Shown here: positions 1 to 64,000 of the stretch, one piece after another
Layout: each line of letters begins with the position of its first letter
Numbering within the stretch: position 1 is the first letter of the stretch
Sequence record: NC_025447.1
Length of the DNA: 64,000 nucleotides
Source of the DNA: Escherichia phage 121Q
Reading direction: 5' to 3' (one strand)
The notes under the pieces: model-generated
Databases searched by the model: none
What the model was told of the DNA's origin: nothing
What the model saw: only the letters and a program-made list of their open reading frames with translations
Program-made: the position numbers and the translations under genes

Positions 1-6850: not shown

Positions 6851-9514
6851 ATGGCAGGAGATCTACTCTCACCTGGCGTTTCCATTTCAGTAACTGATGA
6901 AAGTATGAGTACCGCTGCTGCTCCTGGCACTGTACCACTATTTGTAATCGCTACTGCTGAAGACAAACTTGTCCCAGGAAGCAGTGCAATAGCTGCGGGA
7001 ACTACTAAAGCAAACGCTGGAAAACTACAGCTTCTAACATCACAAAAAAGTTCACTTGATACCTATGGTACACCAATTTTTCAAATGAATAACGGTTCTG
7101 TTGTTCAAGGTGATGAACTAAACGAATATGGCCTACATGCAGTATATTCTTATCTAGGCATTACTAACCGTGCATATGTAATTCGTGCTGATATCGATCT
7201 AGCACAACTAGCACCAAGTGCAGAAGCACCAACTGGCCCAGTATCCAATGGTACTTTGTGGTTTGATACCGCACAATCACAAGTAGAAGCGTATGTAGCG
7301 AAGAAAGATAGTCCAAGCAGTTTTTATGATTGGCAACTTAAGCCAGTAACTATTGTAAGTGCTGAAGAAGTTGAAGATGTAAGTCTAGTAGGTTTAAATG
7401 TTGATGATTTAGTTCTACGTTACAAACCAAGCAATGGTCAGATGCTAATGTATAAACGTTCTGCTTCTGGGCTAGTGCAAATGGAAACTTACCTATCACC
7501 AATTAACAAAGTTCCAGTTGGCTCAACTGTAGAAAAAGGTAACATTTGGATTCGTGATGGTTACACCCAAAATGGTTCAAACTATTTTGGTACTCGTTTT
7601 GTTATTAAACGTTATGCATCCCTAACTCAAGTTTGGAATATTGTACCAGCATATACTGGTAATTCATTCCAAGAAATTGAAGCGAAAAGTGGTGTACTAA
7701 ACAATAGTTATATCGCATCTCGTTTTGATGAAGATAGTAAGAGTTTCTCTTTCTATATTCAAAGTGCAAAACTAACAACAATTAGTGCTCCTGCTTTGCC
7801 ACTTGGTGAAACTATTATTGAACAAGCAGGTGCTGATAGTTATATGACTTTTGTTTATTTGAATAAATCAGTTAAAGTACTAGCAGTTCCACAAGGCGGT
7901 GTTATTAATACCCAAACTATCATCAATAATCTAAATGCAAATGCTGAAATTATTAACGATGGTTTTAAATTTAAACGTGAAACTAATGGTGGTTTAGTTG
8001 TTTCCAATACAAAAGGTTACAGTTTCAAAATCACACAAAGTGGTGATGATATTTTTGCTGAATCTGAACTACAAAAACTAACAGTAGATAGTAACAACTA
8101 CTCTCTAATTAACGTGAATAACTTCCGTGTTAGTTATTCAGTACCACGTAGTGTAGCAAAAGAAGGAACTCTCTGGTATGATTTCGGGAACTCCGATAAT
8201 CTAACTGTAACTATGTATGTTGCTGATGTTGCTAATGATGAATGGGATCTAGTACAAGAAGAAAACAAATATGTACAAGTTGATGAACCAGCGGCTGACC
8301 GTTTAATTTGGGTTTGTCCTTTATCCCAAGGCATTGATGGTTATGATTTCTATCGTAACGTTGATGGTGAATGGGTTAAACTTGACAGTACTGATCAAAG
8401 TACACTAAATGGTATGATTTTCCAAGACTTTAATTTCCCAAGCCAAGTTCCTGCTGCGGCATTGTATCAAAATGGTATGCTTGCAGTTGACCTAGGTAAC
8501 ACTGAAGGTGTTGTTAAGAAAATGGTTAATGGTCAATGGGAAGTTGTTAGTGGTGTAAGTCTTGATGGTGCTGGCCTATTTGGTCGTGCTGCACAACGTC
8601 AACTAGTAGTTGAAGCACTAGCTGCTGTTATTATTGGTAATGATGACATTCGTTCTGAATTTATTGATTTTAACCTAATTTGTGTACCTGGTTACGTTGA
8701 AACACTTGATGAATGTGTAACTTTAAACACTGATCGTAAAGAAACTGCATTTATTGTTACTGACGTTCCAGCACGTTTGAATCCAACTGGAAACGGTAGT
8801 GCTGTACAACAATGGGCTACTAATGCTAACAATGCACCAAGCAACGGTTCAGTTGGTCGTACAACTGCTTATGATTATGCTGCTCAGTATATGGGTTGGT
8901 GTCTAAGTACTAACGTTGATGGTGAAGAAGTTGCAGTTCCTGGTAGTACTATTGCAATGCGTACATATGCATACAGTGATAGTGTTAGTTATGTATGGTA
9001 TCCACCTGCTGGTACAACTCGTGGTGTTGTAACAAACGCTGCAAGTACTGGTTTTATCAACAGCGAAGGTGAATATCAACCAGTAGTATACAACCAAGGT
9101 CAACGTGACGTTATGTATACTAACAACATTAACCCAATTGCAATGCGTCCTAACCGTGGTTTGCTTGTTTATGGAGATAAAACTCTATCTGCTAATCAAA
9201 CTTCTGCACTAAGTCGTGTTAACGTTGCTCGTTTAGTTGTTTATATTCGTCGTCAACTAGAAATTATTTCCGAACCATTCCTATTCCGTTTGAATACTCC
9301 AAGTACTCGTCAGGAATTTAGTGGTGTAGTTAATAGCTTCTTGGCTGAAATTGTTCAACAACAGGGTCTTTATAACTTCGCAGTGGTTTGTGATGAAAGT
9401 AACAACACCGCAGAGCGTATTGACCGTAATGAACTTTGGATGGATATTGCAATTCAACCAACTAAGAGTATTAACTTCATTTACGTACCAATCCGTATCG
9501 AGAAAACTCAATAA
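6851..9514 (+). CDS. tail sheath protein (T4 gp18-like, enlarged to 887 aa)
   Basis: N-terminal LSPGVSISVTD and C-terminal RNELWMDIAIQPTKSINFIYVPI resemble T4 gp18 termini; strong terminator downstream. Confidence 0.85.
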   Translation: MAGDLLSPGVSISVTDESMSTAAAPGTVPLFVIATAEDKLVPGSSAIAAGTTKANAGKLQLLTSQKSSLDTYGTPIFQMNNGSVVQGDELNEYGLHAVYSYLGITNRAYVIRADIDLAQLAPSAEAPTGPVSNGTLWFDTAQSQVEAYVAKKDSPSSFYDWQLKPVTIVSAEEVEDVSLVGLNVDDLVLRYKPSNGQMLMYKRSASGLVQMETYLSPINKVPVGSTVEKGNIWIRDGYTQNGSNYFGTRFVIKRYASLTQVWNIVPAYTGNSFQEIEAKSGVLNNSYIASRFDEDSKSFSFYIQSAKLTTISAPALPLGETIIEQAGADSYMTFVYLNKSVKVLAVPQGGVINTQTIINNLNANAEIINDGFKFKRETNGGLVVSNTKGYSFKITQSGDDIFAESELQKLTVDSNNYSLINVNNFRVSYSVPRSVAKEGTLWYDFGNSDNLTVTMYVADVANDEWDLVQEENKYVQVDEPAADRLIWVCPLSQGIDGYDFYRNVDGEWVKLDSTDQSTLNGMIFQDFNFPSQVPAAALYQNGMLAVDLGNTEGVVKKMVNGQWEVVSGVSLDGAGLFGRAAQRQLVVEALAAVIIGNDDIRSEFIDFNLICVPGYVETLDECVTLNTDRKETAFIVTDVPARLNPTGNGSAVQQWATNANNAPSNGSVGRTTAYDYAAQYMGWCLSTNVDGEEVAVPGSTIAMRTYAYSDSVSYVWYPPAGTTRGVVTNAASTGFINSEGEYQPVVYNQGQRDVMYTNNINPIAMRPNRGLLVYGDKTLSANQTSALSRVNVARLVVYIRRQLEIISEPFLFRLNTPSTRQEFSGVVNSFLAEIVQQQGLYNFAVVCDESNNTAERIDRNELWMDIAIQPTKSINFIYVPIRIEKTQ

Positions 9515-9520
9515 AACACT

Positions 9521-9548
9521 AAGGGAACCTTTTGGTTCCCTTTTTTAT
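9521..9548 (+). terminator. rho-independent terminator after sheath gene
   Basis: AGGGAACC-tttt-GGTTCCCT then TTTTTT. Confidence 0.7.
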
Positions 9549-9909
9549 TGATTAAAATTAAATACCTTTATATTGATGTTATAAAGGAACATTATGGATA
9601 TGGAAGAAATACTAAAAAAAACAATACAAGATGTCAGTAAAATAGTTTTAACTCAGTTGGAATCAGTACACATACTAAATATATTTTTAAAAAATTTGGA
9701 AGATTGTCGGTATAATTGAAAAATACGAAGTATACACAAATGGAAAATGGTCTATATCAGTAAACTATATTGACCACACTAAACGAAAAAGATACTTATA
9801 TTGTGTTAATATTAATTGGTTCCCTGTTGATGACACTTTAGTTAATTAAAAATATACTTCCAGATAGATAAATAATATAAAGATGTCATTCCATAATAGG
9901 AGAATATAA

Positions 9910-10596
9910 ATGGCTACAATGCTTGATCGATATGGCGTACCGCTCGCTGGCGGTGGTCGTATCTCTATGAAACAACCAAAAGCAAAATACAAATTTCGTG
10001 TTATTTTCTTTGGTTTTGGTACTAATGATGATGGTAATATGATTACACTAGACACCAATACAGTTGGGGCAGTATCTGTATCACATGAAAATGTTACTGT
10101 TCATAGTTACAACAGTTCTGCACACTATAAAGGTAAGTACACTTGGGATACAATTGATGTTGCTTTCCGTGACTCAGTAGGTAATGCTTCTGCTAAAGCA
10201 CTATACAACCAAATGCGTAAAGAATTCAACTACTACAGTCAAGAATCTCGCATGACAGATTCACAATTTAAATTTGAAATGTGGATTCAAGAGCTTGATG
10301 GTTCTAATAGTGAAAATACAACAAACTTGTTTGAAGGAACATTGAGTACTTGGGTATGTCAAGGTTGCTTTATTGAATCCAGCAACTTTGGTGATTGGGA
10401 TTATTCCTCAAGTGAAGCACAAGTTATTTCAATGACTGTTCAACCAGATGGTTGTGCTAAATTGGGTCCAAATGGCGAAGCGTTCGGTGATGAAGTTAGT
10501 GGCTTCGGTAATCCATCAACTGCTACCTCTATTTCTGGTGCACAAACTAATATTAGTAGTACTACTCTACCAGATAGTAACTTCTACGAAAATTAA
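9910..10596 (+). CDS. tail tube-family protein (gp19-like), paralog 1
   Basis: Follows sheath gene; N-terminal RYGVPLAGGGRISMKQPKAKYKFRVIF and FRDSVGNASAKAL shared with next ORF. Confidence 0.5.
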   Translation: MATMLDRYGVPLAGGGRISMKQPKAKYKFRVIFFGFGTNDDGNMITLDTNTVGAVSVSHENVTVHSYNSSAHYKGKYTWDTIDVAFRDSVGNASAKALYNQMRKEFNYYSQESRMTDSQFKFEMWIQELDGSNSENTTNLFEGTLSTWVCQGCFIESSNFGDWDYSSSEAQVISMTVQPDGCAKLGPNGEAFGDEVSGFGNPSTATSISGAQTNISSTTLPDSNFYEN

Positions 10597-10617
10597 TTTT
10601 ATTTAAACTTAATATAT

Positions 10618-10647
10618 AGCCTCGAATCTATTCGGGGCTTTTTTTAT
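10618..10647 (+). terminator. rho-independent terminator after tube gene
   Basis: AGCCTCGAA-tcta-TTCGGGGCT then TTTTTTT. Confidence 0.6.
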
Positions 10648-10690
10648 GCTAAATAAAGTATAATGCCTTATAAAATAAAAAGAGGTTGCT

Positions 10691-11467
10691 ATGGCAAATA
10701 ACATGATTAATAAATATGGCGTTCCTTTACCATCGGGGCGTAATCGTTCAATGCTACAACCGAAAGCAAAATACAAGTTTCGTGTTATTGTGTATAATTT
10801 CGGTACTGATATAGATGAACGTGATCACATCGCATTAGATGTTGATAAAATTGATAGACCTACTGTAACATTTAGTACTCATAAACTATATCAATTTACT
10901 ACTAATACTTCCTATATAGGTAGTCATGATTGGGAACCAATTACAATATCTATCCGTGATTCAGTTGGTAATGCATCAGCAAAAGCATTATCACGACAAT
11001 TACAAAAACAACTTGACTTTCAACGTAGAATAACTTCCAGAAATGACCAAGATTATGGTTCTTATAAATTTGGTTTGGTTATACAGATGTTGAGTGGACG
11101 TAACTCAGATGATACACTAGGAAATCTAGGAAGAGATACTCTAGTAGATGCTGCAACTGCTGCAACAAATAATTCTGGCTTAGTAAATGCAGTAGATCAA
11201 TTTATTGGTGGTTCTTCATATAACAGTGCTGGTGTTATGGAATACTTTGTTTTAACCGGATGTGTTATTCAAAACATATCATACGATTCATTAGATTATA
11301 GCTCAAGTTCTCCAGTTGAAATGGTAGTTACTATCAAACCAGATAATTGTATACAATTTGATAATATTGAAGAAATGTATAGTACCAGAATTAATTCACT
11401 TTTACCTGAAAATGTCAATCAAGGTTTAGATATCATTGATCGTGTTTTTGGTAGTGTAGGATTTTAA
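10691..11467 (+). CDS. tail tube-family protein, paralog 2
   Basis: Shares KYGVPL..QPKAKYKFRVI and IRDSVGNASAKAL with 9910-10596. Confidence 0.5.
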   Translation: MANNMINKYGVPLPSGRNRSMLQPKAKYKFRVIVYNFGTDIDERDHIALDVDKIDRPTVTFSTHKLYQFTTNTSYIGSHDWEPITISIRDSVGNASAKALSRQLQKQLDFQRRITSRNDQDYGSYKFGLVIQMLSGRNSDDTLGNLGRDTLVDAATAATNNSGLVNAVDQFIGGSSYNSAGVMEYFVLTGCVIQNISYDSLDYSSSSPVEMVVTIKPDNCIQFDNIEEMYSTRINSLLPENVNQGLDIIDRVFGSVGF

Positions 11468-11478
11468 GGAGATAATGA

Positions 11479-13586
<2,108 letters not shown>

Positions 13587-13613
13587 CTTAAACGACCTTA
13601 TGGAGTTATTAAA

Positions 13614-14150
13614 ATGAATAGATTACAACAAATCCTAACTGAAAAGAAACCAGTTTATGAATACCGAGTTAAGTTTGCAGTTGAACCAACACCTGAGCAA
13701 CTTAGTAAAGTAACACAGCGACTAATGGATCGCTATGATGCGTTTGAAATTGGAGCACTAAAGAAAACAATTTTTATGGAAAAACCATTAGATTTCTATG
13801 AATTAGATTGTGGTGAAATTTGGATGTTTGACTTTAAATGTCATCGTGGCGTTCAATCAAATGTACTAATGTATGAAATTGGCAATTTACTAAGCATGAC
13901 AGAAGCATTGATTCGTGTTCGTAGTAAAGATGAACCTCGTCAAATTGAAATGACTGATTTGGAAGATGATATCGATTTTGATGATGTTGATGAACCAGTT
14001 ATTGGAGTGGATTTTGGTAAACCAGAAGACAGTTATGACTTAGCTGGACAACAACGTGCAAACACTGCCGTTGATGATGCAATTGAAGCATCGAAAAAAG
14101 ACAATAAATACTCTCAATATATGAGTGCTGGTTTTGGTAAAAAGGATTAA
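13614..14150 (+). CDS. hypothetical protein
   Basis: ORF with GGAG RBS. Confidence 0.5.
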   Translation: MNRLQQILTEKKPVYEYRVKFAVEPTPEQLSKVTQRLMDRYDAFEIGALKKTIFMEKPLDFYELDCGEIWMFDFKCHRGVQSNVLMYEIGNLLSMTEALIRVRSKDEPRQIEMTDLEDDIDFDDVDEPVIGVDFGKPEDSYDLAGQQRANTAVDDAIEASKKDNKYSQYMSAGFGKKD

Positions 14151-14153
14151 CAC

Positions 14154-14696
14154 ATGAGTATACTTAATGAAATGTTAGATTATGAAGACAATGAGTTAAA
14201 TGAAGCTCGTCCTTATAGTCGTTCACAAAGTGCAGTTGATAGTGCAAAAGGAAAAGTAAAAGGCTTTTTTGGTAGTGGACAGATTGAACAAGGTGCACAA
14301 GAAGTTGGTGCTGAAGCCAACCGCTTATGGGCAGAGTTTAAACGTTATGTTGGACGTAAATATGGTAAAGCTCAACCATCAGTACCTTACGCTGATGTGG
14401 CACAGTTTTTTAAAGGTAACAATCTTGATATTAAACATTTAGGGAACAATCCTCGTCGTTCTTTTACACCAAAAGATGTAGGTACTGCTCTATTAAATGC
14501 TGCTCGTGATATAATGAATGACTACCGTGACCAACAAGGTGGCGAAGAAAGTTCAGAATCACAACCATCACAATCGACCTCAACTGAGCAACCAGCACAA
14601 CAAGAACAACCAAAAGCACAAGGTTCCAGTATCCCTGATGCTCTACAAAAATTAAGTCCAGAGCAACGCGACCAACTGTTACGTATGCTTTCTTAA
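14154..14696 (+). CDS. hypothetical protein with Q/S/E-rich low-complexity C-terminus
   Basis: ORF with AAGGA RBS. Confidence 0.5.
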   Translation: MSILNEMLDYEDNELNEARPYSRSQSAVDSAKGKVKGFFGSGQIEQGAQEVGAEANRLWAEFKRYVGRKYGKAQPSVPYADVAQFFKGNNLDIKHLGNNPRRSFTPKDVGTALLNAARDIMNDYRDQQGGEESSESQPSQSTSTEQPAQQEQPKAQGSSIPDALQKLSPEQRDQLLRMLS

Positions 14697-14709
14697 GGAG
14701 AATCAACAC

Positions 14710-16227
14710 ATGGATAATTTTTTCAGTACTGAAACTACCACAGTTCCTAATGGATATGTATATACGTCACATACTGGTGCAAAATATGTATTTCTTGAAG
14801 GATTCTGGTTCAATGACAATAATATGTTAATGGTAGACCCTAGAAAATACCCATCCATGTACGCAAGTGCTCGACAACAGATTGTCGAGCACAATCTAGC
14901 TTCAAATGAATATAAGATTGGTAACAAATATATTGTTGAAGGTAAAGAGTGTACATTTATTGGTGAAAACCGTTTCAATTCAAAAGATGGAATTCTATTA
15001 ACTGAAAGTGAATTCATCACTGAATTAATGGCAGATGATCATCGAGTATATAATGTTTCTAAAGAAACACTACAAAAAGAATGGAATGCATTAAAATTTT
15101 ACATTCTTCCACCATATGCTGATGATATATCAATTCCAGCAGGTATGGAAGTAAGTGGTTTTAAATTTGTGCCAAAGAATCACCGTTTTGTTGATATGAA
15201 ATCAGGACGAGCAGTTGATCCAGCAATGACCCGTAAACTATCAGATGAAGGTATGCGTATTGCTCGTCAGTTAGCTTCTAAAAATAAACTAATTCCAATC
15301 AAATCAACCTTAGTTCAAGGCAATACACGTTGTGAGTGGAATGGTAAAGAATTTTGTGATAATGATGGTAATGTAGTAATTCCAGAACAAAATGCACATG
15401 CAATTATTAATGCATATCAGCAATTTGTTAAGAATAACCCAAGTGATTTTCCTACATTAACGGGTGAACAAGAACATAGTGAGCAACGTTTTGGTTCAGG
15501 TGAAAAGCCACATAAAGCTTCACACCCTGCTAAACAGCCAGTATTTGCAACTAAAGAATCAATTAATGAAGCAGATGAAGAAATTGAAGAATTTGAAAGC
15601 ATTACTGTTCCTGACGGTTATAGAATGACTTCTTCTAAAGGAAAAACATACGCTAAGAAAAATAACTTGTGGTATGATATCGAAAGTAAAAAGCAACTTA
15701 ACACAAGTGCTTCTAAAAGTGTTGAACGAGCAGCACAGCGTGATATTTTCCGTCATAACAATTCCGGTGCTATGAAAATCGGTACAAAAGTTAAATCCAA
15801 ACAAGGCAAAGAATATTCGTATGTTGGTGGTGACAGATTCATTAGTGCTGATGGTAAGTTTATACCAAAAGCAACTGCTGCTAAATTACTTGCCAAATAT
15901 GAACAAGATAAAGAAGTTAAAAGTGATGAAACACCTGAAGTAGACTCTGGTACTGAGCAAATTCAATCAAAAGAAGAACCTAAGAAAGAACCAGAATCTG
16001 AACAAAAACCAGACGAAGTTTCTGAACCAGAAACTAAATCTGAAACAATTGCTGGTGATGATGTACAATCATTAGCTTCTAAAATTAAAGAGTCACCTTA
16101 TGCTAAAAAAATCACAGTACTACTAACTCGTGGTGATGAGGTTTCTCTACTTGCTGCTGACATTTTACTTTCAGGTAAAAAGGATGAAACAGTGCAAATT
16201 TTAAAATCATTAAATAATAATGATTGA
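14710..16227 (+). CDS. hypothetical protein with internal domain duplication
   Basis: ORF with AGGAG RBS; residues ~10-100 and ~300-395 share VP(N/D)GY..TS..G..Y and KIG.K....GKE..(F/Y)(I/V)G..RF patterns. Confidence 0.5.
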   Translation: MDNFFSTETTTVPNGYVYTSHTGAKYVFLEGFWFNDNNMLMVDPRKYPSMYASARQQIVEHNLASNEYKIGNKYIVEGKECTFIGENRFNSKDGILLTESEFITELMADDHRVYNVSKETLQKEWNALKFYILPPYADDISIPAGMEVSGFKFVPKNHRFVDMKSGRAVDPAMTRKLSDEGMRIARQLASKNKLIPIKSTLVQGNTRCEWNGKEFCDNDGNVVIPEQNAHAIINAYQQFVKNNPSDFPTLTGEQEHSEQRFGSGEKPHKASHPAKQPVFATKESINEADEEIEEFESITVPDGYRMTSSKGKTYAKKNNLWYDIESKKQLNTSASKSVERAAQRDIFRHNNSGAMKIGTKVKSKQGKEYSYVGGDRFISADGKFIPKATAAKLLAKYEQDKEVKSDETPEVDSGTEQIQSKEEPKKEPESEQKPDEVSEPETKSETIAGDDVQSLASKIKESPYAKKITVLLTRGDEVSLLAADILLSGKKDETVQILKSLNNND

Positions 16228-16249
16228 TAACTAAAAGGATTTATTTAAA

Positions 16250-17230
16250 ATGGCTAAAAAAATTAATGAAGCACAAGTTAAAATCGATATCGCAGGTTTA
16301 GAATCTGATGATTTGGAAACTCTATCACGTATGTTAGCTCTTGCTGGTCAAGCTGAACGTCAAGACCCAGTAGTTGCCGCTCCAGTACCATCTATGGGGT
16401 CTATGACTCCATCTCTTCCACCTATTGCTCCACTAGATCTCGATTCTATTGGTGCTGAAGAAGAAATTGGTGGAATTGAAACTTCAGTTGAAGACCCACT
16501 AGCAGCGGCAGTTGATGATCTTTCCGCTGATGTTGGTGATTTTGGTGCTGACACAGATGAAGTTAGTATGGATGCTGAATTTTCAGAACCAGGTGTAGAA
16601 GGTGAAGAAGATTTTTCTCTTGACCTTAGTGGTCAACCTCAACTAGAATCAGTTGAAGAAGACGATGAGGAAGAAGAAGAAATTATTGAAGAAGAATTCG
16701 ATTTTAGTCGTATGCTATCTCTTGCTGGTATTAACGAAGAAGAAGACGAAGATTTTTCAGTAGAGGGTAATCCTGCTACCGATAAAGAAATGAAAGATAC
16801 CCAATTTCTACCAGATCTAAGTATCTCTGAAGATGAAGAACCATCTAACAGTACTGATTATGGTCCATATGATACAGAAGCTGATGCCGTTCGTGATGGT
16901 CAACTAAAGACTAATGGTGTTGAAGGTGACCATTTTGTTGTAATTGCAAAAGGCAATCAATTTTATTGGAGACGTGTTGTAGATGAAGATCTTGACAATC
17001 GTCCAGAACCTGAGTATTATGATAATGAAGGGAACGAAAATCGTGTTCATAAATTTGAACCAAAATTCCCAGGCACTGCATTAGGAGATAACCCACTAAA
17101 TGTTAATGAAAGTGAAGAAGATGATTCACCTGAAGGTAACATTGACTTGGAAGATGATTCTGATGAAGAAGTAGAAGATATTTTTGAAAGTCTCCAAGAA
17201 AAATACAAGAAATTTTTAGGAGACAAATAA
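16250..17230 (+). CDS. highly acidic low-complexity protein
   Basis: Long Asp/Glu runs (DDEEEEEIIEEEFDF); AAGGA RBS. Confidence 0.5.
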   Translation: MAKKINEAQVKIDIAGLESDDLETLSRMLALAGQAERQDPVVAAPVPSMGSMTPSLPPIAPLDLDSIGAEEEIGGIETSVEDPLAAAVDDLSADVGDFGADTDEVSMDAEFSEPGVEGEEDFSLDLSGQPQLESVEEDDEEEEEIIEEEFDFSRMLSLAGINEEEDEDFSVEGNPATDKEMKDTQFLPDLSISEDEEPSNSTDYGPYDTEADAVRDGQLKTNGVEGDHFVVIAKGNQFYWRRVVDEDLDNRPEPEYYDNEGNENRVHKFEPKFPGTALGDNPLNVNESEEDDSPEGNIDLEDDSDEEVEDIFESLQEKYKKFLGDK

Positions 17231-17231
17231 T

Positions 17232-17627
17232 ATGCAATATAATTATCGTGAACTAGTTGAAGCGTTAGACGAAATTACCGGAAGAGATGAAGACGAAAGT
17301 TTTTCAGTTGAAGTTGAATCCGATGTTGTAGCAGTTGATGTTCTTAAGGATATTACCAAATGTCTTATTGATATTGTTGATAAGATTAAATCTGGTGAAG
17401 ACCAAAAAGAAATTGTAGATAAACTACAAAAAGCCTGTGACATTTTGTCTGACATTCGATATAATGATGAAAGTACTGAAGTTGCTGATGAAGAAGTGTT
17501 GGAAGCCATTGCAGGTTGTTTTGGAACTGAAGGTATGGGACCAACAATTGACAAAGAAGGCGTACAACACTATAATGAGCCTGGTGCACCATCATATGCT
17601 GCACGTCAAGGTTTTGTTGGAGACTAA
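17232..17627 (+). CDS. acidic hypothetical protein
   Basis: ORF with AGGAG RBS, tightly coupled to upstream gene. Confidence 0.5.
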   Translation: MQYNYRELVEALDEITGRDEDESFSVEVESDVVAVDVLKDITKCLIDIVDKIKSGEDQKEIVDKLQKACDILSDIRYNDESTEVADEEVLEAIAGCFGTEGMGPTIDKEGVQHYNEPGAPSYAARQGFVGD

Positions 17628-17630
17628 TAT

Positions 17631-18011
17631 ATGTTTCCAGAACCATCACATAACAGTACTGAATATCAAAATAATGTACTTTCCAAAGTTAGGGAAGTAC
17701 ATGAATCAGATTCAGAAATAACAGACCGTATGCTTCTGATGTCAATTTTTGAAAATTTCAGAACTGGCGGTGGTTTACGTCTTAGCAAGTTTGGGTATGG
17801 AATTTGTAAAGAAAATAATCTTTATGAATTTACAAAAATCCCCTTGCAAAGAGAATTTAAAAGTTCTATAATGTTTACATCACTTGACAGAATATGTACT
17901 TCACCTTATTATGTTGAAGGTCAGTACATATATCTGACAGATGCAATGATAATAACTGAATTAACATTGTGTTGTGACGATTTTAAACAGTTATTTTCTA
18001 TTCATATGTAA
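17631..18011 (+). CDS. hypothetical protein
   Basis: ORF with GGAG RBS. Confidence 0.45.
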   Translation: MFPEPSHNSTEYQNNVLSKVREVHESDSEITDRMLLMSIFENFRTGGGLRLSKFGYGICKENNLYEFTKIPLQREFKSSIMFTSLDRICTSPYYVEGQYIYLTDAMIITELTLCCDDFKQLFSIHM

Positions 18012-18035
18012 GAAAAAATGAATTAAAAATAAATG

Positions 18036-18063
18036 TTGACAAGATAGAATGATGTGATACAAT
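18036..18063 (+). promoter_or_regulatory. putative sigma70-type promoter P1 (TTGACA-N16-TACAAT)
   Basis: TTGACA at 18036-18041, TGtgaTACAAT ending 18063. Confidence 0.5.
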
Positions 18064-18128
18064 AAGCATCAGACATAAAGTTTTCAAGCGACACAAGATG
18101 TGAGTTTGAAAAAAAAAGAAAAAAAGTG

Positions 18129-18156
18129 ATTGACAAGTTGAAACGATGTGATATAA
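18129..18156 (+). promoter_or_regulatory. putative sigma70-type promoter P2 (TTGACA-N16-TATAAT, consensus boxes)
   Basis: TTGACA 18129-18134, 16-nt spacer, TGaTATAAT ending 18156. Confidence 0.55.
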
Positions 18157-18218
18157 TGTTCACATCAAGACAGCAAAGAGATTTACCTTTTAAACACACG
18201 GATGATTCATGAAGTAAC

Positions 18219-18266
18219 AAAGGAACTGATAAGTTAAATTATTTTAACACAGTTCCTTTACTTTTG
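18219..18266 (+). promoter_or_regulatory. stem-loop in 5' leader of MoxR gene (10-bp stem AAAGGAACTG/CAGTTCCTTT, 21-nt loop)
   Basis: Perfect inverted repeat 18219-18228 / 18250-18259; weak T-tract after. Confidence 0.3.
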
Positions 18267-18326
18267 CCCACGGATTGGCTATAATAGAAACTTAAACGAT
18301 TTTATCCAACAAAAGGAAATATATAC

Positions 18327-19652
18327 ATGACTACTCAAAACGATATCCTGAACGTTAAACTGACTCCAAAGAAAGCTAAAGAAGCAATGGCACTAGCTGA
18401 CATGATTCAAGATAGCCTGATGATTTGGGGTAGCCCAGGTATCGGTAAGTCTGCAATCGCTCGTCAATACGCTGATGAAAATTACCCACTGCGTAAAGAT
18501 AACGTAGCTAAAATCGAGTTCATGAAACAACAAATCGAAGCTGACCCTGAAAATGCTGATCAGCTACGCCGTGAACTGGCTGCATTTGAAGCAAAACTAA
18601 TCGACCAAGATACTAACTTTATCGATTTCCGTTTGTCTCAAATCGAACCAAGTGACCTTCGCGGTATTCCAGTACCAGAGAAGCTTTTCCGTAAAACTGA
18701 CGGTTCTCTTCTGAAAGAATCTGAGCTTGCCGAAGCAAAAGATTATGTAGCTGAAACTGCGGTAGTATGGGCTGCACCTAAAGTTCTGAAATTGTCCGAA
18801 GATTGGAAAGGTGTTATTCTGTTTGACGAAATTAACTCTGCAATGCCTATTGTTCAGGCAGCGTCTTATCAGCTAATCCTCGACCGTTGTGTTGGTGAGA
18901 TGAAGCTACCTAAGACTGCACTGATTCTTGCAGCAGGTAACCGTGAAACTGATGGCGGTGTAACTTTCTCTCTTGCTACACCACTGCGTGACCGTATGAC
19001 TCACATTGAGATGATTCCTTATCATCAAGATTGGATTAACGATTATGCGATTGCAAAACGTTTGAACCCAGCAACTGTTGCGTTCATCAACAACACTGGT
19101 TCTAAGTACTTTAACACACTTAGTCCACAAGATCCTTCTCACAGTGGTGGTACTTCTCCACGTTCATGGGAAGCAGTAGCACGCTACGAAGATCTCAAGA
19201 AAACTAAGACAATTGATAAAGAAGTGTTCCGTGCAATGATTGCTGGTCGTGTTGGTGAAGGTGTTGCAACTGAATACATTGAGTACGTTGAGAACGTTGC
19301 TAAACTACCAGATACTATGTCTATTCTGTCTGGTGAAATCAAAGAAATCGACGCAACGCTGGATATTTCTGCGAACTACTTTATCACTCTGAACTTGGTT
19401 TATAAAATTATCGACCTGTTCAATGAGAAGCAAGAACAACGTCTACCAGTGGAAGAATGGGGTAAACTGTGTAACAACTTCATCACCTTCCTAGACCATA
19501 ACTTCTCTGCAACTCAAGCAGAACTGGCAGTACTGGCAATTCGTACCATCACGCTTCATAAGGTTGCGATTTCCATTAAAGATGTACCAGCGTTTAAAGA
19601 TTTCATCGCTAAGTACTCTGAACTTGTACGTAAAGCACGCTCTCTTGGCTAA
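18327..19652 (+). CDS. MoxR-like AAA+ ATPase
   Basis: Walker A GSPGIGKS, Walker B ILFDEIN, Arg-rich sensor region; long insertion between Walker A and B. Confidence 0.8.
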   Translation: MTTQNDILNVKLTPKKAKEAMALADMIQDSLMIWGSPGIGKSAIARQYADENYPLRKDNVAKIEFMKQQIEADPENADQLRRELAAFEAKLIDQDTNFIDFRLSQIEPSDLRGIPVPEKLFRKTDGSLLKESELAEAKDYVAETAVVWAAPKVLKLSEDWKGVILFDEINSAMPIVQAASYQLILDRCVGEMKLPKTALILAAGNRETDGGVTFSLATPLRDRMTHIEMIPYHQDWINDYAIAKRLNPATVAFINNTGSKYFNTLSPQDPSHSGGTSPRSWEAVARYEDLKKTKTIDKEVFRAMIAGRVGEGVATEYIEYVENVAKLPDTMSILSGEIKEIDATLDISANYFITLNLVYKIIDLFNEKQEQRLPVEEWGKLCNNFITFLDHNFSATQAELAVLAIRTITLHKVAISIKDVPAFKDFIAKYSELVRKARSLG

Positions 19653-19671
19653 TTAACAAAGAGTTGTTGAC

Positions 19672-19703
19672 AAGAAGGATGCCTAATGGTATCCTTCTTT
19701 TAT
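19672..19703 (+). terminator. terminator/attenuator between MoxR and VWA genes
   Basis: AAGAAGGAT-10 nt loop-ATCCTTCTT then TTTAT. Confidence 0.45.
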
Positions 19704-19726
19704 CTTAACTAAACGAGGAAATATAC

Positions 19727-21151
19727 ATGTCAGATAACAAATCTACTTCCAGATTCAATGAAGTATCTCCGGCACTCCAGAAAGAATGTCAAGATCGTCT
19801 GGTTCTGGCTCGTACATCTTTGATGTTAACTGCACCATTCTTTGGTGTACTCGCTTCACGTTTACGTCCAGTTCCTAATAATACATGGTGTCGTACTCTA
19901 GCAGTTGATGGTAAACATCTATTCTACAACGTAGAATTTGTAATGGGTATTCAAGACCCATCTAAAAAGAAAGAATATGAAGAAGCTATTCGTGAAAAGC
20001 ATCCTGAAGTTACAGACGAACAATTAAAAGAAATGACTGAAGGTTTGACTGATGAAAACCTTATTGCTGTAATTTGTCATGAAATTCTACACTGTGCTTA
20101 CGATCACTTCCTTCGTCGTGGTATGCGTGATCCACAACGTTATAACCGTGCAGCGGATTATGCCATTAACCAAATCATCGTTCGTGAGAAAATTGGAAAA
20201 ATCCAAAGTTCATGGTTGTATGATAAAAAATATGAAGGTATGACCGCAGAAGAGATTTACATTCTTCTTGAAGAAGAAGAACAAAAAGAAGATGGTGAAG
20301 GTGAAGGTCAACCACAAAGTGGCGGCGGTGAAGGTGAAGGTAAAAATCGCGGTACTTTTGGTGATATTAAAGATGGTAAGGGTAAACCAAAAGGTACTAC
20401 CATTGACCAGCATGACGTTCCACAAGAAGGTCAAGAAGGTGGTTCAAGTGAACAGCAAAAACGTGATTATATGGATGATTTCAAAACAGCAATGATGAAT
20501 GCTGCACGTGCAGGTGGTACACCAGCAGAAATCGCTCGTATGATTAACAACTTTAAAGAACCAAAGATTGACTGGCGTTCAAAACTTCAACGTACACTTC
20601 GTAGTTGGTTGAAGTCTGATGCAACGTATCAAAGTCCTTCTCGTCGTTCATGGGGTGCTGGTTTTGGTTCTAATGGTTCATTCTATGGTAATCCAATTTA
20701 CCCAGGGATGAAACCAGATGATGATATTGATATTGCGATTGCACTAGATGCTTCTGGGTCTATTTCTGAAGATATGCTTCGTGATTTCATTAGTGAAGTT
20801 CTTGGCATCACTAAACAATTCAAACAGTTTAAGATTCGTATCATGACTTTTGATACTGAAGTTTATACTGTAAAGGATTACAAAACTGGCGAAGAACGTA
20901 AGATTCTGGAATATCCAGTAAAAGGTGGTGGTGGTACTGACTTTGAAGCAGTATGGGTTCATATGAAGAACGACAACTACAAGCCTAAACAGCTTGTAAT
21001 GTTTACTGATGGTGAACCGTGGCAGTCATGGGGTGATCCAAACTACTGTAAAACACTGTTCGTGATTCACAGTAACCCAAATAAAGTTGCACCATTTGGT
21101 GAGACTGTACACTACGAATATGAAGCTGATAAAAAGCGTCAACGTAGTTAA
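19727..21151 (+). CDS. metallopeptidase-like (HExxH) / von Willebrand factor A domain protein, partner of the MoxR ATPase
   Basis: HEILH motif near residue 119; Gly/Glu-rich linker; C-terminal MIDAS-like DASGS ... MFTDGEP typical of VWA domains. Confidence 0.75.
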   Translation: MSDNKSTSRFNEVSPALQKECQDRLVLARTSLMLTAPFFGVLASRLRPVPNNTWCRTLAVDGKHLFYNVEFVMGIQDPSKKKEYEEAIREKHPEVTDEQLKEMTEGLTDENLIAVICHEILHCAYDHFLRRGMRDPQRYNRAADYAINQIIVREKIGKIQSSWLYDKKYEGMTAEEIYILLEEEEQKEDGEGEGQPQSGGGEGEGKNRGTFGDIKDGKGKPKGTTIDQHDVPQEGQEGGSSEQQKRDYMDDFKTAMMNAARAGGTPAEIARMINNFKEPKIDWRSKLQRTLRSWLKSDATYQSPSRRSWGAGFGSNGSFYGNPIYPGMKPDDDIDIAIALDASGSISEDMLRDFISEVLGITKQFKQFKIRIMTFDTEVYTVKDYKTGEERKILEYPVKGGGGTDFEAVWVHMKNDNYKPKQLVMFTDGEPWQSWGDPNYCKTLFVIHSNPNKVAPFGETVHYEYEADKKRQRS

Positions 21152-21162
21152 GTACTAAATAA

Positions 21163-21194
21163 AGAGAACGGAATTTTCCGTTCTCTTCTTTTAT
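21163..21194 (+). terminator. rho-independent terminator after VWA gene
   Basis: AGAGAACGG-aatttt-CCGTTCTCT then TCTTTTAT. Confidence 0.65.
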
Positions 21195-21196
21195 AA

Positions 21197-21226
21197 GTGG
21201 GACAACTTATAAAAATATGATATAAT
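21197..21226 (+). promoter_or_regulatory. putative early promoter, motif GTGGGACA-N13-TGATATAAT (second copy)
   Basis: Directly after terminator of VWA gene; identical box spacing to 2184-2213. Confidence 0.4.
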
Positions 21227-21260
21227 AGTTAATGTACCAATATACATGGAGAGTATTAAA

Positions 21261-21506
21261 ATGGAACAAGAAAATAATCAAATTCAACTAACCCTTCTAG
21301 ACCTAATCAATGCTGCAAAAATCATGGAAGCTGCTGTTGCACGAAACACCTTTAAAGTTGAAGAACTTGTTGAGGTTGCTCCAGTTGTATCTAAATTTGT
21401 TTCTTTTGCAAATGTAGCTCTTGAAGATATTAAAGCACAAGAAGATGCAGCTAAAGAAGAAGCTGAATCACAAGATAGTGAAACTCAAGAAGATAAAGGA
21501 GAATAA
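21261..21506 (+). CDS. small acidic hypothetical protein
   Basis: ORF track 21246-21506; ATG 21261 has GGAGAG 7 nt upstream. Confidence 0.45.
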   Translation: MEQENNQIQLTLLDLINAAKIMEAAVARNTFKVEELVEVAPVVSKFVSFANVALEDIKAQEDAAKEEAESQDSETQEDKGE

Positions 21507-21508
21507 TT

Positions 21509-22165
21509 ATGGCAGCTATTCGTCATGTTGGTGTAATGCGTAATACAGGTTCTCGTGTTTTTGTTGTTTGGCGTTCACTACCAGATGATCCTGAACACTG
21601 CCTTATCGTTTATCGTGATTCACTACCAGAAGCATATGTTCACGCAGTAACTGATATTGTTATGGGTCATGGTCAATCTAATATTGATTTGTGGGAAGTA
21701 ATGCATAAAATTGGTTATCTCGATGGACGCAAAATGCTAGATGTTCTACACAACATGCAGCATCTACGTCGCGTTCGTACTTGTGACATTGATATGCACA
21801 CTGGTGGTAATAATAAAATTTCTCTTGATGTTCTAAACAAAGCATTAGATGAAAATCAAGCGAAAGTACAAGAAGATGGTAAAGTAAAAGACTTTAACCC
21901 ATTCAATCCACAAGAAGCGGACACTAAAGTAGAAGAAGCTACTATTGTAGAACAACTTCTCACTGATGCACAAAAATATGAAAAACTGGCTAAAGAACAT
22001 TATGAACGTGCATACAATTTAGAGCCAAGCTTGCGTCCGCAAACACAAGTTGTTGAACAACCGAAAGATAGTAAAACAATTTATCTAGAAATTCCAGAAG
22101 GTATTTCACAGACTAAAGCTATTGAGAAAGTAAAACAACTATTTGCAGAACGTAAAGCAAAATAA
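21509..22165 (+). CDS. hypothetical protein
   Basis: ORF with AAGGAG RBS; coupled to neighbours. Confidence 0.5.
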   Translation: MAAIRHVGVMRNTGSRVFVVWRSLPDDPEHCLIVYRDSLPEAYVHAVTDIVMGHGQSNIDLWEVMHKIGYLDGRKMLDVLHNMQHLRRVRTCDIDMHTGGNNKISLDVLNKALDENQAKVQEDGKVKDFNPFNPQEADTKVEEATIVEQLLTDAQKYEKLAKEHYERAYNLEPSLRPQTQVVEQPKDSKTIYLEIPEGISQTKAIEKVKQLFAERKAK

Positions 22166-22168
22166 AAT

Positions 22169-22762
22169 ATGAAAAAGAATGAATTAGATGAAGCAATTAA
22201 AGGTTTATCTAATGTATGTTTTAGTGGCGGGGCAGCAGGTGCTGACCGCCTTTTTTCTATCTATGCAAAAAATAATGGATTTGAAGTTATTAATTTTTCA
22301 TTCAAAGGTCATGAGCATAGTGTAGATGAAAGTACTATATTAGAAATACCATCCAATATTCTATCTGATATTTCTATATTAAATCAACTAAACATTGCAT
22401 GTTACTCGTTGCAGCGAAAAGTACCAAAACCTGGTTCTTATGTTTACAACTTACTTGCAAGGAATAGTTATCAGATACTTAATACAGAAAGAATATATTG
22501 TATTGCAAATATCACATCACCAACTAAGGTAAGTGGTGGTACTGCATGGGCAGTACAGATGTATATGGATTCAGTTGAAAATCCTGAAATTTATTGTTAT
22601 GATATGAATTCACGTTCAGTATTTTATTTCGATACAGTACTGAAAGAGTTCACACAAACATTCGTCGTTCCAGCACCACATGGTAACTGGACTGGTATTG
22701 GTTCACGCAATGCCACCGAAAAACATATGGAACATTTTATTACATTTTTCAAGGAAGAATAA
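22169..22762 (+). CDS. Rossmann-like protein, possible SLOG (Smf/DprA-LOG) superfamily member
   Basis: CFSGGAAGADRLFS near N-terminus and later SGGTAWAVQ resemble the two glycine-rich SLOG motifs; stop overlaps td start. Confidence 0.4.
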   Translation: MKKNELDEAIKGLSNVCFSGGAAGADRLFSIYAKNNGFEVINFSFKGHEHSVDESTILEIPSNILSDISILNQLNIACYSLQRKVPKPGSYVYNLLARNSYQILNTERIYCIANITSPTKVSGGTAWAVQMYMDSVENPEIYCYDMNSRSVFYFDTVLKEFTQTFVVPAPHGNWTGIGSRNATEKHMEHFITFFKEE

Positions 22763-23691
22763 TGAAACAACTACAAGAACTATATCAAAAAATTCTAGAT
22801 GAAGGCGTAGAAAGCGTTGACCGTACTGGTGTTGGAACAATCAAACTTATCGGTCAACAAATGCGTTTTGACCTTAAAGATGGTTTCCCAGCAGTGACGA
22901 CAAAACGTCTAGCTTGGAAAGCAATGACTTCAGAATTACTATGGTTTATTGAAGGTTCCCATGATGAGCGTCGCCTTTGTGAAATTTTGCATGGAACTCG
23001 TGATACAGAAAAGAAAACTATTTGGACAGATAATTACCTAAATCAAGGCGTTGCTCTTGGTTATACTGATGGTGAGTTAGGTCCAGTGTATGGTAAGCAA
23101 TGGCGTGAATGGGAAGATTATAAATTTAGTTCCAGTACTGAAGAAATTCAAGAATTAAAAGATAAAGGATACAAAGTTATCGATTATACTGGTTCACATG
23201 GTGTTGTTATGAAACGTACAACTGACCAATTACAAGAACTAATCAAAGGTATAAAGTCCGATCCATATGGCCGTCGCCACATTCTAAGTGCATGGAACGT
23301 TGGTGAGCTTGATGATATGACGTTACCACCTTGTCATAGCTTTGTGCAATTTTGTGTAGTGCAAGGAAAACTAAGCTGTATTCTGCATCAACGCTCCGCT
23401 GATCTATTTTTAGGAGTTCCATTTAATATCAGTAGTTACTCACTACTAACTCATATGATTGCACAAATTACTGGTTTAGATGTTGGTGAATTTATTTGGA
23501 ATGGTGGTGATTGTCACATTTATAAAAACCACGTTGAACAAGTAAAAGAACAACTACAGCGAAAACCTCGTGAATTACCTGAATTGTGGCTTGATCCTAC
23601 AATTACTAATATTGAAGATTTCACTATGGATTCTTTTAAATTAGTGAATTACAACCCAATGCCAACAATTAAAGCACCTATGGCTGTATAA
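22762..23691 (+). CDS. td: thymidylate synthase (ThyA type, T4 td-like), uninterrupted
   Basis: DRTGVGT, KRLAWKA, catalytic LPPCH, QRSADLFLGVPFNISSYSLLTHMIA, GGDCHIYKNHVEQ; matches T4 td from memory. Confidence 0.9.
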   Translation: MKQLQELYQKILDEGVESVDRTGVGTIKLIGQQMRFDLKDGFPAVTTKRLAWKAMTSELLWFIEGSHDERRLCEILHGTRDTEKKTIWTDNYLNQGVALGYTDGELGPVYGKQWREWEDYKFSSSTEEIQELKDKGYKVIDYTGSHGVVMKRTTDQLQELIKGIKSDPYGRRHILSAWNVGELDDMTLPPCHSFVQFCVVQGKLSCILHQRSADLFLGVPFNISSYSLLTHMIAQITGLDVGEFIWNGGDCHIYKNHVEQVKEQLQRKPRELPELWLDPTITNIEDFTMDSFKLVNYNPMPTIKAPMAV

Positions 23692-23726
23692 ACGAAAAGG
23701 GAGAACATCAGTTCTCCCTTTTTTAT
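23690..23726. terminator. bidirectional terminator between convergent td and fibre genes
   Basis: AAGGGAGAAC-atca-GTTCTCCCTT flanked by A-run and T-run. Confidence 0.7.
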
Positions 23727-25690
23727 TATCTAATTGTTACCAATGTTCTTCCGTCGAAACGTACATCAGGAGTTGAAGGTATACTAAACACTACGTTAGT
23801 GCCGTTAAACGTAACGCTATCGACCTCAACACGAGTATAGACACCAGGACTAACCTGTTCCTGTATCTCTGCTGTGACGATGTTTGAGGCTGTTACAGTA
23901 AGGGTGTAGTAGTTACCACTTAATACCCAAGATGAAATTGTAAAAGCATCGGTTCTCACTGAACCTGAACCAATTGGAACCCATTGACCTTGAACTTTTT
24001 GCATTGAAGTACGCTCGGTATTGGAGTATGCAATCATACCATCAACGCCAACAGAGTTATCAATAGTAGCTAGTACTGGTAATTGGATACCATATCTATT
24101 AAAACGTGTTCTTATAGTTCCATTATCATAGATACTTACATCAGCATAATTACCCATTGATAGTTTTAAATCAGAACTAACTAATTGGATTGTACTTTGA
24201 TTAGTAGTACTTTCTAATGTAATTATACCATTAGCTAATAGATTTATATTTTTAAATTTATTAGTTGTTCCATTGAAATTAGTGTTTGCTGTAAACGTAC
24301 TAACTCCATTAACTGTAATTGTATCAGATGCAGCATCGCCTAATGTAGTATTACCTTGAATGTTCAAATTACCACTAGCAGTGATATTACTAGCTGATGT
24401 ATCACCAGTCAATGTACTTGTACCATCAACCACAATATTACCATGAAACGCACTTTCACCATTTTTAAATTCAACTTGTACTTTATTCATTGAACTAAAT
24501 GAAATAATATTACTACTAGCACTTAGTCCAACATTAGTATTGGTTGCATTATCAAATCTTAGTACTGGGGTTGATGCTGGGGTTGAAGTTGTTTGGTATA
24601 ATGTTAATGTTGAATTATTAATTCTAATACGTTCAGTTCCAGCAGTACTGAAACCAATTGCATCATCTGCTGGATGAAACATACCAGTATTAGCGTCTGA
24701 CCATTTTGCAGGATCATTACCTGGGTTATTGGTTGGATCAAATGGATTGTTATTAAATGTCAATGCTGGTGCTGCTGCACTACCATAGACCACACCAAAA
24801 CGCCCTGAGCCGCTTGTTCCATCATTATACATGGAATCACCAGTTCTACGTAAACACTCAATCACAACGTTATCTATGGATGTTTGAACGGTCCCTGCGT
24901 TTGTCCTAAATTGACGATGATTTGCAATCATTACAGTATTGTCATATAATACTGAAGCAGCGGAAATGCTTGTTCTTGACTGGCGTAGACGTATGTTTTT
25001 ATCTTCAGTTATAATAATCCAATCACCATCTGATAGTGCGGTTTGGTTCATTGGAACACCTGAAGCAAATGGTTTGGTTAAGTCAGCATCTGTTGCTAAA
25101 TTTTTAAGACCATCATGACCAGTACTAGGAATAGATGCAGGAATAATTCTAGCGAAAGCGTATGTTACTAGTTTAGCACCAGATATATTTGGATTAGAGT
25201 CAACATAATATAAAATTTCAATCCAATTACCTTGTCCAGTTGGATTTGTAGGTGTAAATGTAACAGGACTTGTTTGTGGATTATTTGCTTCATAATGGGC
25301 TTGTGCGGCATCCATAATACCACGAACAACATAATAATCACCATTTAGTGATGCTGCTGGTGCTGGTAGTGGTGTTTGTGCTAAAGGTGGATCAATATCA
25401 TCTGGGATAGGATTGTATGTACCAACAAACTGTAAACCACTAGTTACTGAATCTGGTAATTGGGAAGTAAGAAGTTTACCATTTGCATCTAAGTTTGCAA
25501 AGCGGCGATATGCCATAGTACCATCTTCAAAATCCAGAACACCTTCAAATGATTTCCATTCCTTATTGTATCTAATCATCCCTGATCTTATTACATCAGC
25601 GGTTTCTTTTGATGGTGCTTTCGGTAACTCTAAAAAAGATTTACTATCAATAATTACACCACCATCACCTCTAATTCGATTTATACTCAT
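23726..25690 (-). CDS. tail fibre protein
   Basis: 654 aa, S/T/N/G-rich strand repeats after a distinct N-terminal domain; late-promoter-like box and RBS upstream. Confidence 0.6.
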   Translation of the reverse strand: MSINRIRGDGGVIIDSKSFLELPKAPSKETADVIRSGMIRYNKEWKSFEGVLDFEDGTMAYRRFANLDANGKLLTSQLPDSVTSGLQFVGTYNPIPDDIDPPLAQTPLPAPAASLNGDYYVVRGIMDAAQAHYEANNPQTSPVTFTPTNPTGQGNWIEILYYVDSNPNISGAKLVTYAFARIIPASIPSTGHDGLKNLATDADLTKPFASGVPMNQTALSDGDWIIITEDKNIRLRQSRTSISAASVLYDNTVMIANHRQFRTNAGTVQTSIDNVVIECLRRTGDSMYNDGTSGSGRFGVVYGSAAAPALTFNNNPFDPTNNPGNDPAKWSDANTGMFHPADDAIGFSTAGTERIRINNSTLTLYQTTSTPASTPVLRFDNATNTNVGLSASSNIISFSSMNKVQVEFKNGESAFHGNIVVDGTSTLTGDTSASNITASGNLNIQGNTTLGDAASDTITVNGVSTFTANTNFNGTTNKFKNINLLANGIITLESTTNQSTIQLVSSDLKLSMGNYADVSIYDNGTIRTRFNRYGIQLPVLATIDNSVGVDGMIAYSNTERTSMQKVQGQWVPIGSGSVRTDAFTISSWVLSGNYYTLTVTASNIVTAEIQEQVSPGVYTRVEVDSVTFNGTNVVFSIPSTPDVRFDGRTLVTIR

Positions 25691-25710
25691 TTAAATATTT
25701 CCTCAGAATA

Positions 25711-25718
25711 GATTTATA
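25711..25718 (-). promoter_or_regulatory. late-promoter-like box TATAAATC upstream of tail fibre gene
   Basis: 7/8 match to TATAAATA, ~20 nt upstream of ATG 25690. Confidence 0.3.
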
Positions 25719-25774
25719 TGATGTATTTATTTTAGTTAAAAGAAAAGGCCAAGCATAGGCTTGACCTTAAAAAA

Positions 25775-26554
25775 TTAACGTATACGTTCAGGAATATCAA
25801 CACCTTCATATACCCAAGTTGCAGCTTGTTGTGCCTTATAAATTGCATCAGGATCTAAATCATCAACTGCATCAATTGCTGCACACTGATTGTCACATTC
25901 TGTAAACAATTGCTCAATCATAGCAAAGGCTCCAGTGTATAGTTGTGTCATTTCAGTAGCAGATAATTTTACAATTGCGTCATCAAGAAAAATAGAAACA
26001 CTTTCAGAACCTGAAGTGACTTGTGTATAGTAATTAAGAAGCATTTGACGACCAGACATATCAGTACTGTAACGATGACCATTGAACATATAACCAGAAT
26101 TCATACGATTTGTACGTTCTGATATAGTTCTTGCTTTTAAATCAACTTTAACATCTGCTATTGGCATATCAATATAATGATATGTTTTAAGAACAGTTAG
26201 TGCTTTATATTCTTCGGTAGCGTCTTCTAAAAATTCAACAATAGGTTGATTTTCATCTTTTAATTTAATAAACTCCAACGGTTGTTCAATAGCATTAACA
26301 TTTCCAACATTTTTATACACTAACCACCAAAAACCTTCTTCTTTTCTAACAGCATCATTAGGTTCTACTGGGGAACCATCTTTACTTGAAATACCATAAA
26401 GAGTTCTAATATCACTATAAAGATAACGATAGGTTTGTGGATCTTCTGGTGTTGCACCAGGACGTTCTTTAAGTCCTTTTACACCAATTGGATTGGAAAT
26501 AATGTTTCCCAATTCATAATTTTCTTTTGAATTTCCTTTCACATATGTGAACAT
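25775..26554 (-). CDS. hypothetical protein in fibre locus (possible fibre accessory/assembly protein)
   Basis: ORF with GAGGTAG RBS; context only. Confidence 0.45.
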   Translation of the reverse strand: MFTYVKGNSKENYELGNIISNPIGVKGLKERPGATPEDPQTYRYLYSDIRTLYGISSKDGSPVEPNDAVRKEEGFWWLVYKNVGNVNAIEQPLEFIKLKDENQPIVEFLEDATEEYKALTVLKTYHYIDMPIADVKVDLKARTISERTNRMNSGYMFNGHRYSTDMSGRQMLLNYYTQVTSGSESVSIFLDDAIVKLSATEMTQLYTGAFAMIEQLFTECDNQCAAIDAVDDLDPDAIYKAQQAATWVYEGVDIPERIR

Positions 26555-26618
26555 ATAACTACCTCACTTGTTATGATGGTGTCACCCAAAATGAGTGACA
26601 CCTTTATTATTATAATTA

Positions 26619-29600
26619 TTAAGCAGTACGTTGTGCAATAAACATATCTGTTACTGGACTCACACCGTCATAAATGACTTGGTAGATAGTTACAGAGTTT
26701 GCAGTTTTGTTCAGTGTGCCATCAACAACCGCATAAGTACCATCAGTAGTAAAGTTTCTATTACCTGTTGCATCTTGTTTCACATAAATGTATACTGAAG
26801 ATGCTTTACCACCACCGATTAGACCAGTGATTGGTGCTAGAGTGGTATCTTGATCTAGAGTGATAAAGTATACGTTGCTAGTACCGTCTGGGGTCCAAGT
26901 ACCAGTTGGTGCGATAACAGAAGAAGTTACTTGATTAGGAATAACATCATATTTTTTAGTAGTTACTGTTGTAGTAGTTAGGTCAGCATTAGTAGTTGTT
27001 AATTGACCAGTTACAGTTACATCTTTATCAAATACTGCATTTTCTTTGAAAGAAGATGTTGCATTGACAGTTAATGTATCAGCAGCAGCGTCACCTAAAA
27101 CAACACTACCATTTGCAGTCATTAAACCAGTAACAGTTAAAGTACCACCGATTGTTGCTGCTCCAGTAACAGATGCACTAGCAAGTGTTGCTGCACCAGA
27201 AGTAGTAATGGTAGTTACTGAAGTTGCTGCTAGGGTTGCAGTACCTGTTGCAGAAATATCACCACCAACAGTTAGGTTACCAGAAGTAATTCCAACGGTT
27301 CCAGTAATGTTAGCACCACTTGACATTGTTACTGCACCACCAAATGAACCAGTAGTAGTTACTTCAAGGGTGTTCCCTTTTAGTAGACCAGTTGCAGTAA
27401 TACTTGTACCTGCGGTAATACTAGTACCAGCAGCAACACTGTTGGTTGCAGTTAATGATTTAACAGCCACGTCAGAGTTTGCTTGGTTTAGTGTTGCGTT
27501 AAGTAGACCAGTTACTGTAAAGTTACCGTTGTTAACTACGTTACCATTGATTGTTAAGTTGTTGTTTTGTGAACCAACATCACCAATAGTTGCTGATTTG
27601 GAAATCAACTCTGCACCAGAAGTAATATTACCCGCTGCACTAATAGTGTCCGCCGCAACAACTGCATAAGGTTCAATTGTTTGACCACTAACGTCAATAT
27701 CAGCGTTGATACCACCATCTACACGCAAGGAGCCAGCAATGTAAGTATTAGGGAAAATCTGAACTGTCTCTGGTTGATCGCCAATTTTAGTACCGATAAT
27801 AACATCAGCACCAGTTTTAACTGCACCAGAGGTTGTTAGAGAACCTAAAGTTGTAGCACCAGTTACACCTAATGTACCACCAATTGTTGCGTTATTAGTA
27901 ACTGCTAACGCAGCACCTTCACCATTAAGAGCGATTGATGGAGCAGATACTGCACCAGTTACGCCTAATGTGCCACCAATTGTTGCGTTGCCATCTGAAT
28001 GTAGAGTTGTAGCTACAGAAAGACTGTTAGCAACTACATCAGTACTAGCTAAATCCAATGCACCTGGGGTTAATGTACCAGTAATGTTAACATTATTACC
28101 AAAGGTCGCTGCACCAGTCACATCTAGTGTAGTACTAAATGTACCAGATGTTGCAGAGATTGCACCTGAATCTAGTGATCCAACAGTTGCTTTACCAGTT
28201 ACACCTAAAGTTCCACCAACAGTTCCATTTGTGGTTACATCCAATGTACCAGTACTTAGTTCTTGTGCGGTTACCTTACCGGATGCAGTAACAGTTGAAG
28301 TGGAAACACCACCAGTTAGAGTACTAGCACCAGTAACACTTAATGTGGTTGCCGCAGTTACGCTATTCACACTAAGATCAGCACCGGATAAGTCCAAACC
28401 ACCTTCAGGAACAAATACACCCTTAACAGTTAGTTTTTGTACTGTACTATCACCTGTTACATCCAATGTAGAAGCAGTTAAACCACCATTCATACTTGCT
28501 GCACCAGTAACACCTAGTGTAGTGGTTACAGTAGCACTATTAAGTGTTGAGCTACCAGAAATATTAGCACTAGAAGCAGTAATAGTTCCAGAATCAACTT
28601 GTATACCACCAGCAACAACCTGAATTCCACCAGCATTAACTGTTAGTTTACCAGCAGTATTCAATGTATTTGAAACTGTTGTTGCACCAGTTAAAGTTGT
28701 AGTGCCAGTTACACCTAAGTTACCAGAAATAGATGGACTACCTGTAATGTTACCAGTAGTTAGTATCAAATCAGTACCTACGGTAGTGGAGCCAGTACTT
28801 TCTAGTGTTACACCGACGATGTTTGCAGAACTTAGGTTAATAGTACCATCAACAGTTAAGTTACCTTGAACGGTTGCATCACCTAGAGAAGTTAATGTCT
28901 TCACAGACACATCAGTTGTGCTAAGATCAATAACACCCGCAGTTAGTGTTCCAGATACTGCTAAATTACCAGTAATCGCGGTATTTTTAGTAATGGATAC
29001 ATTTTCTGCCGCTGAAGTAATAGAACCAACAGTAAGTACACCACCAACAGTTGCGTTATTAGTTACATTTAGAGCAGTTCCAACACCAGATAGTGTTGCT
29101 GACCCACCAGTAATTGCACCTGAGATTGAAGCTGTTGCTGCTGAAACATCACCAGAAACTACTGCATTTGTTGCATTTAGAGCAGACACTGTAACTTCAG
29201 TACTTTGAACTTTAGGTAGAACGTTGATACCTTCTGCACTACTAACTGTAATAATACCAGTACTTGTTAGAGATTTAACAGATACATCAGCACCACTTAA
29301 ATCAACTGTACCAGAAACAACAAGATCTCCACCAATATTTGCTCCAGCGGTAGTAGTAATGGATTTTGCACTTACATCAGTTGTGCTCAAATCAATTGCA
29401 CCTGGTGTTACTGTACCAGAAACTGTTAGGTCACCAGTAATAGATGTATTATTGGAAATAGATACACCATCAACGTTACTAATTGTTGGGGTTTCTACAG
29501 AAACTGCTTTAACTTTACCTGAAGAAGTTACGTCAGCTACGGTAGATGCACCAGTAACATTCAAATTAGTAATATTTGCAGTTGTTGAACCAAGGGTTGC

Positions 29601-32144
29601 AATAGTTGCATCAGTACTTTGAAGTTTAGGTAGAACACTACTAATTGTGGATTCATTACTAACAATTGCACCAGTACTAGTTAAAGATTTGACAGTAACA
29701 TCAGCCGTAGTAAGATCTACTGTACCATTAACAGTTAGGTTACCACCAATAGTTGCACCAGCAGTAGTAGTAATGGATTTAGCATTAACATCAGTTGTTG
29801 CTAGATCGATAGAGCCTGGAATAACTGCACCAGTAACAGTTAGGTCACCAGTTACATTTGTATTATTGGAAATAGTGACACCACTTGCATTTGAAATGGT
29901 TGGGGTAACCAACGATGCAGTTGTAGTTTCACCAGTTACAGTTAAAGTTGACCCAACTAGAACAGATGAGCTTGAGTAAATTGTACCCAAATTAGCAGAT
30001 CCGGTAACAGTTATATCATCAGCATTAACAGTAGTTGCCGTTATGGTAGTACTATTAAGTACTGGAAGTACGTTAGCATTAACAAGATCATTACTTTTAA
30101 CAATACCAGAAGTAGTTAATGATTTAACATTAAGGTCGGCTGCTGATAAATCAAAAGAGCCTTGAACTACTAAATCACCACCAATAGTTGCACCAGCAGT
30201 AGTAGTGATTGATTTAGCATTAATATCGGTAGTGCTCAAGTCTAGAGAACCAACAGTTAAGCTACCAGTAATATCAACATTTTCTGTAAAGTTAGTATTA
30301 CCACTAATAGTTGGTGCAGTCAGAGTTGTTGCACTAATATTAGTACCGTTAATTGTTTGCCCACTTACAGTTCCACTCGCAGTGATAGTAGGGGCCGTTA
30401 CTTCAGTAGATGCACTAATTGTTGGTGCAGATACAGAAGTTGTACCAGTAATAGAACCAGAACTTACTGAACCAGCGGATAATGCACCAGAAAGAGTTGC
30501 AGTTGTACCAGCAATATCACCAGTAACAGTTAGTTTAGCACCCACGGTAGTGTTACCAGTACTTTCAAGTGTTGCACCTTTAATATTTGCTGCCGCGACA
30601 ACAGAATTAGGTGTTAGATCCTGCCCACTAACATCAACAGTTAGTCCAGTTACTGTTCCAGTAAATTCAACATCATTAAGAATTGCTTTACCACCAACTT
30701 GTAGGAATGGTGTACCTGGAGCTTGTGTTTCGTTACCAGTAATAGTTAGGTAATCTAGTTTGTTTAGACCGTTACCAGTAATACCATAAGTGGAAAGAGA
30801 AGCGTTACCGAAAGTTGCTGTTTTAAGAACGTTCAATGTAGAAGGAGAAACGACTTCTGATTGAACTTCGTTAGGTAGAATAACTGTTGGGCGTTGACCT
30901 GGTGCAGTATATCCAAAACCTAGTTTCACTGCCGCATCTTGACTATTTTGACCTAAGCTGATAGCTTTAAAGGATGCAGTACTGTTATAACCAGTAATAT
31001 TAGAACCAAGAGTAACACCACCAACTAATGAAGTTACACCAGTAACGTTCAAAGATACTGCATTAATATCGTCTAGTTGGAACGTTCCACCAAGAAGACC
31101 AGAAACATTAATGTTATTAAAATTAGCAGTACCAGTACTTTCGATATTTGGAATAGTTGCAGTTCCGGTTACTTCAAAGTCAGCAACTTTAGTTTTTCCT
31201 TTTTGAACTTCTAATAGTGGTGTGTCTGGTGATTGTGTATTGTTACCAGAAACTGTTAGATAATCTAATTTGTTTAGACCATTACCAGTAATACCATAAG
31301 AAGATAATGACGCATTACCAAAAGAAGCAGAGGTCAATACTGTCAAGTTTGCAGGTGACATTAGCTCGGACTGAATTTCGTTTTGTAGAATAACAGTTGG
31401 GCGTTTACCAGGAGCAGTGTAAGGGAAGCTTAATCTGAAGGTTTGTGATTCAGAGTTAGAACCAATACGAATGTCTTTAAAAGTAGCAGTACTGTTAATA
31501 CCAGTTACGTTAGCACCGAAAGTTACTGCACCTTGTTGGTTAGATGCACCAGTAACGTTCAATGTTACTGCATTTAAGTCAGATAGATTAAACTCACCAC
31601 CAAGTGTACCACTAATTGTCACATCGTTAAATGTAGCAGTACCAGTACTACTAATATCTGTTGTACTTACATTAGTAATTTCTGCGGTATTAGCAGTAAT
31701 TTTATCAAATGCAGCAGTAGTCCCAACATCAGCAGTAATATTACCTTTAAATGCTGTTGTTTCAGCAACTTCTAAGTTTTTAACTTTAGTTGCTTGTAGA
31801 GTGGTTGTACCAGCAGTTTGTGTAAAATCAGAACCAACTGATACAGTACCGTTAAAGGTAGCGTTTGAATTAATTGTTGCTGTATCAGACCCGACAACTG
31901 CACTACCGATTGTAGTATTACCCTCAACACCAAGACCACCAGAAAGTGTTGCTTTGCCACCTACATCTAAAGTAGATGTAATGTTGGCAGTTGATGATTC
32001 AATGGCAGTAAAAGTTGCATTTGCAAAAGTTACAGTACCATTTACAGTTAGGTTATTGTTGAAAACAGCATTTCCTTTGACTAAAAGATCCTTACCAACC
32101 GTACCAGCACCAGTAATATCTAAGTCAGTTTTTATTGAGTACAT
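26619..32144 (-). CDS. large tail fibre protein (1841 aa) with internal tandem repeat arrays
   Basis: Thr/Ser/Gly/Asn-rich; two repeat families visible in protein and DNA; my hand count places the start codon 1 nt from the ORF-track value. Confidence 0.7.
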   Translation of the reverse strand: MYSIKTDLDITGAGTVGKDLLVKGNAVFNNNLTVNGTVTFANATFTAIESSTANITSTLDVGGKATLSGGLGVEGNTTIGSAVVGSDTATINSNATFNGTVSVGSDFTQTAGTTTLQATKVKNLEVAETTAFKGNITADVGTTAAFDKITANTAEITNVSTTDISSTGTATFNDVTISGTLGGEFNLSDLNAVTLNVTGASNQQGAVTFGANVTGINSTATFKDIRIGSNSESQTFRLSFPYTAPGKRPTVILQNEIQSELMSPANLTVLTSASFGNASLSSYGITGNGLNKLDYLTVSGNNTQSPDTPLLEVQKGKTKVADFEVTGTATIPNIESTGTANFNNINVSGLLGGTFQLDDINAVSLNVTGVTSLVGGVTLGSNITGYNSTASFKAISLGQNSQDAAVKLGFGYTAPGQRPTVILPNEVQSEVVSPSTLNVLKTATFGNASLSTYGITGNGLNKLDYLTITGNETQAPGTPFLQVGGKAILNDVEFTGTVTGLTVDVSGQDLTPNSVVAAANIKGATLESTGNTTVGAKLTVTGDIAGTTATLSGALSAGSVSSGSITGTTSVSAPTISASTEVTAPTITASGTVSGQTINGTNISATTLTAPTISGNTNFTENVDITGSLTVGSLDLSTTDINAKSITTTAGATIGGDLVVQGSFDLSAADLNVKSLTTSGIVKSNDLVNANVLPVLNSTTITATTVNADDITVTGSANLGTIYSSSSVLVGSTLTVTGETTTASLVTPTISNASGVTISNNTNVTGDLTVTGAVIPGSIDLATTDVNAKSITTTAGATIGGNLTVNGTVDLTTADVTVKSLTSTGAIVSNESTISSVLPKLQSTDATIATLGSTTANITNLNVTGASTVADVTSSGKVKAVSVETPTISNVDGVSISNNTSITGDLTVSGTVTPGAIDLSTTDVSAKSITTTAGANIGGDLVVSGTVDLSGADVSVKSLTSTGIITVSSAEGINVLPKVQSTEVTVSALNATNAVVSGDVSAATASISGAITGGSATLSGVGTALNVTNNATVGGVLTVGSITSAAENVSITKNTAITGNLAVSGTLTAGVIDLSTTDVSVKTLTSLGDATVQGNLTVDGTINLSSANIVGVTLESTGSTTVGTDLILTTGNITGSPSISGNLGVTGTTTLTGATTVSNTLNTAGKLTVNAGGIQVVAGGIQVDSGTITASSANISGSSTLNSATVTTTLGVTGAASMNGGLTASTLDVTGDSTVQKLTVKGVFVPEGGLDLSGADLSVNSVTAATTLSVTGASTLTGGVSTSTVTASGKVTAQELSTGTLDVTTNGTVGGTLGVTGKATVGSLDSGAISATSGTFSTTLDVTGAATFGNNVNITGTLTPGALDLASTDVVANSLSVATTLHSDGNATIGGTLGVTGAVSAPSIALNGEGAALAVTNNATIGGTLGVTGATTLGSLTTSGAVKTGADVIIGTKIGDQPETVQIFPNTYIAGSLRVDGGINADIDVSGQTIEPYAVVAADTISAAGNITSGAELISKSATIGDVGSQNNNLTINGNVVNNGNFTVTGLLNATLNQANSDVAVKSLTATNSVAAGTSITAGTSITATGLLKGNTLEVTTTGSFGGAVTMSSGANITGTVGITSGNLTVGGDISATGTATLAATSVTTITTSGAATLASASVTGAATIGGTLTVTGLMTANGSVVLGDAAADTLTVNATSSFKENAVFDKDVTVTGQLTTTNADLTTTTVTTKKYDVIPNQVTSSVIAPTGTWTPDGTSNVYFITLDQDTTLAPITGLIGGGKASSVYIYVKQDATGNRNFTTDGTYAVVDGTLNKTANSVTIYQVIYDGVSPVTDMFIAQRTA
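28821..30269 (-). repeat. tandem array (~3.5 x ~415 bp, ~138 aa) inside large fibre gene
   Basis: Repeating IDL(S/A)TTDV.AKSITTTAGA.IGG.L.V.G.VDL..ADV.VKSLTSTG units from residue ~626 to ~1108. Confidence 0.55.
30624..31646 (-). repeat. tandem duplication (2 x ~510 bp, ~170 aa) inside large fibre gene
   Basis: Protein units 167-336 and 337-507 align throughout (F.YTAPG.RPTVIL.NE.QSE..SP..L.VL..A.FGNASLS.YGITGNGLNKLDYLT). Confidence 0.55.
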
Positions 32145-32240
32145 TTATACCCTCCATTATAACCTTGTTAATATGTATATATTTAGTTTTATTATGCTGT
32201 TATCCAACAATTAATATGTTATTTGACAAAAGCAAATATA

Positions 32241-32281
32241 ATAAAAACCAGACTTATTTAGAACAAGTCTGGTTAATTTTT
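32241..32281. terminator. terminator between two minus-strand fibre genes (U-tracts on both strands)
   Basis: AACCAGACTT-9 nt loop-AAGTCTGGTT flanked by AAAAA and TTTTTTT. Confidence 0.55.
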
Positions 32282-33178
32282 TTACTTACCAGAGATGACA
32301 ATCTTACCACTGAAAGAAATATCAGAAGTGAAGATTACATCACCAGTACTACTAATTTGTGTATCAGTCACTACCAATTCAAATGGAGATGACGAAACAC
32401 TCCCAGGTGTTTTATTTGCATAAATTGAAATATACAAATTATCTGGTGTTTGATTGTGTTCAGATGCAGGAATAGTGATTGTAAAATCACCATCACTAGA
32501 AACCCAATCTGCTTGGTTTACCAATTTACTATAAGGTACTGTCATTGTTGTTGCTCCTATAATGTTTACTTTAACACTTGCATAATCTGTGATTTGACCA
32601 ATCACATCAATTGTTATATCCCCAATACCACTAACTGTTACTGTGGTTTGGAATACTGATTCCAATGCAACATTACCTGGGTCACCTTGTAGTTGGATCA
32701 TAATATCAGAACCTCTACCATGAACTGATTCTGGTAGTGTGTAAGTATAATGATCAGTAGTATCTGGCACTAATGTAAATGCAGAAACAGGAACTATTTC
32801 AGTAGTTACATATGAGCTATCAGTCCCAGGTGAGCTACCTTTAAATGGTTTCCAAATACCAAGATCTTTAATATAAATTTGAAGAACATTAGTACTATCA
32901 ACCAAAAAGTAAACGTCACCATCTAGACCGATCGAATCGGATGGTGCTGTTGTTCCACGTAAGATACCAGAACTACCACCACCACTGTGTGCGTTTAAAT
33001 ATCCCAATGTAACCAAGTGTGTGTTTGCAGTTGGTTCACCTGCTGAAATTGGAAGAAGTTGTGTTCCTGAGTAGTTTTGAATTTGCACAACACTACCATT
33101 TGTGGTAATCTGTGCACCATTCTTCCCAAGAATGAAGGACTTCTTCATGGTTCCTTCTAAATTAGAAAAAACTGCCAT
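32282..33178 (-). CDS. receptor-binding tail spike/fibre protein sharing N-terminal anchor with 33195-35336
   Basis: N-terminus MAVFSNLEGTMKKSFILGKNGAQ nearly identical in pattern to MAVFSNFEGTMQPKFILGKKGAS of the next gene. Confidence 0.6.
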   Translation of the reverse strand: MAVFSNLEGTMKKSFILGKNGAQITTNGSVVQIQNYSGTQLLPISAGEPTANTHLVTLGYLNAHSGGGSSGILRGTTAPSDSIGLDGDVYFLVDSTNVLQIYIKDLGIWKPFKGSSPGTDSSYVTTEIVPVSAFTLVPDTTDHYTYTLPESVHGRGSDIMIQLQGDPGNVALESVFQTTVTVSGIGDITIDVIGQITDYASVKVNIIGATTMTVPYSKLVNQADWVSSDGDFTITIPASEHNQTPDNLYISIYANKTPGSVSSSPFELVVTDTQISSTGDVIFTSDISFSGKIVISGK

Positions 33179-33194
33179 TTTAATATAATCTCCT

Positions 33195-35336
33195 TTATGG
33201 TAGGGTTATGTAAGTTACGGGTTGGGCAGCTTTTAATGCTGCACCAGCGGCAGTTGCTGTTATGATAGGATCTGCAATATCAATTCTATATACGTTGTTT
33301 ACAACATACACTGCACGAGTTATATACGTTCTCAAATCACCACCATTTTCACCAGCACCGGATATAATGATCTCAGTACCAGCAGCTTTTGCATATTGGT
33401 TTTCACCCCATGACACACCCAATGCTTCTATGTATGTTTGTCCTGCTACCGTTTGTCTAATTGTGTCATATTTTCCGAAAAAAGAACCACCAACAGTTAC
33501 AATATATTTTCCACCCGATTGTTTATGAATAATCGTGCCTTCAGAGAAATAGCGTCCCCCAGGAAAAGTATCGTATGGAATATAATATTGCTCAACTACA
33601 GGTATCAGTACTGGGCCACGGTGACCTGTACCATCGATTGCAGTTGTAACTTTAAAGTTATTAGATGATTGGTCTATTCTGTCTACATACATTTTAGAAA
33701 AACTATATTTTGAAACATTACAATCATCTTGAACAACACAGTTAGTCCAATTAGTATAAGTATATTTAGAGCGAGTATAGATACCACCACCTTCGCCTTC
33801 GGTAGAGAGGTGTTGACCAATTACATCTAATTCTTTAGTTCTAATATCACTAAATTTAGATGATGATGGCAAACCACGCCAAAGGATTTTAGAACAAGTG
33901 ATATTGCTCAATTCTGTATTATTTAACCAATTATCAGAACCGGAAGTATAAACAAGTATAGAAGACTCTGGAATATAGAGATTAGAAATTTTAAAGTTTC
34001 TAGGTGGTCCAGCAAAACGACCAGAAGTTACACCCCAGTTTATTGAAACCATTCTATTTGTGATAGAAGGATCATTAAGCAAATGACCAGTCAACCCATC
34101 AATAATGAATTCTTTCGAACCATAAGTTATAACACCAGCAGTGGTTAATCCAGTACCAACAGAAACTAAAGATGATGGATAAACTTCATTATTAAGTATT
34201 TTAAAGTCCATTCCTAATTCAACGTGTATACATTGTCTAACATTATATAGTCTGTTATTTTTAATAACAAAGTTTCTGACATATTGTGTATCTGGTGCAT
34301 CTAAACCATAAGGACCAGAACCAGCAACGCCAATACCAATGCCCCAGTTTGAAAGTGGGATTGGAGCGTTAGAACCATCAACGTTTTCAATTACGTTTCC
34401 TTCAATCACAAAACCATCAGGATAATGTGAGTTAATTACGTTTAGTTCAATTGCATCACCATAGATATCATGAATATGGTTATATGAATATCTACCAACC
34501 TTCATTTTCTCACCAGTACCTTGTTGAAGAACACCATACTTACATTGGGTCATTTCATTAAAGCAAAAATCTATTGTTCCTGGTTGTGTCATACCTTGCA
34601 TTAAAAATGCAGCAGTACTTGTGATGTTTATAAATTTATTAAAATAAAACTTACCATCTCCACCGAAGAATTTTAAATAACATCCAGTAAGTGTTGCAAA
34701 TTGTATTTGGGAATTAATAACAGATACCATAGTACCACCGTTACCAGTAATAGTTCCCCCAAACCAAGTTACATCTTCTAGGTATATTGCAGTTTTGATA
34801 CGGTAATTACCACCAGCCTGAATTTGGATTTTATTTTCTTTAGCATAAGCAGCACATAAATTTACAGCAGCAGTGTCATCAGTTTCGCCATCACCTTTAG
34901 CACCAAATTCTTCTGGTGTTATATAAAACTGGGCCTGTTGAACTGTACCTCCAGTAATAAGTCCGATGAAATCACCACCATTTTTACTGGATAGAACTTT
35001 TTTATTAATGTATAATGATTTTACCCATGTACCATTACTTTTTGCAAAAATATCAACAATACCATCTTCATCAATTTGAAAATACGTATTATTGTTCTTT
35101 CCTACATCATCGGTAGGGGGTACAACACCAAATAATGCATTAGGGTTATCTTCAAGATATTTTACGTTAACTGCTGAATTAGGGTCAGATGAAGTTCCTA
35201 CCTTCAGTGGTAGGAACTGTTCTCCTAGATAATCTTTTATAGAAACTGAATCATTGATAAAATTTATTGAAGCACCTTTTTTCCCCAATATGAATTTGGG
35301 CTGCATAGTTCCTTCAAAATTAGAAAATACTGCCAT
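33195..35336 (-). CDS. tailspike with pectate-lyase-superfamily beta-helix (putative polysaccharide depolymerase)
   Basis: Shared N-terminal anchor, then EEFGAKGDGETDDTAAV, the hallmark entry motif of pectate-lyase-like depolymerase domains. Confidence 0.7.
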   Translation of the reverse strand: MAVFSNFEGTMQPKFILGKKGASINFINDSVSIKDYLGEQFLPLKVGTSSDPNSAVNVKYLEDNPNALFGVVPPTDDVGKNNNTYFQIDEDGIVDIFAKSNGTWVKSLYINKKVLSSKNGGDFIGLITGGTVQQAQFYITPEEFGAKGDGETDDTAAVNLCAAYAKENKIQIQAGGNYRIKTAIYLEDVTWFGGTITGNGGTMVSVINSQIQFATLTGCYLKFFGGDGKFYFNKFINITSTAAFLMQGMTQPGTIDFCFNEMTQCKYGVLQQGTGEKMKVGRYSYNHIHDIYGDAIELNVINSHYPDGFVIEGNVIENVDGSNAPIPLSNWGIGIGVAGSGPYGLDAPDTQYVRNFVIKNNRLYNVRQCIHVELGMDFKILNNEVYPSSLVSVGTGLTTAGVITYGSKEFIIDGLTGHLLNDPSITNRMVSINWGVTSGRFAGPPRNFKISNLYIPESSILVYTSGSDNWLNNTELSNITCSKILWRGLPSSSKFSDIRTKELDVIGQHLSTEGEGGGIYTRSKYTYTNWTNCVVQDDCNVSKYSFSKMYVDRIDQSSNNFKVTTAIDGTGHRGPVLIPVVEQYYIPYDTFPGGRYFSEGTIIHKQSGGKYIVTVGGSFFGKYDTIRQTVAGQTYIEALGVSWGENQYAKAAGTEIIISGAGENGGDLRTYITRAVYVVNNVYRIDIADPIITATAAGAALKAAQPVTYITLP

Positions 35337-35350
35337 TATGACATCCTCCC

Positions 35351-36502
35351 TTAAATATTATCTTGAATCGGTTGGATAGGAGCTTGCCATGAAAGAGTAC
35401 AAATAATTTCCATTTTTCCATAAGGACTGTTGTTAACAGAATCGTTGAATACACATGAAATAATTTCATCAACATCGGATGCTGCATGATTAGTTTCATT
35501 AACAATAAAACGCATCTGACGATTGATATCAAAGTAGGAAGTTGGTGCAATTACCGTCCCGCCAATATCTTCTTGTGCTTCACCACCAAAACGTACAAAC
35601 ATATCAGTTACTGGAAGAGAATAAGGTTGTATAACGTTTACATCAATATTAGAAACTACATATCCAGCAGGACATGTACCAATAACTAATAGTGCGTTAG
35701 TCCATGAGCTATCTATGGTATTTCTAATAGAAATTGTATCTTTACCTGGTGCACCTGGTTCGCCTTGTATACCTTGAATACCTTGCTGGCCTTCTTTACC
35801 ACGGAATAGAATACCCTCACTCCACTCTTTTGAAGGAGGGGTAGTTGTAGTTACTTCATCAACATAATATAGTTTTCCATCAGTGTTGTTATAAAAACAA
35901 TAATCAACTGGAAGATTTTCAATACTTGGAAATTGATCACCACTGCTATCAATATGGAAACGACCACGCGGACCTTGTTCACCACGGAAAGGTATACCAT
36001 CACTCCAAGTAGCAGTTACACTTTGATAGAAATAAAGTTTACCATCTTGAGTATTATAAAATGTATAGTTATTAAAAAGACCAGTTGTTGGGAAAGTAGT
36101 TCCAGCACTATCAATGTGGAACGGCTTACCCGCTTCACCCGTATCACCTTTACCAAACTCAACACTAATCCATGTACTTGTCGGATCTTGTGCATCATTT
36201 GATTTAAAGTATAGAGTACTGGTATTGTTAGCCAAGCTTAAGTAGCACCACCCAAGTGGTTCACCAACTTTAAATTGTTCGGAAGGAATTTCAAAACCAA
36301 TCTCATTAGGATAAAAGTTTTTACCATTCTCGCCATTCTGTCCTACAACAAGACCTAAATCTTGAATTGTGTTATCTGCATAGGTTACAATTAAATGCCC
36401 AGCACCATTAATAACTAGACTTTTGATGCCGGAGTTATTACATGAACCATTAAATGAAATTGTCATAATATTTCCCTTGTATGAGTTAATGTCATATACC
36501 AA
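35351..36502 (-). CDS. fibre-like protein with collagen-like Gly-X-Y segments and a duplicated module
   Basis: GQNGENGKN, GEQGPRG, GKEGQQGIQGIQGEPGAPGKD; duplicated (R/P)FHIDS(A/S)G...FYN..DGKLY(F/Y) units. Confidence 0.55.
   Translation of the reverse strand: MVYDINSYKGNIMTISFNGSCNNSGIKSLVINGAGHLIVTYADNTIQDLGLVVGQNGENGKNFYPNEIGFEIPSEQFKVGEPLGWCYLSLANNTSTLYFKSNDAQDPTSTWISVEFGKGDTGEAGKPFHIDSAGTTFPTTGLFNNYTFYNTQDGKLYFYQSVTATWSDGIPFRGEQGPRGRFHIDSSGDQFPSIENLPVDYCFYNNTDGKLYYVDEVTTTTPPSKEWSEGILFRGKEGQQGIQGIQGEPGAPGKDTISIRNTIDSSWTNALLVIGTCPAGYVVSNIDVNVIQPYSLPVTDMFVRFGGEAQEDIGGTVIAPTSYFDINRQMRFIVNETNHAASDVDEIISCVFNDSVNNSPYGKMEIICTLSWQAPIQPIQDNI
35738..36154 (-). repeat. collagen-like Gly-X-Y segments flanking a duplicated ~50-aa module
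   Basis: Residues ~117-255 of the 383-aa protein. Confidence 0.4.
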
Positions 36503-36576
36503 TATTTATCAGTACAAAATACATTTCGTTATCATTAATAAATAAATGAAAGTTCACTACTAAAAGGGCTTAAACA

Positions 36577-37074
36577 ATGGCATTAAGATCAAAAGACTTT
36601 CTCTTCAGAAGAAAAACAAAAGATGGTTCATGGCAAGATTTTCCTGAATCTGATAGCTGGTATCCAGCTAACTTGGATTATCACTGGAATGAACAAACGT
36701 TACCACTAGCAAGTGGTGGCTACTATGGCTGTACTACAGGTTTACATACGATTTCATTTACACTACGTAATTTTATTGGTAGAATTTATGTGTTAGCTAC
36801 ATTAGCTAGTAATCCTACTGATGATGATTGGTTTCCAATTAAATTCACTGAAAGTTGTAATTATTATCTTGAATTTACTGATATGGTTATTTTAAATCCA
36901 AATGGTGGGGATTTAATTAGACAACAAGGAACTACCGGAACATTTGCTGAAACAGTAACTGGTAATTTTACTTACCTTAAAGTTGGTATAGACCGTGATT
37001 ATATTAGTAAGTATCCATCAGATGTCCAAAAAAGTTTAGCTGGGAAGTTAGAACAAATTTTAATTAACTACTAA
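36577..37074 (+). CDS. hypothetical protein
   Basis: ORF with RBS, diverging from fibre genes. Confidence 0.45.
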   Translation: MALRSKDFLFRRKTKDGSWQDFPESDSWYPANLDYHWNEQTLPLASGGYYGCTTGLHTISFTLRNFIGRIYVLATLASNPTDDDWFPIKFTESCNYYLEFTDMVILNPNGGDLIRQQGTTGTFAETVTGNFTYLKVGIDRDYISKYPSDVQKSLAGKLEQILINY

Positions 37075-37083
37075 GGATTAGAA

Positions 37084-37692
37084 ATGAAATTAGAAACAGA
37101 ACAACCAAAACTATTTGTTAAAGGTCATGTCCTAATTACTGACGTTACTGATCCATCAAATCAAAAAATCGTTTTAGATAAATCTAACGCTATTCACCCT
37201 GAAAATATGAGTACTGCCATTGCTAATGCGTTAGCATATAATCAAGACAGTACTGGTATTCCTATTGGTTCTATTAGCGAGATGCGTTTTGGTAATGGTG
37301 GTACAGTAGTTTTAAGTACTGGGCGTGTTACTTATAAAAAACCACGTGTTACATCATTTGGTGGTTTGTATTCACAAACATATTTGAAAAAAATCAACCC
37401 AAGAATTACGGCTGGTATCGATTCACAATATAATAATATTACGACTGTTCATATACCAGGTCAGTCCTATACTGATATTGTATGTATTTGTACTTTAGGC
37501 TTAGGTGAACCATCAGATCAAGGTGTGAGTTCAGGGACAAGCATGGACGGAACATATGTGTTTGATGAATTGGGATTATACACCGATGGTGATAGTGGTA
37601 TTCCTTTAACACATATTATTTTCCACCCAGTTGAAAAAAGTGCAAACCGTGTTTTGCAAATTAAATACACTGTGCGTGTACAACTACAATAA
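37084..37692 (+). CDS. hypothetical protein
   Basis: ORF with AAGGA RBS. Confidence 0.45.
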   Translation: MKLETEQPKLFVKGHVLITDVTDPSNQKIVLDKSNAIHPENMSTAIANALAYNQDSTGIPIGSISEMRFGNGGTVVLSTGRVTYKKPRVTSFGGLYSQTYLKKINPRITAGIDSQYNNITTVHIPGQSYTDIVCICTLGLGEPSDQGVSSGTSMDGTYVFDELGLYTDGDSGIPLTHIIFHPVEKSANRVLQIKYTVRVQLQ

Positions 37693-37704
37693 TGGGGTCA
37701 TATA

Positions 37705-38805
37705 ATGAGTGTTAACTATACAATTTATCGAAGTAATGGTAGTGTTTATGCTACCATTCCAAATAACGTTATTTTAGGTCCAAATCAGCCAGGTAGTAAC
37801 CCAGTTCCATTAAATTTAGTTGGTAGAAACAAAGTAAGTTATGGTCAAGCATGGAATGAAAACTTTTTACATTTAGTTGAAAACTTCAGTTCAGCTTCAG
37901 CACCACGTGGTAACGTAAATGGTCAACTTTGGTATCGAAATACTGGAAGTACTGGTGAGTTATTAATATCATTAGTGGATAATGCTAGACAACCAGCAGA
38001 TATGGTAAGTGAAGCGGAATGGGCTTCTATTCCAATGATAACCGTATTCAACACTGTACCAGATGGTGAAAACAGTGTTATGGGTCGTATGGTATTAACC
38101 AGCAATGGTGATTCACTTCGTGTTTTGATGAAAAACAAAGAATGGCGTGAAATTCAAACATCTCGACCAGAAAACAAAGAATATACATCATTATTAGATA
38201 TTAACTATGATAATGGAAAAAAATACATAGAGTTTACACAAAGTAACAGTACTAAACCAATTGCGTATTTTAACTTAGGCGGTACTTCACAAGTAGATAC
38301 AAATAACTGGACAACATTAACTAATGGTACTGGTGTATTTGAATTTGGTAGCAACTATTTCTATGAATTAAAAATTATGATTAGAGAAGTAAATGATTCT
38401 TCTGGTGAGATAGTTTCTCTTCCATATAATTCAAAAACCTTTTTTATAAAAGGGCAATTCTATGTAGATAATCAAGGAACTTTTGTTCCTGGTTCGGTTG
38501 GGGCAAGTCAAATGCCAGACCCACGTAGGATTACACAATTAGAATCCATAAAAGATGTTATTACCAGTAGTCGCCCAAACTGGGACGTAAATATTGTTAT
38601 TAATGGTGTAGATCCATCTATCCCAAATCCTAATGGAACATCTAAAGCTGATTATGAAAATTGGGTTATCAATTCTCTAAACTCAAATAAAAATTTAGGT
38701 TTTCGAGTTGATGGTAGCATTAGTAATCTAACTGCTGGTGAATCCGTTAAACTACAAGCATCCGTGTTGTTAAATATTACAGGTATTCCGATTATTGGAG
38801 TATAA
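37705..38805 (+). CDS. hypothetical protein (possibly fibre/baseplate associated)
   Basis: 366 aa ORF ending at a bidirectional terminator. Confidence 0.45.
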   Translation: MSVNYTIYRSNGSVYATIPNNVILGPNQPGSNPVPLNLVGRNKVSYGQAWNENFLHLVENFSSASAPRGNVNGQLWYRNTGSTGELLISLVDNARQPADMVSEAEWASIPMITVFNTVPDGENSVMGRMVLTSNGDSLRVLMKNKEWREIQTSRPENKEYTSLLDINYDNGKKYIEFTQSNSTKPIAYFNLGGTSQVDTNNWTTLTNGTGVFEFGSNYFYELKIMIREVNDSSGEIVSLPYNSKTFFIKGQFYVDNQGTFVPGSVGASQMPDPRRITQLESIKDVITSSRPNWDVNIVINGVDPSIPNPNGTSKADYENWVINSLNSNKNLGFRVDGSISNLTAGESVKLQASVLLNITGIPIIGV

Positions 38806-38836
38806 AAAAAGGAGCCATGTGGCTCCTTTTTGTTTT
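38804..38836. terminator. bidirectional terminator between convergent genes
   Basis: AAAAAGGAGCCA-tg-TGGCTCCTTTTT. Confidence 0.7.
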
Positions 38837-39299
38837 AATATCTATATGGTAAACTGTTGACAAACTGTGTACCTTCACGTATACTTTCCCATAGTGAGTA
38901 AAAATCTTTCATTAAGTTTGTGTTAAGTAAAGTATTTTTAGCACCAGGGTGTAATGGTTTAGGCCAAGAACCAATTCTAACCCAAGCATAACCAGAGCTT
39001 TCATGATTTAAAGTTGGTACAAATTCATTCTCAACTACAATAACAAATGAATAATATTTAAATTTACCATTTTTTGTACAAAATACATCAAACGGTATAA
39101 TATCAATAATGTTAGGTATTGAGTTGCCCAACTCTTCTTTAATTTCTCGCATCAGACCTTGTAGTGGTGTTTCGTTATGTTCAAGCTTTCCACCAACAAA
39201 TGCCCAGTTGTTAGAATAGGTACTTCTTTCAGAACGCAAGTTTAACATCATATGTCCAGTACTTTTTGATAAAAATATAGCACCAACCGCTTCATTCAT
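38835..39299 (-). CDS. Nudix hydrolase
   Basis: Nudix box GGKLEHNETPLQGLMREIKEELG; strong AGGAGG RBS. Confidence 0.75.
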   Translation of the reverse strand: MNEAVGAIFLSKSTGHMMLNLRSERSTYSNNWAFVGGKLEHNETPLQGLMREIKEELGNSIPNIIDIIPFDVFCTKNGKFKYYSFVIVVENEFVPTLNHESSGYAWVRIGSWPKPLHPGAKNTLLNTNLMKDFYSLWESIREGTQFVNSLPYRY

Positions 39300-39312
39300 A
39301 ACAACACCTCCT

Positions 39313-40656
39313 TTATTTGTCAGTGAAAGTTATTTTCCAATATCCCTGACGATACACAGGCATGATACTTTTATGCCATTTAAATTTGTCATTATATCTA
39401 TAATAACCATTGTCTTCTTTATTATAAATGTAATTTCGTACAGTAGATGGATCAATTAATTGTGCACCATCATTTGTAATTTTAAACAAATAATTTGATG
39501 GGATTTCGGTTTCTTTATAAATGATGTTATGTATACTGTTATTTACATAATATTGTTCAGGTAATGCACTTGAAAGTACTGAATCTTTCTGCACAAACCC
39601 ATGTATAGTGTAATCAACAGTATAATTGGTATTATCAAGCTGTACTATAATTTTGTTGGCATCTTCATTTTCACCATACGACGCTATATGACCTTTTAGT
39701 GGGTTGTCTTCTTCAATAGATTGTTGAAATTTAATCCCTACTTTTTTGTCATCAAAATTTGGTTCTAGATATTTAAGATATTTTTCCCATGAATATATTC
39801 CACCGTTGGGAGAAACCGCAGATAGCGATTGGCTAACCAAGGTAAGTTGGTATGTATCAGGTAAATTATACTTGGAATTAGTAATTTCTTCAACTTTAAT
39901 GCATAAATTCTTGGGTGTAAAAACATCTGTTATTATATCTGAATAATTTCCCATTTCAAAATCAAATTCGTCACGAGCACCTTTAATATTTGTAGTAATC
40001 TGTTGGATTAATTTTGGTTTTTCAACAATAGCTGGTAAAGAAAACCATATTGTCGTTTCAAATGTTAAAACCATTATATCCAAATCTGGGTCAGTTCCTT
40101 GTGGAAAACCACGAGTAGAAAACTGACAATCTATTAGTTCAACATCACTAAGCGATGTCCAATCTAACGGGTTATCAGATAATTGAAGTTGTATACTAGG
40201 TGCAAACAAAGTTGAGATTTGTTCGAATAATTCCATTTTAGTTTGAGTTTGAGTTACCCAAATATTCAAATCAAACGTAAAAGTCCAAGGTACTGGGTTA
40301 TGTCTTACAATTTTGTATTGTGTGTCAAGATCTTTTGTGTACTCATTAATAGCAGGGGACTTGTTAGACCCCATTACTATAGTTTCGTTGGCATTAGAAC
40401 GAATATTTTTACGATCCAACTTTAGTTGATTAACACTTATGGTCATTATAGGTGCTGATGGGAGAACATTTTCACTATTCCCATTTATAATTGCTGCTGC
40501 CATTCTTGAAATATCGGCATAGCGACATGGAACCTTTTTGTATTTTGGGTTTCCATTAGCATCAATACCATTTTGTACTTGAAATTCACCAAAAACTCTG
40601 ATAAGATGTTTCAGTACTCTGCGAAATTGACCGTCATAATAATAATCTATTTTCAT
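39313..40656 (-). CDS. hypothetical structural (baseplate?) protein
   Basis: 447 aa; start overlaps upstream stop by 4 nt. Confidence 0.45.
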   Translation of the reverse strand: MKIDYYYDGQFRRVLKHLIRVFGEFQVQNGIDANGNPKYKKVPCRYADISRMAAAIINGNSENVLPSAPIMTISVNQLKLDRKNIRSNANETIVMGSNKSPAINEYTKDLDTQYKIVRHNPVPWTFTFDLNIWVTQTQTKMELFEQISTLFAPSIQLQLSDNPLDWTSLSDVELIDCQFSTRGFPQGTDPDLDIMVLTFETTIWFSLPAIVEKPKLIQQITTNIKGARDEFDFEMGNYSDIITDVFTPKNLCIKVEEITNSKYNLPDTYQLTLVSQSLSAVSPNGGIYSWEKYLKYLEPNFDDKKVGIKFQQSIEEDNPLKGHIASYGENEDANKIIVQLDNTNYTVDYTIHGFVQKDSVLSSALPEQYYVNNSIHNIIYKETEIPSNYLFKITNDGAQLIDPSTVRNYIYNKEDNGYYRYNDKFKWHKSIMPVYRQGYWKITFTDK

Positions 40657-42158
40657 TCTGTGTCCTTATGTATGCGATAAACAGTATTAGGTTTAACTGC
40701 GTCATGTAATGGAACTTTGTTATCACTATTTACAAACTGTGTAAGTGCTAAGTCTGCACCTTCCCACGGTTTTCTTCCACCATAATCAAAAATAACCCAT
40801 GAATTCTTAGTTGCATTGAATTCCCATAACGTAACTGGAGTATAATCGGTGCGATAGAAATAGTCACCATCTACTGCATCAGTTGGGAACATATTTCCTT
40901 CAGGGACTGTACCTCGTGCTGGTGGAATTTTAGGACGATAATCTTGTTGCGAATCAATATTACCATATACACAATTGGACGTGAATGGTTCATTGACATA
41001 AGTTACCTTTGGTTCCCCCCACTTGTCATCATTATACTGATAAATGTGTGGTTCTTTATAAAAAATACAAAAATCTTCCACATCTTCTGGTGGAACATCA
41101 CTGGTAGTATATTCTACATCACAATTTAACCATTTTTTAGCACTTTTATCATATTGATACAACGTATAACCTGTCACATCTGCGTCATTTTCTTTAAAGA
41201 AGAAGTCACCATCCATTGGTTTTCTGGGAAAGATGGTTCCACGCTTGACTTCCACAGAAATCCATGTATCATTAACAAACTCTTTGAGTACTGGGTATGT
41301 TTTTTTCAAAAAATACATTCCATCGGCAGGTTCTTCTGGAAAATCATAACCGTTAAGCATATATTTTGATAAATCTACTGTATCAGGTCGATCATCATAC
41401 AAATGTTCATTTGTATAATGAATATAGGGTACTTCATCATCAGCTTGCATGATGATACGGTTCATGATATCCATTTCATTGCCATAGTTACTGTTTTCCG
41501 ACGAACCATCATCGGTATTTCCATTACCATTATTAGGGTCATCTGGATTATCAGGATAATTATTGTTACCGAGTAAATCGGAGTACTCAGGTGAGTCGGT
41601 TAGCGGTTTAACTCTAAGTTTATAAATGTGATGTTGCCACGTAACCGAGTATCCCTCAGATGTACGAAATGCATCTTGGACGACATAGAAGCGGTTTAGA
41701 CCTGTATCTTTACCCAATACATCAAAATCACGTAAATTTGGTAGTTCTATCACATCCCCTGGCATGATTTTTCTACCTAAACGCTGCATCATTGTATTAT
41801 AATGGATTGTGATGTCCATAGTGTTGAAATTAAAGAACAATCCTGGGATTTTCAAGTCTGGAGTTGCTTCTTGAACTTGATAGACACAACTAAGTGTGAT
41901 AGCTTCAAGGTTGTAGTTTCTGTTTGGTGTGTCACCAAAAATTAAATCGCCAATACTTGACACAACTGATCCTGAAGATGTATAATCACCTCCATAGGAT
42001 AAGTCAGTGTTGTCAGCAACTTGTTTTGGACCGACATATGCATAAAGCCACATGTCAACTCCACCAATGTTGTATTGTTCAGCAATGGCAGAATCAATGA
42101 ACTTGTAATCATTGGTTCTACCTTTTTTCCACATTCTATATGTCATGATTGTCTCCAA
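40653..42158 (-). CDS. hypothetical structural protein with three DG(D/M)(Y/F)F-type repeats
   Basis: P.DGMYFLKK, P.DGDFFFKE, A.DGDYFYRT motifs spaced through the protein. Confidence 0.45.
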   Translation of the reverse strand: METIMTYRMWKKGRTNDYKFIDSAIAEQYNIGGVDMWLYAYVGPKQVADNTDLSYGGDYTSSGSVVSSIGDLIFGDTPNRNYNLEAITLSCVYQVQEATPDLKIPGLFFNFNTMDITIHYNTMMQRLGRKIMPGDVIELPNLRDFDVLGKDTGLNRFYVVQDAFRTSEGYSVTWQHHIYKLRVKPLTDSPEYSDLLGNNNYPDNPDDPNNGNGNTDDGSSENSNYGNEMDIMNRIIMQADDEVPYIHYTNEHLYDDRPDTVDLSKYMLNGYDFPEEPADGMYFLKKTYPVLKEFVNDTWISVEVKRGTIFPRKPMDGDFFFKENDADVTGYTLYQYDKSAKKWLNCDVEYTTSDVPPEDVEDFCIFYKEPHIYQYNDDKWGEPKVTYVNEPFTSNCVYGNIDSQQDYRPKIPPARGTVPEGNMFPTDAVDGDYFYRTDYTPVTLWEFNATKNSWVIFDYGGRKPWEGADLALTQFVNSDNKVPLHDAVKPNTVYRIHKDTE

Positions 42159-42189
42159 AATAAATCGGGTATATCTTTATTTACCTTGT

Positions 42190-42217
42190 AGACAAACCGT
42201 AAGAATGTGATATAATG
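42190..42217 (+). promoter_or_regulatory. putative sigma70-type promoter for ClpA-like gene (TAGACA-N16-TGaTATAAT)
   Basis: In divergent intergenic region; -10 identical to the TGTGATATAAT class. Confidence 0.45.
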
Positions 42218-42256
42218 TTTATTAATTAGAGTGACGTGAATCACATAGGAGAATAC

Positions 42257-44545
42257 ATGAATCTTACTCAATTGTTCAAAAAAAGCGACGAACTGGCAAC
42301 ATCTCTAGGTCATACATTCTTGACTATTGACCACGTAAGTGCCACAGTACTGACTATTGATAGCATCAAGAACGTATTTGAAGATATGAACATTGATGCA
42401 GACAAACTGCACAACCGCCTGATGAACTATCTTAAAAATACAACAGTTCCACATGCACCAAAAAGTGTTAAAGATGAAGACGCGAATCGAACTTCACTTC
42501 TAGTGAATCGCGTTGTACATGAGCTTTCTAAAAAATCAGTCATTGAACAACTAAAAAGTGATGATTTTTCGATTGATGCATATTTTGTTCTATTCGAATG
42601 TCTGTCTTTCCCTAACACAGCACTAGAAGCTGCGTTAAAAGAAGAAGGTGTTAGCTGTACTGAAGCTGCACGTGCATTACAGAAACACGTTGAGTCACTT
42701 GATAAGGGTATCAACTTACAAAGTATTAATGACGAACCGATTGGAGATAAAAAAGTGGCCCAACAGCAGCAATCATCTAAACAAAAAGGTTTGGAAGACT
42801 ATACAACGAATCTAACTGCTCTTGCAAAAGAAGGCAAACTAGATCCTATGATTGGTCGCCAGAAAGAATTGTCTGCATTGATTGAGACTCTTGCTCGCAA
42901 AACCAAAAAGAATGCTATTCTCACTGGTGAAGCTGGTGTAGGTAAAACACAAATCATCGACGGGCTTGCACAAGCTATTGCTGATGGTAACGTACCTGAA
43001 CACCTGAAAGACGTTGAAATTCTTTCACTAAATGTTGGTGCATTGACTGCTGGTACTAAGTATCGTGGTGAATTTGAAGAACGCATCGACAATTTGCTAA
43101 AAGAACTAAAGAAACGTGAAAATACTATTGTTTTCATTGATGAAATTCATATTATGGTTGGGGCTGGTTCCGCAAGTAATGGTTCTATGGACATGAGCAA
43201 TATGCTTAAGCCAGCACTTTCACGTGGTGAGATTCGTGTAATTGGTGCAACAACATATGATGAATATCGTAAAAATATCGAGAAAGATAGTGCATTAACT
43301 CGTCGTTTTATGAAAATTGACGTAGTTGAGCCGACAATTGATGAAACTCGTGCAATTGTTAATGGTTTGAAACCAACGTATGAAAAATTCCATAATGTTG
43401 AGTTCACATCTGATGCAATGGATGCTGTAATTTCTCTCAGTGATAAATTCCTGAAGAATAAGCACTTCCCAGATAAAGCAATTGATCTAATGGATGCTGC
43501 TGCGGCTAAAGTTCGTTCACGTGACAACAATAGTAAGCTAATTACTGCCAATTTGATTCAAGAAGTTGTTGCTGGTATTGCCAATTTGGATATCAACGTG
43601 GTTGCATGTACTGAAAGTGATCGTATGCGTAATCTACCAGATGCACTACGCTCACGTGTATACGGTCAAGAGGAAGCTATTCAAAAATTAGTTGATAACG
43701 TGATGGTAGCTCGTGCAGGACTGCGTGACAAATCTAGTGTTCAGGGTGCATTTATGTTTGTTGGACCATCTGGTACTGGTAAAACAGAAATTACCAAAGC
43801 ATTAGCAGACGCAACTGGTGCGGAACTCATTCGCTTTGATATGTCAGAATTTTCTCAAGAACATACTGTTTCTAAACTAATTGGTTCACCTCCAGGTTAT
43901 GTTGGTCATGATTCTGGTAACGGTTTACTGTTGGATAAAATTGAGCAGTTCCCTAATGCAGTACTGTTACTTGATGAAATTGAAAAAGCAGATCGTAAAG
44001 TACTACTAACCTTCCTACAGGTTTTGGATGAAGGTCGTCTGACTGGTTCTCAAGGTAAAACTGTATATTTTAATAACGTAACTGTTATTATGACTACAAA
44101 CCTTGGTGCGGCTGATTCAACAAAGCGTAGCATTGGTATGAGCGGTAGTGACACTGCACAGGACAAGGCAATTAAAGCATTCTTGCCACCAGAGTTTATT
44201 AACCGTATTGATAGTATCGTTACGTTTAAAGACCTAAGCAGTGAAGCTATTGACAGCATCATTGATAAGTTCATGGGTGGTTTGAATGAACAAGTCAAAG
44301 ACCGTAATGTTAAAGTTACATTAACAAAAGCTGCACGTGAATGGCTTGCGAAAAATGGGGTAAAAGTTGGTATGGGTGCACGTCCAATGAAACGTACCAT
44401 TGAACAAAACATTCGTGTGCCACTAGCTAAAGAAATGTTGTGTGGTTCACTTGTGAATGGTGGTAACATTACATTTGATGTTATTGATGGTAAAATCGGT
44501 ATTAAGCCGAAACGTACCAAAGCTGTAGATAAAGCACTAGTATAA
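42257..44545 (+). CDS. ClpA-like AAA+ unfoldase (Clp N-domain plus D1 and D2 ATPase modules, no ClpB middle domain)
   Basis: ORF track 42236-44545, ATG 42257 preferred (AGGAG RBS); D1 Walker A GEAGVGKT and Walker B FIDEIH; D2 GPSGTGKT and LLLDEIEKA; D2 loop [10 protein letters not shown] at the position of the ClpA IGL ClpP-docking loop. Confidence 0.85.
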
Positions 44546-44549
44546 AAAA

Positions 44550-44584
44550 AGAAAAGGAGAGCATAATGCTCTCCTTTTTTTATT
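44550..44584. terminator. bidirectional terminator between ClpA-like gene and giant ORF
   Basis: AAAAGGAGAGCAT-aa-TGCTCTCCTTTTTTTT. Confidence 0.7.
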
Positions 44585-47500
44585 ACTTAACTAATAATAT
44601 ATTTTTAATATCATTACCACTAACTTGTAGACTATCAGTGTATACTGAAAGATCTATAGTGTAACTATTTTGTGTGTAACGTTTTAACATATCATAATTA
44701 CCTAAATTAATTCCATTGAAAGAATATGTAGTATTAAGTTTAAAATCATGTTCTGCACTATACATTACACCACGGAGTAAATTATTTGCATTTCTAACTT
44801 CAACTTTTTCATATCCAATCGATATAATATCATTCATGTTTGCGGCTGAACCGGATAAAACATTATTTCTAATACTATAAGGACTTATTGATTTAGGTTG
44901 AGAAACATAGGTTGTATTTTCTTCACTAATGGTTGTGATGTTAGTAACAGTACCACCAACAACACCGATATACATACCGTCAACCATTGGGAATCCATAA
45001 ACCCATATCCCTTCATTATTTCTAAACGGTTGAATAACACTTGAATCATATTCGATAACGTTGATTTCTAAACTATCAGTCATTTTAGTTCTTGCCAATT
45101 CACTAAGAACTCCCGCACCCGTAATTGGTAAGTTATAACCGTTATCGATAGTAATTCCATCAACATCAAATATTTCATTAGAGATTATCCAAACGTCAAC
45201 GTCATCTGGTGTTATTCCGTCATTGTACTTACCACCATTTAAAGTAGTATCGTAGAAAACATCATAATTAATTACATCAATGGTGTAATTTCTATTTTGT
45301 TCATACAATTTAATACCATTCTTGACAAATTCAGGGTCAGCAAATGTTCTAACACGAACAATGTTCAATGCTAGAGGCTGTACTGGCTCATTTTGTTGTG
45401 CAAGAGTGATGTTATCATAACGGAGAACTGCACCAGTACTCTCATCAATCAATTCAATCGTTTCCTTACCTGTATTTCTTACAGTGAATAGGATCGGAGT
45501 TGTATTGTTTTTGATGTTAGATACACGCAAGATTGTTTCCCATGTGTGATTTTGATATCTCACAAAATCTTCACCATCAGGAGTGAAAATCATCACCTTA
45601 TCACCATCAGATAGGTCATTGTCAACTATTTCTGCTTCAGTTAAGCTATTAATAGATCTCACACGATAGAAATATTTTTCATCAAACTTCGATGTTGTTT
45701 TATTAATATCATTTTCAATCTTAGCATATGAAGGAATACTTACAATTGCTTCTGTATGTTTATATGGATTGATAATTGCCATACCTTCAGTTTGATATCT
45801 GCTGTTATCACGTAATTGTACAAGAGATACATTGTCAAACCCATATCCATCAACTGTAAATCTAATTTGACCTACATCACGCCCAGAAGGGTTTATGTCA
45901 GATATATCCACAATATAAGGATCAACTTCATCATCTTTAACTTCCCATTTTATTGAAGAAGTTTGAGATTCCAATGCTAGGTTATCAAATGCATTCATAT
46001 CATTGAAGTACTTAGCTTCAGTAATACTATCAAGTATATATTGATAATCAGAATACATTGGATTATTTTGATCTAGTGGTAAATCATCAAGATTTATTTC
46101 AGCTAGTTCAACCATTTCACCATTTGTGATAAAATAATCTTCCATGAAATCATCAATACTTTGTTCATCAGGTATACTTTGATATACACCGTTAACATTT
46201 AAGTAAACATATTTTCGTGGAATCATTGTAATTGCATAGATATCAATTGGGGTCTTACTAAGAATCTCTTCAGCTTTTTCGTACTTATCAGTAGCGTCTT
46301 TGTCGAATAACCCTCTCATACCTGCTAATACGTGAATAGCATCAGTATAGAAACGGGTATCACCACCTACTTCATCATAACGATAAACATATACACCATA
46401 CTCAACTTCAAGTTTAACTTTTACTTCATAGTCTGATGCGTCAGGATTTTTATCTTTAATTAATGAAATGTATTTTTGATACAATTCACTGCTTATTTCA
46501 AAATATCCATAGTTATAATCATTACTAGAAGAAAAGCCTAATGGAAGTCTAGTACTAGGATTGTCATTATAAGTAAGTCCACTAAATCCACATCCAACTT
46601 CATCGTGAATTTTCTCATCACTTATATCTTTATAAAGTTTCAAACGGTTTGCCAATGTGTTATACTGAACATATTGTCTAAGGTCAGTAAACATATCGTT
46701 ATGCGTTGATTCTTTATAAACACGTTCCAATGTAGCAGTGAATTCATCAGTTGCTTCTAAATCTTCCGCATGGTCTTTATACCACTGGTTAACGCCATAT
46801 GCTGTTCCTAGTGTTACATCCAATTCTGGATAGTAGATTTGCATTTGATAAGCAATAAGAAGATCGAAAGTTTCTTCACTATATTCTGGGAAAGAATATA
46901 TATAACGTTGTAATTCATAGTTACTAACAGCATCCTTTTCATTGGATTGATATTTGTTATTAACACTTACTAATTCATTTATGCTTGCCAAATCTTCATT
47001 TGGTTTACACTGAATATTATCATAATGCATAATAATATCAATTTCTTGGAATCTTCTATTTGGTGTAACGAAATCACTTGGTAGTGAACCTACCTGTTCC
47101 CATTTTTGGGTAATTTCATTAAATTGAGCGTACTCATAATCCCAAATATCTTTTTCAGTTTTGATCCAAGAACCGTCAACGAAAATATATCCATTAGGAT
47201 CTAAATCATTACATAGACCTTTTATTAAATCATCATCAGATGTCTTTTGCTCTATTTGTGAACGAATTTTAGTTCTATAAGGTTTAACTTCTTCAAAATA
47301 TTCAACAATTTGATTAATCAAATTATCGTTTGAATAGTTTTGAACTAATGATTGTTCCAAACCAACAATATAGATATATGATGTTTTAAATACCCAATCC
47401 ACAACACTTTGTTCAACATGTACATATTTGACCATATCAAAAACAATTTCGCTTTGATGTAAATCGAAAGAATTTTTGAGTAAAGCTAGTGCTTTACGAA

Positions 47501-50500
47501 CGTTGATTTCACGATTGCTTAGTGATCCATTATCATTATGAACACTATAATCTGCGTAAAGCATATCATTGAGTTCAACTGTACTGTTTTCACGACCAAT
47601 CGCTTTCCAATAAATTGAATCGCGTGATTGTGATTTAATATACAATGTCCAAATGTTTTCACTATCGGTAACTCTGATAATATCGCCAACTTGGTAGTTT
47701 TTAGTATTAGCATCTTCTAAGCTTGACTCTTGTGTATAAGTCGTGTTACTATCATACCCAACATCATACCAATCAGCATATGACCAGTACTGAGTCATGT
47801 CCAATGAAGTTCCCAGTGATTCAACATAATCAGATTGTTTAATCATTTTATGTTGACCCTCACCTTTGTTCTCTAACGTTATAGTAACAACACTACCCGC
47901 GTTTGCTGGACTATTCATTAACTGAATATATCCATTTTCGTCGAAGTGAATAAAATAAACAGCACTAGAAGTTAATGGATTTGGTAGATATCCACTAGTA
48001 CTTAAAATAACAGCGTCATTTTCTTTAAATTTATCACTTTCAACTGCAATAACTAATTCATTATTGTAAGACAATACACGGAAAGAAACTTCATTCGGAT
48101 TAACTTCAGTGGTTTTAACATTAAACACATCTTCCATAACAACACTATTAGTGGTTATGTTTTGTGACCTATAATAATTATTAGCACTTTCTACAAAGTT
48201 TCTACGAGCTTCTATAACATTTTGGAACCAAGTTTTGTTTGAACCTAAACCGTTATCAACATCTGGATATAATAAATTAATCACAGAACCTGATTCAGTT
48301 GTTTCTTGACCAATTAGTGAGTTCCACATTGAATCCCAAATTAGTGGGTTAAAGTTATAGCTGTCACCTTCTTTACATAGTTGATACTGGTCATGTTTAA
48401 CAACTTCAGTACTATCCATGTAATAAGAAACAGTTAAAATACTGGTATCATCATTCACTTTAAATTGCATATTACTAAGAATAAACGAGTTTTCATTGAT
48501 TGGAGCGAACCAAGGAATGTTTAGCTGTGTTGGATCTTTAATAATACGAGCAATGTCAGTACATGATTTTGTTCTGGTATGTAGTGGTGGTACATAAATT
48601 GTATCACGTACCCAGAAATAGTATTTTGTCACATAACTATCAGTTGAACTATCATATTCCAAAAATGTACTATAATTATCTTCAAGTGCAGTTCCACTTG
48701 GTAGATACATAGTATTATTTTTGTTTTTCTTAGCAACATCTTTACAGTATTTGTCCCAGTTATATGGCTCAACTGGTGAACAAACCCACTCTAACACATC
48801 AATTGTACTATGTGGTAATAAACGACCCCAGTTGTAACGTTTGTATTCATTGGTTGCATCAATATCAACATTACCGTCTGCGTCATAAATTGCACGAGTA
48901 TAATCCAAATAAAATGCAGTGCTAGTGTTCCACCATACTTGACCAACTTTATCAGCACCCCAAGCCTGGATTAACTCTCCATTACTATTATACTGTGCAG
49001 GATCAACTGGTGAAGTATATGTTACGTTTTGCATAGCCGCACCTGGAATAACACCATTAATTGGGTCATAAACGTTTAGATATAGCTCAGTAATGTTAGT
49101 ACGTTCATCATATGTCGTTGGACGATCAAATAAAGTACTTTGTGGTGCTTTAAAACTATATTTCTTGTCAATGTAAGCTTGACGTTCATCAGTACTGGCA
49201 AAACGTGATACATAACGATACAAACGTGGACGTGTATCTGGATCAGTAAATTCAATATCAATAGAAGTGTCAAATGGAACTACCATAACTTTAGGATCAG
49301 AACCAGCAGTATAATATTGACTTTCTACTGTTAAAGTATCTGGCATAAAGTTAGTTTCATCAACAAAATAATAATAATCACCATCTTCAAGTGGTACATT
49401 ATCAGTTAAAGTTACTTTACAAAATTGTTCAGCATACACATCGGTATTTTCAATAGGTGTTATAGAAACCATTTGCACATTAGTATCAACCAATTCAAAA
49501 ATGTTCCACAAACCATTACCGTCTTTAAACATCCACACAGATTCAGGATTTTCACCTTTACCATTAGTATAAGTTATGCGGTCATTATATGCAGTACTGA
49601 AATCTTTTGTTGTGTACGATACTTCATCCAATGTTACTGGACCAATATCTGGAAGTTGGATGTTTTCACTTCTTCCACTACGCATTGGGAATGAGAACTT
49701 ACCATTTGGACGTGTAATCCAACGAGGATCTTTACCCTGCTCACCGAAGTATACAATATGATTACCATTACCATTTGAAGTTGCATTTACATCAAAAGAA
49801 ACCATTTGAGGTTGTTGTTTAAATTGGTCATTGATTAGTTTAAATTGAAGGTTTTTCTTACCATCAATATTACCATATGTACCAATTTTAAATGCCCATT
49901 CTTGTAATGCTTTATATTCATCAGTGTCATATGATTTAGAAACACGAAGTACACGTTCTAAAACTTGGTTAGTACCTTTATCGTGAATGAATCCTTTATA
50001 GAAATCAACACGACTAACATCACTGCTAATCATACGCTGTAGATAATCACGAGATTGATAACCAATCAAATGGTTTGACAACTCTTGTAATTGTACATCA
50101 CTTACTGGAGTTTCACTATCATAATAATGTTGGAAATCCGACACTAATTTTTCAAATGATGGTAGTGTTCCAGCTTCCAAGATAATAAATCCAGGAGCTT
50201 GTAGGCGACCAGTCCATGAACCAGTAATATATCCATACATTTTAATTAGTTCTTGAATAGAACCATATGTTGGCTGATAAATGTAATCACCAAAAATAGT
50301 TTTATCATCAAAAATAACAGCATGTTCATATGAACACAAACTTAAACGAATCAATGCAATGCGTTTATTAGATTCTAAAGTTCTAACAGTGAAGATATTT
50401 CCAATACGAGAAGTTTCAATTTCATATTGGCGAATACCTTGGTTATTATCATCAAGTAATGACCATACACCACCATTATTTTGCGTAATAGATTGTACTG

Positions 50501-53500
50501 AACCAAAGTCTGCCCCAAATTTAGCGTTTGCAGCACTTGGGGTACAAGAAATAAATTCACCAGTTACTAGAGAATTCTGACTCCAGATCACGAAATCTTT
50601 AGCAATAGTGTTCCAATCTTGTTGAGCACCACTATCATTTACATCTTCAAAAATCCAACCATGTTCTTTAAGATATTCACCATATCCACAAATAAAAGTA
50701 TAAACTTCTTGGTAACTATTGAAAACTTTACCATATTCAATTGAAGCTTCAGACTTCCATTCATTATAATGAACAACATTACGGTTTTCCAATTTAAGAG
50801 TTACTTTTCTACCATTTTTTACGGGAAGTTTATATTTAAATTTAGCACCAACTAGATCATATCCATCAATCTGATATGCACTACCATTCCAAGTAATTTT
50901 GATCGCACTCATTTGCTCATCACGGATATTATTAGAACGAACAAGACCAATGGTTTGGTTTTCTTGTGAAATAAGACCGAAAGATTTAGCATTGAATGTT
51001 AGCTGATCTGCTTTAGTAAATCCTCCAATTTTATGACCAACATTTATATAAGAAGAACGAACTACATCCCCATACTTGGTGGTAATATTTTTATTTTGAT
51101 ACATCAAATGGTCACTTACAAACATTTGATAACCAATTGTTCTTGTGCTATTTTCACCATGAACTACTGTATTTTTATCAAAATTAATACGCTTACGTGT
51201 ATCACCATAAAGGAATTGTGAACCATCAGTGAATACTTCTTTTAAGTTATCATTGCGGGTATCCCAGAAATAGTTAGCAAATTGTGCTGGTTTAGCTTTA
51301 TACAAAAGCATCATTTGGTCATATGCAAACAATGTAGTGTTCATGTATGTAAATTCCATGTCACCCATATCACCATATGTCCAAGGTTCTGCTCTATGAT
51401 TTAAAGATCCAGACACTAAACCTAAAATTTCAGGTGCAATATATTCAACCACACAAATATCAATACCAGAAGATGTTTTATTTCCAGTTTTTGTAATTTT
51501 GAATGGCTGTACACCAAATCTTTTATATTTGTCATATTGACCACGACGATCACCAAATAAAATAGTTCCAGTACTGCTATCGCCAATAGTTCCGTCAATA
51601 TCCCAAAGACCACTAGGAACTAAATCACCTTGCTCATTCATAACAAGTGCTTCATATACATATACAACATCACTATCACGTTCACCAACTTGAACAGCCG
51701 TTGGTTCGTATTCTTGGTTCCACCAAGTTGGACGTTGTGTAAAGCCAAACATTTCCCACGGATGGGTAGCTGGGCGATATGTACCATATTGGTCAGTGTA
51801 AATGGCACGCCATGAACCACGTGCAGGAATTTCAGTACTTTGACCATTAACTACATAATAAGTGCCAGTATAGTTCCAAGTTCTCCAATTGTTAGGATCA
51901 TAATCATGTGTACTATTACTGATACCATTAGTTGCGGTGAAGTTAATGTATCCACGTAGTAATAATGTTTGTTTCTCTTCAGCACTATATTCAGTTTTAG
52001 TGAAATATGGTGTAGGGAAAAGGTCATCACTATTCAATACTGGTACGTAATCAACATCTTTGAATTTATTATCAATACTATTAAAAATTCTATTTTCTAA
52101 TTCATATACAACATCATCCATTTTATCAACACCATTGATAACACGGTATGCTTTGGAAATAATACCAGTATGACTGATGTTATAACAGCTTGGTTTACTA
52201 CCAGCAGTGAGGAATGTCGCTTTTTCTGGTACATATGCTTGAAGAATACCTAAGAACTGTGGTGTTGGTGGTATAAATGCACGAATGAATCCAGAAGTAC
52301 TTCCAACATTATCATAATAGAATGGGAATGAACTATCACGTCCCATATTAATAGTAGTTAAAATTGCATCAACAATGTTTGCAGCACTATTTTGTAAAAA
52401 GTCTGATGGATTTTCATCATACATACGAAGCATTTGTGTATTAAATTTATTAATGAATCTAAAATATTCAGATTGCATAAACATAGTTGCTTCAAATAAA
52501 TCAATATCTTCATTTGCAGTATGTGCCATCAATGGAAGCATAGATGCTTCATTTTGGATAATTTTAGTACCTACGCCATTATTAACCAATCCTTTAGCCA
52601 AACGTTCTTCATAGTCATTGAAATCATCAGAAGAACCACGTGTAATGTTCTTTTGAATAATATCCTGAAAATGTAAAGTGTAGTCACCTTGGTTAATGTA
52701 TATAATATTGGAATTGTATGGGTTATTTTGTAAGTTAATTGGAACTTCATATGCACCTAATTCTTTATTAGGAGTTACAGTACTGCTATAAGTTCTAATT
52801 TGAATAACTGAATCTTCATCCAAATCTACAGTGCTATCTAAGGTGATACTTTGAACTTGACCTTTTGATACATTTTTGGTATATTTTGATACATCAACAC
52901 CATCAACAACAACTTCAATTATGTCAGAATCATTATCTAAAACTTTTTGTGCTAATTCGAATGTGTGGTCATATTTTACAATCTGAACACCATCACCAGT
53001 GATTGGATGCCAGTCTAGATAAGTTTCGCGGTCTGCTTTATAGTACTGATAGGTTCTATCAACTTCAATAACATATGCATACATACCATCAACTGGTTCT
53101 TTAAAAACTTCCATATCATAAACAGTACTGAATACACGATACATATCAGTACGTTTGACTTGTGGAGTTTGTTTTACAAATTGTTTAGAGTACTCTTCTG
53201 AACGAACCCAATCGGTTTGAAGATTCATTTCATTATTTTCATCAATAATGTTATAATAGTATAAACCATCAATTTCAACTTCTTTTCCAAGATGGTCATA
53301 GGTATAACGTTGGGATTGTAAAAAGTTTTCATAAATGTAATAATTATAATCACCAAGTTCAATGTTATATCCATATACACTATCAGTTGCATAGTTGTAA
53401 TTTATTTTAAAACCAAACAACTCTGAACCTTTAAAGTTACTGGATGGATATGTAGTACTGTTGTCAAGTTTGATACCATTACGATCATAAAGTTGGAATT

Positions 53501-54554
53501 TAGGGAATATGTTAACACTAGTTTTTGATTGTGCACGAACCCACAAAGAACCATTCCAGTACATAGAACTGTTACCATACTCATTACCTTTGGTGATTAG
53601 AACAACATCACCATCTTGAGGTTCACCACTTGGGCGTGATTCGGTTTCTTCTTCTGGATCTAATGCCAAACCATAAACACGAGTACCATCCTGCATTTTT
53701 TTGACATATACATTATAAATTCTATTATTTTCACCATTGTTACCAATACTGGTGAATAGAATACGCATACCATCTTGTGGAATAATACCATCAATACGGA
53801 TGCCACTATTAATATCTTTTTGTACGATATCTTCAGGTTTGATTATATCTGAGAATAGATCGACAGTTCCACGGAATTTTGTACCGTAGTTAATTAGTTC
53901 AATATTTTTATTATATTCGATAATTGGAGCACGGGCACGAATAAAGCGAGAATCTTGCATTAATTCTTCAGTTAAAATTGAACCATCTTCTAAAGTTTCA
54001 CCTAAAGTATACCAAAAGTTTTGTAGTGACCATGTATTACCATTAAGTGCACCACGTTCCATTACAATGTAATCAGGTGAAGTAATATTATAAGAGTTTT
54101 TAGTATCCCAAAGATATGAGCTAAAATTGTTCATTTTATTTGGGTTAATAGCTGGAGTCCATGCATAAAACTTACCGTTGAACAAACGGCTTTCATTATC
54201 GGTTAGTGCTCCATAATGATTCATGTATCCAACTAGATCATCATAAAATTGAATTGAACGAATTGTCGAATCATCATTTTTTGAGACGTAAGCAGTGGAC
54301 AACTGATAAAGTTGACGTGCTACAGTACTTTCATGTAAGAAGATATTACCAGCAGCGGCAGGAGAACCCATATCACCAATATAGCCGTCAACTAATTCGT
54401 TTTCAGCCGGATTAAACCATTGTTGAATAACATCATCACTGACTTTTTGAATATCTTCTAAGCCTTGCATCCACTCAGGCAATCTTTTAATAAAAAGCTT
54501 CTTCTGTACTGCTTCAGCCATCTGTGTAGGTTGAAACTTAAAATTATTAGTCAT
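44583..54554 (-). CDS. giant virion structural protein (about 3320 aa), baseplate/fibre module
   Basis: Single uninterrupted frame (ORF track start 54584); second ATG at 54554 has GGAG 7 nt upstream and lies downstream of a late-promoter-like box; no domain assigned. Confidence 0.55.
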   Translation of the reverse strand: MTNNFKFQPTQMAEAVQKKLFIKRLPEWMQGLEDIQKVSDDVIQQWFNPAENELVDGYIGDMGSPAAAGNIFLHESTVARQLYQLSTAYVSKNDDSTIRSIQFYDDLVGYMNHYGALTDNESRLFNGKFYAWTPAINPNKMNNFSSYLWDTKNSYNITSPDYIVMERGALNGNTWSLQNFWYTLGETLEDGSILTEELMQDSRFIRARAPIIEYNKNIELINYGTKFRGTVDLFSDIIKPEDIVQKDINSGIRIDGIIPQDGMRILFTSIGNNGENNRIYNVYVKKMQDGTRVYGLALDPEEETESRPSGEPQDGDVVLITKGNEYGNSSMYWNGSLWVRAQSKTSVNIFPKFQLYDRNGIKLDNSTTYPSSNFKGSELFGFKINYNYATDSVYGYNIELGDYNYYIYENFLQSQRYTYDHLGKEVEIDGLYYYNIIDENNEMNLQTDWVRSEEYSKQFVKQTPQVKRTDMYRVFSTVYDMEVFKEPVDGMYAYVIEVDRTYQYYKADRETYLDWHPITGDGVQIVKYDHTFELAQKVLDNDSDIIEVVVDGVDVSKYTKNVSKGQVQSITLDSTVDLDEDSVIQIRTYSSTVTPNKELGAYEVPINLQNNPYNSNIIYINQGDYTLHFQDIIQKNITRGSSDDFNDYEERLAKGLVNNGVGTKIIQNEASMLPLMAHTANEDIDLFEATMFMQSEYFRFINKFNTQMLRMYDENPSDFLQNSAANIVDAILTTINMGRDSSFPFYYDNVGSTSGFIRAFIPPTPQFLGILQAYVPEKATFLTAGSKPSCYNISHTGIISKAYRVINGVDKMDDVVYELENRIFNSIDNKFKDVDYVPVLNSDDLFPTPYFTKTEYSAEEKQTLLLRGYINFTATNGISNSTHDYDPNNWRTWNYTGTYYVVNGQSTEIPARGSWRAIYTDQYGTYRPATHPWEMFGFTQRPTWWNQEYEPTAVQVGERDSDVVYVYEALVMNEQGDLVPSGLWDIDGTIGDSSTGTILFGDRRGQYDKYKRFGVQPFKITKTGNKTSSGIDICVVEYIAPEILGLVSGSLNHRAEPWTYGDMGDMEFTYMNTTLFAYDQMMLLYKAKPAQFANYFWDTRNDNLKEVFTDGSQFLYGDTRKRINFDKNTVVHGENSTRTIGYQMFVSDHLMYQNKNITTKYGDVVRSSYINVGHKIGGFTKADQLTFNAKSFGLISQENQTIGLVRSNNIRDEQMSAIKITWNGSAYQIDGYDLVGAKFKYKLPVKNGRKVTLKLENRNVVHYNEWKSEASIEYGKVFNSYQEVYTFICGYGEYLKEHGWIFEDVNDSGAQQDWNTIAKDFVIWSQNSLVTGEFISCTPSAANAKFGADFGSVQSITQNNGGVWSLLDDNNQGIRQYEIETSRIGNIFTVRTLESNKRIALIRLSLCSYEHAVIFDDKTIFGDYIYQPTYGSIQELIKMYGYITGSWTGRLQAPGFIILEAGTLPSFEKLVSDFQHYYDSETPVSDVQLQELSNHLIGYQSRDYLQRMISSDVSRVDFYKGFIHDKGTNQVLERVLRVSKSYDTDEYKALQEWAFKIGTYGNIDGKKNLQFKLINDQFKQQPQMVSFDVNATSNGNGNHIVYFGEQGKDPRWITRPNGKFSFPMRSGRSENIQLPDIGPVTLDEVSYTTKDFSTAYNDRITYTNGKGENPESVWMFKDGNGLWNIFELVDTNVQMVSITPIENTDVYAEQFCKVTLTDNVPLEDGDYYYFVDETNFMPDTLTVESQYYTAGSDPKVMVVPFDTSIDIEFTDPDTRPRLYRYVSRFASTDERQAYIDKKYSFKAPQSTLFDRPTTYDERTNITELYLNVYDPINGVIPGAAMQNVTYTSPVDPAQYNSNGELIQAWGADKVGQVWWNTSTAFYLDYTRAIYDADGNVDIDATNEYKRYNWGRLLPHSTIDVLEWVCSPVEPYNWDKYCKDVAKKNKNNTMYLPSGTALEDNYSTFLEYDSSTDSYVTKYYFWVRDTIYVPPLHTRTKSCTDIARIIKDPTQLNIPWFAPINENSFILSNMQFKVNDDTSILTVSYYMDSTEVVKHDQYQLCKEGDSYNFNPLIWDSMWNSLIGQETTESGSVINLLYPDVDNGLGSNKTWFQNVIEARRNFVESANNYYRSQNITTNSVVMEDVFNVKTTEVNPNEVSFRVLSYNNELVIAVESDKFKENDAVILSTSGYLPNPLTSSAVYFIHFDENGYIQLMNSPANAGSVVTITLENKGEGQHKMIKQSDYVESLGTSLDMTQYWSYADWYDVGYDSNTTYTQESSLEDANTKNYQVGDIIRVTDSENIWTLYIKSQSRDSIYWKAIGRENSTVELNDMLYADYSVHNDNGSLSNREINVRKALALLKNSFDLHQSEIVFDMVKYVHVEQSVVDWVFKTSYIYIVGLEQSLVQNYSNDNLINQIVEYFEEVKPYRTKIRSQIEQKTSDDDLIKGLCNDLDPNGYIFVDGSWIKTEKDIWDYEYAQFNEITQKWEQVGSLPSDFVTPNRRFQEIDIIMHYDNIQCKPNEDLASINELVSVNNKYQSNEKDAVSNYELQRYIYSFPEYSEETFDLLIAYQMQIYYPELDVTLGTAYGVNQWYKDHAEDLEATDEFTATLERVYKESTHNDMFTDLRQYVQYNTLANRLKLYKDISDEKIHDEVGCGFSGLTYNDNPSTRLPLGFSSSNDYNYGYFEISSELYQKYISLIKDKNPDASDYEVKVKLEVEYGVYVYRYDEVGGDTRFYTDAIHVLAGMRGLFDKDATDKYEKAEEILSKTPIDIYAITMIPRKYVYLNVNGVYQSIPDEQSIDDFMEDYFITNGEMVELAEINLDDLPLDQNNPMYSDYQYILDSITEAKYFNDMNAFDNLALESQTSSIKWEVKDDEVDPYIVDISDINPSGRDVGQIRFTVDGYGFDNVSLVQLRDNSRYQTEGMAIINPYKHTEAIVSIPSYAKIENDINKTTSKFDEKYFYRVRSINSLTEAEIVDNDLSDGDKVMIFTPDGEDFVRYQNHTWETILRVSNIKNNTTPILFTVRNTGKETIELIDESTGAVLRYDNITLAQQNEPVQPLALNIVRVRTFADPEFVKNGIKLYEQNRNYTIDVINYDVFYDTTLNGGKYNDGITPDDVDVWIISNEIFDVDGITIDNGYNLPITGAGVLSELARTKMTDSLEINVIEYDSSVIQPFRNNEGIWVYGFPMVDGMYIGVVGGTVTNITTISEENTTYVSQPKSISPYSIRNNVLSGSAANMNDIISIGYEKVEVRNANNLLRGVMYSAEHDFKLNTTYSFNGINLGNYDMLKRYTQNSYTIDLSVYTDSLQVSGNDIKNILLVK

Positions 54555-54590
54555 TTTTGGACTCCATATAATTCGTTCATTCATTTGATT

Positions 54591-54598
54591 TATTTATG
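54591..54598 (-). promoter_or_regulatory. late-promoter-like box CATAAATA upstream of giant ORF
   Basis: 7/8 match to TATAAATA, downstream of a minus-strand terminator. Confidence 0.25.
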
Positions 54599-54599
54599 A

Positions 54600-54628
54600 T
54601 ATAAAAAAGGCGTTCCGAAGAACGCCCG
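54600..54628 (-). terminator. minus-strand terminator/attenuator between baseplate genes
   Basis: GGCGTTC-cgaa-GAACGCC with U-tract on minus strand. Confidence 0.5.
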
Positions 54629-54633
54629 TTATA

Positions 54634-57600
54634 TTAAGAACCGATATTAATATTACTTTTAGCTAGTGAGTTAACAATTTGAACATTTTCAACAGATGCA
54701 GTACTCAAAAATATTTGGTCTGAACGTGAAGGGATTTCAAATAGAGAACCAAATTTTGAATTTGGATTTTGTGCAACTATAACAATAGTACTAATATGTC
54801 TACCTAACTGTGAGTGTATGTAAGTACACAAATCAGTATAATAGAAACTTTCACCGAAATCCCAGTTATCAACATTGAAGTATTCATTAGTTAATGCTAT
54901 GACATTTTGACGAATTTCATCATCACTCATTGTGCTGTTTGGTAATTTCACTACTTTAAAATCAGCTTTGTAATCTTCAGCAGCACTGTTTCCAAATAAA
55001 GGTAAGTACTCAGCACTATGCCAAATGATACTATCACTAATGACTATTTTTTGTTCAACATCTTTGAACATATCTTTTAATTCAACCGATGTTGGTGGTT
55101 TAGGAATACTACCAACAGCATTATTTTTCAACCAAACGTCAACTTCAGTTTTATATGAATTGGTTAATACATACATATCAATTAAGTTTGTTCTACTAGG
55201 ATCAATGCGATTGTCGTCAGGTGCATAGTGTTTCCAATGGAAGTCTATACTAGTACGTGCATTAGTTTTAACAGTGTACTGTGAAGTAACATCTTTGTAT
55301 CCATAATAATCTAGCTTCTGATTCTCGTCAGCATTAGTTCCCATGTTATTAATTGCACGATAAAAAGCCAATTCAGGACTAACAGTGCCAGTATCATCGG
55401 AATAAGTTAAATTACTAATTAGTTGTCCCAAACGATCATTGTTATTGCCAACTGTTTGTTCAATAAAATAATATTTACCATCATAGTTAAAACCAACTAA
55501 AAATCCAGAACCTTTACTATATAATCCACTCAATGTGGTTGAACGAATTGCGTTATTTCTAACAAATTCAGTTCTTTTATATGCATTCGGCTCTGCCAAA
55601 GCTTGTTCCATTGTATAAGACCACGATGAATCAAGAAGTGTGAAGGTATCATTTGGTAACGACAGTACTGATATAGTGAAATCACTATTTTCCTGAAATA
55701 CCAAAATACCACCATATTTTAATGCATCGGTTCCAGTCCAAGTAGGAACAATTTCTTTAAATTGGTTTGGTTCCAATGGTATACCATTACTATCTACTTT
55801 CCTAGATGTAACAATAACACGAGAACCATCTAGATAGCCATTCTCTTGTTGAATTGTGTCATAAATTTGAAAATCTATATTACTTGTCAATCCTGAATTA
55901 CTACTACTAGTAGTGTTAGATGATAAAATTTCAATCTTATCACTTTGAACTGTACCAGTACTTATATCAGTAATTTTTTTAGATGATACAAAGTAAAATC
56001 TTACTTTTTCTCCACCCACAAAAATATATTCAATACCGTTAGCATCAAATTCCCAAGTTTCTGCTGTATATTTTACATTTATTATAATTAAAACTTCATT
56101 ACCATTATACACAATAGTATCGTCATTAGTACTTGCTTCGATTGGAACCCATGAAGTTGTTTCTTTATCATGTACAATTACAAAATCGGTTTTTTTATCC
56201 AACATAGCAGAAATAGACTGAACTTCAACTGTGTTAAATCTAGTTCTATATGGTAATATGTACTCTATTGCTTGCATTCCACTAGGAACAGATGTGCTTA
56301 GTACATAAAAACCATTATCTAACACACTTACAACACTTGCCCATATCGTAGTACCAGAATTAGAAAATTTAATAAGAGTACCTACCTGATACGAACCATA
56401 CACTGTTCCAGACGAACCCAAAATTCTGCCATATGTATTGGTTGTGTAATTTGAATTGTACACTGGAGTCCATGCTTGTTGTATTTCAATACCAATTGTA
56501 TTGGATGGATACGCTTGGTAACGTTGTATTACTGCATTTTCCCCAATCAATGGTTGAATATTGTCAATAACAATACTAGCATTTGTTTTTGTAGTTGGGA
56601 GCAATAACGATCTATTAAATTGCGTGTTTTCTTGATATAATGCACCATCATCACTAAAAACGTCGGTATTCTGATACTTACCAGTAGGATCATTGATATC
56701 AATGAACCTTGATTGACCACTATAAATTCTATTAATAGCTTTAGATTTAAGTACTGTATTTCCTAAACTAAGTGGTGCTATATTATAATCTTCACCATTG
56801 ACAAAACGGTTTTGGGTATAGTACATTTGTGGTGCACGTGCTTTAATCTGCTCAATAGTTTCAGCACTTTGTGCACGGTCGGATTCATATTGTAATGAAA
56901 AACGTATATCCAATGTACTAGATTCATAACTTGACTGTGTTTTTGTACGATATGTATATTTTACGCTTTTGTTTTGAATTTCAGAAGTTTTAATGTTATA
57001 TGTTTTACCATTACTAACACGATACCATACACGGAACGTCCCACGGGGAACAACACCACTTCTTGAGTCTGGGTACTTAATTGTTATTTGGTCTTTATCA
57101 CGAGTAGTAACAGCAAAAATTGTTTTTAATTGACGATTAACAGTGTTATATGCAATACTTTCCATTGATGGAACTTTTGTCCATTTGGTACGAACAATAC
57201 CATCTTCATTTATTTCTTGAACCCATACATCAGTTTCGTTGATATTATCAACGTTAATATCTTGTATACGGTTCTCTTCACGGATAGCATATTGATAATC
57301 TTGATATGTTAATGTACCTTGTACGAAATATACAAAAAACCCAGTATTTGGTGAGCTAAATCCATTACCATCATTTTGATAAACAATATATTTTTGCTCT
57401 TGTGGTTCTGGATGTCGTTCTTCAACACCAACAGACGTAATATCAGGATTCACTACTTCAAATGTCATAGATTCACCATTGACAGTTGCAATAAATGGAA
57501 TACTGGGTGCTGTCATTGGGATGGTGTTCATTCGATATAGTTGACGGGAGACACCATTAACATCAATACGCTTGACTGGATTACCAAATTGGTTAGTACT

Positions 57601-58095
57601 GACAAATGAACTGTTCATTACTAGAATAAAGTTTTCATACCAGTTAGCATCCATCGGGTCATTCCAACGAATAATTTTATCTTTTAATGATTCATTAAAA
57701 CTATTACGAACATCTTGGTTTGTTTTAATTTCGGTTAATTTAGCAACTGCACGACCTGGATATGAGCGGCGTGGTGAGTAAGAAATCATTTTAGCTAGTT
57801 TTAGTACTGACGCACGACGAGTTGCAGTATCTAAAAAGTTTTCACGCGTGTTCAAATCCATACGAAATGCCAAGTTTTGTCCTAGCATAGAAATCGTATC
57901 TAAAATAAAAATAAACTGGTCGTTTTCGATCCAGTCGTTAAATGAATCTGGGTAAGTTGCACGTAGATAATCAATCATACTCTGACGGATAGTGTCGAAG
58001 TCATAAGCTGTTAGATTGATTTTATAAAAACTTTCATATACTTGAGTCCAATCCTCACCACTATATAAATTAGACTGTCTTTTTTGTTGTGACAT
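54634..58095 (-). CDS. baseplate wedge protein, J-like (T4 gp6 / P2 gpJ analog) with large extension
   Basis: Position downstream of gp25-like gene in the conserved W-J order; N-terminal region loosely resembles the Baseplate_J pattern; 1153 aa. Confidence 0.45.
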   Translation of the reverse strand: MSQQKRQSNLYSGEDWTQVYESFYKINLTAYDFDTIRQSMIDYLRATYPDSFNDWIENDQFIFILDTISMLGQNLAFRMDLNTRENFLDTATRRASVLKLAKMISYSPRRSYPGRAVAKLTEIKTNQDVRNSFNESLKDKIIRWNDPMDANWYENFILVMNSSFVSTNQFGNPVKRIDVNGVSRQLYRMNTIPMTAPSIPFIATVNGESMTFEVVNPDITSVGVEERHPEPQEQKYIVYQNDGNGFSSPNTGFFVYFVQGTLTYQDYQYAIREENRIQDINVDNINETDVWVQEINEDGIVRTKWTKVPSMESIAYNTVNRQLKTIFAVTTRDKDQITIKYPDSRSGVVPRGTFRVWYRVSNGKTYNIKTSEIQNKSVKYTYRTKTQSSYESSTLDIRFSLQYESDRAQSAETIEQIKARAPQMYYTQNRFVNGEDYNIAPLSLGNTVLKSKAINRIYSGQSRFIDINDPTGKYQNTDVFSDDGALYQENTQFNRSLLLPTTKTNASIVIDNIQPLIGENAVIQRYQAYPSNTIGIEIQQAWTPVYNSNYTTNTYGRILGSSGTVYGSYQVGTLIKFSNSGTTIWASVVSVLDNGFYVLSTSVPSGMQAIEYILPYRTRFNTVEVQSISAMLDKKTDFVIVHDKETTSWVPIEASTNDDTIVYNGNEVLIIINVKYTAETWEFDANGIEYIFVGGEKVRFYFVSSKKITDISTGTVQSDKIEILSSNTTSSSNSGLTSNIDFQIYDTIQQENGYLDGSRVIVTSRKVDSNGIPLEPNQFKEIVPTWTGTDALKYGGILVFQENSDFTISVLSLPNDTFTLLDSSWSYTMEQALAEPNAYKRTEFVRNNAIRSTTLSGLYSKGSGFLVGFNYDGKYYFIEQTVGNNNDRLGQLISNLTYSDDTGTVSPELAFYRAINNMGTNADENQKLDYYGYKDVTSQYTVKTNARTSIDFHWKHYAPDDNRIDPSRTNLIDMYVLTNSYKTEVDVWLKNNAVGSIPKPPTSVELKDMFKDVEQKIVISDSIIWHSAEYLPLFGNSAAEDYKADFKVVKLPNSTMSDDEIRQNVIALTNEYFNVDNWDFGESFYYTDLCTYIHSQLGRHISTIVIVAQNPNSKFGSLFEIPSRSDQIFLSTASVENVQIVNSLAKSNINIGS

Positions 58096-58099
58096 TATT

Positions 58100-64000: not shown

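What the first reader, a model, noticed from the sequence alone, without database searches (positions are those of the whole stretch)
16250..17627. Two consecutive highly acidic proteins
The 326-aa and 131-aa products are dominated by Asp/Glu runs (for example DDEEEEEIIEEEFDFS). In phages such proteins are often DNA mimics (anti-restriction, Ocr-like), scaffold or internal-core proteins. Their position in an operon of unknowns between the tube genes and the MoxR module leaves both options open.
Basis: inference. Interest (0 to 1): 0.4.

Follow-up and report, generated by a model that had tools for sequence, protein, structure and literature searches.

The report
Two acidic jumbo-phage virion proteins
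Two neighbouring, extremely acidic genes of a 121Q/RaK2-type jumbo coliphage encode conserved late proteins that others have already detected in purified phage particles; the larger one is mostly a disordered negatively charged chain carrying short conserved docking motifs, and nothing supports an Ocr-like DNA-mimic fold.

The parts
16210..16217 (+). T4-late-type promoter element TTAAATAA, 40 nt upstream of the ORF A start codon, inside the last codons of the 505-aa gene
   Evidence: The motif [ACT]TAAATAA occurs 12 times on the + strand, and 9 of these lie 35-57 nt upstream of a start codon. TCATTAAATAAT at -35 to -40 is conserved in Ecwhy_1, Turkey5, ph0011, RaK2, CBB and BF. Promoter function is inferred, not measured.
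16250..17230 (+). ORF A: 326-aa acidic virion protein (phrog_15988; PBECO4 gp013, phAPEC6 gp267c, RaK2 gp050, CBB_213)
   Evidence: virion MS
16250..16357 (+). A residues 1-36: conserved N-terminal module with amphipathic helix 19-36 (LSRMLALAGQAE), motif copy 1
   Evidence: Median 75% identity across homologs. Helix in the AF2 model. Invariant columns. The phAPEC6 MS peptide maps to residues 12-27.
16358..16699 (+). A residues 37-150: acidic disordered linker 1 (net -36)
   Evidence: pLDDT below 50. 28% identity but 28% D/E conserved, length 36-132 in homologs. It forms a single 117-residue tryptic peptide that is invisible to MS.
16700..16738 (+). A residues 151-163: motif copy 2 (FDFSRMLSLAGI), a short helix
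   Evidence: The motif pair is conserved even in distant ~500-aa and fused relatives.
16739..16846 (+). A residues 164-199: acidic linker 2 plus the conserved LPDLS(I/L)xED entry to the domain
16847..16984 (+). A residues 200-245: small beta-alpha-beta-beta domain (the only confidently folded part)
17069..17098 (+). A residues 274-283: conserved PGTALGDNPL motif
   Evidence: G279, D280 and N281 are invariant. The motif is retained as PGDNPM in distant relatives.
17099..17167 (+). A residues 284-306: acidic linker 3 (52% D/E)
17168..17227 (+). A residues 307-326: conserved C-terminal amphipathic helix
   Evidence: pLDDT about 85, 50% identity
17232..17627 (+). ORF B: 131-aa acidic protein (phrog_14971; PBECO4 gp012, phAPEC6 gp266c, RaK2 gp051, CBB_214); starts 1 nt after A's stop codon
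   Evidence: virion MS
17232..17459 (+). B residues 1-76: three-helix acidic body (helices 5-17, 29-53, 58-74); the N-terminus MQYNYRELVE|A resembles the T4 IP leader
   Evidence: (pLDDT 60-75). The leader idea was tested and mostly failed.
17520..17624 (+). B residues 97-131: conserved C-terminal peptide FGTEGMGPTIDKEGVQHYNEPGAPSYAARQGFVGD, the most widely conserved part of B
   Evidence: It is kept in distant metagenomic homologs, including a 72-aa form.
17631..18011 (+). 126-aa ORF (phrog_15638) that always follows B; not found in virions; last gene of the unit
10649..18011 (+). Terminator-free late unit: tube-like 2 and 3, head-closure (gp4/TnsA-like), 184-, 178-, 180- and 505-aa genes, A, B, 126-aa ORF
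   Evidence: No terminator lies between 10618-10639 and about 18221. Late-type motifs occur at 10649, 13579 and 16210.

Best explanation
A and B are late-expressed, co-translated, conserved core components of the virion of RaK2/121Q-type jumbo myoviruses. They are minor structural or packaged proteins, not soluble early anti-restriction factors. A is a modular, intrinsically disordered polyanion. Four or five short conserved interaction modules are strung on acidic linkers: two copies of an amphipathic 'SRMLxLAG' helix, a about 45-residue beta-alpha-beta-beta domain, a 'GDNPL' motif and a C-terminal helix. Selection keeps the negative charge of the linkers but not their sequence or length. The most likely mechanism (inferred) is that the modules dock onto structured virion partners while the linkers stay unfolded and are electrostatically excluded from DNA. 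A would then act as a flexible, DNA-repelled tether or spacer in the DNA-proximal part of the particle, meaning the head interior or the portal/head-completion region. B is a small acidic helical protein anchored through its conserved C-terminal peptide. It probably works with A, since the two are always adjacent and translationally coupled. Shown here: acidity, conservation, synteny, disorder plus motif architecture, the late-promoter motif, and virion detection by others. Inferred: location in the particle, the partners, and the spacer/tether role.
For: Identity and context: the window is 100% identical to SP27, G17 and Sharanji, and A and B fall in PHROG families labelled 'virion structural protein'. 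Virion MS: CBB_213 gave 5 peptides at 18.9% coverage and CBB_214 gave 1 peptide. RaK2 gp050 gave 1 peptide and gp051 gave 2 peptides. phAPEC6 gp267c gave 1 peptide. A cross-phage table confirms this, and G17 notes cite 121Q 'structural protein' for both. Low peptide counts are expected, because only about 31% of A is tryptic-observable. Both ends of A persist in virions. Architecture: AF2 shows 136 of 326 residues below pLDDT 50, helices at both motifs, a domain at pLDDT 89-95 and a C-terminal helix. Modules are 50-75% identical, whereas linkers are 10-28% identical yet 28-59% D/E with variable length. The motifs persist in distant relatives with different flanking parts. Core-gene behaviour: A and B are adjacent in all RaK2-like genera and in two distant metagenomic lineages with the same gene order. 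Late expression: a conserved T4-late-like element lies at -40 of A, there is no terminator within the unit, and the spacers are 1 nt (A-B) and 3 nt (B-126 aa).
Against: No experiment places either protein in the head, neck or tail. MS detection is weak: single peptides in two phages, none in GAP32, and B was not seen in phAPEC6. Sticky contaminants or assembly factors carried along are therefore not excluded. RaK2's authors labelled gp050 only 'conserved phage protein'. Packing a net -75 protein next to DNA is electrostatically costly, which may instead favour an external or neck location. The AF2 models are of low overall confidence (mean pLDDT 59 and 63). The peptide back-calculation assumes fully tryptic peptides and coverage computed on the annotated length; CBB_214 could not be matched this way.
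Confidence: 0.55

Rival explanations
1. Co-injected polyanionic decoy. A and/or B are packaged in the head and ejected with the genome. In the cell, their acidic regions mimic nucleic acid and soak up host DNA-binding defence or nucleoid proteins (type I R-M, BREX, H-NS-like). This would be functionally Ocr-like or T4-IP-like, but through disorder rather than a rigid fold.
For: The acidity is extreme and conserved. The proteins are virion-associated. T4 provides a precedent for packaged, injected anti-restriction proteins (PMC12373910). B begins MQYNYRELVE|A, the same length and Phi-x-E|A ending as the T4 IPII/IPIII leader MKTYQEFIAE|A.
Against: There is no sequence or fold link to Ocr, ArdA or any DNA mimic. 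A and B are fixed-position core genes in every genus, unlike the variable, dispensable T4 ip genes described in PMC12373910. B's leader-like N-terminus is not conserved in distant homologs and occurs only once per genome in all 34 records. T4 IPII and IPIII are basic, not acidic. phAPEC6 is reported to carry two DNA methyltransferases as protection.
Confidence: 0.12
2. Prohead scaffold or core proteins. A and B help build the T=28 prohead and are then cut by the T4-gp21-like protease and mostly expelled. MS would be picking up residual fragments, like the acidic internal peptides of T4.
For: The phage has a T4-type prohead protease, and the capsid protein is processed from 42 to about 37 kDa. 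Acidic composition and low peptide counts fit this. From my own knowledge, not tested here, T4 core proteins and their remnant peptides are acidic.
Against: Peptides from both the N-terminal module and the C-terminal domain of A are required to explain coverage in mature CBB virions. The phAPEC6 peptide spans residues 12-27, across the only N-terminal G-L-E|S candidate site. phAPEC6's putative scaffold Gp226 is numbered next to the capsid protein Gp225, about 40 genes from gp266c/gp267c. A is disordered rather than coiled-coil.
Confidence: 0.12
3. Component or organiser of the inner body. 121Q and phAPEC6 have a 91 x 18 nm axial, radiation-sensitive protein rod of unknown composition inside the DNA, and A (with B) would be part of it.
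For: The inner body is documented, and none of its proteins are identified. A and B are unassigned virion proteins of exactly these phages. A DNA-repelled polyanion would naturally segregate into a DNA-free axial zone (inference).
Against: A rod of that size needs on the order of 10-20 MDa of protein (my estimate). A yields only 1 of about 7 observable peptides in phAPEC6 and RaK2, which suggests low abundance. The phAPEC6 authors report no similarity between any phAPEC6 protein and the phiKZ inner-body proteins. The family is also present in relatives where no inner body has been reported.
Confidence: 0.1
4. Non-structural assembly factors (for head completion or head-tail joining) that co-purify with particles, so that the 'virion' calls are carry-over.
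For: The genes lie directly downstream of the gp4/TnsA-like head-closure gene. MS evidence is weak or absent in GAP32, and for B in phAPEC6. Non-structural proteins such as SSB, topoisomerase and thymidylate synthase also appear in these virion lists.
Against: The proteins were detected independently in three different phages and laboratories' preparations. The neighbouring 184-aa and 126-aa products of the same unit are never detected, so carry-over is not general for this operon.
Confidence: 0.1

Closest known systems
PHROG families phrog_15988 (A) and phrog_14971 (B): 'virion structural protein' of RaK2-like jumbo phages (PBECO4 gp013/gp012, phAPEC6 gp267c/gp266c, RaK2 gp050/gp051, CBB_213/214)
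   Same: Full-length matches with E = 1e-141 and 3e-60, 99-100% identity to the listed Asteriusvirus proteins, and the same gene order.
   Different: Nothing differs; this is the same protein pair. The families carry no mechanistic annotation.
T4 internal proteins IPI/IPII/IPIII (packaged via an N-terminal capsid-targeting leader, cleaved by gp21, injected, anti-restriction)
   Same: They are virion-associated small proteins. B's first 10 residues end in Phi-x-E followed by Ala, like MKTYQEFIAE|A. The phage has a gp21-type protease.
   Different: T4 IPII and IPIII are basic; A and B are strongly acidic. The T4 leader is shared between IPs, but B's occurs once per genome and is not conserved in distant homologs. 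PMC12373910 describes ip genes as non-essential and numerous across T-even phages, whereas A and B are core and syntenic.
T7 Ocr (gp0.3), ArdA and other DNA-mimic anti-restriction proteins
   Same: High negative charge density, and a size for B (131 aa) similar to Ocr.
   Different: There is no Pfam, PDB-sequence or fold match. A's acidic regions are disordered rather than a rigid helical phosphate mimic. The genes are late, sit in the structural operon and their products are packaged. By contrast, Ocr is, from my own knowledge, an early unpackaged gene product.
T4 prohead core/scaffold proteins (gp22, gp67, gp68) and their acidic internal peptides (comparison from my own knowledge; not tested by sequence here)
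   Same: Acidic head-assembly proteins of a T4-related capsid system whose remnants can be found in virions.
   Different: A and B are not encoded next to the protease and capsid genes. Both termini of A persist in virions. A is predicted disordered, not coiled-coil.
phiKZ inner-body proteins
   Same: The host phage type (121Q/phAPEC6) has a phiKZ-like inner body whose proteins are unknown.
   Different: The phAPEC6 authors report no sequence similarity. Apparent abundance is low. No processing data exist.

Membership tests
phrog_15988 / phrog_14971 (RaK2-like 'virion structural proteins') | Full-length profile match | tested here: met
   E = 9.8e-142 over residues 1-326 and E = 3e-60 over residues 2-131
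phrog_15988 / phrog_14971 (RaK2-like 'virion structural proteins') | Conserved position: after the gp4-like head-closure gene and 3-5 small virion genes, before the ~120-aa ORF and MoxR ATPase | tested here: met
   The same order is seen in PBECO4, phAPEC6, RaK2, CBB, BF, G17, Ecwhy_1, Turkey5 and ph0011 (the last three over the immediate neighbours only), and in two metagenomic contigs
phrog_15988 / phrog_14971 (RaK2-like 'virion structural proteins') | Presence in purified virions | not testable with these tools
   Literature only: CBB 5 and 1 peptides, RaK2 1 and 2 peptides, phAPEC6 1 and 0 peptides, GAP32 none
Ocr / ArdA DNA-mimic anti-restriction proteins | Sequence membership (Pfam Ocr or ArdA models, or a PDB homolog) | tested here: not met
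   No Pfam family for A; only a sub-threshold SapB_1 hit for B. There are no PDB sequence hits for A, and only chance helical hits for B.
Ocr / ArdA DNA-mimic anti-restriction proteins | Compact rigid fold displaying carboxylates in a B-DNA-like pattern | tested here: not met
Ocr / ArdA DNA-mimic anti-restriction proteins | Early expression, before or as the genome enters | tested here: not met
   The genes lie inside a terminator-free structural unit, with a conserved T4-late-type element at -40 of A. No transcriptome data were available, so timing is inferred.
Ocr / ArdA DNA-mimic anti-restriction proteins | Inhibition of type I R-M or BREX | not testable with these tools
   Needs biochemical or plating assays
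T4-type internal proteins (IPs) | N-terminal capsid-targeting leader shared among several packaged proteins, ending in a gp21 site (L/I-x-E) | tested here: not met
   B has L-V-E|A at residues 8-10. However, the leader occurs only once per genome in all 34 phage records, is not conserved in distant B homologs, and the loose pattern also hits unrelated proteins.
T4-type internal proteins (IPs) | Dispensable, variable accessory genes | tested here: not met
   A and B are present at a fixed position in every genus examined
T4-type scaffold/core proteins | Encoded beside the prohead protease and major capsid genes | tested here: not met
   In phAPEC6 the capsid and scaffold proteins are Gp225 and Gp226, against gp266c and gp267c here. 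In RaK2 the protease and capsid genes are ORF092 and ORF094, against ORF050 and ORF051.
T4-type scaffold/core proteins | Removed from the mature head by proteolysis | tested here: inconclusive
   Back-calculated MS peptides indicate that both ends of A persist, but internal cleavage within the MS-invisible linker cannot be excluded
phiKZ-type inner-body proteins | Sequence similarity to the phiKZ inner-body proteins | not tested
   The phAPEC6 authors report none for any phAPEC6 protein; I did not repeat the comparison.
phiKZ-type inner-body proteins | High copy number inside the DNA-filled head | not testable with these tools
   Only qualitative MS is available, and low peptide counts argue weakly against it

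The most novel reading that the evidence does not exclude
A, with B, is the unidentified protein of the 121Q/phAPEC6 inner body, or of a co-ejected protein bolus. It would be a packaged, DNA-repelled disordered polyanion that holds open an axial DNA-free channel. On infection it would leave with the genome and act as a nucleic-acid decoy for host DNA-binding defences. That would be a disorder-based DNA mimic delivered from the capsid.
Probability: 0.1. Interest if true: 0.6.

Novelty: already known. Interest (0 to 1): 0.25.

Why it matters
These two proteins are already catalogued as virion proteins of RaK2/121Q-type jumbo phages, so the finding itself is not new. What this analysis adds is a concrete anatomy: a charge-conserved disordered polyanion carrying two SRMLxLAG helices, a mini-domain, a GDNPL motif and a terminal helix, plus a small partner with a conserved C-terminal peptide. 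It also gives evidence that the proteins are late and that A is retained in particles with both ends present. That makes them reasonable, testable candidates for virion features of these phages that are still unassigned, such as the inner body, ejected proteins and the neck structure. It also removes them from the list of likely Ocr-type anti-restriction genes. The late-promoter motif recovered along the way is useful for annotating this poorly annotated phage group.

Tried and rejected
- Paralogy of A with the upstream 505-aa virion protein: BLASTP found nothing.
- T4-like capsid-targeting leader on B: the resemblance is real against the T4 record. However, it is not shared by any other gene in 34 genomes, is not conserved in distant homologs, and the loose Phi-x-E[AS] pattern also hits thymidylate synthase.
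- Cleavage of A at G-L-E18|S: E18 is replaced by Ser in distant homologs, and the phAPEC6 peptide spans the site.
- 'Hair'/whisker protein of CBB and phAPEC6: rejected, because A and B are conserved in GAP32 and RaK2, which are not reported to be hairy. The CBB authors expect the whisker genes to be absent from GAP32.
- Functional clue from extra domains in fused or distant relatives: only DUF7249 and no informative PHROG.
- Solved homologs of operon neighbours, to place the block in the head or the tail: none found.
- Structured RNA in the region: Rfam gave only chance-level hits.
- DNA tandem repeat as the source of acidity: only micro-repeats.
- Intragenic sigma70-like sites in A and B as real promoters: undecided. 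At least the one at 17437 coincides with conserved codons (C/R-D-I...Y-N), so it may be incidental.

Full report
**What is there.** ORF A (16250-17230, +, 326 aa) and ORF B (17232-17627, +, 131 aa) are real ORFs, separated by one nucleotide. A has 29% Asp+Glu against 6% Lys+Arg, net charge -75 and pI about 4.05. B has 25% Asp+Glu, net -21 and pI about 4.1. They have the highest Asp+Glu fractions of the 51 ORFs in the window. The acidity does not come from a DNA tandem repeat; only micro-repeats such as (GAA)9 are present. The Ser/Thr-rich antisense ORFs inside both genes are the expected mirror of GAx-rich codons.

**Which genome.** The region is 100% identical to Escherichia phages SP27, G17 and Sharanji. 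It is 99.4-99.9% identical to phAPEC6, PBECO4 and other Asteriusvirus jumbo coliphages of about 350 kb. In PBECO4 RefSeq the two genes are gp013 and gp012, 'virion structural protein'. In phAPEC6 they are gp267c and gp266c. PHROGs places them in phrog_15988 and phrog_14971, both labelled 'virion structural protein'. Pfam, NCBIfam and PADLOC give nothing.

| Phage | A homolog | B homolog | Source |
|---|---|---|---|
| phAPEC6 | gp267c: 1 peptide, 4.9% coverage | gp266c: not detected | PMC7247149, |
| CBB | CBB_213: 5 peptides, 18.9% | CBB_214: 1 peptide, 15.4% | PMC5259590, |
| RaK2 | gp050: 1 peptide, 5.3% | gp051: 2 peptides, 18.7% | PMC3622015 Table S3, |
| GAP32 | not detected | not detected | |

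- G17's annotation notes that both proteins match 'structural protein' of 121Q.
- Low peptide counts are expected. An in-silico digest shows that only 7 tryptic peptides of A, about 31% of the protein, are in the observable size range. The central acidic region forms a single 117-residue peptide.
- From the reported coverages, the single phAPEC6 peptide must be residues 12-27, IDIAGLESDDLETLSR.
- Every combination that reproduces the CBB_213 coverage contains both an N-terminal peptide (residues 4-38) and C-terminal-domain peptides (residues 201-261).
- So both ends of A are present in mature particles.

**Family and conservation.**
- tblastn finds A in 71 phage records and B in 61, always adjacent. 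The records cover Asteriusvirus, Alcyoneusvirus (RaK2, K64-1), Mimasvirus (CBB), Eneladusvirus (BF, Erwinia phages), Salmonella, Yersinia and Xanthomonas jumbo phages.
- The gene order is constant: sheath, three tube-like paralogs, gp4/TnsA-like head-closure gene, three to five small genes, A, B, a ~120-aa ORF, then the MoxR ATPase and a VWA/DUF2201 protein.
- The same order holds in two distant metagenomic lineages, whose A homologs are 527 and 359 aa.
- An exhaustive profile search of 1.84 billion representative proteins returns only 89 hits. The family is narrow and phage-specific.

**Architecture of A.** AlphaFold2 on a 73-sequence alignment gives mean pLDDT 59, with 136 of 326 residues below 50. 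The structured parts are:
- a helix at residues 19-36
- short helices at 83-89 and 152-158
- a beta-alpha-beta-beta domain at about 200-245 (pLDDT 89-95)
- a C-terminal helix at 308-323

The helices at 19-36 and 152-158 carry an internal repeat, LSRMLALAGQ and FSRMLSLAGI. This repeat is found nowhere else in the window. The modules are 50-75% identical across homologs. The three linkers are only 10-28% identical and vary in length (36-132, 8-26 and 2-36 residues), yet they stay 28-59% Asp/Glu. Distant relatives keep the N-terminal motif, a second LxxMLxLAG motif and PGDNP(L/M). This holds for ~500-aa forms with Asp/Gly/Met-rich linkers and for proteins with other flanking segments. This is the signature of a disordered polyanion carrying short linear docking motifs.

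**Architecture of B.** The AF2 model (mean pLDDT 63) has three helices at residues 5-17, 29-53 and 58-74, then an acidic disordered stretch and a conserved C-terminal peptide. That peptide, GMxPxxDxxGxxxYxxxxxSYAxxxGF(V/T)G, is the most widely conserved feature. It survives even in a 72-aa homolog that lacks most of the helical body.

**No link to known folds.**
- Profile searches of the PDB sequences find nothing for A and only chance helical-bundle hits for B.
- Foldseek against the PDB gives no hit better than E = 1.7 for either model.
- Operon neighbours have no solved homologs either.

**Transcription context.**
- No terminator-like site on the + strand lies between 10618-10639 and about 18221.
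- The motif [ACT]TAAATAA, close to the T4 late promoter TATAAATA, occurs 12 times on the + strand. Nine of these lie 35-57 nt upstream of a start codon, where about 0.1 would be expected by chance. They include the sheath gene, two tube-like genes, the 178-aa gene and ORF A (16210, at -40).
- The element TCATTAAATAAT at -35 to -40 of A's start codon is conserved at the nucleotide level in Ecwhy_1, Turkey5, ph0011, RaK2, CBB and BF. It is conserved even though it sits in the last codons of an upstream gene of very different length.
- A, and with it B and the 126-aa ORF, therefore looks like a late gene with its own late promoter. phAPEC6 is reported to encode its own sigma factor.
- The MoxR/VWA pair is a separate unit. 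The 316-bp spacer carries two near-identical consensus sigma70 promoters that are conserved as far as RaK2.

**Interpretation.** The Ocr-like reading fails every test that could be run: family, fold, rigidity, timing and gene behaviour. The T4 internal-protein analogy was tested against the T4 record. B's MQYNYRELVE|A does resemble MKTYQEFIAE|A. However, the leader is unique in each genome and is lost in distant homologs. T4 IPs are also basic, and PMC12373910 describes them as non-essential accessory genes. A discarded-scaffold role is disfavoured by the persistence of both ends of A. It is also disfavoured because phAPEC6's putative scaffold (Gp226) is numbered next to the capsid protein (Gp225), about 40 genes away. 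A whisker role is rejected on phylogenetic distribution.

The best-supported statement is that A and B are late, conserved, low-to-moderate-abundance virion components. A works as a DNA-repelled flexible tether or spacer that docks through its motifs, and B is a small anchored partner. Their location (head interior, portal/neck or elsewhere) is not established. 121Q and phAPEC6 have an inner body whose proteins are unknown. That makes A and B candidates, but their apparent low abundance argues against a major role.

**Verdict.** Interest is low to moderate, mainly as candidates for the unassigned internal or neck features of this phage group.

Noticed in passing
window 16992-18157 (+): Six of the twelve sites in the whole 64-kb window (both strands) that match the sigma70 consensus TTGACA-N16-18-TATAAT at 11/12 or better lie on the + strand within 1.2 kb. 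They start at 16992 (in A), 17437 and 17548 (in B), 17884 (in the 126-aa ORF), and 18036 and 18130 (in the spacer). The 17437 site is conserved as far as RaK2, but it coincides with conserved codons (C/R-D-I...Y-N), so the intragenic sites may be incidental.
   Followed up: partly
window 18012-18326: The spacer before the MoxR ATPase holds a duplicated consensus promoter unit (TTGACAAGnTnnAAnGATGTGATAyAAT at 18036-18063 and 18130-18157). It is conserved in Ecwhy_1, Turkey5, ph0011 and RaK2. It is followed by a 10-bp-stem hairpin (18221-18261, called a terminator in the G17 record) and a weaker promoter-like site at 18257-18285. This may be an early promoter array, an attenuator or a short transcript. 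One record annotates a 36-aa CDS at 18099-18209. There is no Rfam hit.
   Followed up: partly
window, + strand: 3172, 4936, 6794, 9868, 10649, 13579, 16210, 21155, 36538; - strand: 59856, 54597, 32261: The motif [ACT]TAAATAA sits at a stereotyped 13-57 nt (mostly 35-57) upstream of many start codons, mostly of structural genes. It is a candidate late-promoter consensus for Asteriusvirus and RaK2-like phages, close to T4's TATAAATA. The exact T4 octamer occurs only once in the window.
   Followed up: partly
window 18327-19652 and 19727-21151: The MoxR-type AAA+ ATPase and its partner, a DUF2201_N metallopeptidase-like plus VWA protein (N4 gp24/gp25-like), form a pair. The ATPase was detected in phAPEC6 virions with 6 peptides. 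The partner is labelled 'HNH endonuclease' in PHROGs and several records, which the Pfam domains do not support.
   Followed up: no
window 14154-14696: The 180-aa protein is labelled 'Hsp70 heat shock protein' by PHROGs and pharokka-style annotations, but it has no Pfam or NCBIfam match. Its homologs were detected in GAP32 and RaK2 virions. The label looks like a propagated mis-annotation.
   Followed up: no
window 14710-16227: By eye, the 505-aa virion protein upstream of A contains a repeated segment (VPNGYVYTSHTGAKYVFLEGFWFN... near residue 12 and VPDGYRMTSSKGKTYAKKNNLWYD... near residue 297), followed by an acidic/lysine-rich tail. Its homologs vary greatly in length (315 aa in RaK2, 331 aa in BF, split into 245 + 215 aa in a metagenomic contig).
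   Followed up: no
window 17631-18011: The 126-aa ORF (phrog_15638) is conserved directly after B in all lineages, including distant metagenomic ones, with a shared SPYY..xxIY(L/I)(T/S)D motif. It has never been detected in virions and is not annotated at all in the phAPEC6 record.
   Followed up: no
window 9910-12573: Three consecutive paralog-like genes after the sheath gene are labelled 'tail tube protein' in some records. RaK2's authors instead proposed gp106w/gp107w as the tube protein, and the 364-aa member has no solved homolog. The 'tube' label for this trio is therefore unverified.
   Followed up: no

What the first reader, a model, noticed from the sequence alone, without database searches (positions are those of the whole stretch)
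18036..18326. Tandem near-consensus sigma70 promoters and a leader hairpin upstream of the MoxR gene
The 315-bp non-coding gap holds TTGACA-N16-TACAAT (18036-18063) and TTGACA-N16-TATAAT with a TG extension (18129-18156), then a perfect 10-bp stem-loop (18219-18259) and a possible third -10 (TATAAT ~18280). Such strong stacked promoters are the most conspicuous regulatory signal in the window and imply very high early expression or a small RNA made from this leader.
Basis: seen in the sequence. Interest (0 to 1): 0.5.

Follow-up and report, generated by a model that had tools for sequence, protein, structure and literature searches.

The report
Conserved promoter-terminator-GGA hairpin leader of MoxR
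The gap upstream of a jumbo coliphage's MoxR ATPase gene does hold two real-looking strong host-type promoters, but they fire into a conserved transcription terminator followed by a small RNA hairpin with a GGA loop, a control cassette shared by the 24 distinct related phage sequences examined that probably limits and tunes expression of the gene rather than maximising it.

Summary
The window is an Asteriusvirus jumbo coliphage, 100% identical here to vB_EcoM_G17, phAPEC6 and Sharanji.

P1 (18036-18063) and P2 (18130-18157) each have a consensus -35, a 16-bp spacer, a TGTGa extended -10 and an upstream A tract. Their hexamers stay invariant in relatives while the spacers drift. P1 is an Asteriusvirus-specific tandem copy of P2.

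The 10-bp hairpin (18219-18259) is a conserved intrinsic-terminator hairpin with compensatory changes and a U tract. It lies just downstream of a TGnTATAAT promoter in all 24 distinct Rak2-like sequences examined.

It is a short covarying hairpin (18266-18279) whose loop is NGGA in 24 of 24 sequences, usually A(C/U)GGAU. This matches the published high-affinity CsrA/RsmE site. A second ANGGAN lies upstream of the terminator in 23 of 24.

The third -10 (18280-18285) is lineage-specific.

My reading is a composite leader. Strong early promoters feed an attenuating terminator that yields leader RNAs of about 100 and 195 nt. Read-through mRNA carries a GGA hairpin that controls MoxR-VWA expression after transcription, possibly through host CsrA. 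No transcript data exist, so this remains inference.

The parts
18013..18034 (+). A-rich UP-like tract upstream of P1
   Evidence: Sequence AAAAAATGAATTAAAAATAAATG read directly. An A run is conserved in relatives.
18036..18063 (+). Promoter P1: TTGACA, 16-bp spacer, TACAAT, with TG at 18055-18056
   Evidence: Hexamers invariant in Asteriusvirus relatives, most of which carry TATAAT. Absent outside Asteriusvirus. It is a tandem duplicate of the P2 unit.
18081..18113 (+). Hairpin in the P1-only leader (TTTTCAAGC..CACAAGATGTG..GTTTGAAAA); overlaps the UP tract of P2
   Evidence: Minimum-free-energy fold. TTTTCAA, GATGTGAG and TTGAAAA are invariant. Function not addressed.
18108..18128 (+). A-rich UP-like tract upstream of P2
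   Evidence: GAAAAAAAAAGAAAAAAAGTG; conserved.
18130..18157 (+). Promoter P2: TTGACA, 16-bp spacer, TATAAT (12/12), with TGTGa extended -10
   Evidence: A counterpart TGnTATAAT promoter sits upstream of the terminator in every relative.
18163..18172 (+). Conserved start-of-transcript motif CATCAAGACA (ATTAAGAGA or GTTAAGAAA in other genera); predicted P2 start near A18164
   Evidence: columns conserved across 13 distant sequences. The start site is inferred from the 7-nt distance to the -10.
18197..18204 (+). Upstream GGA motif (CACGGATG), of the ANGGAN type
   Evidence: Present in 23 of 24 distinct cassettes upstream of the terminator. It lies in a small hairpin loop in Hallingskeid and L018.
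18219..18259 (+). HP1: terminator hairpin with a 10-bp outer stem and a 6-bp inner stem. The pairing extends to 18211-18266, and the U tract TTTACTTTT is at 18257-18265.
   Evidence: Annotated as an ARNOLD terminator in the G17 record. Compensatory changes occur at 5 stem positions across 24 sequences. In the GAP32- and BF-like phages it is a canonical 9-10-bp stem, 6-8-nt loop and U6 terminator.
18266..18279 (+). HP2: short hairpin GCC(C)-ACGGAT-(T)GGC with a GGA loop, directly after the U tract
   Evidence: Stem covaries: CCAAA/UUUGG, UCAGA/UCUGA, GCUUA/UAAGC, CUCA/UGAG. The loop is NGGA in 24 of 24 sequences. It forms in the minimum-free-energy fold.
18257..18285 (+). P3: TTTACT, 17-bp spacer, TATAAT (10/12). 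It overlaps the HP1 3' arm and HP2.
   Evidence: The TATAAT is invariant in Asteriusvirus and Hallingskeid but degenerate in RaK2 (TATCAT), Munch, BF and GAP32-like phages.
18313..18329 (+). Shine-Dalgarno AAGGAA (18313-18318), which contains another GGA, and the MoxR start codon ATG (18327-18329)
18327..19652 (+). MoxR-like AAA+ ATPase gene (phAPEC6 gp265c)
   Evidence: Detected in the phAPEC6 virion proteome (PMC7247149).
19727..21151 (+). DUF2201_N/VWA-like gene (N4 gp25-like), the downstream partner gene
   Evidence: Pfam DUF2201_N E = 2.7e-34 and DUF2201 E = 7e-21.

Best explanation
The gap is a composite 5' control region for the MoxR-VWA gene pair, conserved across Rak2-like jumbo phages.

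(1) Host RNA polymerase with sigma70 starts at P2, and in Asteriusvirus also at its tandem duplicate P1. Both have a UP-like A tract, a consensus -35, a TRTGn extended -10 and a near-consensus -10.

(2) About 55 nt (P2) or 150 nt (P1) later the transcript forms HP1, an intrinsic-terminator hairpin followed by a U tract. Most transcripts should therefore end near 18265. This gives leader RNAs of about 100 nt and 195 nt, and only read-through transcripts reach MoxR. In Asteriusvirus transcripts from the weaker P3 would also reach it.

(3) Read-through mRNA carries HP2 immediately after the terminator. HP2 is a short hairpin that presents A(C/U)GGAU in its loop, and a second ANGGAN lies 5' of HP1. 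In the enterobacterial lineages the Shine-Dalgarno sequence holds a third GGA. These are most simply binding sites for a GGA-loop-specific RNA-binding protein, with host CsrA the best candidate. Such a protein would set translation or stability of the MoxR message.

Shown here: presence and conservation of the promoters, HP1 and HP2; covariation in both helices; invariance of the GGA loop; linkage to MoxR.

Inferred: promoter use and timing, termination efficiency, the identity of the HP2 ligand, and the direction of regulation.
For: Promoters:
- P1 and P2 match the consensus 11/12 and 12/12, each with TG.
- Hexamers are invariant while spacers vary in relatives.
- TRTGnTATAAT occurs five times in the window, always on the + strand and always in an intergenic gap upstream of a gene, so it looks like a promoter class.
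- The CBB study predicted RpoD-like promoters with UP elements and a TGAAACG-N16-TATAAT class in related phages (PMC5259590). The promoter upstream of MoxR in the GAP32- and BF-like loci belongs to the second class.

Terminator:
- A U tract follows HP1 in all sequences.
- Distant homologues have textbook terminators, for example AAAGCACUG-N6-CAGUGCUUUCUUUUUUG.
- Stem covariation includes GC<->AU 14:10, CG<->AU 16:7 and UA<->AU.
- The G17 record annotates it as a terminator.

HP2:
- 90.1% of cells are paired, 7 of 14 pairs show double changes, and the covariation score is 0.295 against 0.102 in shuffles (0 of 500 reach it). Slid controls score 0.166 or less. The independent MAFFT alignment gives the same picture.
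- NGGA is in the loop in 24 of 24 sequences, and ANGGAN lies upstream of HP1 in 23 of 24.
- Published CsrA/RsmE sites are AUGGA or [A/C]UGGA in apical loops (PMC5207318). The high-affinity form is an ANGGAX hexaloop on a stem, and the solved hcnA loop is ACGGAU (PMC4005645).
- Phage EJP2 is a natural rearrangement. There HP1 stays with an upstream promoter, while HP2 stays in the MoxR leader behind a separate UP plus TTGACA-N17-TATAAT promoter.

The cassette occurs once in the window (80 bits; the next hits are plain terminators at 30 bits or less). In IMG/VR contigs pre-selected by an exact HP1-like sequence pattern, the model scored above 50 bits only on Rak2-like contigs.
Against: - No transcript 5' or 3' ends exist for any of these phages.
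- In this window the HP1 loop is 21 nt, longer than in typical terminators, although it is closed by an inner helix. The simple terminator scan did not call it.
- In this window HP2 is only a 3-bp GC stem with an 8-nt loop, because a C-U mismatch abuts the loop.
- HP2 lies downstream of the terminator, so it cannot influence termination at HP1.
- In Asteriusvirus P3 overlaps HP2, and a P3 transcript would lack it.
- The BF- and GAP32-like lineages have no GGA in the Shine-Dalgarno region, so the classic model of a CsrA dimer bridging a hairpin and the SD does not hold for all members.
- ANGGAN hairpins are not enriched in the window: 13 against 9.0 +/- 2.6.
- MoxR is a virion protein in phAPEC6, which suggests late expression that could come from the upstream structural operon rather than from P1 or P2.
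Confidence: 0.5

Rival explanations
1. The promoter-to-HP1 unit is a gene for a trans-acting small RNA (about 100 nt from P2 here, 55-70 nt in other genera). It has a conserved 5' seed (AUCAAGACA or AUUAAGAGA), an ANGGAN site and a terminator with a U tail. It acts on host or phage mRNAs, or binds Hfq or CsrA. MoxR is expressed separately, from P3 or from late read-through.
For: The promoter-before-terminator order holds in all 24 sequences, including EJP2, where the unit is separated from the MoxR promoter. The first 8-10 transcribed bases are conserved across genera, as is typical of sRNA seeds (my own knowledge). The promoters are very strong here.
Against: The unit is always directly upstream of MoxR. 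The purine-rich 5' motif has no identified target. In EJP2 the short unit lacks both the 5' motif and the GGA site. There is no Rfam match. This reading does not explain HP2, which lies beyond the terminator.
Confidence: 0.2
2. HP1 is simply the terminator of the upstream late structural operon (13614-18011). The promoters are ordinary promoters for MoxR that leak through it. HP2 is a target for a phage-encoded RNA-binding protein or nuclease, such as a RegB-like or translational-repressor function, or a 5' stabiliser left after processing. Host CsrA is not involved.
For: The upstream genes are virion structural proteins on the same strand. Similar A-tract/U-tract terminators follow MoxR, VWA and ThyA. 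No CsrA homologue was found in these phages. The BF-like group lacks a GGA in the Shine-Dalgarno region.
Against: A terminator serving only the upstream operon could lie before the promoter, as at 21162-21226 in this window. The reverse order is kept in every lineage. The HP2 loop matches the CsrA/RsmE consensus closely. No candidate phage protein was identified.
Confidence: 0.2
3. This is a processive antitermination unit of the lambda Q or N type. A constitutive promoter makes a short terminated RNA until a phage factor modifies RNA polymerase, so that it reads through HP1 and the downstream terminators at 19672 and 21162. The factor would engage at the conserved start-of-transcript motif or at HP2 acting as a boxB-like site.
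For: A strong promoter followed by a nearby terminator and then genes matches the lambda PR'-tR' layout (my own knowledge). The initial transcribed sequence is conserved. Further terminators lie between the downstream genes.
Against: HP2 lies after HP1, so it could act only on later terminators. Its loop is not a GNRA-like boxB loop. No boxA or Q-binding element, and no N- or Q-like gene, was identified. None of this was tested.
Confidence: 0.07
4. The consensus boxes and hairpin are chance features of AT-rich non-coding DNA and have no regulatory role.
For: The window is 35% GC, and promoter-like hexamers are common: 73 found against 70.5 expected at the lax threshold. Four intragenic 11-12/12 sites nearby drift in relatives.
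Against: The hexamers are invariant while the spacers vary. Both hairpins covary, and the cassette is kept between phages whose MoxR proteins are only 54-60% identical. Positions 18190-18326 are nearly invariant across Asteriusvirus phages whose flanking sequence (query 17600-18700) is about 87% identical to this window.
Confidence: 0.03

Closest known systems
Strong sigma70 early promoters of virulent coliphages, and the RpoD-like promoters with UP elements predicted in Rak2-like phages CBB and GAP32 (PMC5259590)
   Same: Consensus -35 and -10, a 16-bp spacer, an extended -10 and an upstream A tract. Dependence on host polymerase fits phages that lack their own polymerase but encode sigma factors.
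   Different: Here the promoters are followed within about 55-150 nt by a conserved terminator. P1 and P2 are a recent tandem duplication. In sister genera the same position holds the TGAAACG-N16-TATAAT class instead of TTGACA.
Promoter-proximal intrinsic terminators (attenuators), as in the lambda PR'-tR' unit that makes 6S RNA
   Same: A promoter is followed by a short leader, a hairpin with a U tract, and then the gene. A short terminated RNA is the expected default product.
   Different: No leader peptide: the small ORFs are not conserved. No alternative antiterminator pairing was found. There is no Rfam riboswitch or T-box match, and no known antiterminator protein or site.
CsrA/RsmA binding hairpins in 5' UTRs (glgC and hcnA leaders; ANGGAX hexaloop on a stem)
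   Same: The GGA is invariant in the apical loop of a short covarying stem. The loops ACGGAU and AUGGAU are identical to published high-affinity sites. There are two or three GGA sites in one leader, one of them in the Shine-Dalgarno sequence in the enterobacterial lineages.
   Different: The element is in a lytic jumbo phage, next to a terminator. The BF- and GAP32-like lineages have no GGA in the Shine-Dalgarno region. In this window the stem is only 3 bp with an 8-nt loop. Binding is untested, and the phages encode no CsrA of their own.

Membership tests
sigma70-dependent promoter (E. coli consensus, with UP element and extended -10) | -35 TTGACA and -10 TATAAT separated by 16-18 bp | tested here: met
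   P1 matches 11/12 and P2 12/12, both with 16-bp spacers.
sigma70-dependent promoter (E. coli consensus, with UP element and extended -10) | TGn (TRTGn) directly upstream of the -10, and an A/T-rich UP tract at about -40 to -60 | tested here: met
   TGTGa precedes both -10 boxes, and A tracts lie at 18013-18034 and 18108-18128. They were compared with the UP consensus by eye only.
sigma70-dependent promoter (E. coli consensus, with UP element and extended -10) | Evolutionary pattern of a promoter: hexamers kept, spacer free to vary | tested here: met
   The nearby intragenic look-alikes at 17548 and 17884 drift instead.
sigma70-dependent promoter (E. coli consensus, with UP element and extended -10) | Mapped transcription start site or promoter activity | not testable with these tools
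   No transcript data were found in the literature searches.
Intrinsic (Rho-independent) terminator | Stable G+C-containing stem with a short loop | tested here: inconclusive
   In the window the stem is 10 bp with 4 G-C pairs, but the loop is 21 nt, closed by a 6-bp inner helix, and the simple scan missed it. In GAP32- and BF-like phages the stem is 9-10 bp with a 6-8-nt loop. ARNOLD called it a terminator in the G17 record.
Intrinsic (Rho-independent) terminator | U-rich tract immediately 3' of the stem | tested here: met
   UUUACUUUU in the window; CUCUUUU and UUUCUUUUUU in relatives.
Intrinsic (Rho-independent) terminator | Helix maintained by compensatory substitutions | tested here: met
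   5 of 10 pairs show double changes and 92.9% of cells are paired.
Intrinsic (Rho-independent) terminator | Measured termination | not testable with these tools
   Needs in vitro transcription or Term-seq.
CsrA/RsmA binding site | Invariant GGA within an A(N)GGAX context | tested here: met
   NGGA is present in 24 of 24 HP2 loops, with ACGGAU or AUGGAU in most. ANGGAN lies upstream of HP1 in 23 of 24. The consensus comes from PMC5207318 and PMC4005645.
CsrA/RsmA binding site | GGA presented in the apical loop of a hairpin | tested here: met
   The HP2 stem covaries. In this window the stem is only 3 bp with an 8-nt loop.
CsrA/RsmA binding site | A second site within reach of the dimer, usually overlapping the Shine-Dalgarno sequence | tested here: inconclusive
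   The SD AAGGAA at 18313-18318 lies about 42 nt from the HP2 GGA in Asteriusvirus, and RaK2, Munch and Hallingskeid are similar. The BF- and GAP32-like lineages have no GGA in the SD, only the site upstream of HP1.
CsrA/RsmA binding site | Demonstrated CsrA binding or CsrA-dependent expression | not testable with these tools
   Needs EMSA, CLIP or reporter assays.
Any Rfam family (riboswitch, T-box, leader, sRNA) | Covariance-model score at or above the gathering threshold | tested here: not met
   No hits at gathering score in the whole window. Only sub-threshold matches to eukaryotic miRNA and snoRNA families appear in 17950-18400.
Leader-peptide attenuator | Conserved short ORF overlapping the terminator or antiterminator | tested here: not met
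   ATG-initiated mini-ORFs of 2-27 codons appear in some lineages and are absent in others such as Munch and Hallingskeid (sequences, read by eye).

The most novel reading that the evidence does not exclude
Host CsrA, or another GGA-loop-binding host factor, directly controls a conserved gene pair of a whole clade of lytic jumbo phages. It would act through an ANGGAX hairpin and a partner GGA that flank a promoter-proximal terminator. This would couple MoxR-VWA production to the host's Csr state. In addition, or instead, the abundant terminated leader RNA would itself bind CsrA or Hfq as a phage small RNA.
Probability: 0.25. Interest if true: 0.6.

Novelty: new member of a known kind. Interest (0 to 1): 0.42.

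Why it matters
Gene regulation in Rak2-like jumbo phages (Asteriusvirus, Alcyoneusvirus, Eneladusvirus, and the GAP32-, CBB- and Munch-like groups) rests so far on motif prediction only. This cassette is a well-defined cis-regulatory RNA that is not in Rfam. It is conserved between phages whose MoxR proteins are only 54-60% identical. It also makes concrete predictions that can be tested: short RNAs ending near 18265, and GGA-dependent control of MoxR.

If the GGA hairpin is a CsrA site, it would be an example of a virulent phage using a global host post-transcriptional regulator for one of its own operons.

For annotation, the result shows that 'strong promoter upstream of a gene' should not be read here as 'strongly expressed gene'.

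Tried and rejected
- Cluster of 11-12/12 sigma70-like sites inside the upstream ORFs (16992, 17437, 17548, 17884). They drift at synonymous positions in relatives, and 17548 and 17884 lose their match. I treat them as mostly chance.
- TGAAACG inside the P2 spacer. It resembles the CBB and GAP32 '-35' box, but it is in the wrong register (6 nt rather than 16 nt from the -10) and is not conserved (CCTGAACG in the 87% clade). I treat it as coincidence.
- A closing helix between the 5' AAGAGA and the U tract. It is 84% paired with only one double change, which is trivial for a purine run opposite a U run, so it is not supported.
- Leader peptide. The small ORFs are not conserved.
- Other copies of the cassette. 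The covariance model finds only 18196-18290 in the window, and the next hits are ordinary terminators. In IMG/VR the pattern hits are generic terminators except for the same jumbo-phage contigs.
- A broader set of ANGGAN hairpins in the window. They are not enriched: 13 against 9.0 +/- 2.6.
- A phage-encoded CsrA. tblastn with E. coli CsrA gave no match in any record named as an Escherichia or Klebsiella phage; by first word of the organism name the hits were Pseudomonas, Vibrio, Xanthomonas, Acinetobacter and a few others, including one Erwinia and one Salmonella record (the listed Salmonella record is a bacterial contig; the Erwinia record was not inspected).
- A transcription-primed replication origin. 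GC skew follows gene orientation, with no inflection at 18 kb.
- PA5oct ncRNA003 as a possible homologue. It is not next to a MoxR gene.
- A minus-strand ORF at 18023-18220 (65 aa, TTG start). Indels of 1-5 nt among close relatives break it.
- Rfam at a relaxed threshold. Only noise was returned.
Full report
**Identity of the window.** Positions 17600-18700 are 100% identical to Escherichia phages vB_EcoM_G17, phAPEC6 and Sharanji. They are 87-99.9% identical to about 30 other Asteriusvirus jumbo phages. The finding lies in a 315-bp gap (18012-18326). Upstream is a 126-aa ORF of unknown function, the last gene of a same-strand block of virion structural genes. Downstream is a MoxR-like AAA+ ATPase (18327-19652, phAPEC6 gp265c), followed by a DUF2201_N/VWA-like gene (19727-21151). 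The ATPase was detected in the phAPEC6 virion by mass spectrometry (PMC7247149).

**Checking the observation.**
- P1 is TTGACA 18036-41, a 16-bp spacer and TACAAT 18058-63.
- P2 is TTGACA 18130-35, a 16-bp spacer and TATAAT 18152-57.
- The perfect 10-bp stem is 18219-28 paired with 18250-59.
- The third TATAAT is at 18280-85.
- Both P1 and P2 carry a TGTGa extended -10 and are preceded by A tracts.

Sites matching 11 or 12 of 12 number 12 in the window against 6.0 +/- 2.8 in shuffles. TTGACA-N13-TGnTAYAAT matches exactly only at P1 and P2. The leader RNAs fold better than shuffles, with z from -2.8 to -4.0.

**Are the promoters real?** In Asteriusvirus relatives down to 87% identity, the -35 and -10 hexamers and the block GATGTGATAtAAT are invariant, while the upstream half of each spacer changes. 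That is the pattern expected of a working promoter. Four equally good hexamer pairs inside the upstream ORFs do not show it. TRTGnTATAAT occurs five times in the window, always on the + strand and always in a gap upstream of a gene, so it marks a promoter class of this phage. The two 94-bp units containing P1 and P2 share 72 of 86 aligned bases, with an alignment score of 57 against 26 +/- 5 for shuffles. P1 is absent outside Asteriusvirus, so it is a lineage-specific tandem duplicate of P2.

**The hairpin is a conserved terminator.** I collected the region upstream of MoxR from 24 distinct phages and viral or metagenomic contigs. They include RaK2, Salmonella phage Munch, Erwinia phage Hallingskeid, Serratia phage BF and GAP32-like contigs, and their MoxR proteins are 54-100% identical to the one here.

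Every one has the same order of elements:
- a TGnTATAAT promoter;
- a conserved first 8-10 transcribed bases (CATCAAGACA, ATTAAGAGA or GTTAAGAAA);
- an ANGGAN motif;
- a hairpin with stem AAGGCACUG/CAGUGCCUU or a compensated variant;
- a U tract.

In the distant genera the promoter is TGAAACG-N16-TATAAT. This is the 'divergent RpoD-like' class reported for CBB and GAP32 (PMC5259590). In those genera the hairpin is a textbook intrinsic terminator with a 9-10-bp stem, a 6-8-nt loop and UUUCUUUUUU. In the enterobacterial lineages the loop is long, but an inner helix always closes it. The G17 GenBank record already annotates this hairpin as an ARNOLD terminator.

Stem positions switch between GC and AU (14:10), CG and AU (16:7), and UA and AU.

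**A second hairpin that was not reported.** Directly after the U tract lies a 4-6-bp stem that covaries freely. Observed versions include CCAAA/UUUGG, UCAGA/UCUGA, GCUUA/UAAGC, CUCA/UGAG and ACAAA/UUUGU. It is closed over a loop that is NGGA in 24 of 24 sequences, usually within A(C/U)GGAU. In the window it is GCC-CACGGAUU-GGC at 18266-18279.

Over both helices, 90.1% of cells are paired and 7 of 14 pairs show double changes. The covariation score is 0.295 against 0.102 in shuffles (0 of 500 reach it) and at most 0.166 in slid controls. An independent MAFFT alignment gives the same result.

Positions 18190-18326 are almost invariant across Asteriusvirus phages whose flanking sequence (query 17600-18700) is about 87% identical to this window.

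The stem sequence varies while the asymmetric loop is fixed. This points to an RNA hairpin read in single-stranded form, not a palindromic DNA operator.

**What the GGA loop resembles.** CLIP-seq in Salmonella found that CsrA binds AUGGA or [A/C]UGGA in apical loops (PMC5207318). Structural work defines the high-affinity CsrA/RsmE site as an ANGGAX hexaloop sitting on a stem, and the solved hcnA loop is ACGGAU (PMC4005645). HP2 fits this description.

The upstream motif in the window, CACGGAUG (18197-18204), also fits in sequence. In the enterobacterial lineages the Shine-Dalgarno sequence contributes a further GGA (AAGGAA, 18313-18318, about 42 nt from HP2).

tblastn with E. coli CsrA gave no match in any record named as an Escherichia or Klebsiella phage; one Erwinia and one Salmonella record did match, and the listed Salmonella record is a bacterial contig. 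A CsrA-type ligand would therefore most likely be the host protein.

Several points count against this reading. The BF- and GAP32-like lineages have no GGA in the SD region. The stem in the window is weak. ANGGAN hairpins are not enriched in the window. Nothing about binding has been tested.

**A natural rearrangement.** In phage EJP2 the extended -10 promoter and HP1 come first. A separate UP plus TTGACA-N17-TATAAT promoter follows, then the CACATCAAGAC start motif, then HP2 (ACCAA-CGGA-UUUUGGU) and the SD GAGGAA. So HP1 travels with an upstream promoter and HP2 travels with the MoxR leader. The cassette therefore has two separable modules.

**Model.**
- Host RNA polymerase starts at P2, and here also at P1.
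- Most transcripts end at HP1, giving leader RNAs of about 100 and 195 nt.
- Read-through transcripts, plus transcripts from the lineage-specific P3 in Asteriusvirus, form the MoxR-VWA mRNA.
- On read-through mRNA, the GGA hairpin and its partner sites are bound by a GGA-specific RNA-binding protein, most likely CsrA, which sets translation or stability.

The anatomy, conservation and covariation are shown. Promoter use, timing, termination efficiency and the ligand are inferred.

**Rivals.**
- The promoter-HP1 unit may be a trans-acting small RNA gene.
- HP1 may be only the terminator of the late structural operon, with HP2 read by a phage protein or nuclease.
- The unit may be a Q/N-like antitermination device.
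- Chance is excluded by the comparative data.

**What is known and what is new.** Sigma70-like promoters with UP elements and the TGAAACG class were predicted before in related phages, and the hairpin is annotated as a terminator in one record. I found no description of the promoter-terminator-GGA hairpin cassette, and there is no Rfam family for it. No transcript mapping for any Rak2-like phage turned up in the searchable literature. I class it as a new member of known kinds: an attenuator-type leader with a CsrA-type hairpin.

**Verdict.** Interest is moderate at 0.42: the finding is ordinary in its parts, but it is a cleanly conserved and testable regulatory RNA in a poorly studied phage clade.

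Noticed in passing
window 16992-17020, 17437-17465, 17548-17576, 17884-17912 (+ strand): Four sigma70-like sites matching 11-12 of 12 lie within 900 bp inside the structural-protein ORFs just upstream of the gap. 17548 and 17884 degrade in relatives. 17437 (GTGACA...TATAAT) is kept even in RaK2, possibly through coding constraint.
   Followed up: partly
window 2267-2277, 5804-5814, 21216-21226, 42206-42216 (+ strand): TRTGnTATAAT extended -10 boxes sit in intergenic gaps upstream of genes. Three of them have (G/T)(G/A)GACAA as the -35 (2186, 21199, 42189). This is a probable promoter class of the phage with a non-consensus -35.
   Followed up: partly
window 19672-19699, 21162-21187, 23694-23723 (+ strand): Predicted intrinsic terminators follow each of MoxR, the VWA-like gene and thymidylate synthase. 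At 21162-21226 the order is terminator then promoter, the reverse of the MoxR cassette.
   Followed up: partly
L013 (Escherichia phage EJP2) 1183-1500: The MoxR upstream region is rearranged. The short promoter-HP1 unit comes first, then a second hairpin (GCATCTC...GAGATGA), then a UP plus TTGACA-N17-TATAAT promoter, and then HP2 and the SD.
   Followed up: partly
L019, L022-L024, L026, L028, L031, L118 (GAP32- and BF-like contigs), about 75 nt upstream of HP1: The stop codon TGA of the upstream ORF is the first three bases of the TGAAACG promoter box. The CBB study scanned only 100 bp upstream of each gene, and the MoxR (CBB_216) gap is 137 nt. This may be why no Porf_216 appeared in the part of its Table S6 that I read.
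   Followed up: partly
window 18051, 18097, 18145 (+ strand): GATGTGA occurs three times at 46-48-bp spacing, and TGTGA-N8-TCACA brackets the P2 -10 box (18147-18164). The repeats follow from the duplication. A repressor operator over the -10 was not tested.
   Followed up: no
window 18001-20000: The MoxR gene region has higher GC (0.393 against about 0.35) and zero GC skew compared with the flanking same-strand genes.
   Followed up: no
window 41957-41986 (+ strand): A 12/12 TTGACA-N18-TATAAT site lies inside a minus-strand ORF, about 230 bp upstream of the 42189 promoter-like site and the + strand gene that starts near 42236-42258. It may be a second tandem arrangement.
   Followed up: no
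window 2687-3518: This is an 830-bp stretch with no ORF of 100 aa or more. It ends in a terminator (3478-3505) that is followed directly by the SD and start of the ORF at 3518.
   Followed up: no

What the first reader, a model, noticed from the sequence alone, without database searches (positions are those of the whole stretch)
18327..21151. MoxR-like AAA+ ATPase plus metallopeptidase-like/VWA protein: a two-gene module of unknown function
Adjacent genes: a MoxR-type AAA+ ATPase (Walker A GSPGIGKS, Walker B ILFDEIN, with an unusually long insertion between them) and a 474-aa protein with an N-terminal HExxH segment (HEILH), a Gly/Glu-rich low-complexity linker and a C-terminal VWA domain with a MIDAS-like DASGS motif. 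MoxR-VWA pairs are chaperone-like systems in bacteria; here the pair sits inside a phage virion-gene region behind two near-consensus sigma70 promoters, arguing for early host-RNAP transcription rather than a late structural role. I know of no described function in this phage lineage; an assembly chaperone, a host-takeover factor or a counter-defence role are all open.
Basis: partly seen in the sequence, partly recalled or inferred. Interest (0 to 1): 0.7.

Follow-up and report, generated by a model that had tools for sequence, protein, structure and literature searches.

The report
Phage MoxR ATPase plus VWA-peptidase pair
Two neighbouring genes in this jumbo coliphage encode an ATP-driven motor and a partner protein that joins a protein-binding domain to a zinc peptidase; the pair is real and very widespread in phages and plasmids and was already described, but nobody has tested what it does.

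Summary
ORF 18327-19652 encodes a MoxR-class AAA+ ATPase. ORF 19727-21151 encodes a DUF2201_N zincin peptidase joined to a DUF2201 VWA domain with a complete MIDAS site.

The window is 100% identical to coliphage phAPEC6 (Asteriusvirus). That record already labels the genes "MoxR ATPase" and "N4 gp25-like protein". Profile searches show they are homologues of phage N4 gp24/gp25, a core, middle-expressed pair of N4-like phages with no known function. Iyer et al. 2021 described what appears to be the same pair in jumbo phages and proposed a virion-assembly role.

All catalytic motifs are kept in every lineage I compared. The order ATPase then VWA-peptidase holds in 26 of 29 genome loci. No third gene is always linked.

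The same module also sits on 129 plasmids, some of them conjugative. That argues against a strictly virion-building role.

Near-consensus sigma-70 promoter matches upstream are real, clustered and partly conserved in RaK2. A hairpin plus U-run lies between them and the gene.

My best reading is an ATP-driven remodelling protease made before late genes, acting on an unknown cytoplasmic protein. The pair is already known, so interest is moderate to low.

The parts
18036..18063 (+). Sigma-70-type promoter match P1 (TTGACA, 16 nt, TG-TACAAT; 11 of 12)
   Evidence: This is a sequence match only; no transcript data are available.
18130..18157 (+). Sigma-70-type promoter match P2 (TTGACA, 16 nt, TG-TATAAT; 12 of 12), preceded by an A-rich tract
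   Evidence: A 12 of 12 TG-extended counterpart lies about 270 nt upstream of the RaK2 ATPase gene.
18221..18266 (+). Hairpin followed by a U-run (TTTACTTTT), lying between P1/P2 and the ATPase start codon; possible attenuator or end of a short leader transcript
   Evidence: The fold of 18164-18275 has MFE -19.8 kcal/mol and z -2.5. The hairpin and U-run are conserved in RaK2. No Rfam family matches.
18257..18285 (+). Weaker promoter match P3 (TTTACT, 17 nt, TATAAT; 10 of 12), overlapping the U-run
   Evidence: Partly conserved in RaK2.
18311..18319 (+). Shine-Dalgarno-like AAAAGGAAA, 7 nt before the ATG
   Evidence: Conserved in RaK2.
18327..19652 (+). MoxR-class AAA+ ATPase gene (441 aa; phAPEC6 gp265c; homologue of N4 gp24). 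Motifs: Walker A at 18429-18452, H2-insert motif DLRGIP at 18654-18671, Walker B at 18816-18836, sensor 1 AAGN at 18930-18953, Arg finger PLRDR at 18981-18995, sensor 2 PRSW at 19155-19169
   Evidence: phrog_1297 E 3e-107. Alignment A1 shows the invariant residues. AF2 model pLDDT 86.8. Foldseek best hits are NorQ (E 7e-7) and CbbQ2. The A1 HMM hits N4 gp24 at E 2.7e-50.
19672..19699 (+). 12-bp hairpin plus U-run in the 74-nt spacer between the two genes; possible partial terminator that lowers partner expression relative to the ATPase
   Evidence: Fold -21.8 kcal/mol, z -5.2. An equivalent hairpin with a different sequence occurs in RaK2 and fHe-Yen9-04. Its function is inferred.
19727..21151 (+). 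Zincin peptidase plus VWA(MIDAS) protein gene (474 aa; phAPEC6 gp264c; homologue of N4 gp25)
   Evidence: DUF2201_N E 2.7e-34 and DUF2201 E 7e-21. The A2 HMM hits N4 gp25 at E 1.1e-37. AF2 model pLDDT 79.3.
20078..20107 (+). Zinc-site motif HEILHCAYDH (HExxHxxxxH); a further invariant Asp lies in AADYAIN at 20150-20170
   Evidence: H118, E119, H122 and D144 are invariant, and H127 is invariant or nearly so. The motif is kept in N4, G7C, rV5-like, PA5oct, phage G and plasmid homologues. The N-domain profile hits minigluzincin MJ1213 (E 0.0013) and an M48 peptidase (E 0.01).
20279..20446 (+). Gly/Glu/Lys-rich variable loop inside the peptidase domain, holding a conserved Asp (D227 in IDQHD, 20402-20416)
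   Evidence: Low pLDDT at 193-209. D227 and H229 are invariant in A2. The Asp is kept in all six lineages compared.
20636..20653 (+). Conserved PSRRSW motif in a segment predicted to be disordered, just before the VWA domain; a candidate contact with the ATPase (inference)
   Evidence: R306 and W309 are nearly invariant, and P326 and G327 are invariant. pLDDT is below 50 for 297-329.
20747..21016 (+). [quoted passage not shown]
21162..21187 (+). Intrinsic-terminator-like hairpin (11 bp) plus U-run, ending the two-gene unit
   Evidence: Fold -25.5 kcal/mol, z -4.8.

Best explanation
The two genes encode a two-part, ATP-driven remodelling protease of the phage N4 gp24/gp25 family.

Proposed mechanism:
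1. The MoxR-type ATPase forms a ring.
2. The ring docks the VWA domain of the partner protein.
3. The metal ion in the partner's MIDAS site grips an acidic residue on a target protein.
4. ATP hydrolysis strains or opens the target, or removes a self-inhibiting loop of the partner.
5. The M48-like zinc peptidase domain on the same polypeptide then cleaves.

The module is probably transcribed by host RNA polymerase before the late genes. It probably acts in the cytoplasm on a protein that is not a virion part. The likeliest target is a conserved host protein, or a protein of the element itself, tied to DNA replication or to establishing the incoming DNA.

Shown here: the folds, the conserved motifs, the homology, the gene linkage, and the distribution across phages and plasmids.
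Inferred: complex formation, proteolysis, expression timing in this phage, and the kind of target.
For: Folds and active sites:
- The ATPase model is closest to NorQ in the NorQ-NorD complexes and to CbbQ.
- Walker A and B, sensor 1, the Arg finger and sensor 2 are conserved.
- Its zincin domain has an invariant HExxH.
- All these motifs are kept in N4-like, rV5-like, RaK2-like, PA5oct, phage G and plasmid homologues.

Linkage:
- The ATPase gene lies upstream on the same strand in 26 of 29 genome loci.
- The two genes are also linked in every phage lineage examined, on the same strand except in the rV5-like phage.
- No third gene is universally linked, so the pair looks self-contained.

Mechanistic precedent:
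- In NorQD, the VWA domain plugs the ATPase pore and the MIDAS site binds carboxylates on the target (PMC9976466, PMC13036017).

Evidence that it is not tied to virions:
- The same module sits on 129 plasmids.
- One is a conjugative B. gladioli plasmid, where it lies next to a DnaN-like clamp gene, a PRTRC ThiF-family gene and type IV secretion genes.
- In alphaproteobacterial chromosomal loci, the pair lies with DNA ligase, DnaN-like and methyltransferase genes.
- It is also on Synechocystis plasmid pSYSA.

Timing:
- N4 gp24/gp25 are middle genes on the replication-gene strand.
- Strong sigma-70 promoter matches lie upstream here and in RaK2.
Against: - No experiment addresses this family.
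- The ATPase was found by mass spectrometry in phAPEC6 virion preparations (6 peptides, 19% coverage), and the PA5oct homologue carries an ESI-MS/MS flag in its record. The phAPEC6 list also holds thymidylate synthase, a topoisomerase subunit and SSB, so co-purification is plausible.
- In RaK2-like phages the pair directly follows genes for virion proteins.
- Known MoxR/VWA pairs remodel their targets rather than degrade them.
- Whether this compact VWA domain has the pore-inserting "finger" could not be checked.
- A hairpin plus U-run lies between the strong promoter matches and the gene, so those promoters may drive a separate short transcript.
- Plasmid neighbours are simply other backbone genes, and co-location is weak functional evidence.
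Confidence: 0.4

Rival explanations
1. The pair is a virion-assembly chaperone and protease. The MoxR-VWA pair helps fold or assemble structural proteins and trims them, as Iyer et al. 2021 proposed for jumbo phages by analogy with the MoxR-vWA pair of Acidianus two-tailed virus.
For: - This is the published proposal (PMC7824862).
- ATPase peptides were found in phAPEC6 virion preparations, and the PA5oct homologue is flagged ESI-MS/MS in its record.
- In this window and in RaK2, the pair directly follows genes labelled virion structural proteins.
- In N4-like roseophages, some virion-protein genes lie near the gp24/gp25 homologues.
- Assembly chaperones can be made before late genes (general knowledge).
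Against: - The same two-gene module, with intact active sites, occurs on 129 plasmids and in chromosomal elements that build no virions.
- It spans phages with very different virions: N4-like podoviruses, rV5-like and RaK2-like myoviruses, and phage G.
- The N4 homologues are middle genes and are not among the listed N4 virion proteins.
- The partner protein gp264c was not detected in phAPEC6 virions.
- That mass-spectrometry list also contains plainly non-structural enzymes.
- RaK2 does not label either protein as structural.
Confidence: 0.25
2. The pair is a counter-defence device. It recognises one or more host immune proteins and destroys or disables them early in infection.
For: - The pair is probably expressed before late genes.
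- It occurs on many kinds of mobile element that must survive entry into a new cell.
- On pSYSA it sits among toxin-antitoxin genes.
- A protease with a binding adaptor is a plausible way to remove a host protein (inference).
Against: - It is a core gene pair of all N4-like phages, across hosts from Escherichia to Roseobacter. It is also conserved across RaK2-like genera. Counter-defence genes are usually variable accessory genes (general knowledge).
- There were no matches to PADLOC models.
- No link to known defence or anti-defence loci was seen in the phage contexts.
Confidence: 0.12
3. The pair is a metal-insertion or enzyme-activating chaperone like NorQD, CbbQO or the chelatases. It would act on a metalloenzyme of the phage, for example in nucleotide metabolism, and the HExxH domain would serve in binding rather than cleavage.
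For: - The closest solved relatives, NorQ/NorD and CbbQ, do exactly this.
- Thymidylate synthase and dCTP deaminase genes lie within a few kb of the pair, in this window, RaK2, N4 and G7C.
Against: - HExxH and the further His and Asp are invariant across very distant lineages, which points to catalysis.
- No enzyme gene is consistently linked to the pair.
- Matches to the Mg-chelatase family are below threshold.
- The plasmid contexts carry no such enzymes.
Confidence: 0.1

Closest known systems
Phage N4 gp24 (AAA ATPase) and gp25 (vWFA protein), core genes of N4-like phages (Schitoviridae)
   Same: Both proteins are homologous (HMM E 2.7e-50 and 1.1e-37). The domain architecture is the same: N4 gp25 scores DUF2201_N 3e-87 and DUF2201 1.4e-46. 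Gene order is the same, and so are the catalytic motifs.
   Different: The window proteins are longer. The ATPase has two insertions between Walker A and B, and the peptidase domain has about 30 extra residues plus a longer Gly/Glu loop. N4 transcribes the pair with its own RNA polymerase II. Here the upstream signals look like host sigma-70 promoters.
MoxR AAA+ and metallopeptidase-vWA pair of 'group 2.2' jumbo phages (Iyer et al. 2021, Viruses 13:63)
   Same: The described architecture and phage type fit this pair.
   Different: I could not fetch their example proteins (ASV44729.1 and ASV44728.2) to test homology directly. Their proposed role is virion assembly, and the plasmid distribution found here argues against it.
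NorQ/NorD and CbbQ/CbbO (bacterial MoxR/VWA remodelling pairs)
   Different: Sequence identity is only 12-15%. NorD and CbbO have no peptidase domain and act on a known enzyme encoded nearby. The window ATPase has a longer C-terminal helical region and extra insertions. The VWA domain here is compact (about 130 aa), and a pore-inserting finger was not verified.
M48 peptidases and minigluzincins (HtpX, BepA, MJ1213 projannalysin)
   Same: The N-domain profile aligns across the strand-helix-HExxH core (E 0.0013 to 0.01).
   Different: The match is marginal and covers only about 45 residues. The third zinc ligand is not assigned. None of these enzymes is fused to a VWA domain.
Acidianus two-tailed virus MoxR-vWA pair, and the Bacillus phage 0305phi8-36 orf066/orf063 pair
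   Same: These are viral MoxR plus vWA pairs. In 0305phi8-36, a deletion covering both genes gave viable phage with a growth defect.
   Different: They belong to different families. The 0305phi8-36 proteins do not match the A1 or A2 profiles. Its ATPase is of the bpMoxR/AAA_5 type, and orf063 has no DUF2201 domains. Neither virus has the peptidase fusion.

Membership tests
MoxR-class AAA+ ATPase | Walker A, Walker B, sensor 1 Asn, Arg finger and sensor 2 Arg | tested here: met
   G35, G38, K41 and S42 are invariant, as are E168, N205, R223, P278 and R279; D167 is nearly invariant. All are kept in N4, G7C, rV5-like and PA5oct homologues.
MoxR-class AAA+ ATPase | Match to the Pfam MoxR-type models (AAA_3, AAA_5) above their curated cut-offs | tested here: not met
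   AAA_3 scored 16.7 bits against a cut-off of 27, and AAA_5 scored 15.6 against 22. Only the generic AAA model barely passed (21.3 against 21.2). Shorter homologues that lack the insertions do carry PF07726/PF07728 hits.
MoxR-class AAA+ ATPase | Fold closest to solved MoxR ATPases | tested here: met
   The top Foldseek hits are NorQ (9qh4, 9qh8, 9qhd; E about 1e-6, target TM about 0.6) and CbbQ2 (6l1q).
MoxR-class AAA+ ATPase | Adjacent gene for a VWA partner | tested here: met
   The partner gene lies 74 nt downstream. Linkage holds in 26 of 29 genome loci and in all phage lineages checked.
MoxR-class AAA+ ATPase | Hexamer formation and ATP hydrolysis | not testable with these tools
   This needs purified protein.
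VWA domain with MIDAS | VWA (Rossmann-like) fold | tested here: met
VWA domain with MIDAS | Complete DxSxS...T...D metal site | tested here: met
   D341, S343, S345, T404 and D428 are invariant in 45 sequences and in six distant lineages and plasmids.
VWA domain with MIDAS | Beta-hairpin 'finger' that enters the MoxR pore (NorD type) | tested here: inconclusive
   The secondary-structure string shows no obvious extra hairpin in the compact domain. Model coordinates could not be inspected.
DUF2201_N zincin metallopeptidase | Pfam match above cut-off | tested here: met
   119.5 bits against a cut-off of 23.2, E 2.7e-34.
DUF2201_N zincin metallopeptidase | HExxH zinc and catalytic motif | tested here: met
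   H118, E119 and H122 are invariant and are kept in all lineages.
DUF2201_N zincin metallopeptidase | Identified third zinc ligand and peptidase activity | not testable with these tools
   H127 and D144 are conserved candidates. No solved structure or assay exists for this family.
N4 gp24/gp25 family | Homology of both proteins to N4 gp24 and gp25, with the same gene order | tested here: met
   HMM E-values are 2.7e-50 and 1.1e-37. Gene order is the same in N4.
HNH endonuclease (the label of phrog_1314 and of many GenBank records for the second protein) | HNH domain | tested here: not met
   No HNH family appears in Pfam at E up to 0.1. N4 gp25, which is labelled HNH endonuclease, is DUF2201_N plus DUF2201. 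The label is a propagated error.
Anti-phage MoxR-vWA ternary systems (VMAP, iSTAND, FtsH and beta-propeller types; Kaur et al. 2020) | A conserved third component, and a bpMoxR-type ATPase or a PADLOC model match | tested here: not met
   No third gene is conserved. PADLOC gave no hits. Pfam gave no bpMoxR hit for the window ATPase.
ATP-dependent chelatases (BchI/BchD, CobS/CobT) | Match to chelatase models above threshold | tested here: not met
   Mg_chelatase scored 16.4 bits against a cut-off of 20.3, over residues 14-50 only. No CobS or CobT model was hit.

The most novel reading that the evidence does not exclude
The gp24/gp25-type module may be a split, adaptor-guided ATP-dependent protease shared by virulent phages, plasmids and integrative elements. 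It would clear or cleave a conserved DNA-associated host protein so that incoming foreign DNA can replicate. Candidate targets are a replication-hub or DNA-bound protein recognised through an acidic tail. This would be a bacterial-virus counterpart of the eukaryotic Wss1/SPRTN-Cdc48 arrangement. The conserved Asp in the flexible acidic loop might occupy the MIDAS site or the zinc site and keep the protease latent until the ATPase pulls it away.
Probability: 0.15. Interest if true: 0.75.

Novelty: already known. Interest (0 to 1): 0.3.

Why it matters
The family is very large. It covers 25,022 clusters at 50% identity. It is a core gene pair of N4-like phages and is conserved in several groups of jumbo and rV5-like phages used in therapy research. 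Yet no one has tested what it does.

Showing that the same module is carried by plasmids narrows the hypotheses away from virion building. It also suggests simple experiments in tractable systems such as N4, the BASEL rV5-like phages or Burkholderia plasmids.

For this window the finding adds no new kind of system. The genes are already annotated in the identical public genome.

Tried and rejected
- Genetic evidence from Bacillus phage 0305phi8-36. A deletion removing its MoxR and vWA genes is viable with a growth defect. I rejected this as evidence because those proteins do not match the A1 or A2 profiles and belong to another MoxR/vWA family.
- PADLOC and NCBIfam gave no hits.
- Direct searches of solved-structure sequences gave nothing significant for either whole protein. 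Only the N-domain profile gave marginal hits to M48 peptidases and a minigluzincin.
- Gene-level expression data for the PA5oct homologues could not be obtained because no supplements are held. The phage G, CRISPRi-ART and phage Tn-seq papers do not cover this family.
- Literature searches for DUF2201, for MoxR/VWA in phages, for anti-defence roles and for PRTRC gave no functional study.
- Rfam found no known RNA family in the leader or intergenic regions. The window holds no tRNA genes.
- The "HNH endonuclease" and "anti-sigma factor" labels on homologues were considered and rejected. There is no HNH domain. The rV5-like "anti-sigma factor" protein bas58_0056 matches neither profile and has no Pfam family.
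- A third conserved partner gene was sought in 29 genome loci and not found. The small genes conserved near the pair in RaK2-like phages, PA5oct and marine phage contigs were absent from the regions examined (about 5-7 kb on either side) in N4, rV5-like and phage G loci. I treat them as lineage synteny.
Full report
**Source and observation**

The 2,825-base stretch is 100% identical to Escherichia phage vB_EcoM_phAPEC6 and to phage SP27. It is at least 99% identical to 18 records of the PBECO4/121Q group, which are 350-kb jumbo myoviruses of the genus Asteriusvirus. The two ORFs are at the stated coordinates: 441 aa at 18327-19652 and 474 aa at 19727-21151, both on the + strand. Nothing longer than 78 aa lies on the opposite strand. 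The phAPEC6 record already calls them gp265c "ATPase; MoxR ATPase" and gp264c "N4 gp25-like protein".

**The ATPase**

Pfam gives only a marginal generic AAA match. Scores for AAA_3 and AAA_5 are below their cut-offs. PHROGs places the protein in phrog_1297 "ATPase" at E 3e-107.

An alignment of 46 homologues (A1) shows these conserved positions:
- Invariant Walker A residues (G35, G38, K41, S42).
- Walker B (D167 and E168).
- Sensor 1 (N205).
- An arginine in PLRDR (R223).
- A PRSW sensor 2 (P278, R279).
- A DLRG(I/L)P motif at the position of the helix-2 insert.

The long gap between Walker A and Walker B comes from two insertions specific to the jumbo-phage clade. Relatives of about 360 aa lack them, and those relatives do carry AAA_3/AAA_5 hits.

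The AlphaFold model has mean pLDDT 86.8. It is closest to NorQ, alone and in NorQ-NorD complexes, and to the Rubisco activase CbbQ2. Both are MoxR-class ATPases.

**The partner protein**

Pfam finds DUF2201_N ("putative metallopeptidase", E 2.7e-34) and DUF2201 ("VWA-like", E 7e-21). In 45 homologues (A2) the following residues are invariant:
- H118, E119 and H122.
- D144.
- The full MIDAS set: D341, S343, S345, T404 and D428.

H127 is nearly invariant in A2 and invariant in the wider N-domain alignment A4.

The Gly/Glu-rich stretch is an internal variable loop of the peptidase domain. Three conserved helices (242-296) follow it before the VWA domain. The loop holds an Asp (D227) that is kept in all six lineages compared. 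A second segment is predicted to be disordered but is conserved (PSRRSW...PG, residues 304-327). It directly precedes the VWA domain.

The "HNH endonuclease" label of phrog_1314, and of many GenBank records, is an error. No HNH domain is found.

**Relatives**

tblastn finds the partner protein in 616 phage records. These include:
- RaK2-like jumbo phages.
- PA5oct.
- Salicola phage SCTP-2.
- rV5-like Vequintavirinae.
- N4-like Schitoviridae.
- Bacillus phage G.

HMMs built from A1 and A2 hit N4 gp24 (2.7e-50) and gp25 (1.1e-37). They also hit the PA5oct and rV5-like pairs and phage G gp576. N4 gp25 has the same two Pfam domains.

N4 gp24 and gp25 are two of the 14 core genes of N4-like phages. 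They are listed as "unknown" and "vWFA domain", and are described as middle gene transcripts (PMC4193335; PMC2784036). In N4-like phages, structural and lysis genes lie on the opposite strand and are strictly late. Middle genes mainly serve replication (PMC9163698).

Catalytic motifs of both proteins are intact in all lineages. Homing-endonuclease genes have been inserted between the two genes in G7C and PA5oct. An exhaustive profile search finds 25,022 clusters at 50% identity with E up to 1e-3, and 18,212 with E up to 1e-10.

**Prior description**

Iyer et al. [quoted passage not shown] They propose a role in virion assembly with peptidolytic processing of structural proteins. The proposal rests on analogy with Acidianus two-tailed virus. 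I could not fetch their example proteins to test homology, but the description fits this pair. I found no experimental work on the family.

**Linkage and context**

A scan of one genome per prokaryotic species gave 29 loci. In 26 of them the ATPase homologue lies upstream on the same strand. No third gene is shared by all loci.

Many of these loci are phage contigs binned into metagenome-assembled genomes. Others lie in assemblies of cultured strains. In Pseudochrobactrum, the pair sits with a DUF3150 protein, an ATP-dependent DNA ligase, a DnaN-like clamp and a DUF4942 methyltransferase. Homologues of several of these neighbours recur in the Brucella, Rhizobium and Devosia loci.

tblastn finds the partner on 129 plasmids: 30 conjugative, 40 mobilizable and 59 non-mobilizable. 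Three examples:
- A conjugative Burkholderia gladioli plasmid, where the genes flank a DnaN-like gene and lie between a PRTRC ThiF-family gene and type IV secretion genes.
- Rhodococcus plasmid pREL1.
- Synechocystis plasmid pSYSA, genes sll7029 and sll7028.

The three plasmid and chromosomal-element homologues I checked (B. gladioli, pREL1 and Pseudochrobactrum) match both profiles and keep HExxHxxxxH and the MIDAS residues. Elements that build no virions therefore carry the same module.

**Local anatomy**

The genes upstream (14710-17627) belong to PHROGs labelled virion structural proteins. ORF 17631-18011 is phrog_15638, of unknown function. Downstream come an 86-aa and a 218-aa protein of unknown function, then a SLOG/DprA-like protein, then thymidylate synthase. 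This gene order is the same in RaK2 and fHe-Yen9-04. Parts of it recur in PA5oct and in marine myophage contigs.

The 315-nt spacer before the ATPase gene holds two near-consensus, TG-extended sigma-70 matches and a weaker third one. Sites with at least 11 of 12 matches are about three times more frequent in the window than in shuffles. Six of the 12 cluster on the + strand within 16992-18157. RaK2 keeps one 12 of 12 site in the same position.

Three hairpins mark the unit:
- One with a U-run, conserved in RaK2, lies between the strong promoter matches and the start codon.
- A 12-bp hairpin with a U-run lies between the two genes. It is kept in RaK2 and fHe-Yen9-04, where its sequence differs. 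It could reduce partner expression relative to the ATPase, which would suit a ring-to-adaptor ratio like that of NorQD. This is inference.
- A terminator-like hairpin follows the second gene.

**Virion proteomics**

The phAPEC6 study lists gp265c (the ATPase) among 62 "virion-associated" proteins, with 6 peptides and 19% coverage. It does not list gp264c. The same list holds thymidylate synthase, a topoisomerase subunit and SSB. Abundant non-structural proteins therefore co-purify. The PA5oct ATPase homologue is also flagged ESI-MS/MS in its record. RaK2 does not label either protein as structural. This is weak, unresolved evidence for a virion link.

**Mechanism**

The solved NorQ-NorD work shows three things. 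One VWA protein plugs the pore of a MoxR hexamer. The MIDAS site binds surface carboxylates of the target. ATP hydrolysis strains a linker in the adaptor (PMC9976466, PMC13036017).

By analogy, and given the invariant zincin site, I propose an adaptor-guided, ATP-driven remodelling protease. Three observations favour a cytoplasmic, pre-late function tied to replication or establishment of the element, rather than virion building:
- The pair occurs across phages with unrelated virions and on plasmids.
- The N4 homologues belong to the middle class.
- The upstream signals look like host promoters.

The target is unknown. I put this reading at 0.4, virion assembly at 0.25, dedicated counter-defence at 0.12, and a non-proteolytic activase or metal-insertion role at 0.1.

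**Verdict**

The pair is already annotated in the identical public genome and has been described in the literature, so it is not novel. What remains open is the function of a very widespread module of mobile elements. The plasmid distribution shown here is a useful constraint on that question.

Noticed in passing
window 16992-18157 (+ strand): Six sigma-70-type matches with at least 11 of 12 consensus bases cluster in 1.2 kb. Four of them lie inside ORFs (16250-17230, 17232-17627, 17631-18011). The whole window has 12 such sites, against 4.2 +/- 2.2 in shuffles.
   Followed up: partly
window 17631-18011 (+): A 126-aa ORF is not annotated in the phAPEC6 record. It belongs to phrog_15638 (E 5e-74), equals RaK2 ORF052, and has relatives upstream of the pair in marine phage contigs.
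   Followed up: partly
window 21246-21506 and 21509-22165 (+): Two genes of unknown function, an 86-aa protein (phrog_13789) and a 218-aa protein (phrog_15894), travel with the pair in RaK2, fHe-Yen9-04, PA5oct (inverted there) and marine myophage contigs. They were not seen in the regions examined around the pair in N4, rV5-like or phage G loci. The phAPEC6 homologue of the 218-aa protein gave one peptide in the virion mass spectrometry.
   Followed up: partly
window 19727-21151; L007 4165-5307; L037 4998-6383: The product name "HNH endonuclease" on phrog_1314, N4 gp25, RaK2 gp481 and many other records is a propagated mis-annotation. Only the DUF2201_N and DUF2201 domains are found.
   Followed up: yes
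L002 3967-4443; L004 3440-4936: Genuine HNH or homing-endonuclease genes are inserted between the ATPase and partner genes in phage G7C (gp24.1) and PA5oct (EST35_0339). The conserved pair is therefore a target for selfish insertions.
   Followed up: no
L039 6093-10194 (B. gladioli plasmid); L021 5863-13672: In plasmid and chromosomal-element versions, a DnaN-like sliding-clamp gene recurs within or near the pair. It is accompanied by DNA ligase, a DUF3150 protein, a DUF4942 methyltransferase and PRTRC genes.
   Followed up: partly
window 22169-22762 (+): A 197-aa SLOG/DprA-like protein (phrog_768 E 1e-26; weak YAcAr Pfam hit) lies directly upstream of thymidylate synthase (22762-23691). The arrangement is conserved in RaK2 and fHe-Yen9-04.
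   Followed up: no
window 14710-16227 (+): The longest ORF here (505 aa, starting at 14710) begins 147 nt upstream of the start annotated in phAPEC6 (gp268c, 456 aa). The next gene (16250-17230) encodes a very acidic, low-complexity protein.
   Followed up: no
window 18001-22000: G+C content is slightly higher (0.375-0.393) than the window average of about 0.34-0.35.
   Followed up: no

What the first reader, a model, noticed from the sequence alone, without database searches (positions are those of the whole stretch)
21261..23691. Translationally coupled operon linking a possible SLOG/DprA-like protein to thymidylate synthase
Four genes with overlapping or near-abutting stops and starts (21506/21509, 22165/22169, 22762 TAATG) end in a T4-td-like thymidylate synthase. 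The gene immediately upstream (197 aa) has GGAAGAD and SGGTAW glycine-rich motifs reminiscent of SLOG-superfamily nucleotide-binding domains. Coupling to td suggests a role in nucleotide metabolism, possibly a nucleotide-modifying or nucleotide-signal-degrading activity; TS homologs in some phages make hydroxymethyl-pyrimidines, so DNA hypermodification is one possibility. The td gene is uninterrupted, unlike T4 td.
Basis: inference. Interest (0 to 1): 0.55.

Follow-up and report, generated by a model that had tools for sequence, protein, structure and literature searches.

The report
Jumbo-phage thymidylate synthase operon with SLOG protein
A jumbo E. coli phage has a tight four-gene operon that ends in an ordinary thymidylate synthase and includes a small, rearranged nucleotide-binding (SLOG) protein of unknown ligand; the pairing holds only in this phage lineage and nothing points to exotic DNA chemistry.

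The parts
21162..21187 (+). Terminator-like hairpin ending the upstream VWA/metallopeptidase gene; left boundary of the unit
   Evidence: 11-bp stem with 5 GC pairs followed by a T-run
21199..21226 (+). Sigma70-like promoter-like site (GGGACA, 16 nt, TG-TATAAT)
   Evidence: 10 of 12 consensus matches with an extended -10 TG. This is a consensus match only; the count of such sites in the region does not exceed the shuffled expectation.
21261..21506 (+). Gene 1: small acidic protein (81 aa from 21261, 86 aa from 21246), function unknown
   Evidence: phrog_13789, unknown function, E 2e-37. Conserved only in Rak2-like loci. GGAG lies 9 nt upstream of 21261.
21509..22165 (+). Gene 2: 218-aa clade-restricted protein, function unknown; N-terminal alpha/beta domain followed by helical and disordered segments
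22169..22762 (+). Gene 3: 197-aa standalone, circularly permuted SLOG domain (YpsA/DprA-like, cpYpsA-type)
22762..23691 (+). Gene 4: thyA-type thymidylate synthase (dUMP to dTMP), uninterrupted, with an insertion at the position of the L. casei-type small domain
   Evidence: Pfam PF00303 E 8e-102. NCBIfam equivalogs NF002497 (342.9 bits, cut-off 327) and TIGR03284. 53% identical to E. coli ThyA with all catalytic residues conserved.
23694..23723 (+). Strong intrinsic-terminator hairpin between TS and the convergent 654-aa gene (23726-25690, minus strand); right boundary of the unit
   Evidence: 13-bp stem, 4-nt loop and T-run; the sequence has A- and T-runs on both sides
6130..6756 (+). T4 gp1-type dNMP kinase of this phage, directly upstream of the tail sheath gene. 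In distant relatives the SLOG gene sits immediately after this kinase.
   Evidence: Pfam DNMK E 1e-11. Matches the profile built from SLOG-adjacent kinases, E 4e-78. Sheath homologues flank the pair in relatives.

Best explanation
This is an ordinary, real four-gene transcription unit of a Rak2/PBECO4-like jumbo myovirus. It lies as an island of DNA-metabolism genes between virion-gene blocks. Shown: gene 4 is a canonical ThyA that methylates dUMP to dTMP using methylene-tetrahydrofolate. Shown: gene 3 is a standalone SLOG Rossmannoid domain of the YpsA/DprA-like type whose sequence is circularly permuted, with the strand plus G-S-R loop that comes first in DprA placed at the C-terminus, as in the cpYpsA structure 3imk. 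Inferred: its four conserved loops (SGGAxGAD, RNxxQ, GGTAW, GIGSR) form the usual SLOG ligand crevice. The protein binds a nucleoside-phosphate-type ligand there and may cleave its N-glycosidic bond using the GxD aspartate. It acts in the phage DNA-precursor and DNA-metabolism programme alongside the enzymes that make and phosphorylate dTMP. Within that reading I favour a free nucleotide ligand (a (d)NMP or a related phosphoribosyl compound) over single-stranded DNA, roughly 60:30. The adjacency to TS is lineage-specific gene order. It does not indicate a hydroxymethyl-pyrimidine or DNA-hypermodification pathway. Genes 1 and 2 are clade-restricted proteins with no assignable activity.
For: Operon anatomy comes, and its conservation in 13 Rak2-like loci. 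TS: equivalog scores above cut-off; R21, E58, W80, Y94, R126/127, C146, H147, R166, S167, D169, N177, H207, Y209 and the C-terminus all conserved. SLOG fold. The permuted motif order holds in 37 of 53 phage, vRNAP-embedded and bacterial members, and 3imk shows the first three motifs in the same order. Nucleotide-metabolism context: a T4 gp1-type dNMP kinase is the commonest neighbour (18 of 144 neighbour proteins). It lies immediately upstream on the same strand, often with overlapping stop and start, in 14 of 46 clusters (under 70% identity) and within four genes in 19, across three different local arrangements. Other neighbours include dCMP deaminase, NMNAT-Nudix and NAMPT, and dUTPase and dCTP-deaminase-like genes. 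One fusion has a histidine phosphatase domain. Guanylate-kinase fusions of viral SLOG domains are reported in PMC9503650. The GxD/E motif is needed for YpsA function (PMC6459960). No hypermodification: fEgEco12 restriction digests; the RaK2 gene inventory includes DHFR, dCMP deaminase, thymidine kinase and dNMP kinase but no hydroxymethylase.
Against: No ligand or activity has been measured for any member of this family. The LOG catalytic motif PGGxGTxxE is absent (GGTAWAVQ instead), so hydrolysis is unproven. All dNMP-kinase-linked loci come from one broad myovirus lineage related to G17 (sheath 36-57% identical), so inherited synteny may inflate that signal. Several independent contexts are DNA-centred rather than nucleotide-pool-centred: gp47/gp46 nuclease genes in Cr30, WYL regulator plus topA in Flavobacteriaceae, a helicase fusion, and N4-like vRNAP and crAss-like giant proteins. 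The two motif arginines correspond to the ShosA residues required for ssDNA binding.
Confidence: 0.5

Rival explanations
1. The 197-aa protein is a compact DprA-like single-stranded-DNA binder or recombination mediator. It would use the G-S-R and R-N arginines to hold ssDNA phosphates and help the phage RecA-like recombinase, filling the place of the missing UvsY. Its position next to TS would only reflect co-expression with other early or middle DNA-metabolism genes.
Against: There is no significant sequence match to DprA: hhalign probability 0.1, no Pfam DNA_processg_A hit for the query, and only 2 of 58 members hit it weakly. The protein lacks the SAM and C-terminal domains of DprA. The best structural match is cpYpsA-type 3imk and not DprA. 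The commonest genomic partner is a nucleotide kinase and not a recombinase or SSB. The protein is acidic (pI 5.75), although E. coli Smf's core is also near neutral.
Confidence: 0.25
2. The protein is an anti-defence factor. As a YpsA-like viral SLOG domain it would bind or cleave NAD-derived immune signals such as cADPR isomers or ADPr derivatives, deployed early in infection or injected as part of giant virion proteins in other phages. The TS adjacency would be incidental.
Against: It is a prediction with no experimental support. No Macro or NADAR fusions or neighbours appear in the G17 operon or in most loci; each such family occurs once among 144 neighbours. The dominant partner is dNMP kinase. 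The flavobacterial chromosomal copies sit by topA in a housekeeping region.
Confidence: 0.17
3. One reading: the operon makes a modified pyrimidine (TS homologue as hydroxymethylase, SLOG protein as a further nucleotide-modifying enzyme) that leads to hypermodified phage DNA.
For: Only the juxtaposition of a TS-family gene with a nucleotide-binding fold and the general precedent of TS-family hydroxymethylases in other phages (my own knowledge; also noted).
Against: The TS meets the curated equivalog thresholds for true thymidylate synthase. [quoted passage not shown] RaK2 encodes DHFR and the normal dTMP pathway, and only methylation is reported. SLOG-TS linkage is absent outside one clade.
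Confidence: 0.03

Closest known systems
cpYpsA family (Pfam PF12694; structure 3imk, 'putative molybdenum carrier protein' of Syntrophus aciditrophicus)
   Different: No significant sequence match: PDB profile search and Pfam. The G17 family is about 40 residues longer, with an inserted helical segment (about residues 45-95) and a beta-hairpin region (141-164). 3imk itself has no known function.
[quoted passage not shown]
   Same: It is the only Pfam family hit (E 5e-4; 12 of 58 members). Relatives are annotated 'DUF2393'-style as 'DUF2493 domain-containing protein' in public records. Shares the GxD/E signature that is required for YpsA function.
   Different: The score of 20.2 bits is below the gathering cut-off of 28.2, and only model positions 21-60 of 66 align, so the first strand and its loop are missing at the N-terminus. 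This fits the permutation.
DprA/Smf and the DprA-like antitoxin ShosA
   Different: Permuted motif order; no SAM or C-terminal domain; half the length; no significant profile match. ssDNA binding and RecA loading are untested.
LOG / PpnN nucleotide phosphoribohydrolases
   Different: The PGGxGTxxE catalytic motif is not present. No Pfam LOG-family hit.
E. coli ThyA, L. casei TS and T4 td thymidylate synthases
   Same: Gene 4 is 53% identical to E. coli ThyA, has all catalytic residues and passes the equivalog cut-offs.
   Different: 309 aa because of insertions totalling 45 residues, the largest (29 aa) at the position of the L. casei small-domain insert. W83 is Tyr. No intron, unlike T4 td.

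Membership tests
Thymidylate synthase ThyA (EC 2.1.1.45) | Full-length match to the family models above the curated thresholds | tested here: met
   Pfam PF00303, 340 bits, model positions 2-266 of 266. NCBIfam NF002497, 342.9 bits (cut-off 327). TIGR03284, 326.8 bits (cut-off 108).
Thymidylate synthase ThyA (EC 2.1.1.45) | Catalytic Cys146, phosphate-binding Arg21/126'/127'/166, Asn177, Tyr94, Glu58, Trp80, His207/Tyr209 and a C-terminal carboxylate tail | tested here: met
   All conserved (C191, R21, R171, R172, R211, N222, Y110, E58, W88, H252, Y254; C-terminus KAPMAV). Only W83 is changed, to Tyr.
Thymidylate synthase ThyA (EC 2.1.1.45) | dUMP to dTMP activity | not testable with these tools
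   Needs an enzyme assay or complementation of an E. coli thyA mutant.
dCMP/dUMP hydroxymethylases (TS-family enzymes used for modified bases) | Asp in place of Asn177 (cytosine specificity), or loss of the active-site-closing C-terminus and shielding residues that allows water attack (features recalled from the T4 gp42 literature) | tested here: not met
   N222 is retained. W88, Y110 and the C-terminal KAPMAV are retained. The protein scores as a TS equivalog.
dCMP/dUMP hydroxymethylases (TS-family enzymes used for modified bases) | Phage DNA carries a modified pyrimidine and resists many restriction enzymes | tested here: not met
   From the literature on close relatives only: fEgEco12 DNA is cut by 10 enzymes with the predicted patterns (PMC13070987), and only methylation is reported for RaK2 (PMC3622015). 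G17 itself has not been assayed.
SLOG superfamily | Rossmannoid three-layer alpha/beta fold that matches solved SLOG structures | tested here: met
SLOG superfamily | Glycine-rich ligand loops after the core strands | tested here: met
   Invariant S19, G20, A22, G24, D26 and G123, T125, A128 and G176, G178, R180 across 58 sequences.
cpYpsA / YAcAr (YpsA-like SLOG clade) | Circularly permuted order of the SLOG motifs (chain starts at the SGGxxGxD loop) | tested here: met
cpYpsA / YAcAr (YpsA-like SLOG clade) | Match to the Pfam models at or above the gathering score | tested here: not met
   YAcAr 20.2 bits versus cut-off 28.2. No cpYpsA hit for the query. One relative hits cpYpsA weakly, 19.5 bits versus 26.2.
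DprA/Smf (Pfam PF02481) | Sequence match to the DNA_processg_A model or to a DprA profile | tested here: not met
   No hit for the query. 2 of 58 members hit at E about 6e-3. hhalign against E. coli Smf gives probability 0.1.
DprA/Smf (Pfam PF02481) | Multidomain architecture (N-terminal SAM domain, Rossmann core, often a C-terminal winged helix) with the GSR motif first | tested here: not met
   Single 197-aa domain with the GSR motif at residues 176-180.
DprA/Smf (Pfam PF02481) | ssDNA binding and RecA loading | not testable with these tools
   Needs EMSA and recombinase-loading assays. The motif arginines equivalent to ShosA R139 and R234 are conserved.
LOG phosphoribohydrolases | PGGxGTxxE motif with the catalytic Glu | tested here: not met
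   The equivalent segment is (V/I)SGGTAWAVQM, with no Glu three residues after the Thr.

The most novel reading that the evidence does not exclude
This large, uncharacterised, circularly permuted SLOG family (about 2,750 clusters at 50% identity) could be a new component of phage deoxynucleotide metabolism. It might be a dNMP-directed N-glycosidase that sanitises the pool, or a sensor that works with dNMP kinase and thymidylate synthase. The same module would then have been recruited repeatedly into injected virion RNA polymerases and giant crAss-like proteins to act on host nucleotides at the moment of infection.
Probability: 0.2. Interest if true: 0.6.

Novelty: new member of a known kind. 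Interest (0 to 1): 0.3.

Why it matters
The practical result is a correction. This operon should not be used as evidence for modified DNA in Asteriusvirus or Rak2-like phages, several of which are being considered for therapy. The 'DprA-like recombination mediator' label in public records is a fold-level guess and not a functional assignment. More broadly, the 197-aa protein represents a large phage-borne SLOG family whose ligand is unknown. Its recurrent coupling to dNMP kinase, and its insertion into injected giant virion proteins of N4-like and crAss-like phages, make it a tractable target for biochemistry: it is small, standalone and has a confident model. Identifying the ligand would settle whether viral YpsA-like SLOG domains act on nucleotide pools, on immune signals or on DNA. 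The literature so far addresses that question only by prediction.

Tried and rejected
1. Sequence searches of the 197-aa protein and of its family profile against PDB sequences found nothing meaningful.
2. hhalign of the family profile against E. coli Smf was not significant.
3. The AFDB50 Foldseek library was unavailable.
4. NCBIfam has no model for genes 1-3.
5. Pfam scans of the 255-312-aa extended variants and of most fusion proteins found no partner domain. The exception was one histidine phosphatase fusion.
6. A literature search for YAcAr, cpYpsA or DUF2493 returned mostly papers on Caiman yacare.
8. Net charge does not discriminate ssDNA binding from nucleotide binding: the family's median pI is about 7, and the Smf core is 6.8.
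9. Rfam and tRNA scans of the whole window were empty, so no riboswitch or other structured RNA explains the unit.
11. I considered that the dNMP-kinase link might be independent convergence. It is not clearly so, because all such loci belong to one broad lineage related to G17.

Full report
**Identity of the window.** The 2.8-kb region is 100% identical to Escherichia phage vB_EcoM_G17 and phage Sharanji. It is 98-99.9% identical to other PBECO4/121Q-like (Asteriusvirus) jumbo phages of 320-385 kb, and about 83% identical to a second species group. Public annotations call the four genes hypothetical, hypothetical, 'DprA-like DNA recombination-mediator protein' or 'DUF2493 domain-containing protein', and thymidylate synthase.

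**Observation.** The ORF table and the sequence confirm four same-strand genes: 21246/21261-21506, 21509-22165, 22169-22762 and 22762-23691. The spacers are 2 nt and 3 nt, and the last junction is a TAATG overlap. A terminator-like hairpin at 21162-21187 closes the upstream gene. A sigma70-like site with an extended -10 lies at 21199-21226. A 13-bp-stem terminator at 23694-23723 separates the TS gene from a convergent 654-aa gene. These are consensus scans, so the transcript itself is inferred. The block is conserved in order in 13 loci of Rak2-like jumbo phages, with 49-62% identity for the 197-aa protein and 69-80% for the TS. In RaK2 and other genera, extra small ORFs of 101 aa and 125 aa lie inside the block. 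So the gene order is conserved across the clade, but the direct SLOG/TS overlap is an Asteriusvirus feature.

**Thymidylate synthase.** Gene 4 matches Pfam Thymidylat_synt end to end (E 8e-102). It exceeds the curated NCBIfam equivalog cut-offs for thymidylate synthase. Its best PDB sequence matches are E. coli ThyA (E 1e-80), L. casei TS and T4 td (E 4.5e-74). A pairwise alignment gives 53% identity to E. coli ThyA. R21, E58, W80, Y94, R126, R127, C146, H147, R166, S167, D169, N177, H207, Y209 and the C-terminal tail are all conserved, and only W83 is changed, to Tyr. The extra length comes from insertions, the largest at the site of the L. casei small domain. By sequence it is therefore a dTMP synthase and not a dCMP or dUMP hydroxymethylase. 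This fits the literature. RaK2 encodes DHFR, dCMP deaminase, thymidine kinase, dNMP kinase and ribonucleotide reductases, has no hydroxymethylase or glucosyltransferase, and only methylation was reported (PMC3622015). DNA of fEgEco12, whose SLOG protein is 88% identical and which has the same block, was digested by ten restriction enzymes with exactly the predicted patterns (PMC13070987).

**Is the link to TS general?** No. I fetched 79 related loci from viral contigs. A ThyA-type gene lies near the SLOG gene only in the Rak2-like clade, and none of the roughly 66 more distant loci (30-40% identity) has one within 8 kb. After clustering the SLOG proteins at 70% identity (46 clusters), I scanned 144 flanking proteins. 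The dominant neighbour is a T4 gp1-type deoxynucleoside monophosphate kinase (18 proteins; Pfam DNMK and phrog_139). It lies immediately upstream on the same strand in 14 clusters, usually with overlapping or abutting stop and start, and within four genes in 19 clusters. Two database contigs show the same arrangement. These phages are distant relatives of G17 (tail sheath 36-57% identical, kinase 34-47%), and the pair persists through three different local arrangements. In G17 the kinase (6130-6756) is followed directly by the sheath gene, with no SLOG gene between them. So in this broad lineage the SLOG gene sits next to one of two enzymes that handle dTMP. Which arrangement is ancestral was not determined.

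**Other contexts.** In the T4-like Caulobacter phage Cr30 the gene directly follows the gp47/gp46 recombination nuclease genes, inside the replication cluster. In Flavobacterium, Paenimyroides and Myroides chromosomes a homologue heads a conserved operon with an HTH-WYL-WCX regulator and topoisomerase I. That recalls the dprA neighbourhood with topA-like genes, as in E. coli smf-smg-yrdD. In Klebsiella phage Pylas the domain lies at about residues 980-1144 of the 3,819-aa virion RNA polymerase, upstream of the polymerase domains. In crAss-like phage cr130_1 it lies inside a protein of about 5,800 aa. Metagenomic ORFs of 2,900-4,050 aa, a helicase fusion and one histidine phosphatase fusion also occur. 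Scattered loci carry dCMP deaminase, NAMPT, NMNAT-Nudix, NADAR, NAD synthase, dUTPase or Acb1 genes nearby. An exhaustive profile search finds 2,753 clusters at 50% identity, mostly standalone proteins of 175-210 aa.

**Interpretation.** Three things are shown: a real conserved block, a canonical ThyA, and a permuted SLOG domain. The ligand is inferred. The literature offers two untested predictions for phage SLOG proteins. One is an extra ssDNA binder in recombination (PMC7824862). The other is a sensor or degrader of NAD-derived immune signals, with sporadic fusions that include guanylate kinase (PMC9503650). My evidence adds a strong association with NMP-kinase and dTMP-pathway genes, plus a phosphatase fusion. 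These favour a small nucleoside-phosphate ligand. The DNA-centred contexts (gp46/47, topA, helicase, virion polymerases), the DprA-type arginines and the absence of UvsY in RaK2 keep the ssDNA reading alive. I commit to a nucleoside-phosphate ligand bound in the conserved crevice, possibly hydrolysed, as part of the DNA-precursor and DNA-metabolism programme. I give the overall statement 0.5 confidence. Within it, a free nucleotide is favoured over ssDNA by about 60:30, and an ADPr-type signal is a sub-case. The hypermodification reading gets about 3%.

**Verdict.** The exotic chemistry is not supported. The gene is already labelled in public records, and viral SLOG domains have been surveyed, so this is a new member of a known kind. 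As far as I can tell, the following have not been described before: the permuted topology, the dNMP-kinase coupling, and the insertions into virion polymerases and crAss-like giant proteins.

Noticed in passing
window 18327-19652 and 19727-21151 (+): A MoxR-like AAA+ ATPase is followed by a protein with a DUF2201_N putative metallopeptidase domain and a VWA-like domain (Pfam E 3e-34 and 7e-21). PHROG-based public annotation calls the second gene 'HNH endonuclease' (phrog_1314), which looks like a misnomer. The pair lies just upstream of the operon, inside the virion-gene region.
   Followed up: partly
window 6130-6756 and 6851-9514 (+): The phage's T4 gp1-type dNMP kinase lies directly upstream of the 887-aa tail sheath gene. 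Distant relatives have the SLOG gene inserted between the homologues of these two genes.
   Followed up: yes
L085 (Klebsiella phage Pylas NC_049444) 6061-17520; match at 9001-9492: The same SLOG family domain is embedded at about residues 980-1144 of the 3,819-aa N4-type virion RNA polymerase, N-terminal to the polymerase domains (1599-2355). Similar giant ORFs of 3,000-3,560 aa occur in L075, L080, L081/L082 and L084.
   Followed up: partly
L100 (crAss-like phage cr130_1 NC_055901) 1-11298: A crAss-like phage protein of about 5,800 aa, labelled 'DprA-like' as a whole, contains the SLOG domain and is followed by a second giant ORF of 2,074 aa. The BFVD fold search also matches segments of other crAss-like giant proteins and a helicase fusion.
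   Followed up: no
L101 (Caulobacter phage Cr30 NC_025422) 4998-5540: In this T4-like phage the SLOG gene directly abuts the gp47/gp46 (Mre11/Rad50-type) recombination nuclease genes and is followed by a peptide deformylase gene, within the replication gene cluster.
   Followed up: no
L089 5986-11274 (Flavobacterium sp. xlx-214 chromosome); also L086 and L090-L096: A chromosomal operon is conserved across Flavobacterium, Paenimyroides and Myroides: SLOG homologue (186-196 aa), then an HTH-WYL-WCX regulator, then topoisomerase I, then an arginase-family protein. It lies next to MiaB-like, sigma54-activator and LptE genes.
   Followed up: partly
P0261 (368 aa, metagenomic): A fusion of an N-terminal histidine phosphatase (His_Phos_1, E 4e-20) with the SLOG domain (residues 187-351). 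It was the only fusion partner with a recognisable small-molecule enzymatic domain.
   Followed up: no
L006 7709-8014; L009 7706-8014 and 8588-8965: RaK2-type and other relatives carry extra small ORFs (101-102 aa between the 218-aa gene and SLOG; 125 aa between SLOG and TS in L009) that are absent from G17. Neither has a significant Pfam match.
   Followed up: partly
window 23726-25690 (-): A convergent 654-aa gene, annotated as hypothetical or structural in relatives and lying in the tail-fibre region, shares the hairpin at 23694-23723 with the TS gene. This suggests a bidirectional terminator.
   Followed up: no
GenBank OQ708376 (phage vB_EcoM_CRJP21) 143639-144229: This record annotates the SLOG ORF (100% identical protein) as 'long tail fiber proximal subunit', which is almost certainly an annotation error.
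   Followed up: no
L005 2770-10703: One distant SLOG locus carries dCMP deaminase, an NMNAT-Nudix fusion and NAMPT within a few kb. This combines deoxynucleotide and NAD-salvage genes around the SLOG gene.
   Followed up: no

What the first reader, a model, noticed from the sequence alone, without database searches (positions are those of the whole stretch)
23726..36502. Large receptor-binding locus with at least five fibre/spike genes
Six consecutive minus-strand genes (654, 259, 1841, 298, 713 and 383 aa) are fibre or spike-like or fibre-associated, each with its own RBS and some with late-promoter-like boxes and terminators. This many distinct receptor-binding proteins in 13 kb is typical of jumbo or broad-host-range myoviruses with branched fibres and suggests several receptors or capsule types.
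Basis: partly seen in the sequence, partly recalled or inferred. Interest (0 to 1): 0.5.

Follow-up and report, generated by a model that had tools for sequence, protein, structure and literature searches.

The report
Jumbo coliphage G17 tail-fibre gene module
This stretch is the already-sequenced tail-fibre gene cluster of the jumbo E. coli phage G17: it holds one very long fibre with its chaperone, one slime-digesting (colanic acid) spike and three conserved structural fibre parts, not five or six independent receptor-binding proteins.

Summary
The six minus-strand genes are real and sit exactly where stated. The window is 100% identical to Escherichia phage vB_EcoM_G17, an Asteriusvirus and RaK2-like jumbo myovirus. 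They form three late transcription units, each with a conserved TAAATA box and a terminator: [371-713-298], [1841-259] and [654]. The "383-aa" gene really starts at the ATG at 36466, giving 371 aa.

Only two products look like direct host-surface effectors. One is the 1841-aa beta-helical long fibre. The other is a 713-aa chimeric tailspike, built from a jumbo-phage N-terminal anchor plus a phi92 gp150-type colanidase. The 259-aa protein is a DUF4376 fibre chaperone. The 371-, 298- and 654-aa proteins have fixed lengths and are 45-70% identical in phages of nine host genera, so they are probably conserved structural or adaptor fibre parts.

Virion proteomics of relatives detects the five core orthologues: all five in CBB, four in fENko-Kae01, two in phAPEC6. 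The colanidase was not detected in phAPEC6, the only colanidase-encoding relative whose proteome I could read.

The branched, multi-receptor, broad-host-range reading is not supported. There is only one depolymerase, no RaK2-type spike cluster, and Sharanji, with an identical locus, infects only K-12 strains. This is known biology of modest interest. The gene for the tail "hairs" is still unassigned.

The parts
23694..23723 (.). Bidirectional intrinsic terminator between thyA (+) and g654 (-)
   Evidence: A 13-bp stem followed by a T-run. Annotated as an ARNOLD terminator in the G17 record.
23726..25690 (-). g654: conserved virion protein. It has an N-terminal body (1-~350), a beta-helix-like repeat zone (357-530, nt 24101-24622) and a C-terminal Ig-like beta-sandwich module (535-654, nt 23729-24088). 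It is its own transcription unit.
   Evidence: phrog_14293. Present in all 70 RaK2-like records. The orthologue CBB_224 gave 22 peptides in virions. The repeat zone resembles fibre repeats and expands or contracts between phages. AF2 pLDDT is 71, with only generic Ig-like fold hits. The C-terminal module is homologous to g298 residues 78-184.
25724..25729 (-). TAAATA late-promoter-like box, 39 nt upstream of g654
   Evidence: Conserved at -37 to -41 in CBB, fENko-Kae01, RaK2 and JNE01.
25745..25768 (-). Intrinsic terminator ending the g1841-g259 unit
25775..26554 (-). g259: DUF4376 tail-fibre chaperone or cap (DUF4376 at residues 135-236, nt 25847-26152), co-transcribed with the long fibre
   Evidence: Pfam PF14301 scores 34.5 bits against a cutoff of 25. 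No TAAATA box of its own in any relative. DUF4376 proteins are fibre chaperones. The orthologues are in CBB and fENko-Kae01 virions.
26619..32144 (-). g1841: long tail fibre. It has N-terminal repeats, a tandem duplication of a ~170-aa module (residues 141-480, nt 30705-31724), a ~1250-aa shaft rich in T/G/S/V/A with beta-helix-like repeats, and a C-terminal terminal domain (residues 1740-1841, nt 26622-26927).
   Evidence: phrog_4549 tail fiber. It matches the phiTE long tail fibre, PDB 9CUY chain g. Repeat map. The 100% identical phAPEC6 gp256 is in virions. It is the most variable gene of the locus within the genus.
32180..32185 (-). TAAATA box, 41 nt upstream of g1841
32246..32274 (-). Intrinsic terminator ending the g371-g713-g298 unit
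32282..33178 (-). g298: conserved virion protein made of an N-terminal anchor (residues 1-112, nt 32843-33178) plus a beta-sandwich distal part
   Evidence: phrog_10468. The anchor is 38% identical to the g713 N-terminus. RaK2 keeps only this anchor, as the 115-aa ORF061w. The family has a constant length of 284-309 aa. The orthologues are in CBB and fENko-Kae01 virions.
33195..35336 (-). g713: chimeric colanidase tailspike, made of the jumbo-phage anchor (residues 1-104, nt 35025-35336) plus a phi92 gp150-type beta-helix enzyme (residues 96-712, nt 33201-35051)
   Evidence: E = 1.8e-235 to PDB 6E0V. phrog_6117. Module distribution. Anchor partners.
It has four G-X-Y runs (the longest at residues 223-243, nt 35738-35800), three ~45-aa repeat modules and a C-terminal jelly-roll head (residues 245-371, nt 35354-35734).
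   Evidence: phrog_13565. G-X-Y runs. AF2 pLDDT is 81.6. Jelly-roll fold hits. Family length is 353-387 aa in all relatives. phAPEC6 gp253 gave 14 peptides and 65.6% coverage.
36503..36508 (-). TAAATA box, 42 nt upstream of the g371 ATG. It abuts the TTG at 36502, so the TTG start is unlikely.
   Evidence: Conserved at -38 to -44 in all five relatives examined (CBB, fENko-Kae01, RaK2, JNE01, EcMJ).

Best explanation
The interval is the conserved tail-fibre module of RaK2-like jumbo myoviruses, here in its Asteriusvirus form. It is expressed late as three units.

Unit 1 encodes g371, g713 and g298. g371 is a collagen-like trimeric short fibre with a jelly-roll head. g713 and g298 share a ~105-aa N-terminal docking module and therefore probably occupy the same kind of site on the virion. 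g298 is the resident, clade-wide protein. g713 is an Asteriusvirus-specific addition in which the docking module was fused to a colanidase beta-helix of the phi92 gp150 type.

Unit 2 encodes the 1841-aa beta-helical long fibre and its DUF4376 chaperone. The chaperone folds the fibre tip and probably stays on it as a cap.

Unit 3 encodes g654, a second conserved fibre-like protein whose distal module is related to that of g298.

Proposed mechanism (inferred):
1. The long flexible fibre makes the first contact. In the near-identical SHEFM2K and the syntenic fENko-Kae01, the receptor for that contact is the flagellum.
2. The colanidase clears the colanic-acid slime.
3. The conserved short components engage a conserved envelope feature and couple binding to the baseplate.

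Shown: gene structure, homologies, synteny, and virion presence of the orthologues. Inferred: positions in the virion, the receptors, and the order of events.
For: - Identity and synteny.
- Transcription units: terminators, TAAATA boxes enriched and positionally conserved.
- Colanidase: E = 1.8e-235 to phi92 gp150. Biochemical colanic-acid hydrolysis by gp150 is cited in PMC13450770.
- Chimera: residues 96-712 are shared with phi92-like and other phages. Residues 1-104 occur only in jumbo-phage g298-type proteins.
- Anchor as docking module: its first ~70 residues head proteins carrying beta-helix, Peptidase_S74, BNR-sialidase-like and CBM5/12 modules. Two such spikes lie on one contig. RaK2 retains the anchor alone.
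- Chaperone: DUF4376 scores above the Pfam cutoff, the gene lies directly downstream of the fibre with no promoter of its own, and the literature describes DUF4376 chaperones.
- Long fibre: homology to the phiTE LTF, and phAPEC6 gp256 is in virions.
- Conserved trio.
- Virion MS of orthologues.
- Flagellum as receptor in relatives.
Against: - The colanidase was not found in the phAPEC6 virion proteome, although it offers 29 suitable tryptic peptides. It is deleted or split in JP4, EcMJ and JNE01.
- g654, g259 and g298 were also not detected in phAPEC6, and RaK2 gp062 (the g371 orthologue) was not detected in RaK2.
- No structure places any of these proteins in the virion.
- The g654 model matched only generic Ig-like folds.
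- The best domain matches for the g371 head are capsid cement proteins, so it may not sit on the baseplate.
- The tip of the long fibre is the most conserved part of the protein within the genus, and more than 300 phages share it. It therefore says nothing about the receptor.
- The SHEFM2K flagellotropy paper could not be read.
Confidence: 0.7

Rival explanations
1. One reading: five or six independent receptor-binding proteins form a branched adsorption organelle, as in RaK2, phiKp24 or CBA120. This would give several receptors or capsule types and a broad host range.
For: Six fibre-associated genes lie in 12.8 kb. The shared N-terminal anchor on g298 and g713 resembles the docking modules of branched systems. 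Related Asteriusviruses add a second long fibre.
Against: - Only one depolymerase is present.
- One gene is a chaperone.
- Three proteins are conserved across nine host genera.
- No RaK2 gp526/529-type TSP motif is present.
- No T4 gp10-like domain was detected.
- RaK2's ramified spikes are encoded elsewhere.
- phAPEC6 has short, unbranched baseplate fibres.
- Sharanji, with an identical locus, has a narrow host range.
Confidence: 0.1
2. The 1841-aa protein is not a baseplate fibre. It is the ~120 nm 'hair' or whisker seen in rings on the tail sheath of phAPEC6 and CBB, capped by the DUF4376 protein, and it entangles flagella.
For: - The hair genes are unassigned.
- The baseplate fibres are short, about 29 nm in CBB, while the hairs measure 119 +/- 10 nm and end in a tiny globule.
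- Scaling from the phiTE LTF (793 aa, predicted 51 nm) gives about 100 nm for CBB_226 (1553 aa) and about 119 nm for g1841. This is my arithmetic.
- RaK2 lacks this gene and the RaK2 paper, where I searched it, mentions no tail hairs.
- SHEFM2K and fENko-Kae01 are flagellotropic.
Against: - GAP32 has the orthologue, yet hairs were not reported for it. The CBB authors looked for hair genes among proteins absent from GAP32.
- No hairs are mentioned for fENko-Kae01.
- The fibre could instead be baseplate-anchored and folded along the sheath.
- The length scaling rests on a prediction.
Confidence: 0.25
3. The colanidase is not a virion spike. It is a soluble late enzyme released at lysis to strip colanic acid or biofilm from neighbouring cells.
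For: It is absent from the phAPEC6 virion proteome despite 29 detectable peptides. PHROG files the family under 'moron/auxiliary'. It is dispensable, being deleted or split in three lineages. The position of phi92 gp150 in the virion is itself unresolved.
Against: It carries the same N-terminal anchor as the virion protein g298, and the same anchor as other tailspikes with a beta-helix or Peptidase_S74 module. It sits inside a late structural operon between two virion proteins. Homologues are annotated as tailspikes in many phages.
Confidence: 0.15
4. g371 is a decoration fibre of the capsid hexamers or the tail rings, not a baseplate fibre.
For: Its jelly-roll head best matches trimeric capsid cement proteins such as Pam1, KHP40 and GP4, and also ExsFA. 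The layout of a collagen-like stalk plus a jelly-roll head resembles BclA (my own knowledge). Coverage in phAPEC6 MS is very high, at 65.6%. phAPEC6 has unassigned trimeric capsid fibres.
Against: The gene lies between tail and baseplate genes and is co-transcribed with the spike genes. Jelly-roll heads are also common on receptor-binding fibres (one search lists baseplate and fibre hits). It was not detected in RaK2 virions.
Confidence: 0.2

Closest known systems
Escherichia phage vB_EcoM_G17 (MK327931) and other Asteriusviruses (121Q, PBECO4, phAPEC6, Sharanji, SHEFM2K)
   Same: The locus is 98-100% identical at the DNA level, with the same six genes in the same order.
   Different: Nothing differs, because the window is G17. 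The public annotations are poor. G17 calls all six genes hypothetical, phAPEC6 omits four intact ORFs, and the PBECO4 RefSeq record annotates opposite-strand shadow ORFs where the 5' half of the fibre gene lies.
Syntenic fibre modules of CBB/GAP32 (Mimasvirus) and fENko-Kae01
   Same: The order is thyA | 654-like | DUF4376 | long fibre | 298-like | 371-like, with 25-61% identity. The orthologues have been identified in virions by MS.
   Different: These phages have no colanidase at this site. Their long fibre is shorter, at 1553-1560 aa.
phi92 gp150 colanidase tailspike (PDB 6E0V)
   Same: Residues 96-712 of g713 align end to end (E = 1.8e-235, about 57% identity to phi92-like phages).
   Different: The N-terminal ~100 residues are replaced by the jumbo-phage anchor shared with g298. 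Virion incorporation has not been demonstrated.
phiTE and rV5-type long tail fibre (PDB 9CUY chain g)
   Same: The beta-helix-like shaft repeats and the ~100-130-aa C-terminal terminal domain are shared.
   Different: g1841 is 2.3 times longer, carries a duplicated ~170-aa module near its N-terminus, and shows no similarity to the phiTE N-terminal 'rip-chord' attachment region.
DUF4376 intermolecular fibre chaperones (Alteromonas V22 gp27, A5 gp9; Campylobacter F341_034)
   Same: The DUF4376 domain is C-terminal, and the gene lies immediately downstream of its fibre.
   Different: The orthologues here are abundant in purified virions (CBB_225 at 68% coverage), so retention looks stable rather than transient.
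Branched multi-depolymerase organelles of RaK2, PhiK64-1, phiKp24 and ViI/CBA120
   Same: These are jumbo or large myoviruses that use N-terminal docking modules to hang spikes on the virion.
   Different: Here there is one depolymerase against 10-14. No T4 gp10-like or TSP N-terminal motif was detected. RaK2's spike cluster is at another genomic site.

Membership tests
phi92 gp150-type colanidase tailspike (g713) | Full-length homology of the catalytic beta-helix to gp150 | tested here: met
   phmmer E = 1.8e-235, query residues 96-712 against chain residues 11-623 of 6E0V.
phi92 gp150-type colanidase tailspike (g713) | Pectate-lyase-like right-handed beta-helix signature | tested here: inconclusive
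   Pfam PF12708 scores 24.3 bits, below the cutoff of 27. The fold is implied only through the gp150 homology.
phi92 gp150-type colanidase tailspike (g713) | N-terminal virion-anchoring module | tested here: met
   Residues 1-104 are 38% identical to the N-terminus of virion protein g298. The same module heads other beta-helix, S74 and BNR spikes.
phi92 gp150-type colanidase tailspike (g713) | Present in the virion | tested here: inconclusive
   The identical protein is absent from the phAPEC6 proteome table despite 29 suitable peptides. No other Asteriusvirus virion proteome table could be read.
phi92 gp150-type colanidase tailspike (g713) | Hydrolyses colanic acid | not testable with these tools
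   Activity is shown only for phi92 gp150, as cited in PMC13450770.
DUF4376 tail-fibre chaperone (g259) | C-terminal DUF4376 domain above the Pfam threshold | tested here: met
   PF14301 scores 34.5 bits against a cutoff of 25, at residues 135-236.
DUF4376 tail-fibre chaperone (g259) | Gene directly downstream of, and co-transcribed with, its fibre gene | tested here: met
   The gap is 64 nt, with no TAAATA box before the gene in the window or in any relative, and the terminator comes only after g259.
DUF4376 tail-fibre chaperone (g259) | Required for fibre folding and binds the fibre tip | not testable with these tools
   Needs co-expression or pull-down experiments. Identity of g259 and of the fibre tip fall together in JNE01 (60% and 51-68%), which is weak support.
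phiTE/rV5-type long tail fibre (g1841) | Conserved C-terminal terminal domain | tested here: met
   (E = 6e-14 for the domain). The domain occurs in 339 phage records.
phiTE/rV5-type long tail fibre (g1841) | Extended beta-helical shaft | tested here: inconclusive
   T, G, S, V and A make up about 62% of residues, with pervasive degenerate repeats that align to the phiTE shaft. The protein is too long for the structure tool.
phiTE/rV5-type long tail fibre (g1841) | phiTE-type N-terminal attachment (helical bundle with the sheath initiator) | tested here: not met
   No alignment to phiTE residues 1-344.
T4 gp34 'long tail fiber proximal subunit' (the name used in the 121Q, SP27 and GAP32 records) | Sequence similarity to T4 gp34 | tested here: not met
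   No PDB hit to the gp34 structures and no Pfam hit. The name appears to be inherited by annotation transfer.
Branched multi-depolymerase adsorption organelle (RaK2, phiKp24, CBA120) | Several distinct beta-helix depolymerases | tested here: not met
   Only g713 qualifies.
Branched multi-depolymerase adsorption organelle (RaK2, phiKp24, CBA120) | Primary fibre with T4 gp10-like docking domains, or the TSP N-terminal motif | tested here: inconclusive
   The RaK2 gp526/529 motif is absent. No gp10-like hit was found by Pfam or by PDB sequence and profile searches. No HHpred-grade search was possible.
Branched multi-depolymerase adsorption organelle (RaK2, phiKp24, CBA120) | Ramified fibre morphology | tested here: not met
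   EM and cryo-EM of phAPEC6 show six short baseplate fibres plus hairs.
Collagen-like trimeric fibre with jelly-roll head (g371) | G-X-Y triplet runs | tested here: met
   Four runs are present, the longest with 7 triplets at residues 223-243. Pfam Collagen is below its cutoff.
Collagen-like trimeric fibre with jelly-roll head (g371) | C-terminal jelly-roll trimerisation head | tested here: met
   AF2 pLDDT is 85-96 for residues 245-371. Foldseek gives probability 1.00 and TM 0.5-0.63 to trimeric cement proteins, and also hits ExsFA.

The most novel reading that the evidence does not exclude
The 1841-aa fibre, capped by its virion-retained DUF4376 chaperone, is the still-unassigned ~120 nm 'hair' that rings the tail sheath of hairy jumbo myoviruses such as phAPEC6 and CBB. 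These hairs would be the flagellum-catching organelle of the Asteriusviruses. The colanidase and the conserved short fibres would then act at the cell surface.
Probability: 0.25. Interest if true: 0.55.

Novelty: already known. Interest (0 to 1): 0.3.

Why it matters
Asteriusviruses are being proposed for therapy and biocontrol, yet their adsorption apparatus is essentially unannotated. Three points matter in practice.
- Only the long fibre and the colanidase are plausible specificity determinants. The long fibre varies in length and copy number between isolates. The colanidase is often decayed.
- A ~70-aa N-terminal module is a portable docking tag for spikes, which tells engineers where to intervene.
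- The many fibre-like genes should not be read as a sign of broad host range.

The analysis also narrows the candidates for the unexplained tail hairs of these phages.

Tried and rejected
1. The apparent replacement of the left third of the locus in PBECO4 is an artefact, because the linear record ends inside the fibre gene.
2. I considered the phiTE match as evidence for flagellum binding and rejected it. The shared C-terminal domain occurs in more than 300 phages, including the rV5-like and Phapecoctavirus groups, which as far as I know are not described as flagellum-dependent.
3. The sigma-70 promoter scan was not above chance, and there is no exact T4 TATAAATA in the locus.
4. PDB sequence and profile searches for g654, g371, g298 and g259 gave nothing significant.
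6. hhalign of g298 against g371 showed no relation.
7. None of the six proteins has a paralogue elsewhere in the window.
8. The SHEFM2K flagellotropy paper (Microbiol Res 2025) is not held, so that claim is second-hand.
9. G17's own host range appears only in a figure of Korf 2019 and could not be read.

Full report
IDENTITY AND OBSERVATION

The six minus-strand ORFs exist at exactly the stated coordinates. The 12.8-kb interval is 100% identical to Escherichia phage vB_EcoM_G17 (MK327931), a 370.8-kb Asteriusvirus. It is 98-100% identical to Sharanji, SHEFM2K, phAPEC6, SP27 and slurp01. The window is the reverse complement of G17 roughly from 182.5 to 246.5 kb and covers the tail and baseplate region. 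The sheath gene lies at 6851-9514, a 3333-aa virion protein at 44583-54584, and the baseplate wedge at 54634-58095.

Five of the six genes have clear Shine-Dalgarno sequences. The TTG start of the "383-aa" ORF has none and abuts a promoter-like box. The ATG at 36466, preceded by AAGGGA, gives 371 aa as in the G17 record.

TRANSCRIPTION UNITS

Intrinsic terminators follow g298 (32274-32246), g259 (25768-25745) and g654 (bidirectional, 23694-23723). They agree with the ARNOLD features in the G17 record. Sigma-70-like sites are not above chance, and there is no exact T4 late box in the locus.

A TAAATA box, the core of the T4 late-promoter consensus, lies 39, 41 and 42 nt upstream of g654, g1841 and g371. 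It is present in 11 of 17 upstream regions of the window against 3.5 +/- 1.6 in shuffles, which is about 18-fold above the window average. The box is positionally conserved before the orthologous genes of CBB, fENko-Kae01, RaK2, JNE01 and EcMJ, and is always absent before the DUF4376 gene. The units are therefore [g371-g713-g298], [g1841-g259] and [g654].

WHAT EACH PRODUCT IS

g713 aligns over residues 96-712 with the crystallised phi92 gp150 (E = 1.8e-235). That enzyme is reported to hydrolyse colanic acid (PMC13450770). This catalytic part is shared with phi92-like phages (57%), Vequintavirinae, Phapecoctavirus and small siphoviruses annotated "tailspike colanidase". Residues 1-104 match only g298-type proteins of RaK2-like jumbo phages. 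g713 is therefore a chimera of a resident anchor and an imported enzyme.

A profile of the anchor, searched against 1.84 billion representative proteins, shows that its first ~70 residues head proteins of 705-1366 aa. These carry right-handed beta-helix, pectate-lyase plus Peptidase_S74, or BNR/sialidase-like plus CBM5/12 modules. Two such spikes lie side by side on one 120-kb contig. RaK2 keeps the anchor alone as a 115-aa gene. This supports a portable docking tag. Residues ~65-110 of the anchor are a widespread ~45-aa repeat, which is also recognisable in g371 and g654.

g1841 is a protein rich in T, G, S, V and A. It has N-terminal repeats, a tandem duplication of a ~170-aa module (residues 141-310 and 316-480, 50-66% identical), a ~1250-residue shaft of degenerate repeats, and a C-terminal domain. 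The shaft repeats and the C-terminal domain match the long tail fibre of phiTE (PDB 9CUY chain g), which is predicted to be a 51-nm beta-helix. The identical phAPEC6 gp256 is a virion protein. The C-terminal domain is shared by tail fibres in 339 phage records. It is the most conserved part of the protein within the genus, at 92-95%, whereas the centre and N-terminus drop to 47-60%. So this is not a variable receptor tip, and the phiTE match does not argue for flagellum binding.

g259 has a C-terminal DUF4376 domain above the Pfam threshold. This domain is the hallmark of intermolecular fibre chaperones that dock on the fibre tip (PMC10579305, PMC10877375). Its orthologues are nevertheless abundant in purified CBB and fENko-Kae01 virions, which suggests a retained cap.

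g371 has four G-X-Y runs, three repeat modules and a confidently modelled C-terminal jelly-roll. The jelly-roll's best domain matches are trimeric capsid cement proteins, and ExsFA is also hit.

g298 consists of the anchor plus a beta-sandwich part. Residues 78-184 are homologous to the C-terminal module of g654 (hhalign E = 5.8e-6).

g654 has a conserved N-terminal body, a fibre-like repeat zone that expands or is lost between phages, and C-terminal Ig-like domains. Fold searches gave nothing specific.

COMPARATIVE PICTURE

The order thyA | 654-like | DUF4376 | long fibre | 298-like | 371-like is conserved in CBB/GAP32 and fENko-Kae01. RaK2 has only the 654-like (shortened), anchor-only and 371-like genes at this site.

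g654 and g371 occur in all 70 RaK2-like records, from nine host genera, at 43-68% identity over their full length. The g371 and g298 families have constant lengths. This is the behaviour of structural or adaptor proteins, not of host-specific RBPs.

Variation within Asteriusvirus is concentrated in the long fibre and the colanidase:
- The long fibre is 1827-2129 aa in different isolates, and JNE01 and EcMJ carry a second paralogue.
- The colanidase has an in-frame deletion in JP4 and is split in EcMJ and JNE01.

CBB virions contain all five core orthologues (CBB_224-228). The fENko-Kae01 record marks four of five as found by LC-MS/MS. phAPEC6, whose six ORFs are intact and 98.7-100% identical to those here, yielded only gp253 (g371) and gp256 (g1841) among its 62 proteins. 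g298 has only four suitable tryptic peptides, so it is easily missed. g713 has 29, so its absence is informative. RaK2 gp062 was not detected.

INTERPRETATION

The locus is a virion fibre module, but not an array of five or six independent RBPs. There is one depolymerase, one long fibre with its chaperone, and three conserved parts. EM of phAPEC6 shows six short baseplate fibres plus unassigned hairs on the sheath and fibres on the capsid. RaK2's ramified spikes are encoded elsewhere.

Host ranges are narrow. Sharanji, with an identical locus, infects K-12 strains only. [quoted passage not shown] SHEFM2K, 99.8% identical here, is reported to be flagellotropic (primary paper not held).

My best model has three steps, all inferred. 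The long fibre makes first contact, probably with the flagellum. The colanidase clears the Rcs-induced slime. The conserved short components then engage the envelope.

OPEN POINT

The hairs on CBB measure 119 +/- 10 nm and end in a small globule, while its baseplate fibres are about 29 nm. Scaling from the phiTE LTF gives about 100-120 nm for the CBB and G17 long fibres. RaK2 lacks the gene, and the parts of the RaK2 paper I searched mention no tail hairs. The long fibre is therefore a candidate for the hair. GAP32 has the gene but no reported hairs, so I rate this reading at about 0.25.

Noticed in passing
window 22762-23691 (+): The thymidylate synthase gene abuts the fibre locus in all relatives. 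Its product was found in the virion proteomes of phAPEC6 (gp259c, 3 peptides) and fENko-Kae01 (ENKO_251). This echoes the old, disputed reports of Td in the T4 baseplate (my own knowledge). It could also be contamination.
   Followed up: no
window 27046-27669, 27970-28623, 30205-30753, 31471-32214 (+); L004 317-4993: Long plus-strand ORFs inside g1841 are shadows of the low-complexity fibre gene. The PBECO4 RefSeq record annotates such shadow ORFs (gp549-551) where the 5' half of the fibre gene lies, and the gene itself runs off the end of the linear record.
   Followed up: partly
L003 (phAPEC6 MK817115) 4004-5965, 6053-6829, 12560-13453, 13473-15611: The phAPEC6 GenBank record has no CDS for four intact ORFs (gp254, gp255, gp257, gp258; 99.5-100% identical to those in G17), although the gp numbering skips over them.
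   Followed up: yes
window-wide, e.g. upstream of 6851, 9910, 10691, 4959, 36577, 42158(-), 58864(-): TAAATA boxes lie 22-56 nt upstream of many structural genes, most often at -38 to -42. This is probably the late-promoter core of RaK2-like phages. The divergent region 36467-36576 carries one on each strand (36503-36508 on the minus strand, 36539-36544 on the plus strand).
   Followed up: partly
window 36577-38805 (+): Three plus-strand genes (165, 202 and 366 aa) are conserved next to the locus in every relative. The 202- and 366-aa products are virion proteins in phAPEC6 (gp251c, gp250c) and in CBB (CBB_230, CBB_231). They may belong to the same structural assembly.
   Followed up: partly
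window about 26576-26600 (-), between g1841 and g259: A strong hairpin (GGTGTCAC...GGTGACACC) without a T-run separates the fibre gene from the chaperone gene and is conserved in EcMJ. It could be a processing or attenuation signal that sets the fibre-to-chaperone ratio.
   Followed up: no
L005 19336-19941 (JP4); L006 14797-16939 (EcMJ); L011 15833-17975 (JNE01): The colanidase is decayed in three Asteriusvirus lineages. JP4 has an in-frame deletion of residues 152-659, and EcMJ and JNE01 each have it split into two ORFs. The splits could be sequencing errors.
   Followed up: partly
L006 8844-13764 (EcMJ); L011 9923-14809 (JNE01): A subgroup of Asteriusviruses carries a second long-fibre paralogue (1628 aa in JNE01). 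In EcMJ it is split into ORFs of 1049 and 582 aa, and the second ORF has no promoter or RBS context.
   Followed up: partly
L014 8001-10343 and 16571-18343: A 120-kb metagenomic contig from an unrelated phage encodes two different tailspikes that both begin with the same ~65-aa anchor as g298 and g713. One carries a Peptidase_S74 domain and a weak pectate-lyase-like hit; the other carries a right-handed beta-helix.
   Followed up: partly
g298 residues 65-110, g371 repeats, g654 residues 542-580: A ~45-aa motif (P..S.G.DGD.Y......LY.K..G.W) recurs up to 12 times per protein in many unrelated proteins, including collagen-like and LPXTG-anchored ones. No Pfam family was identified for it.
   Followed up: partly
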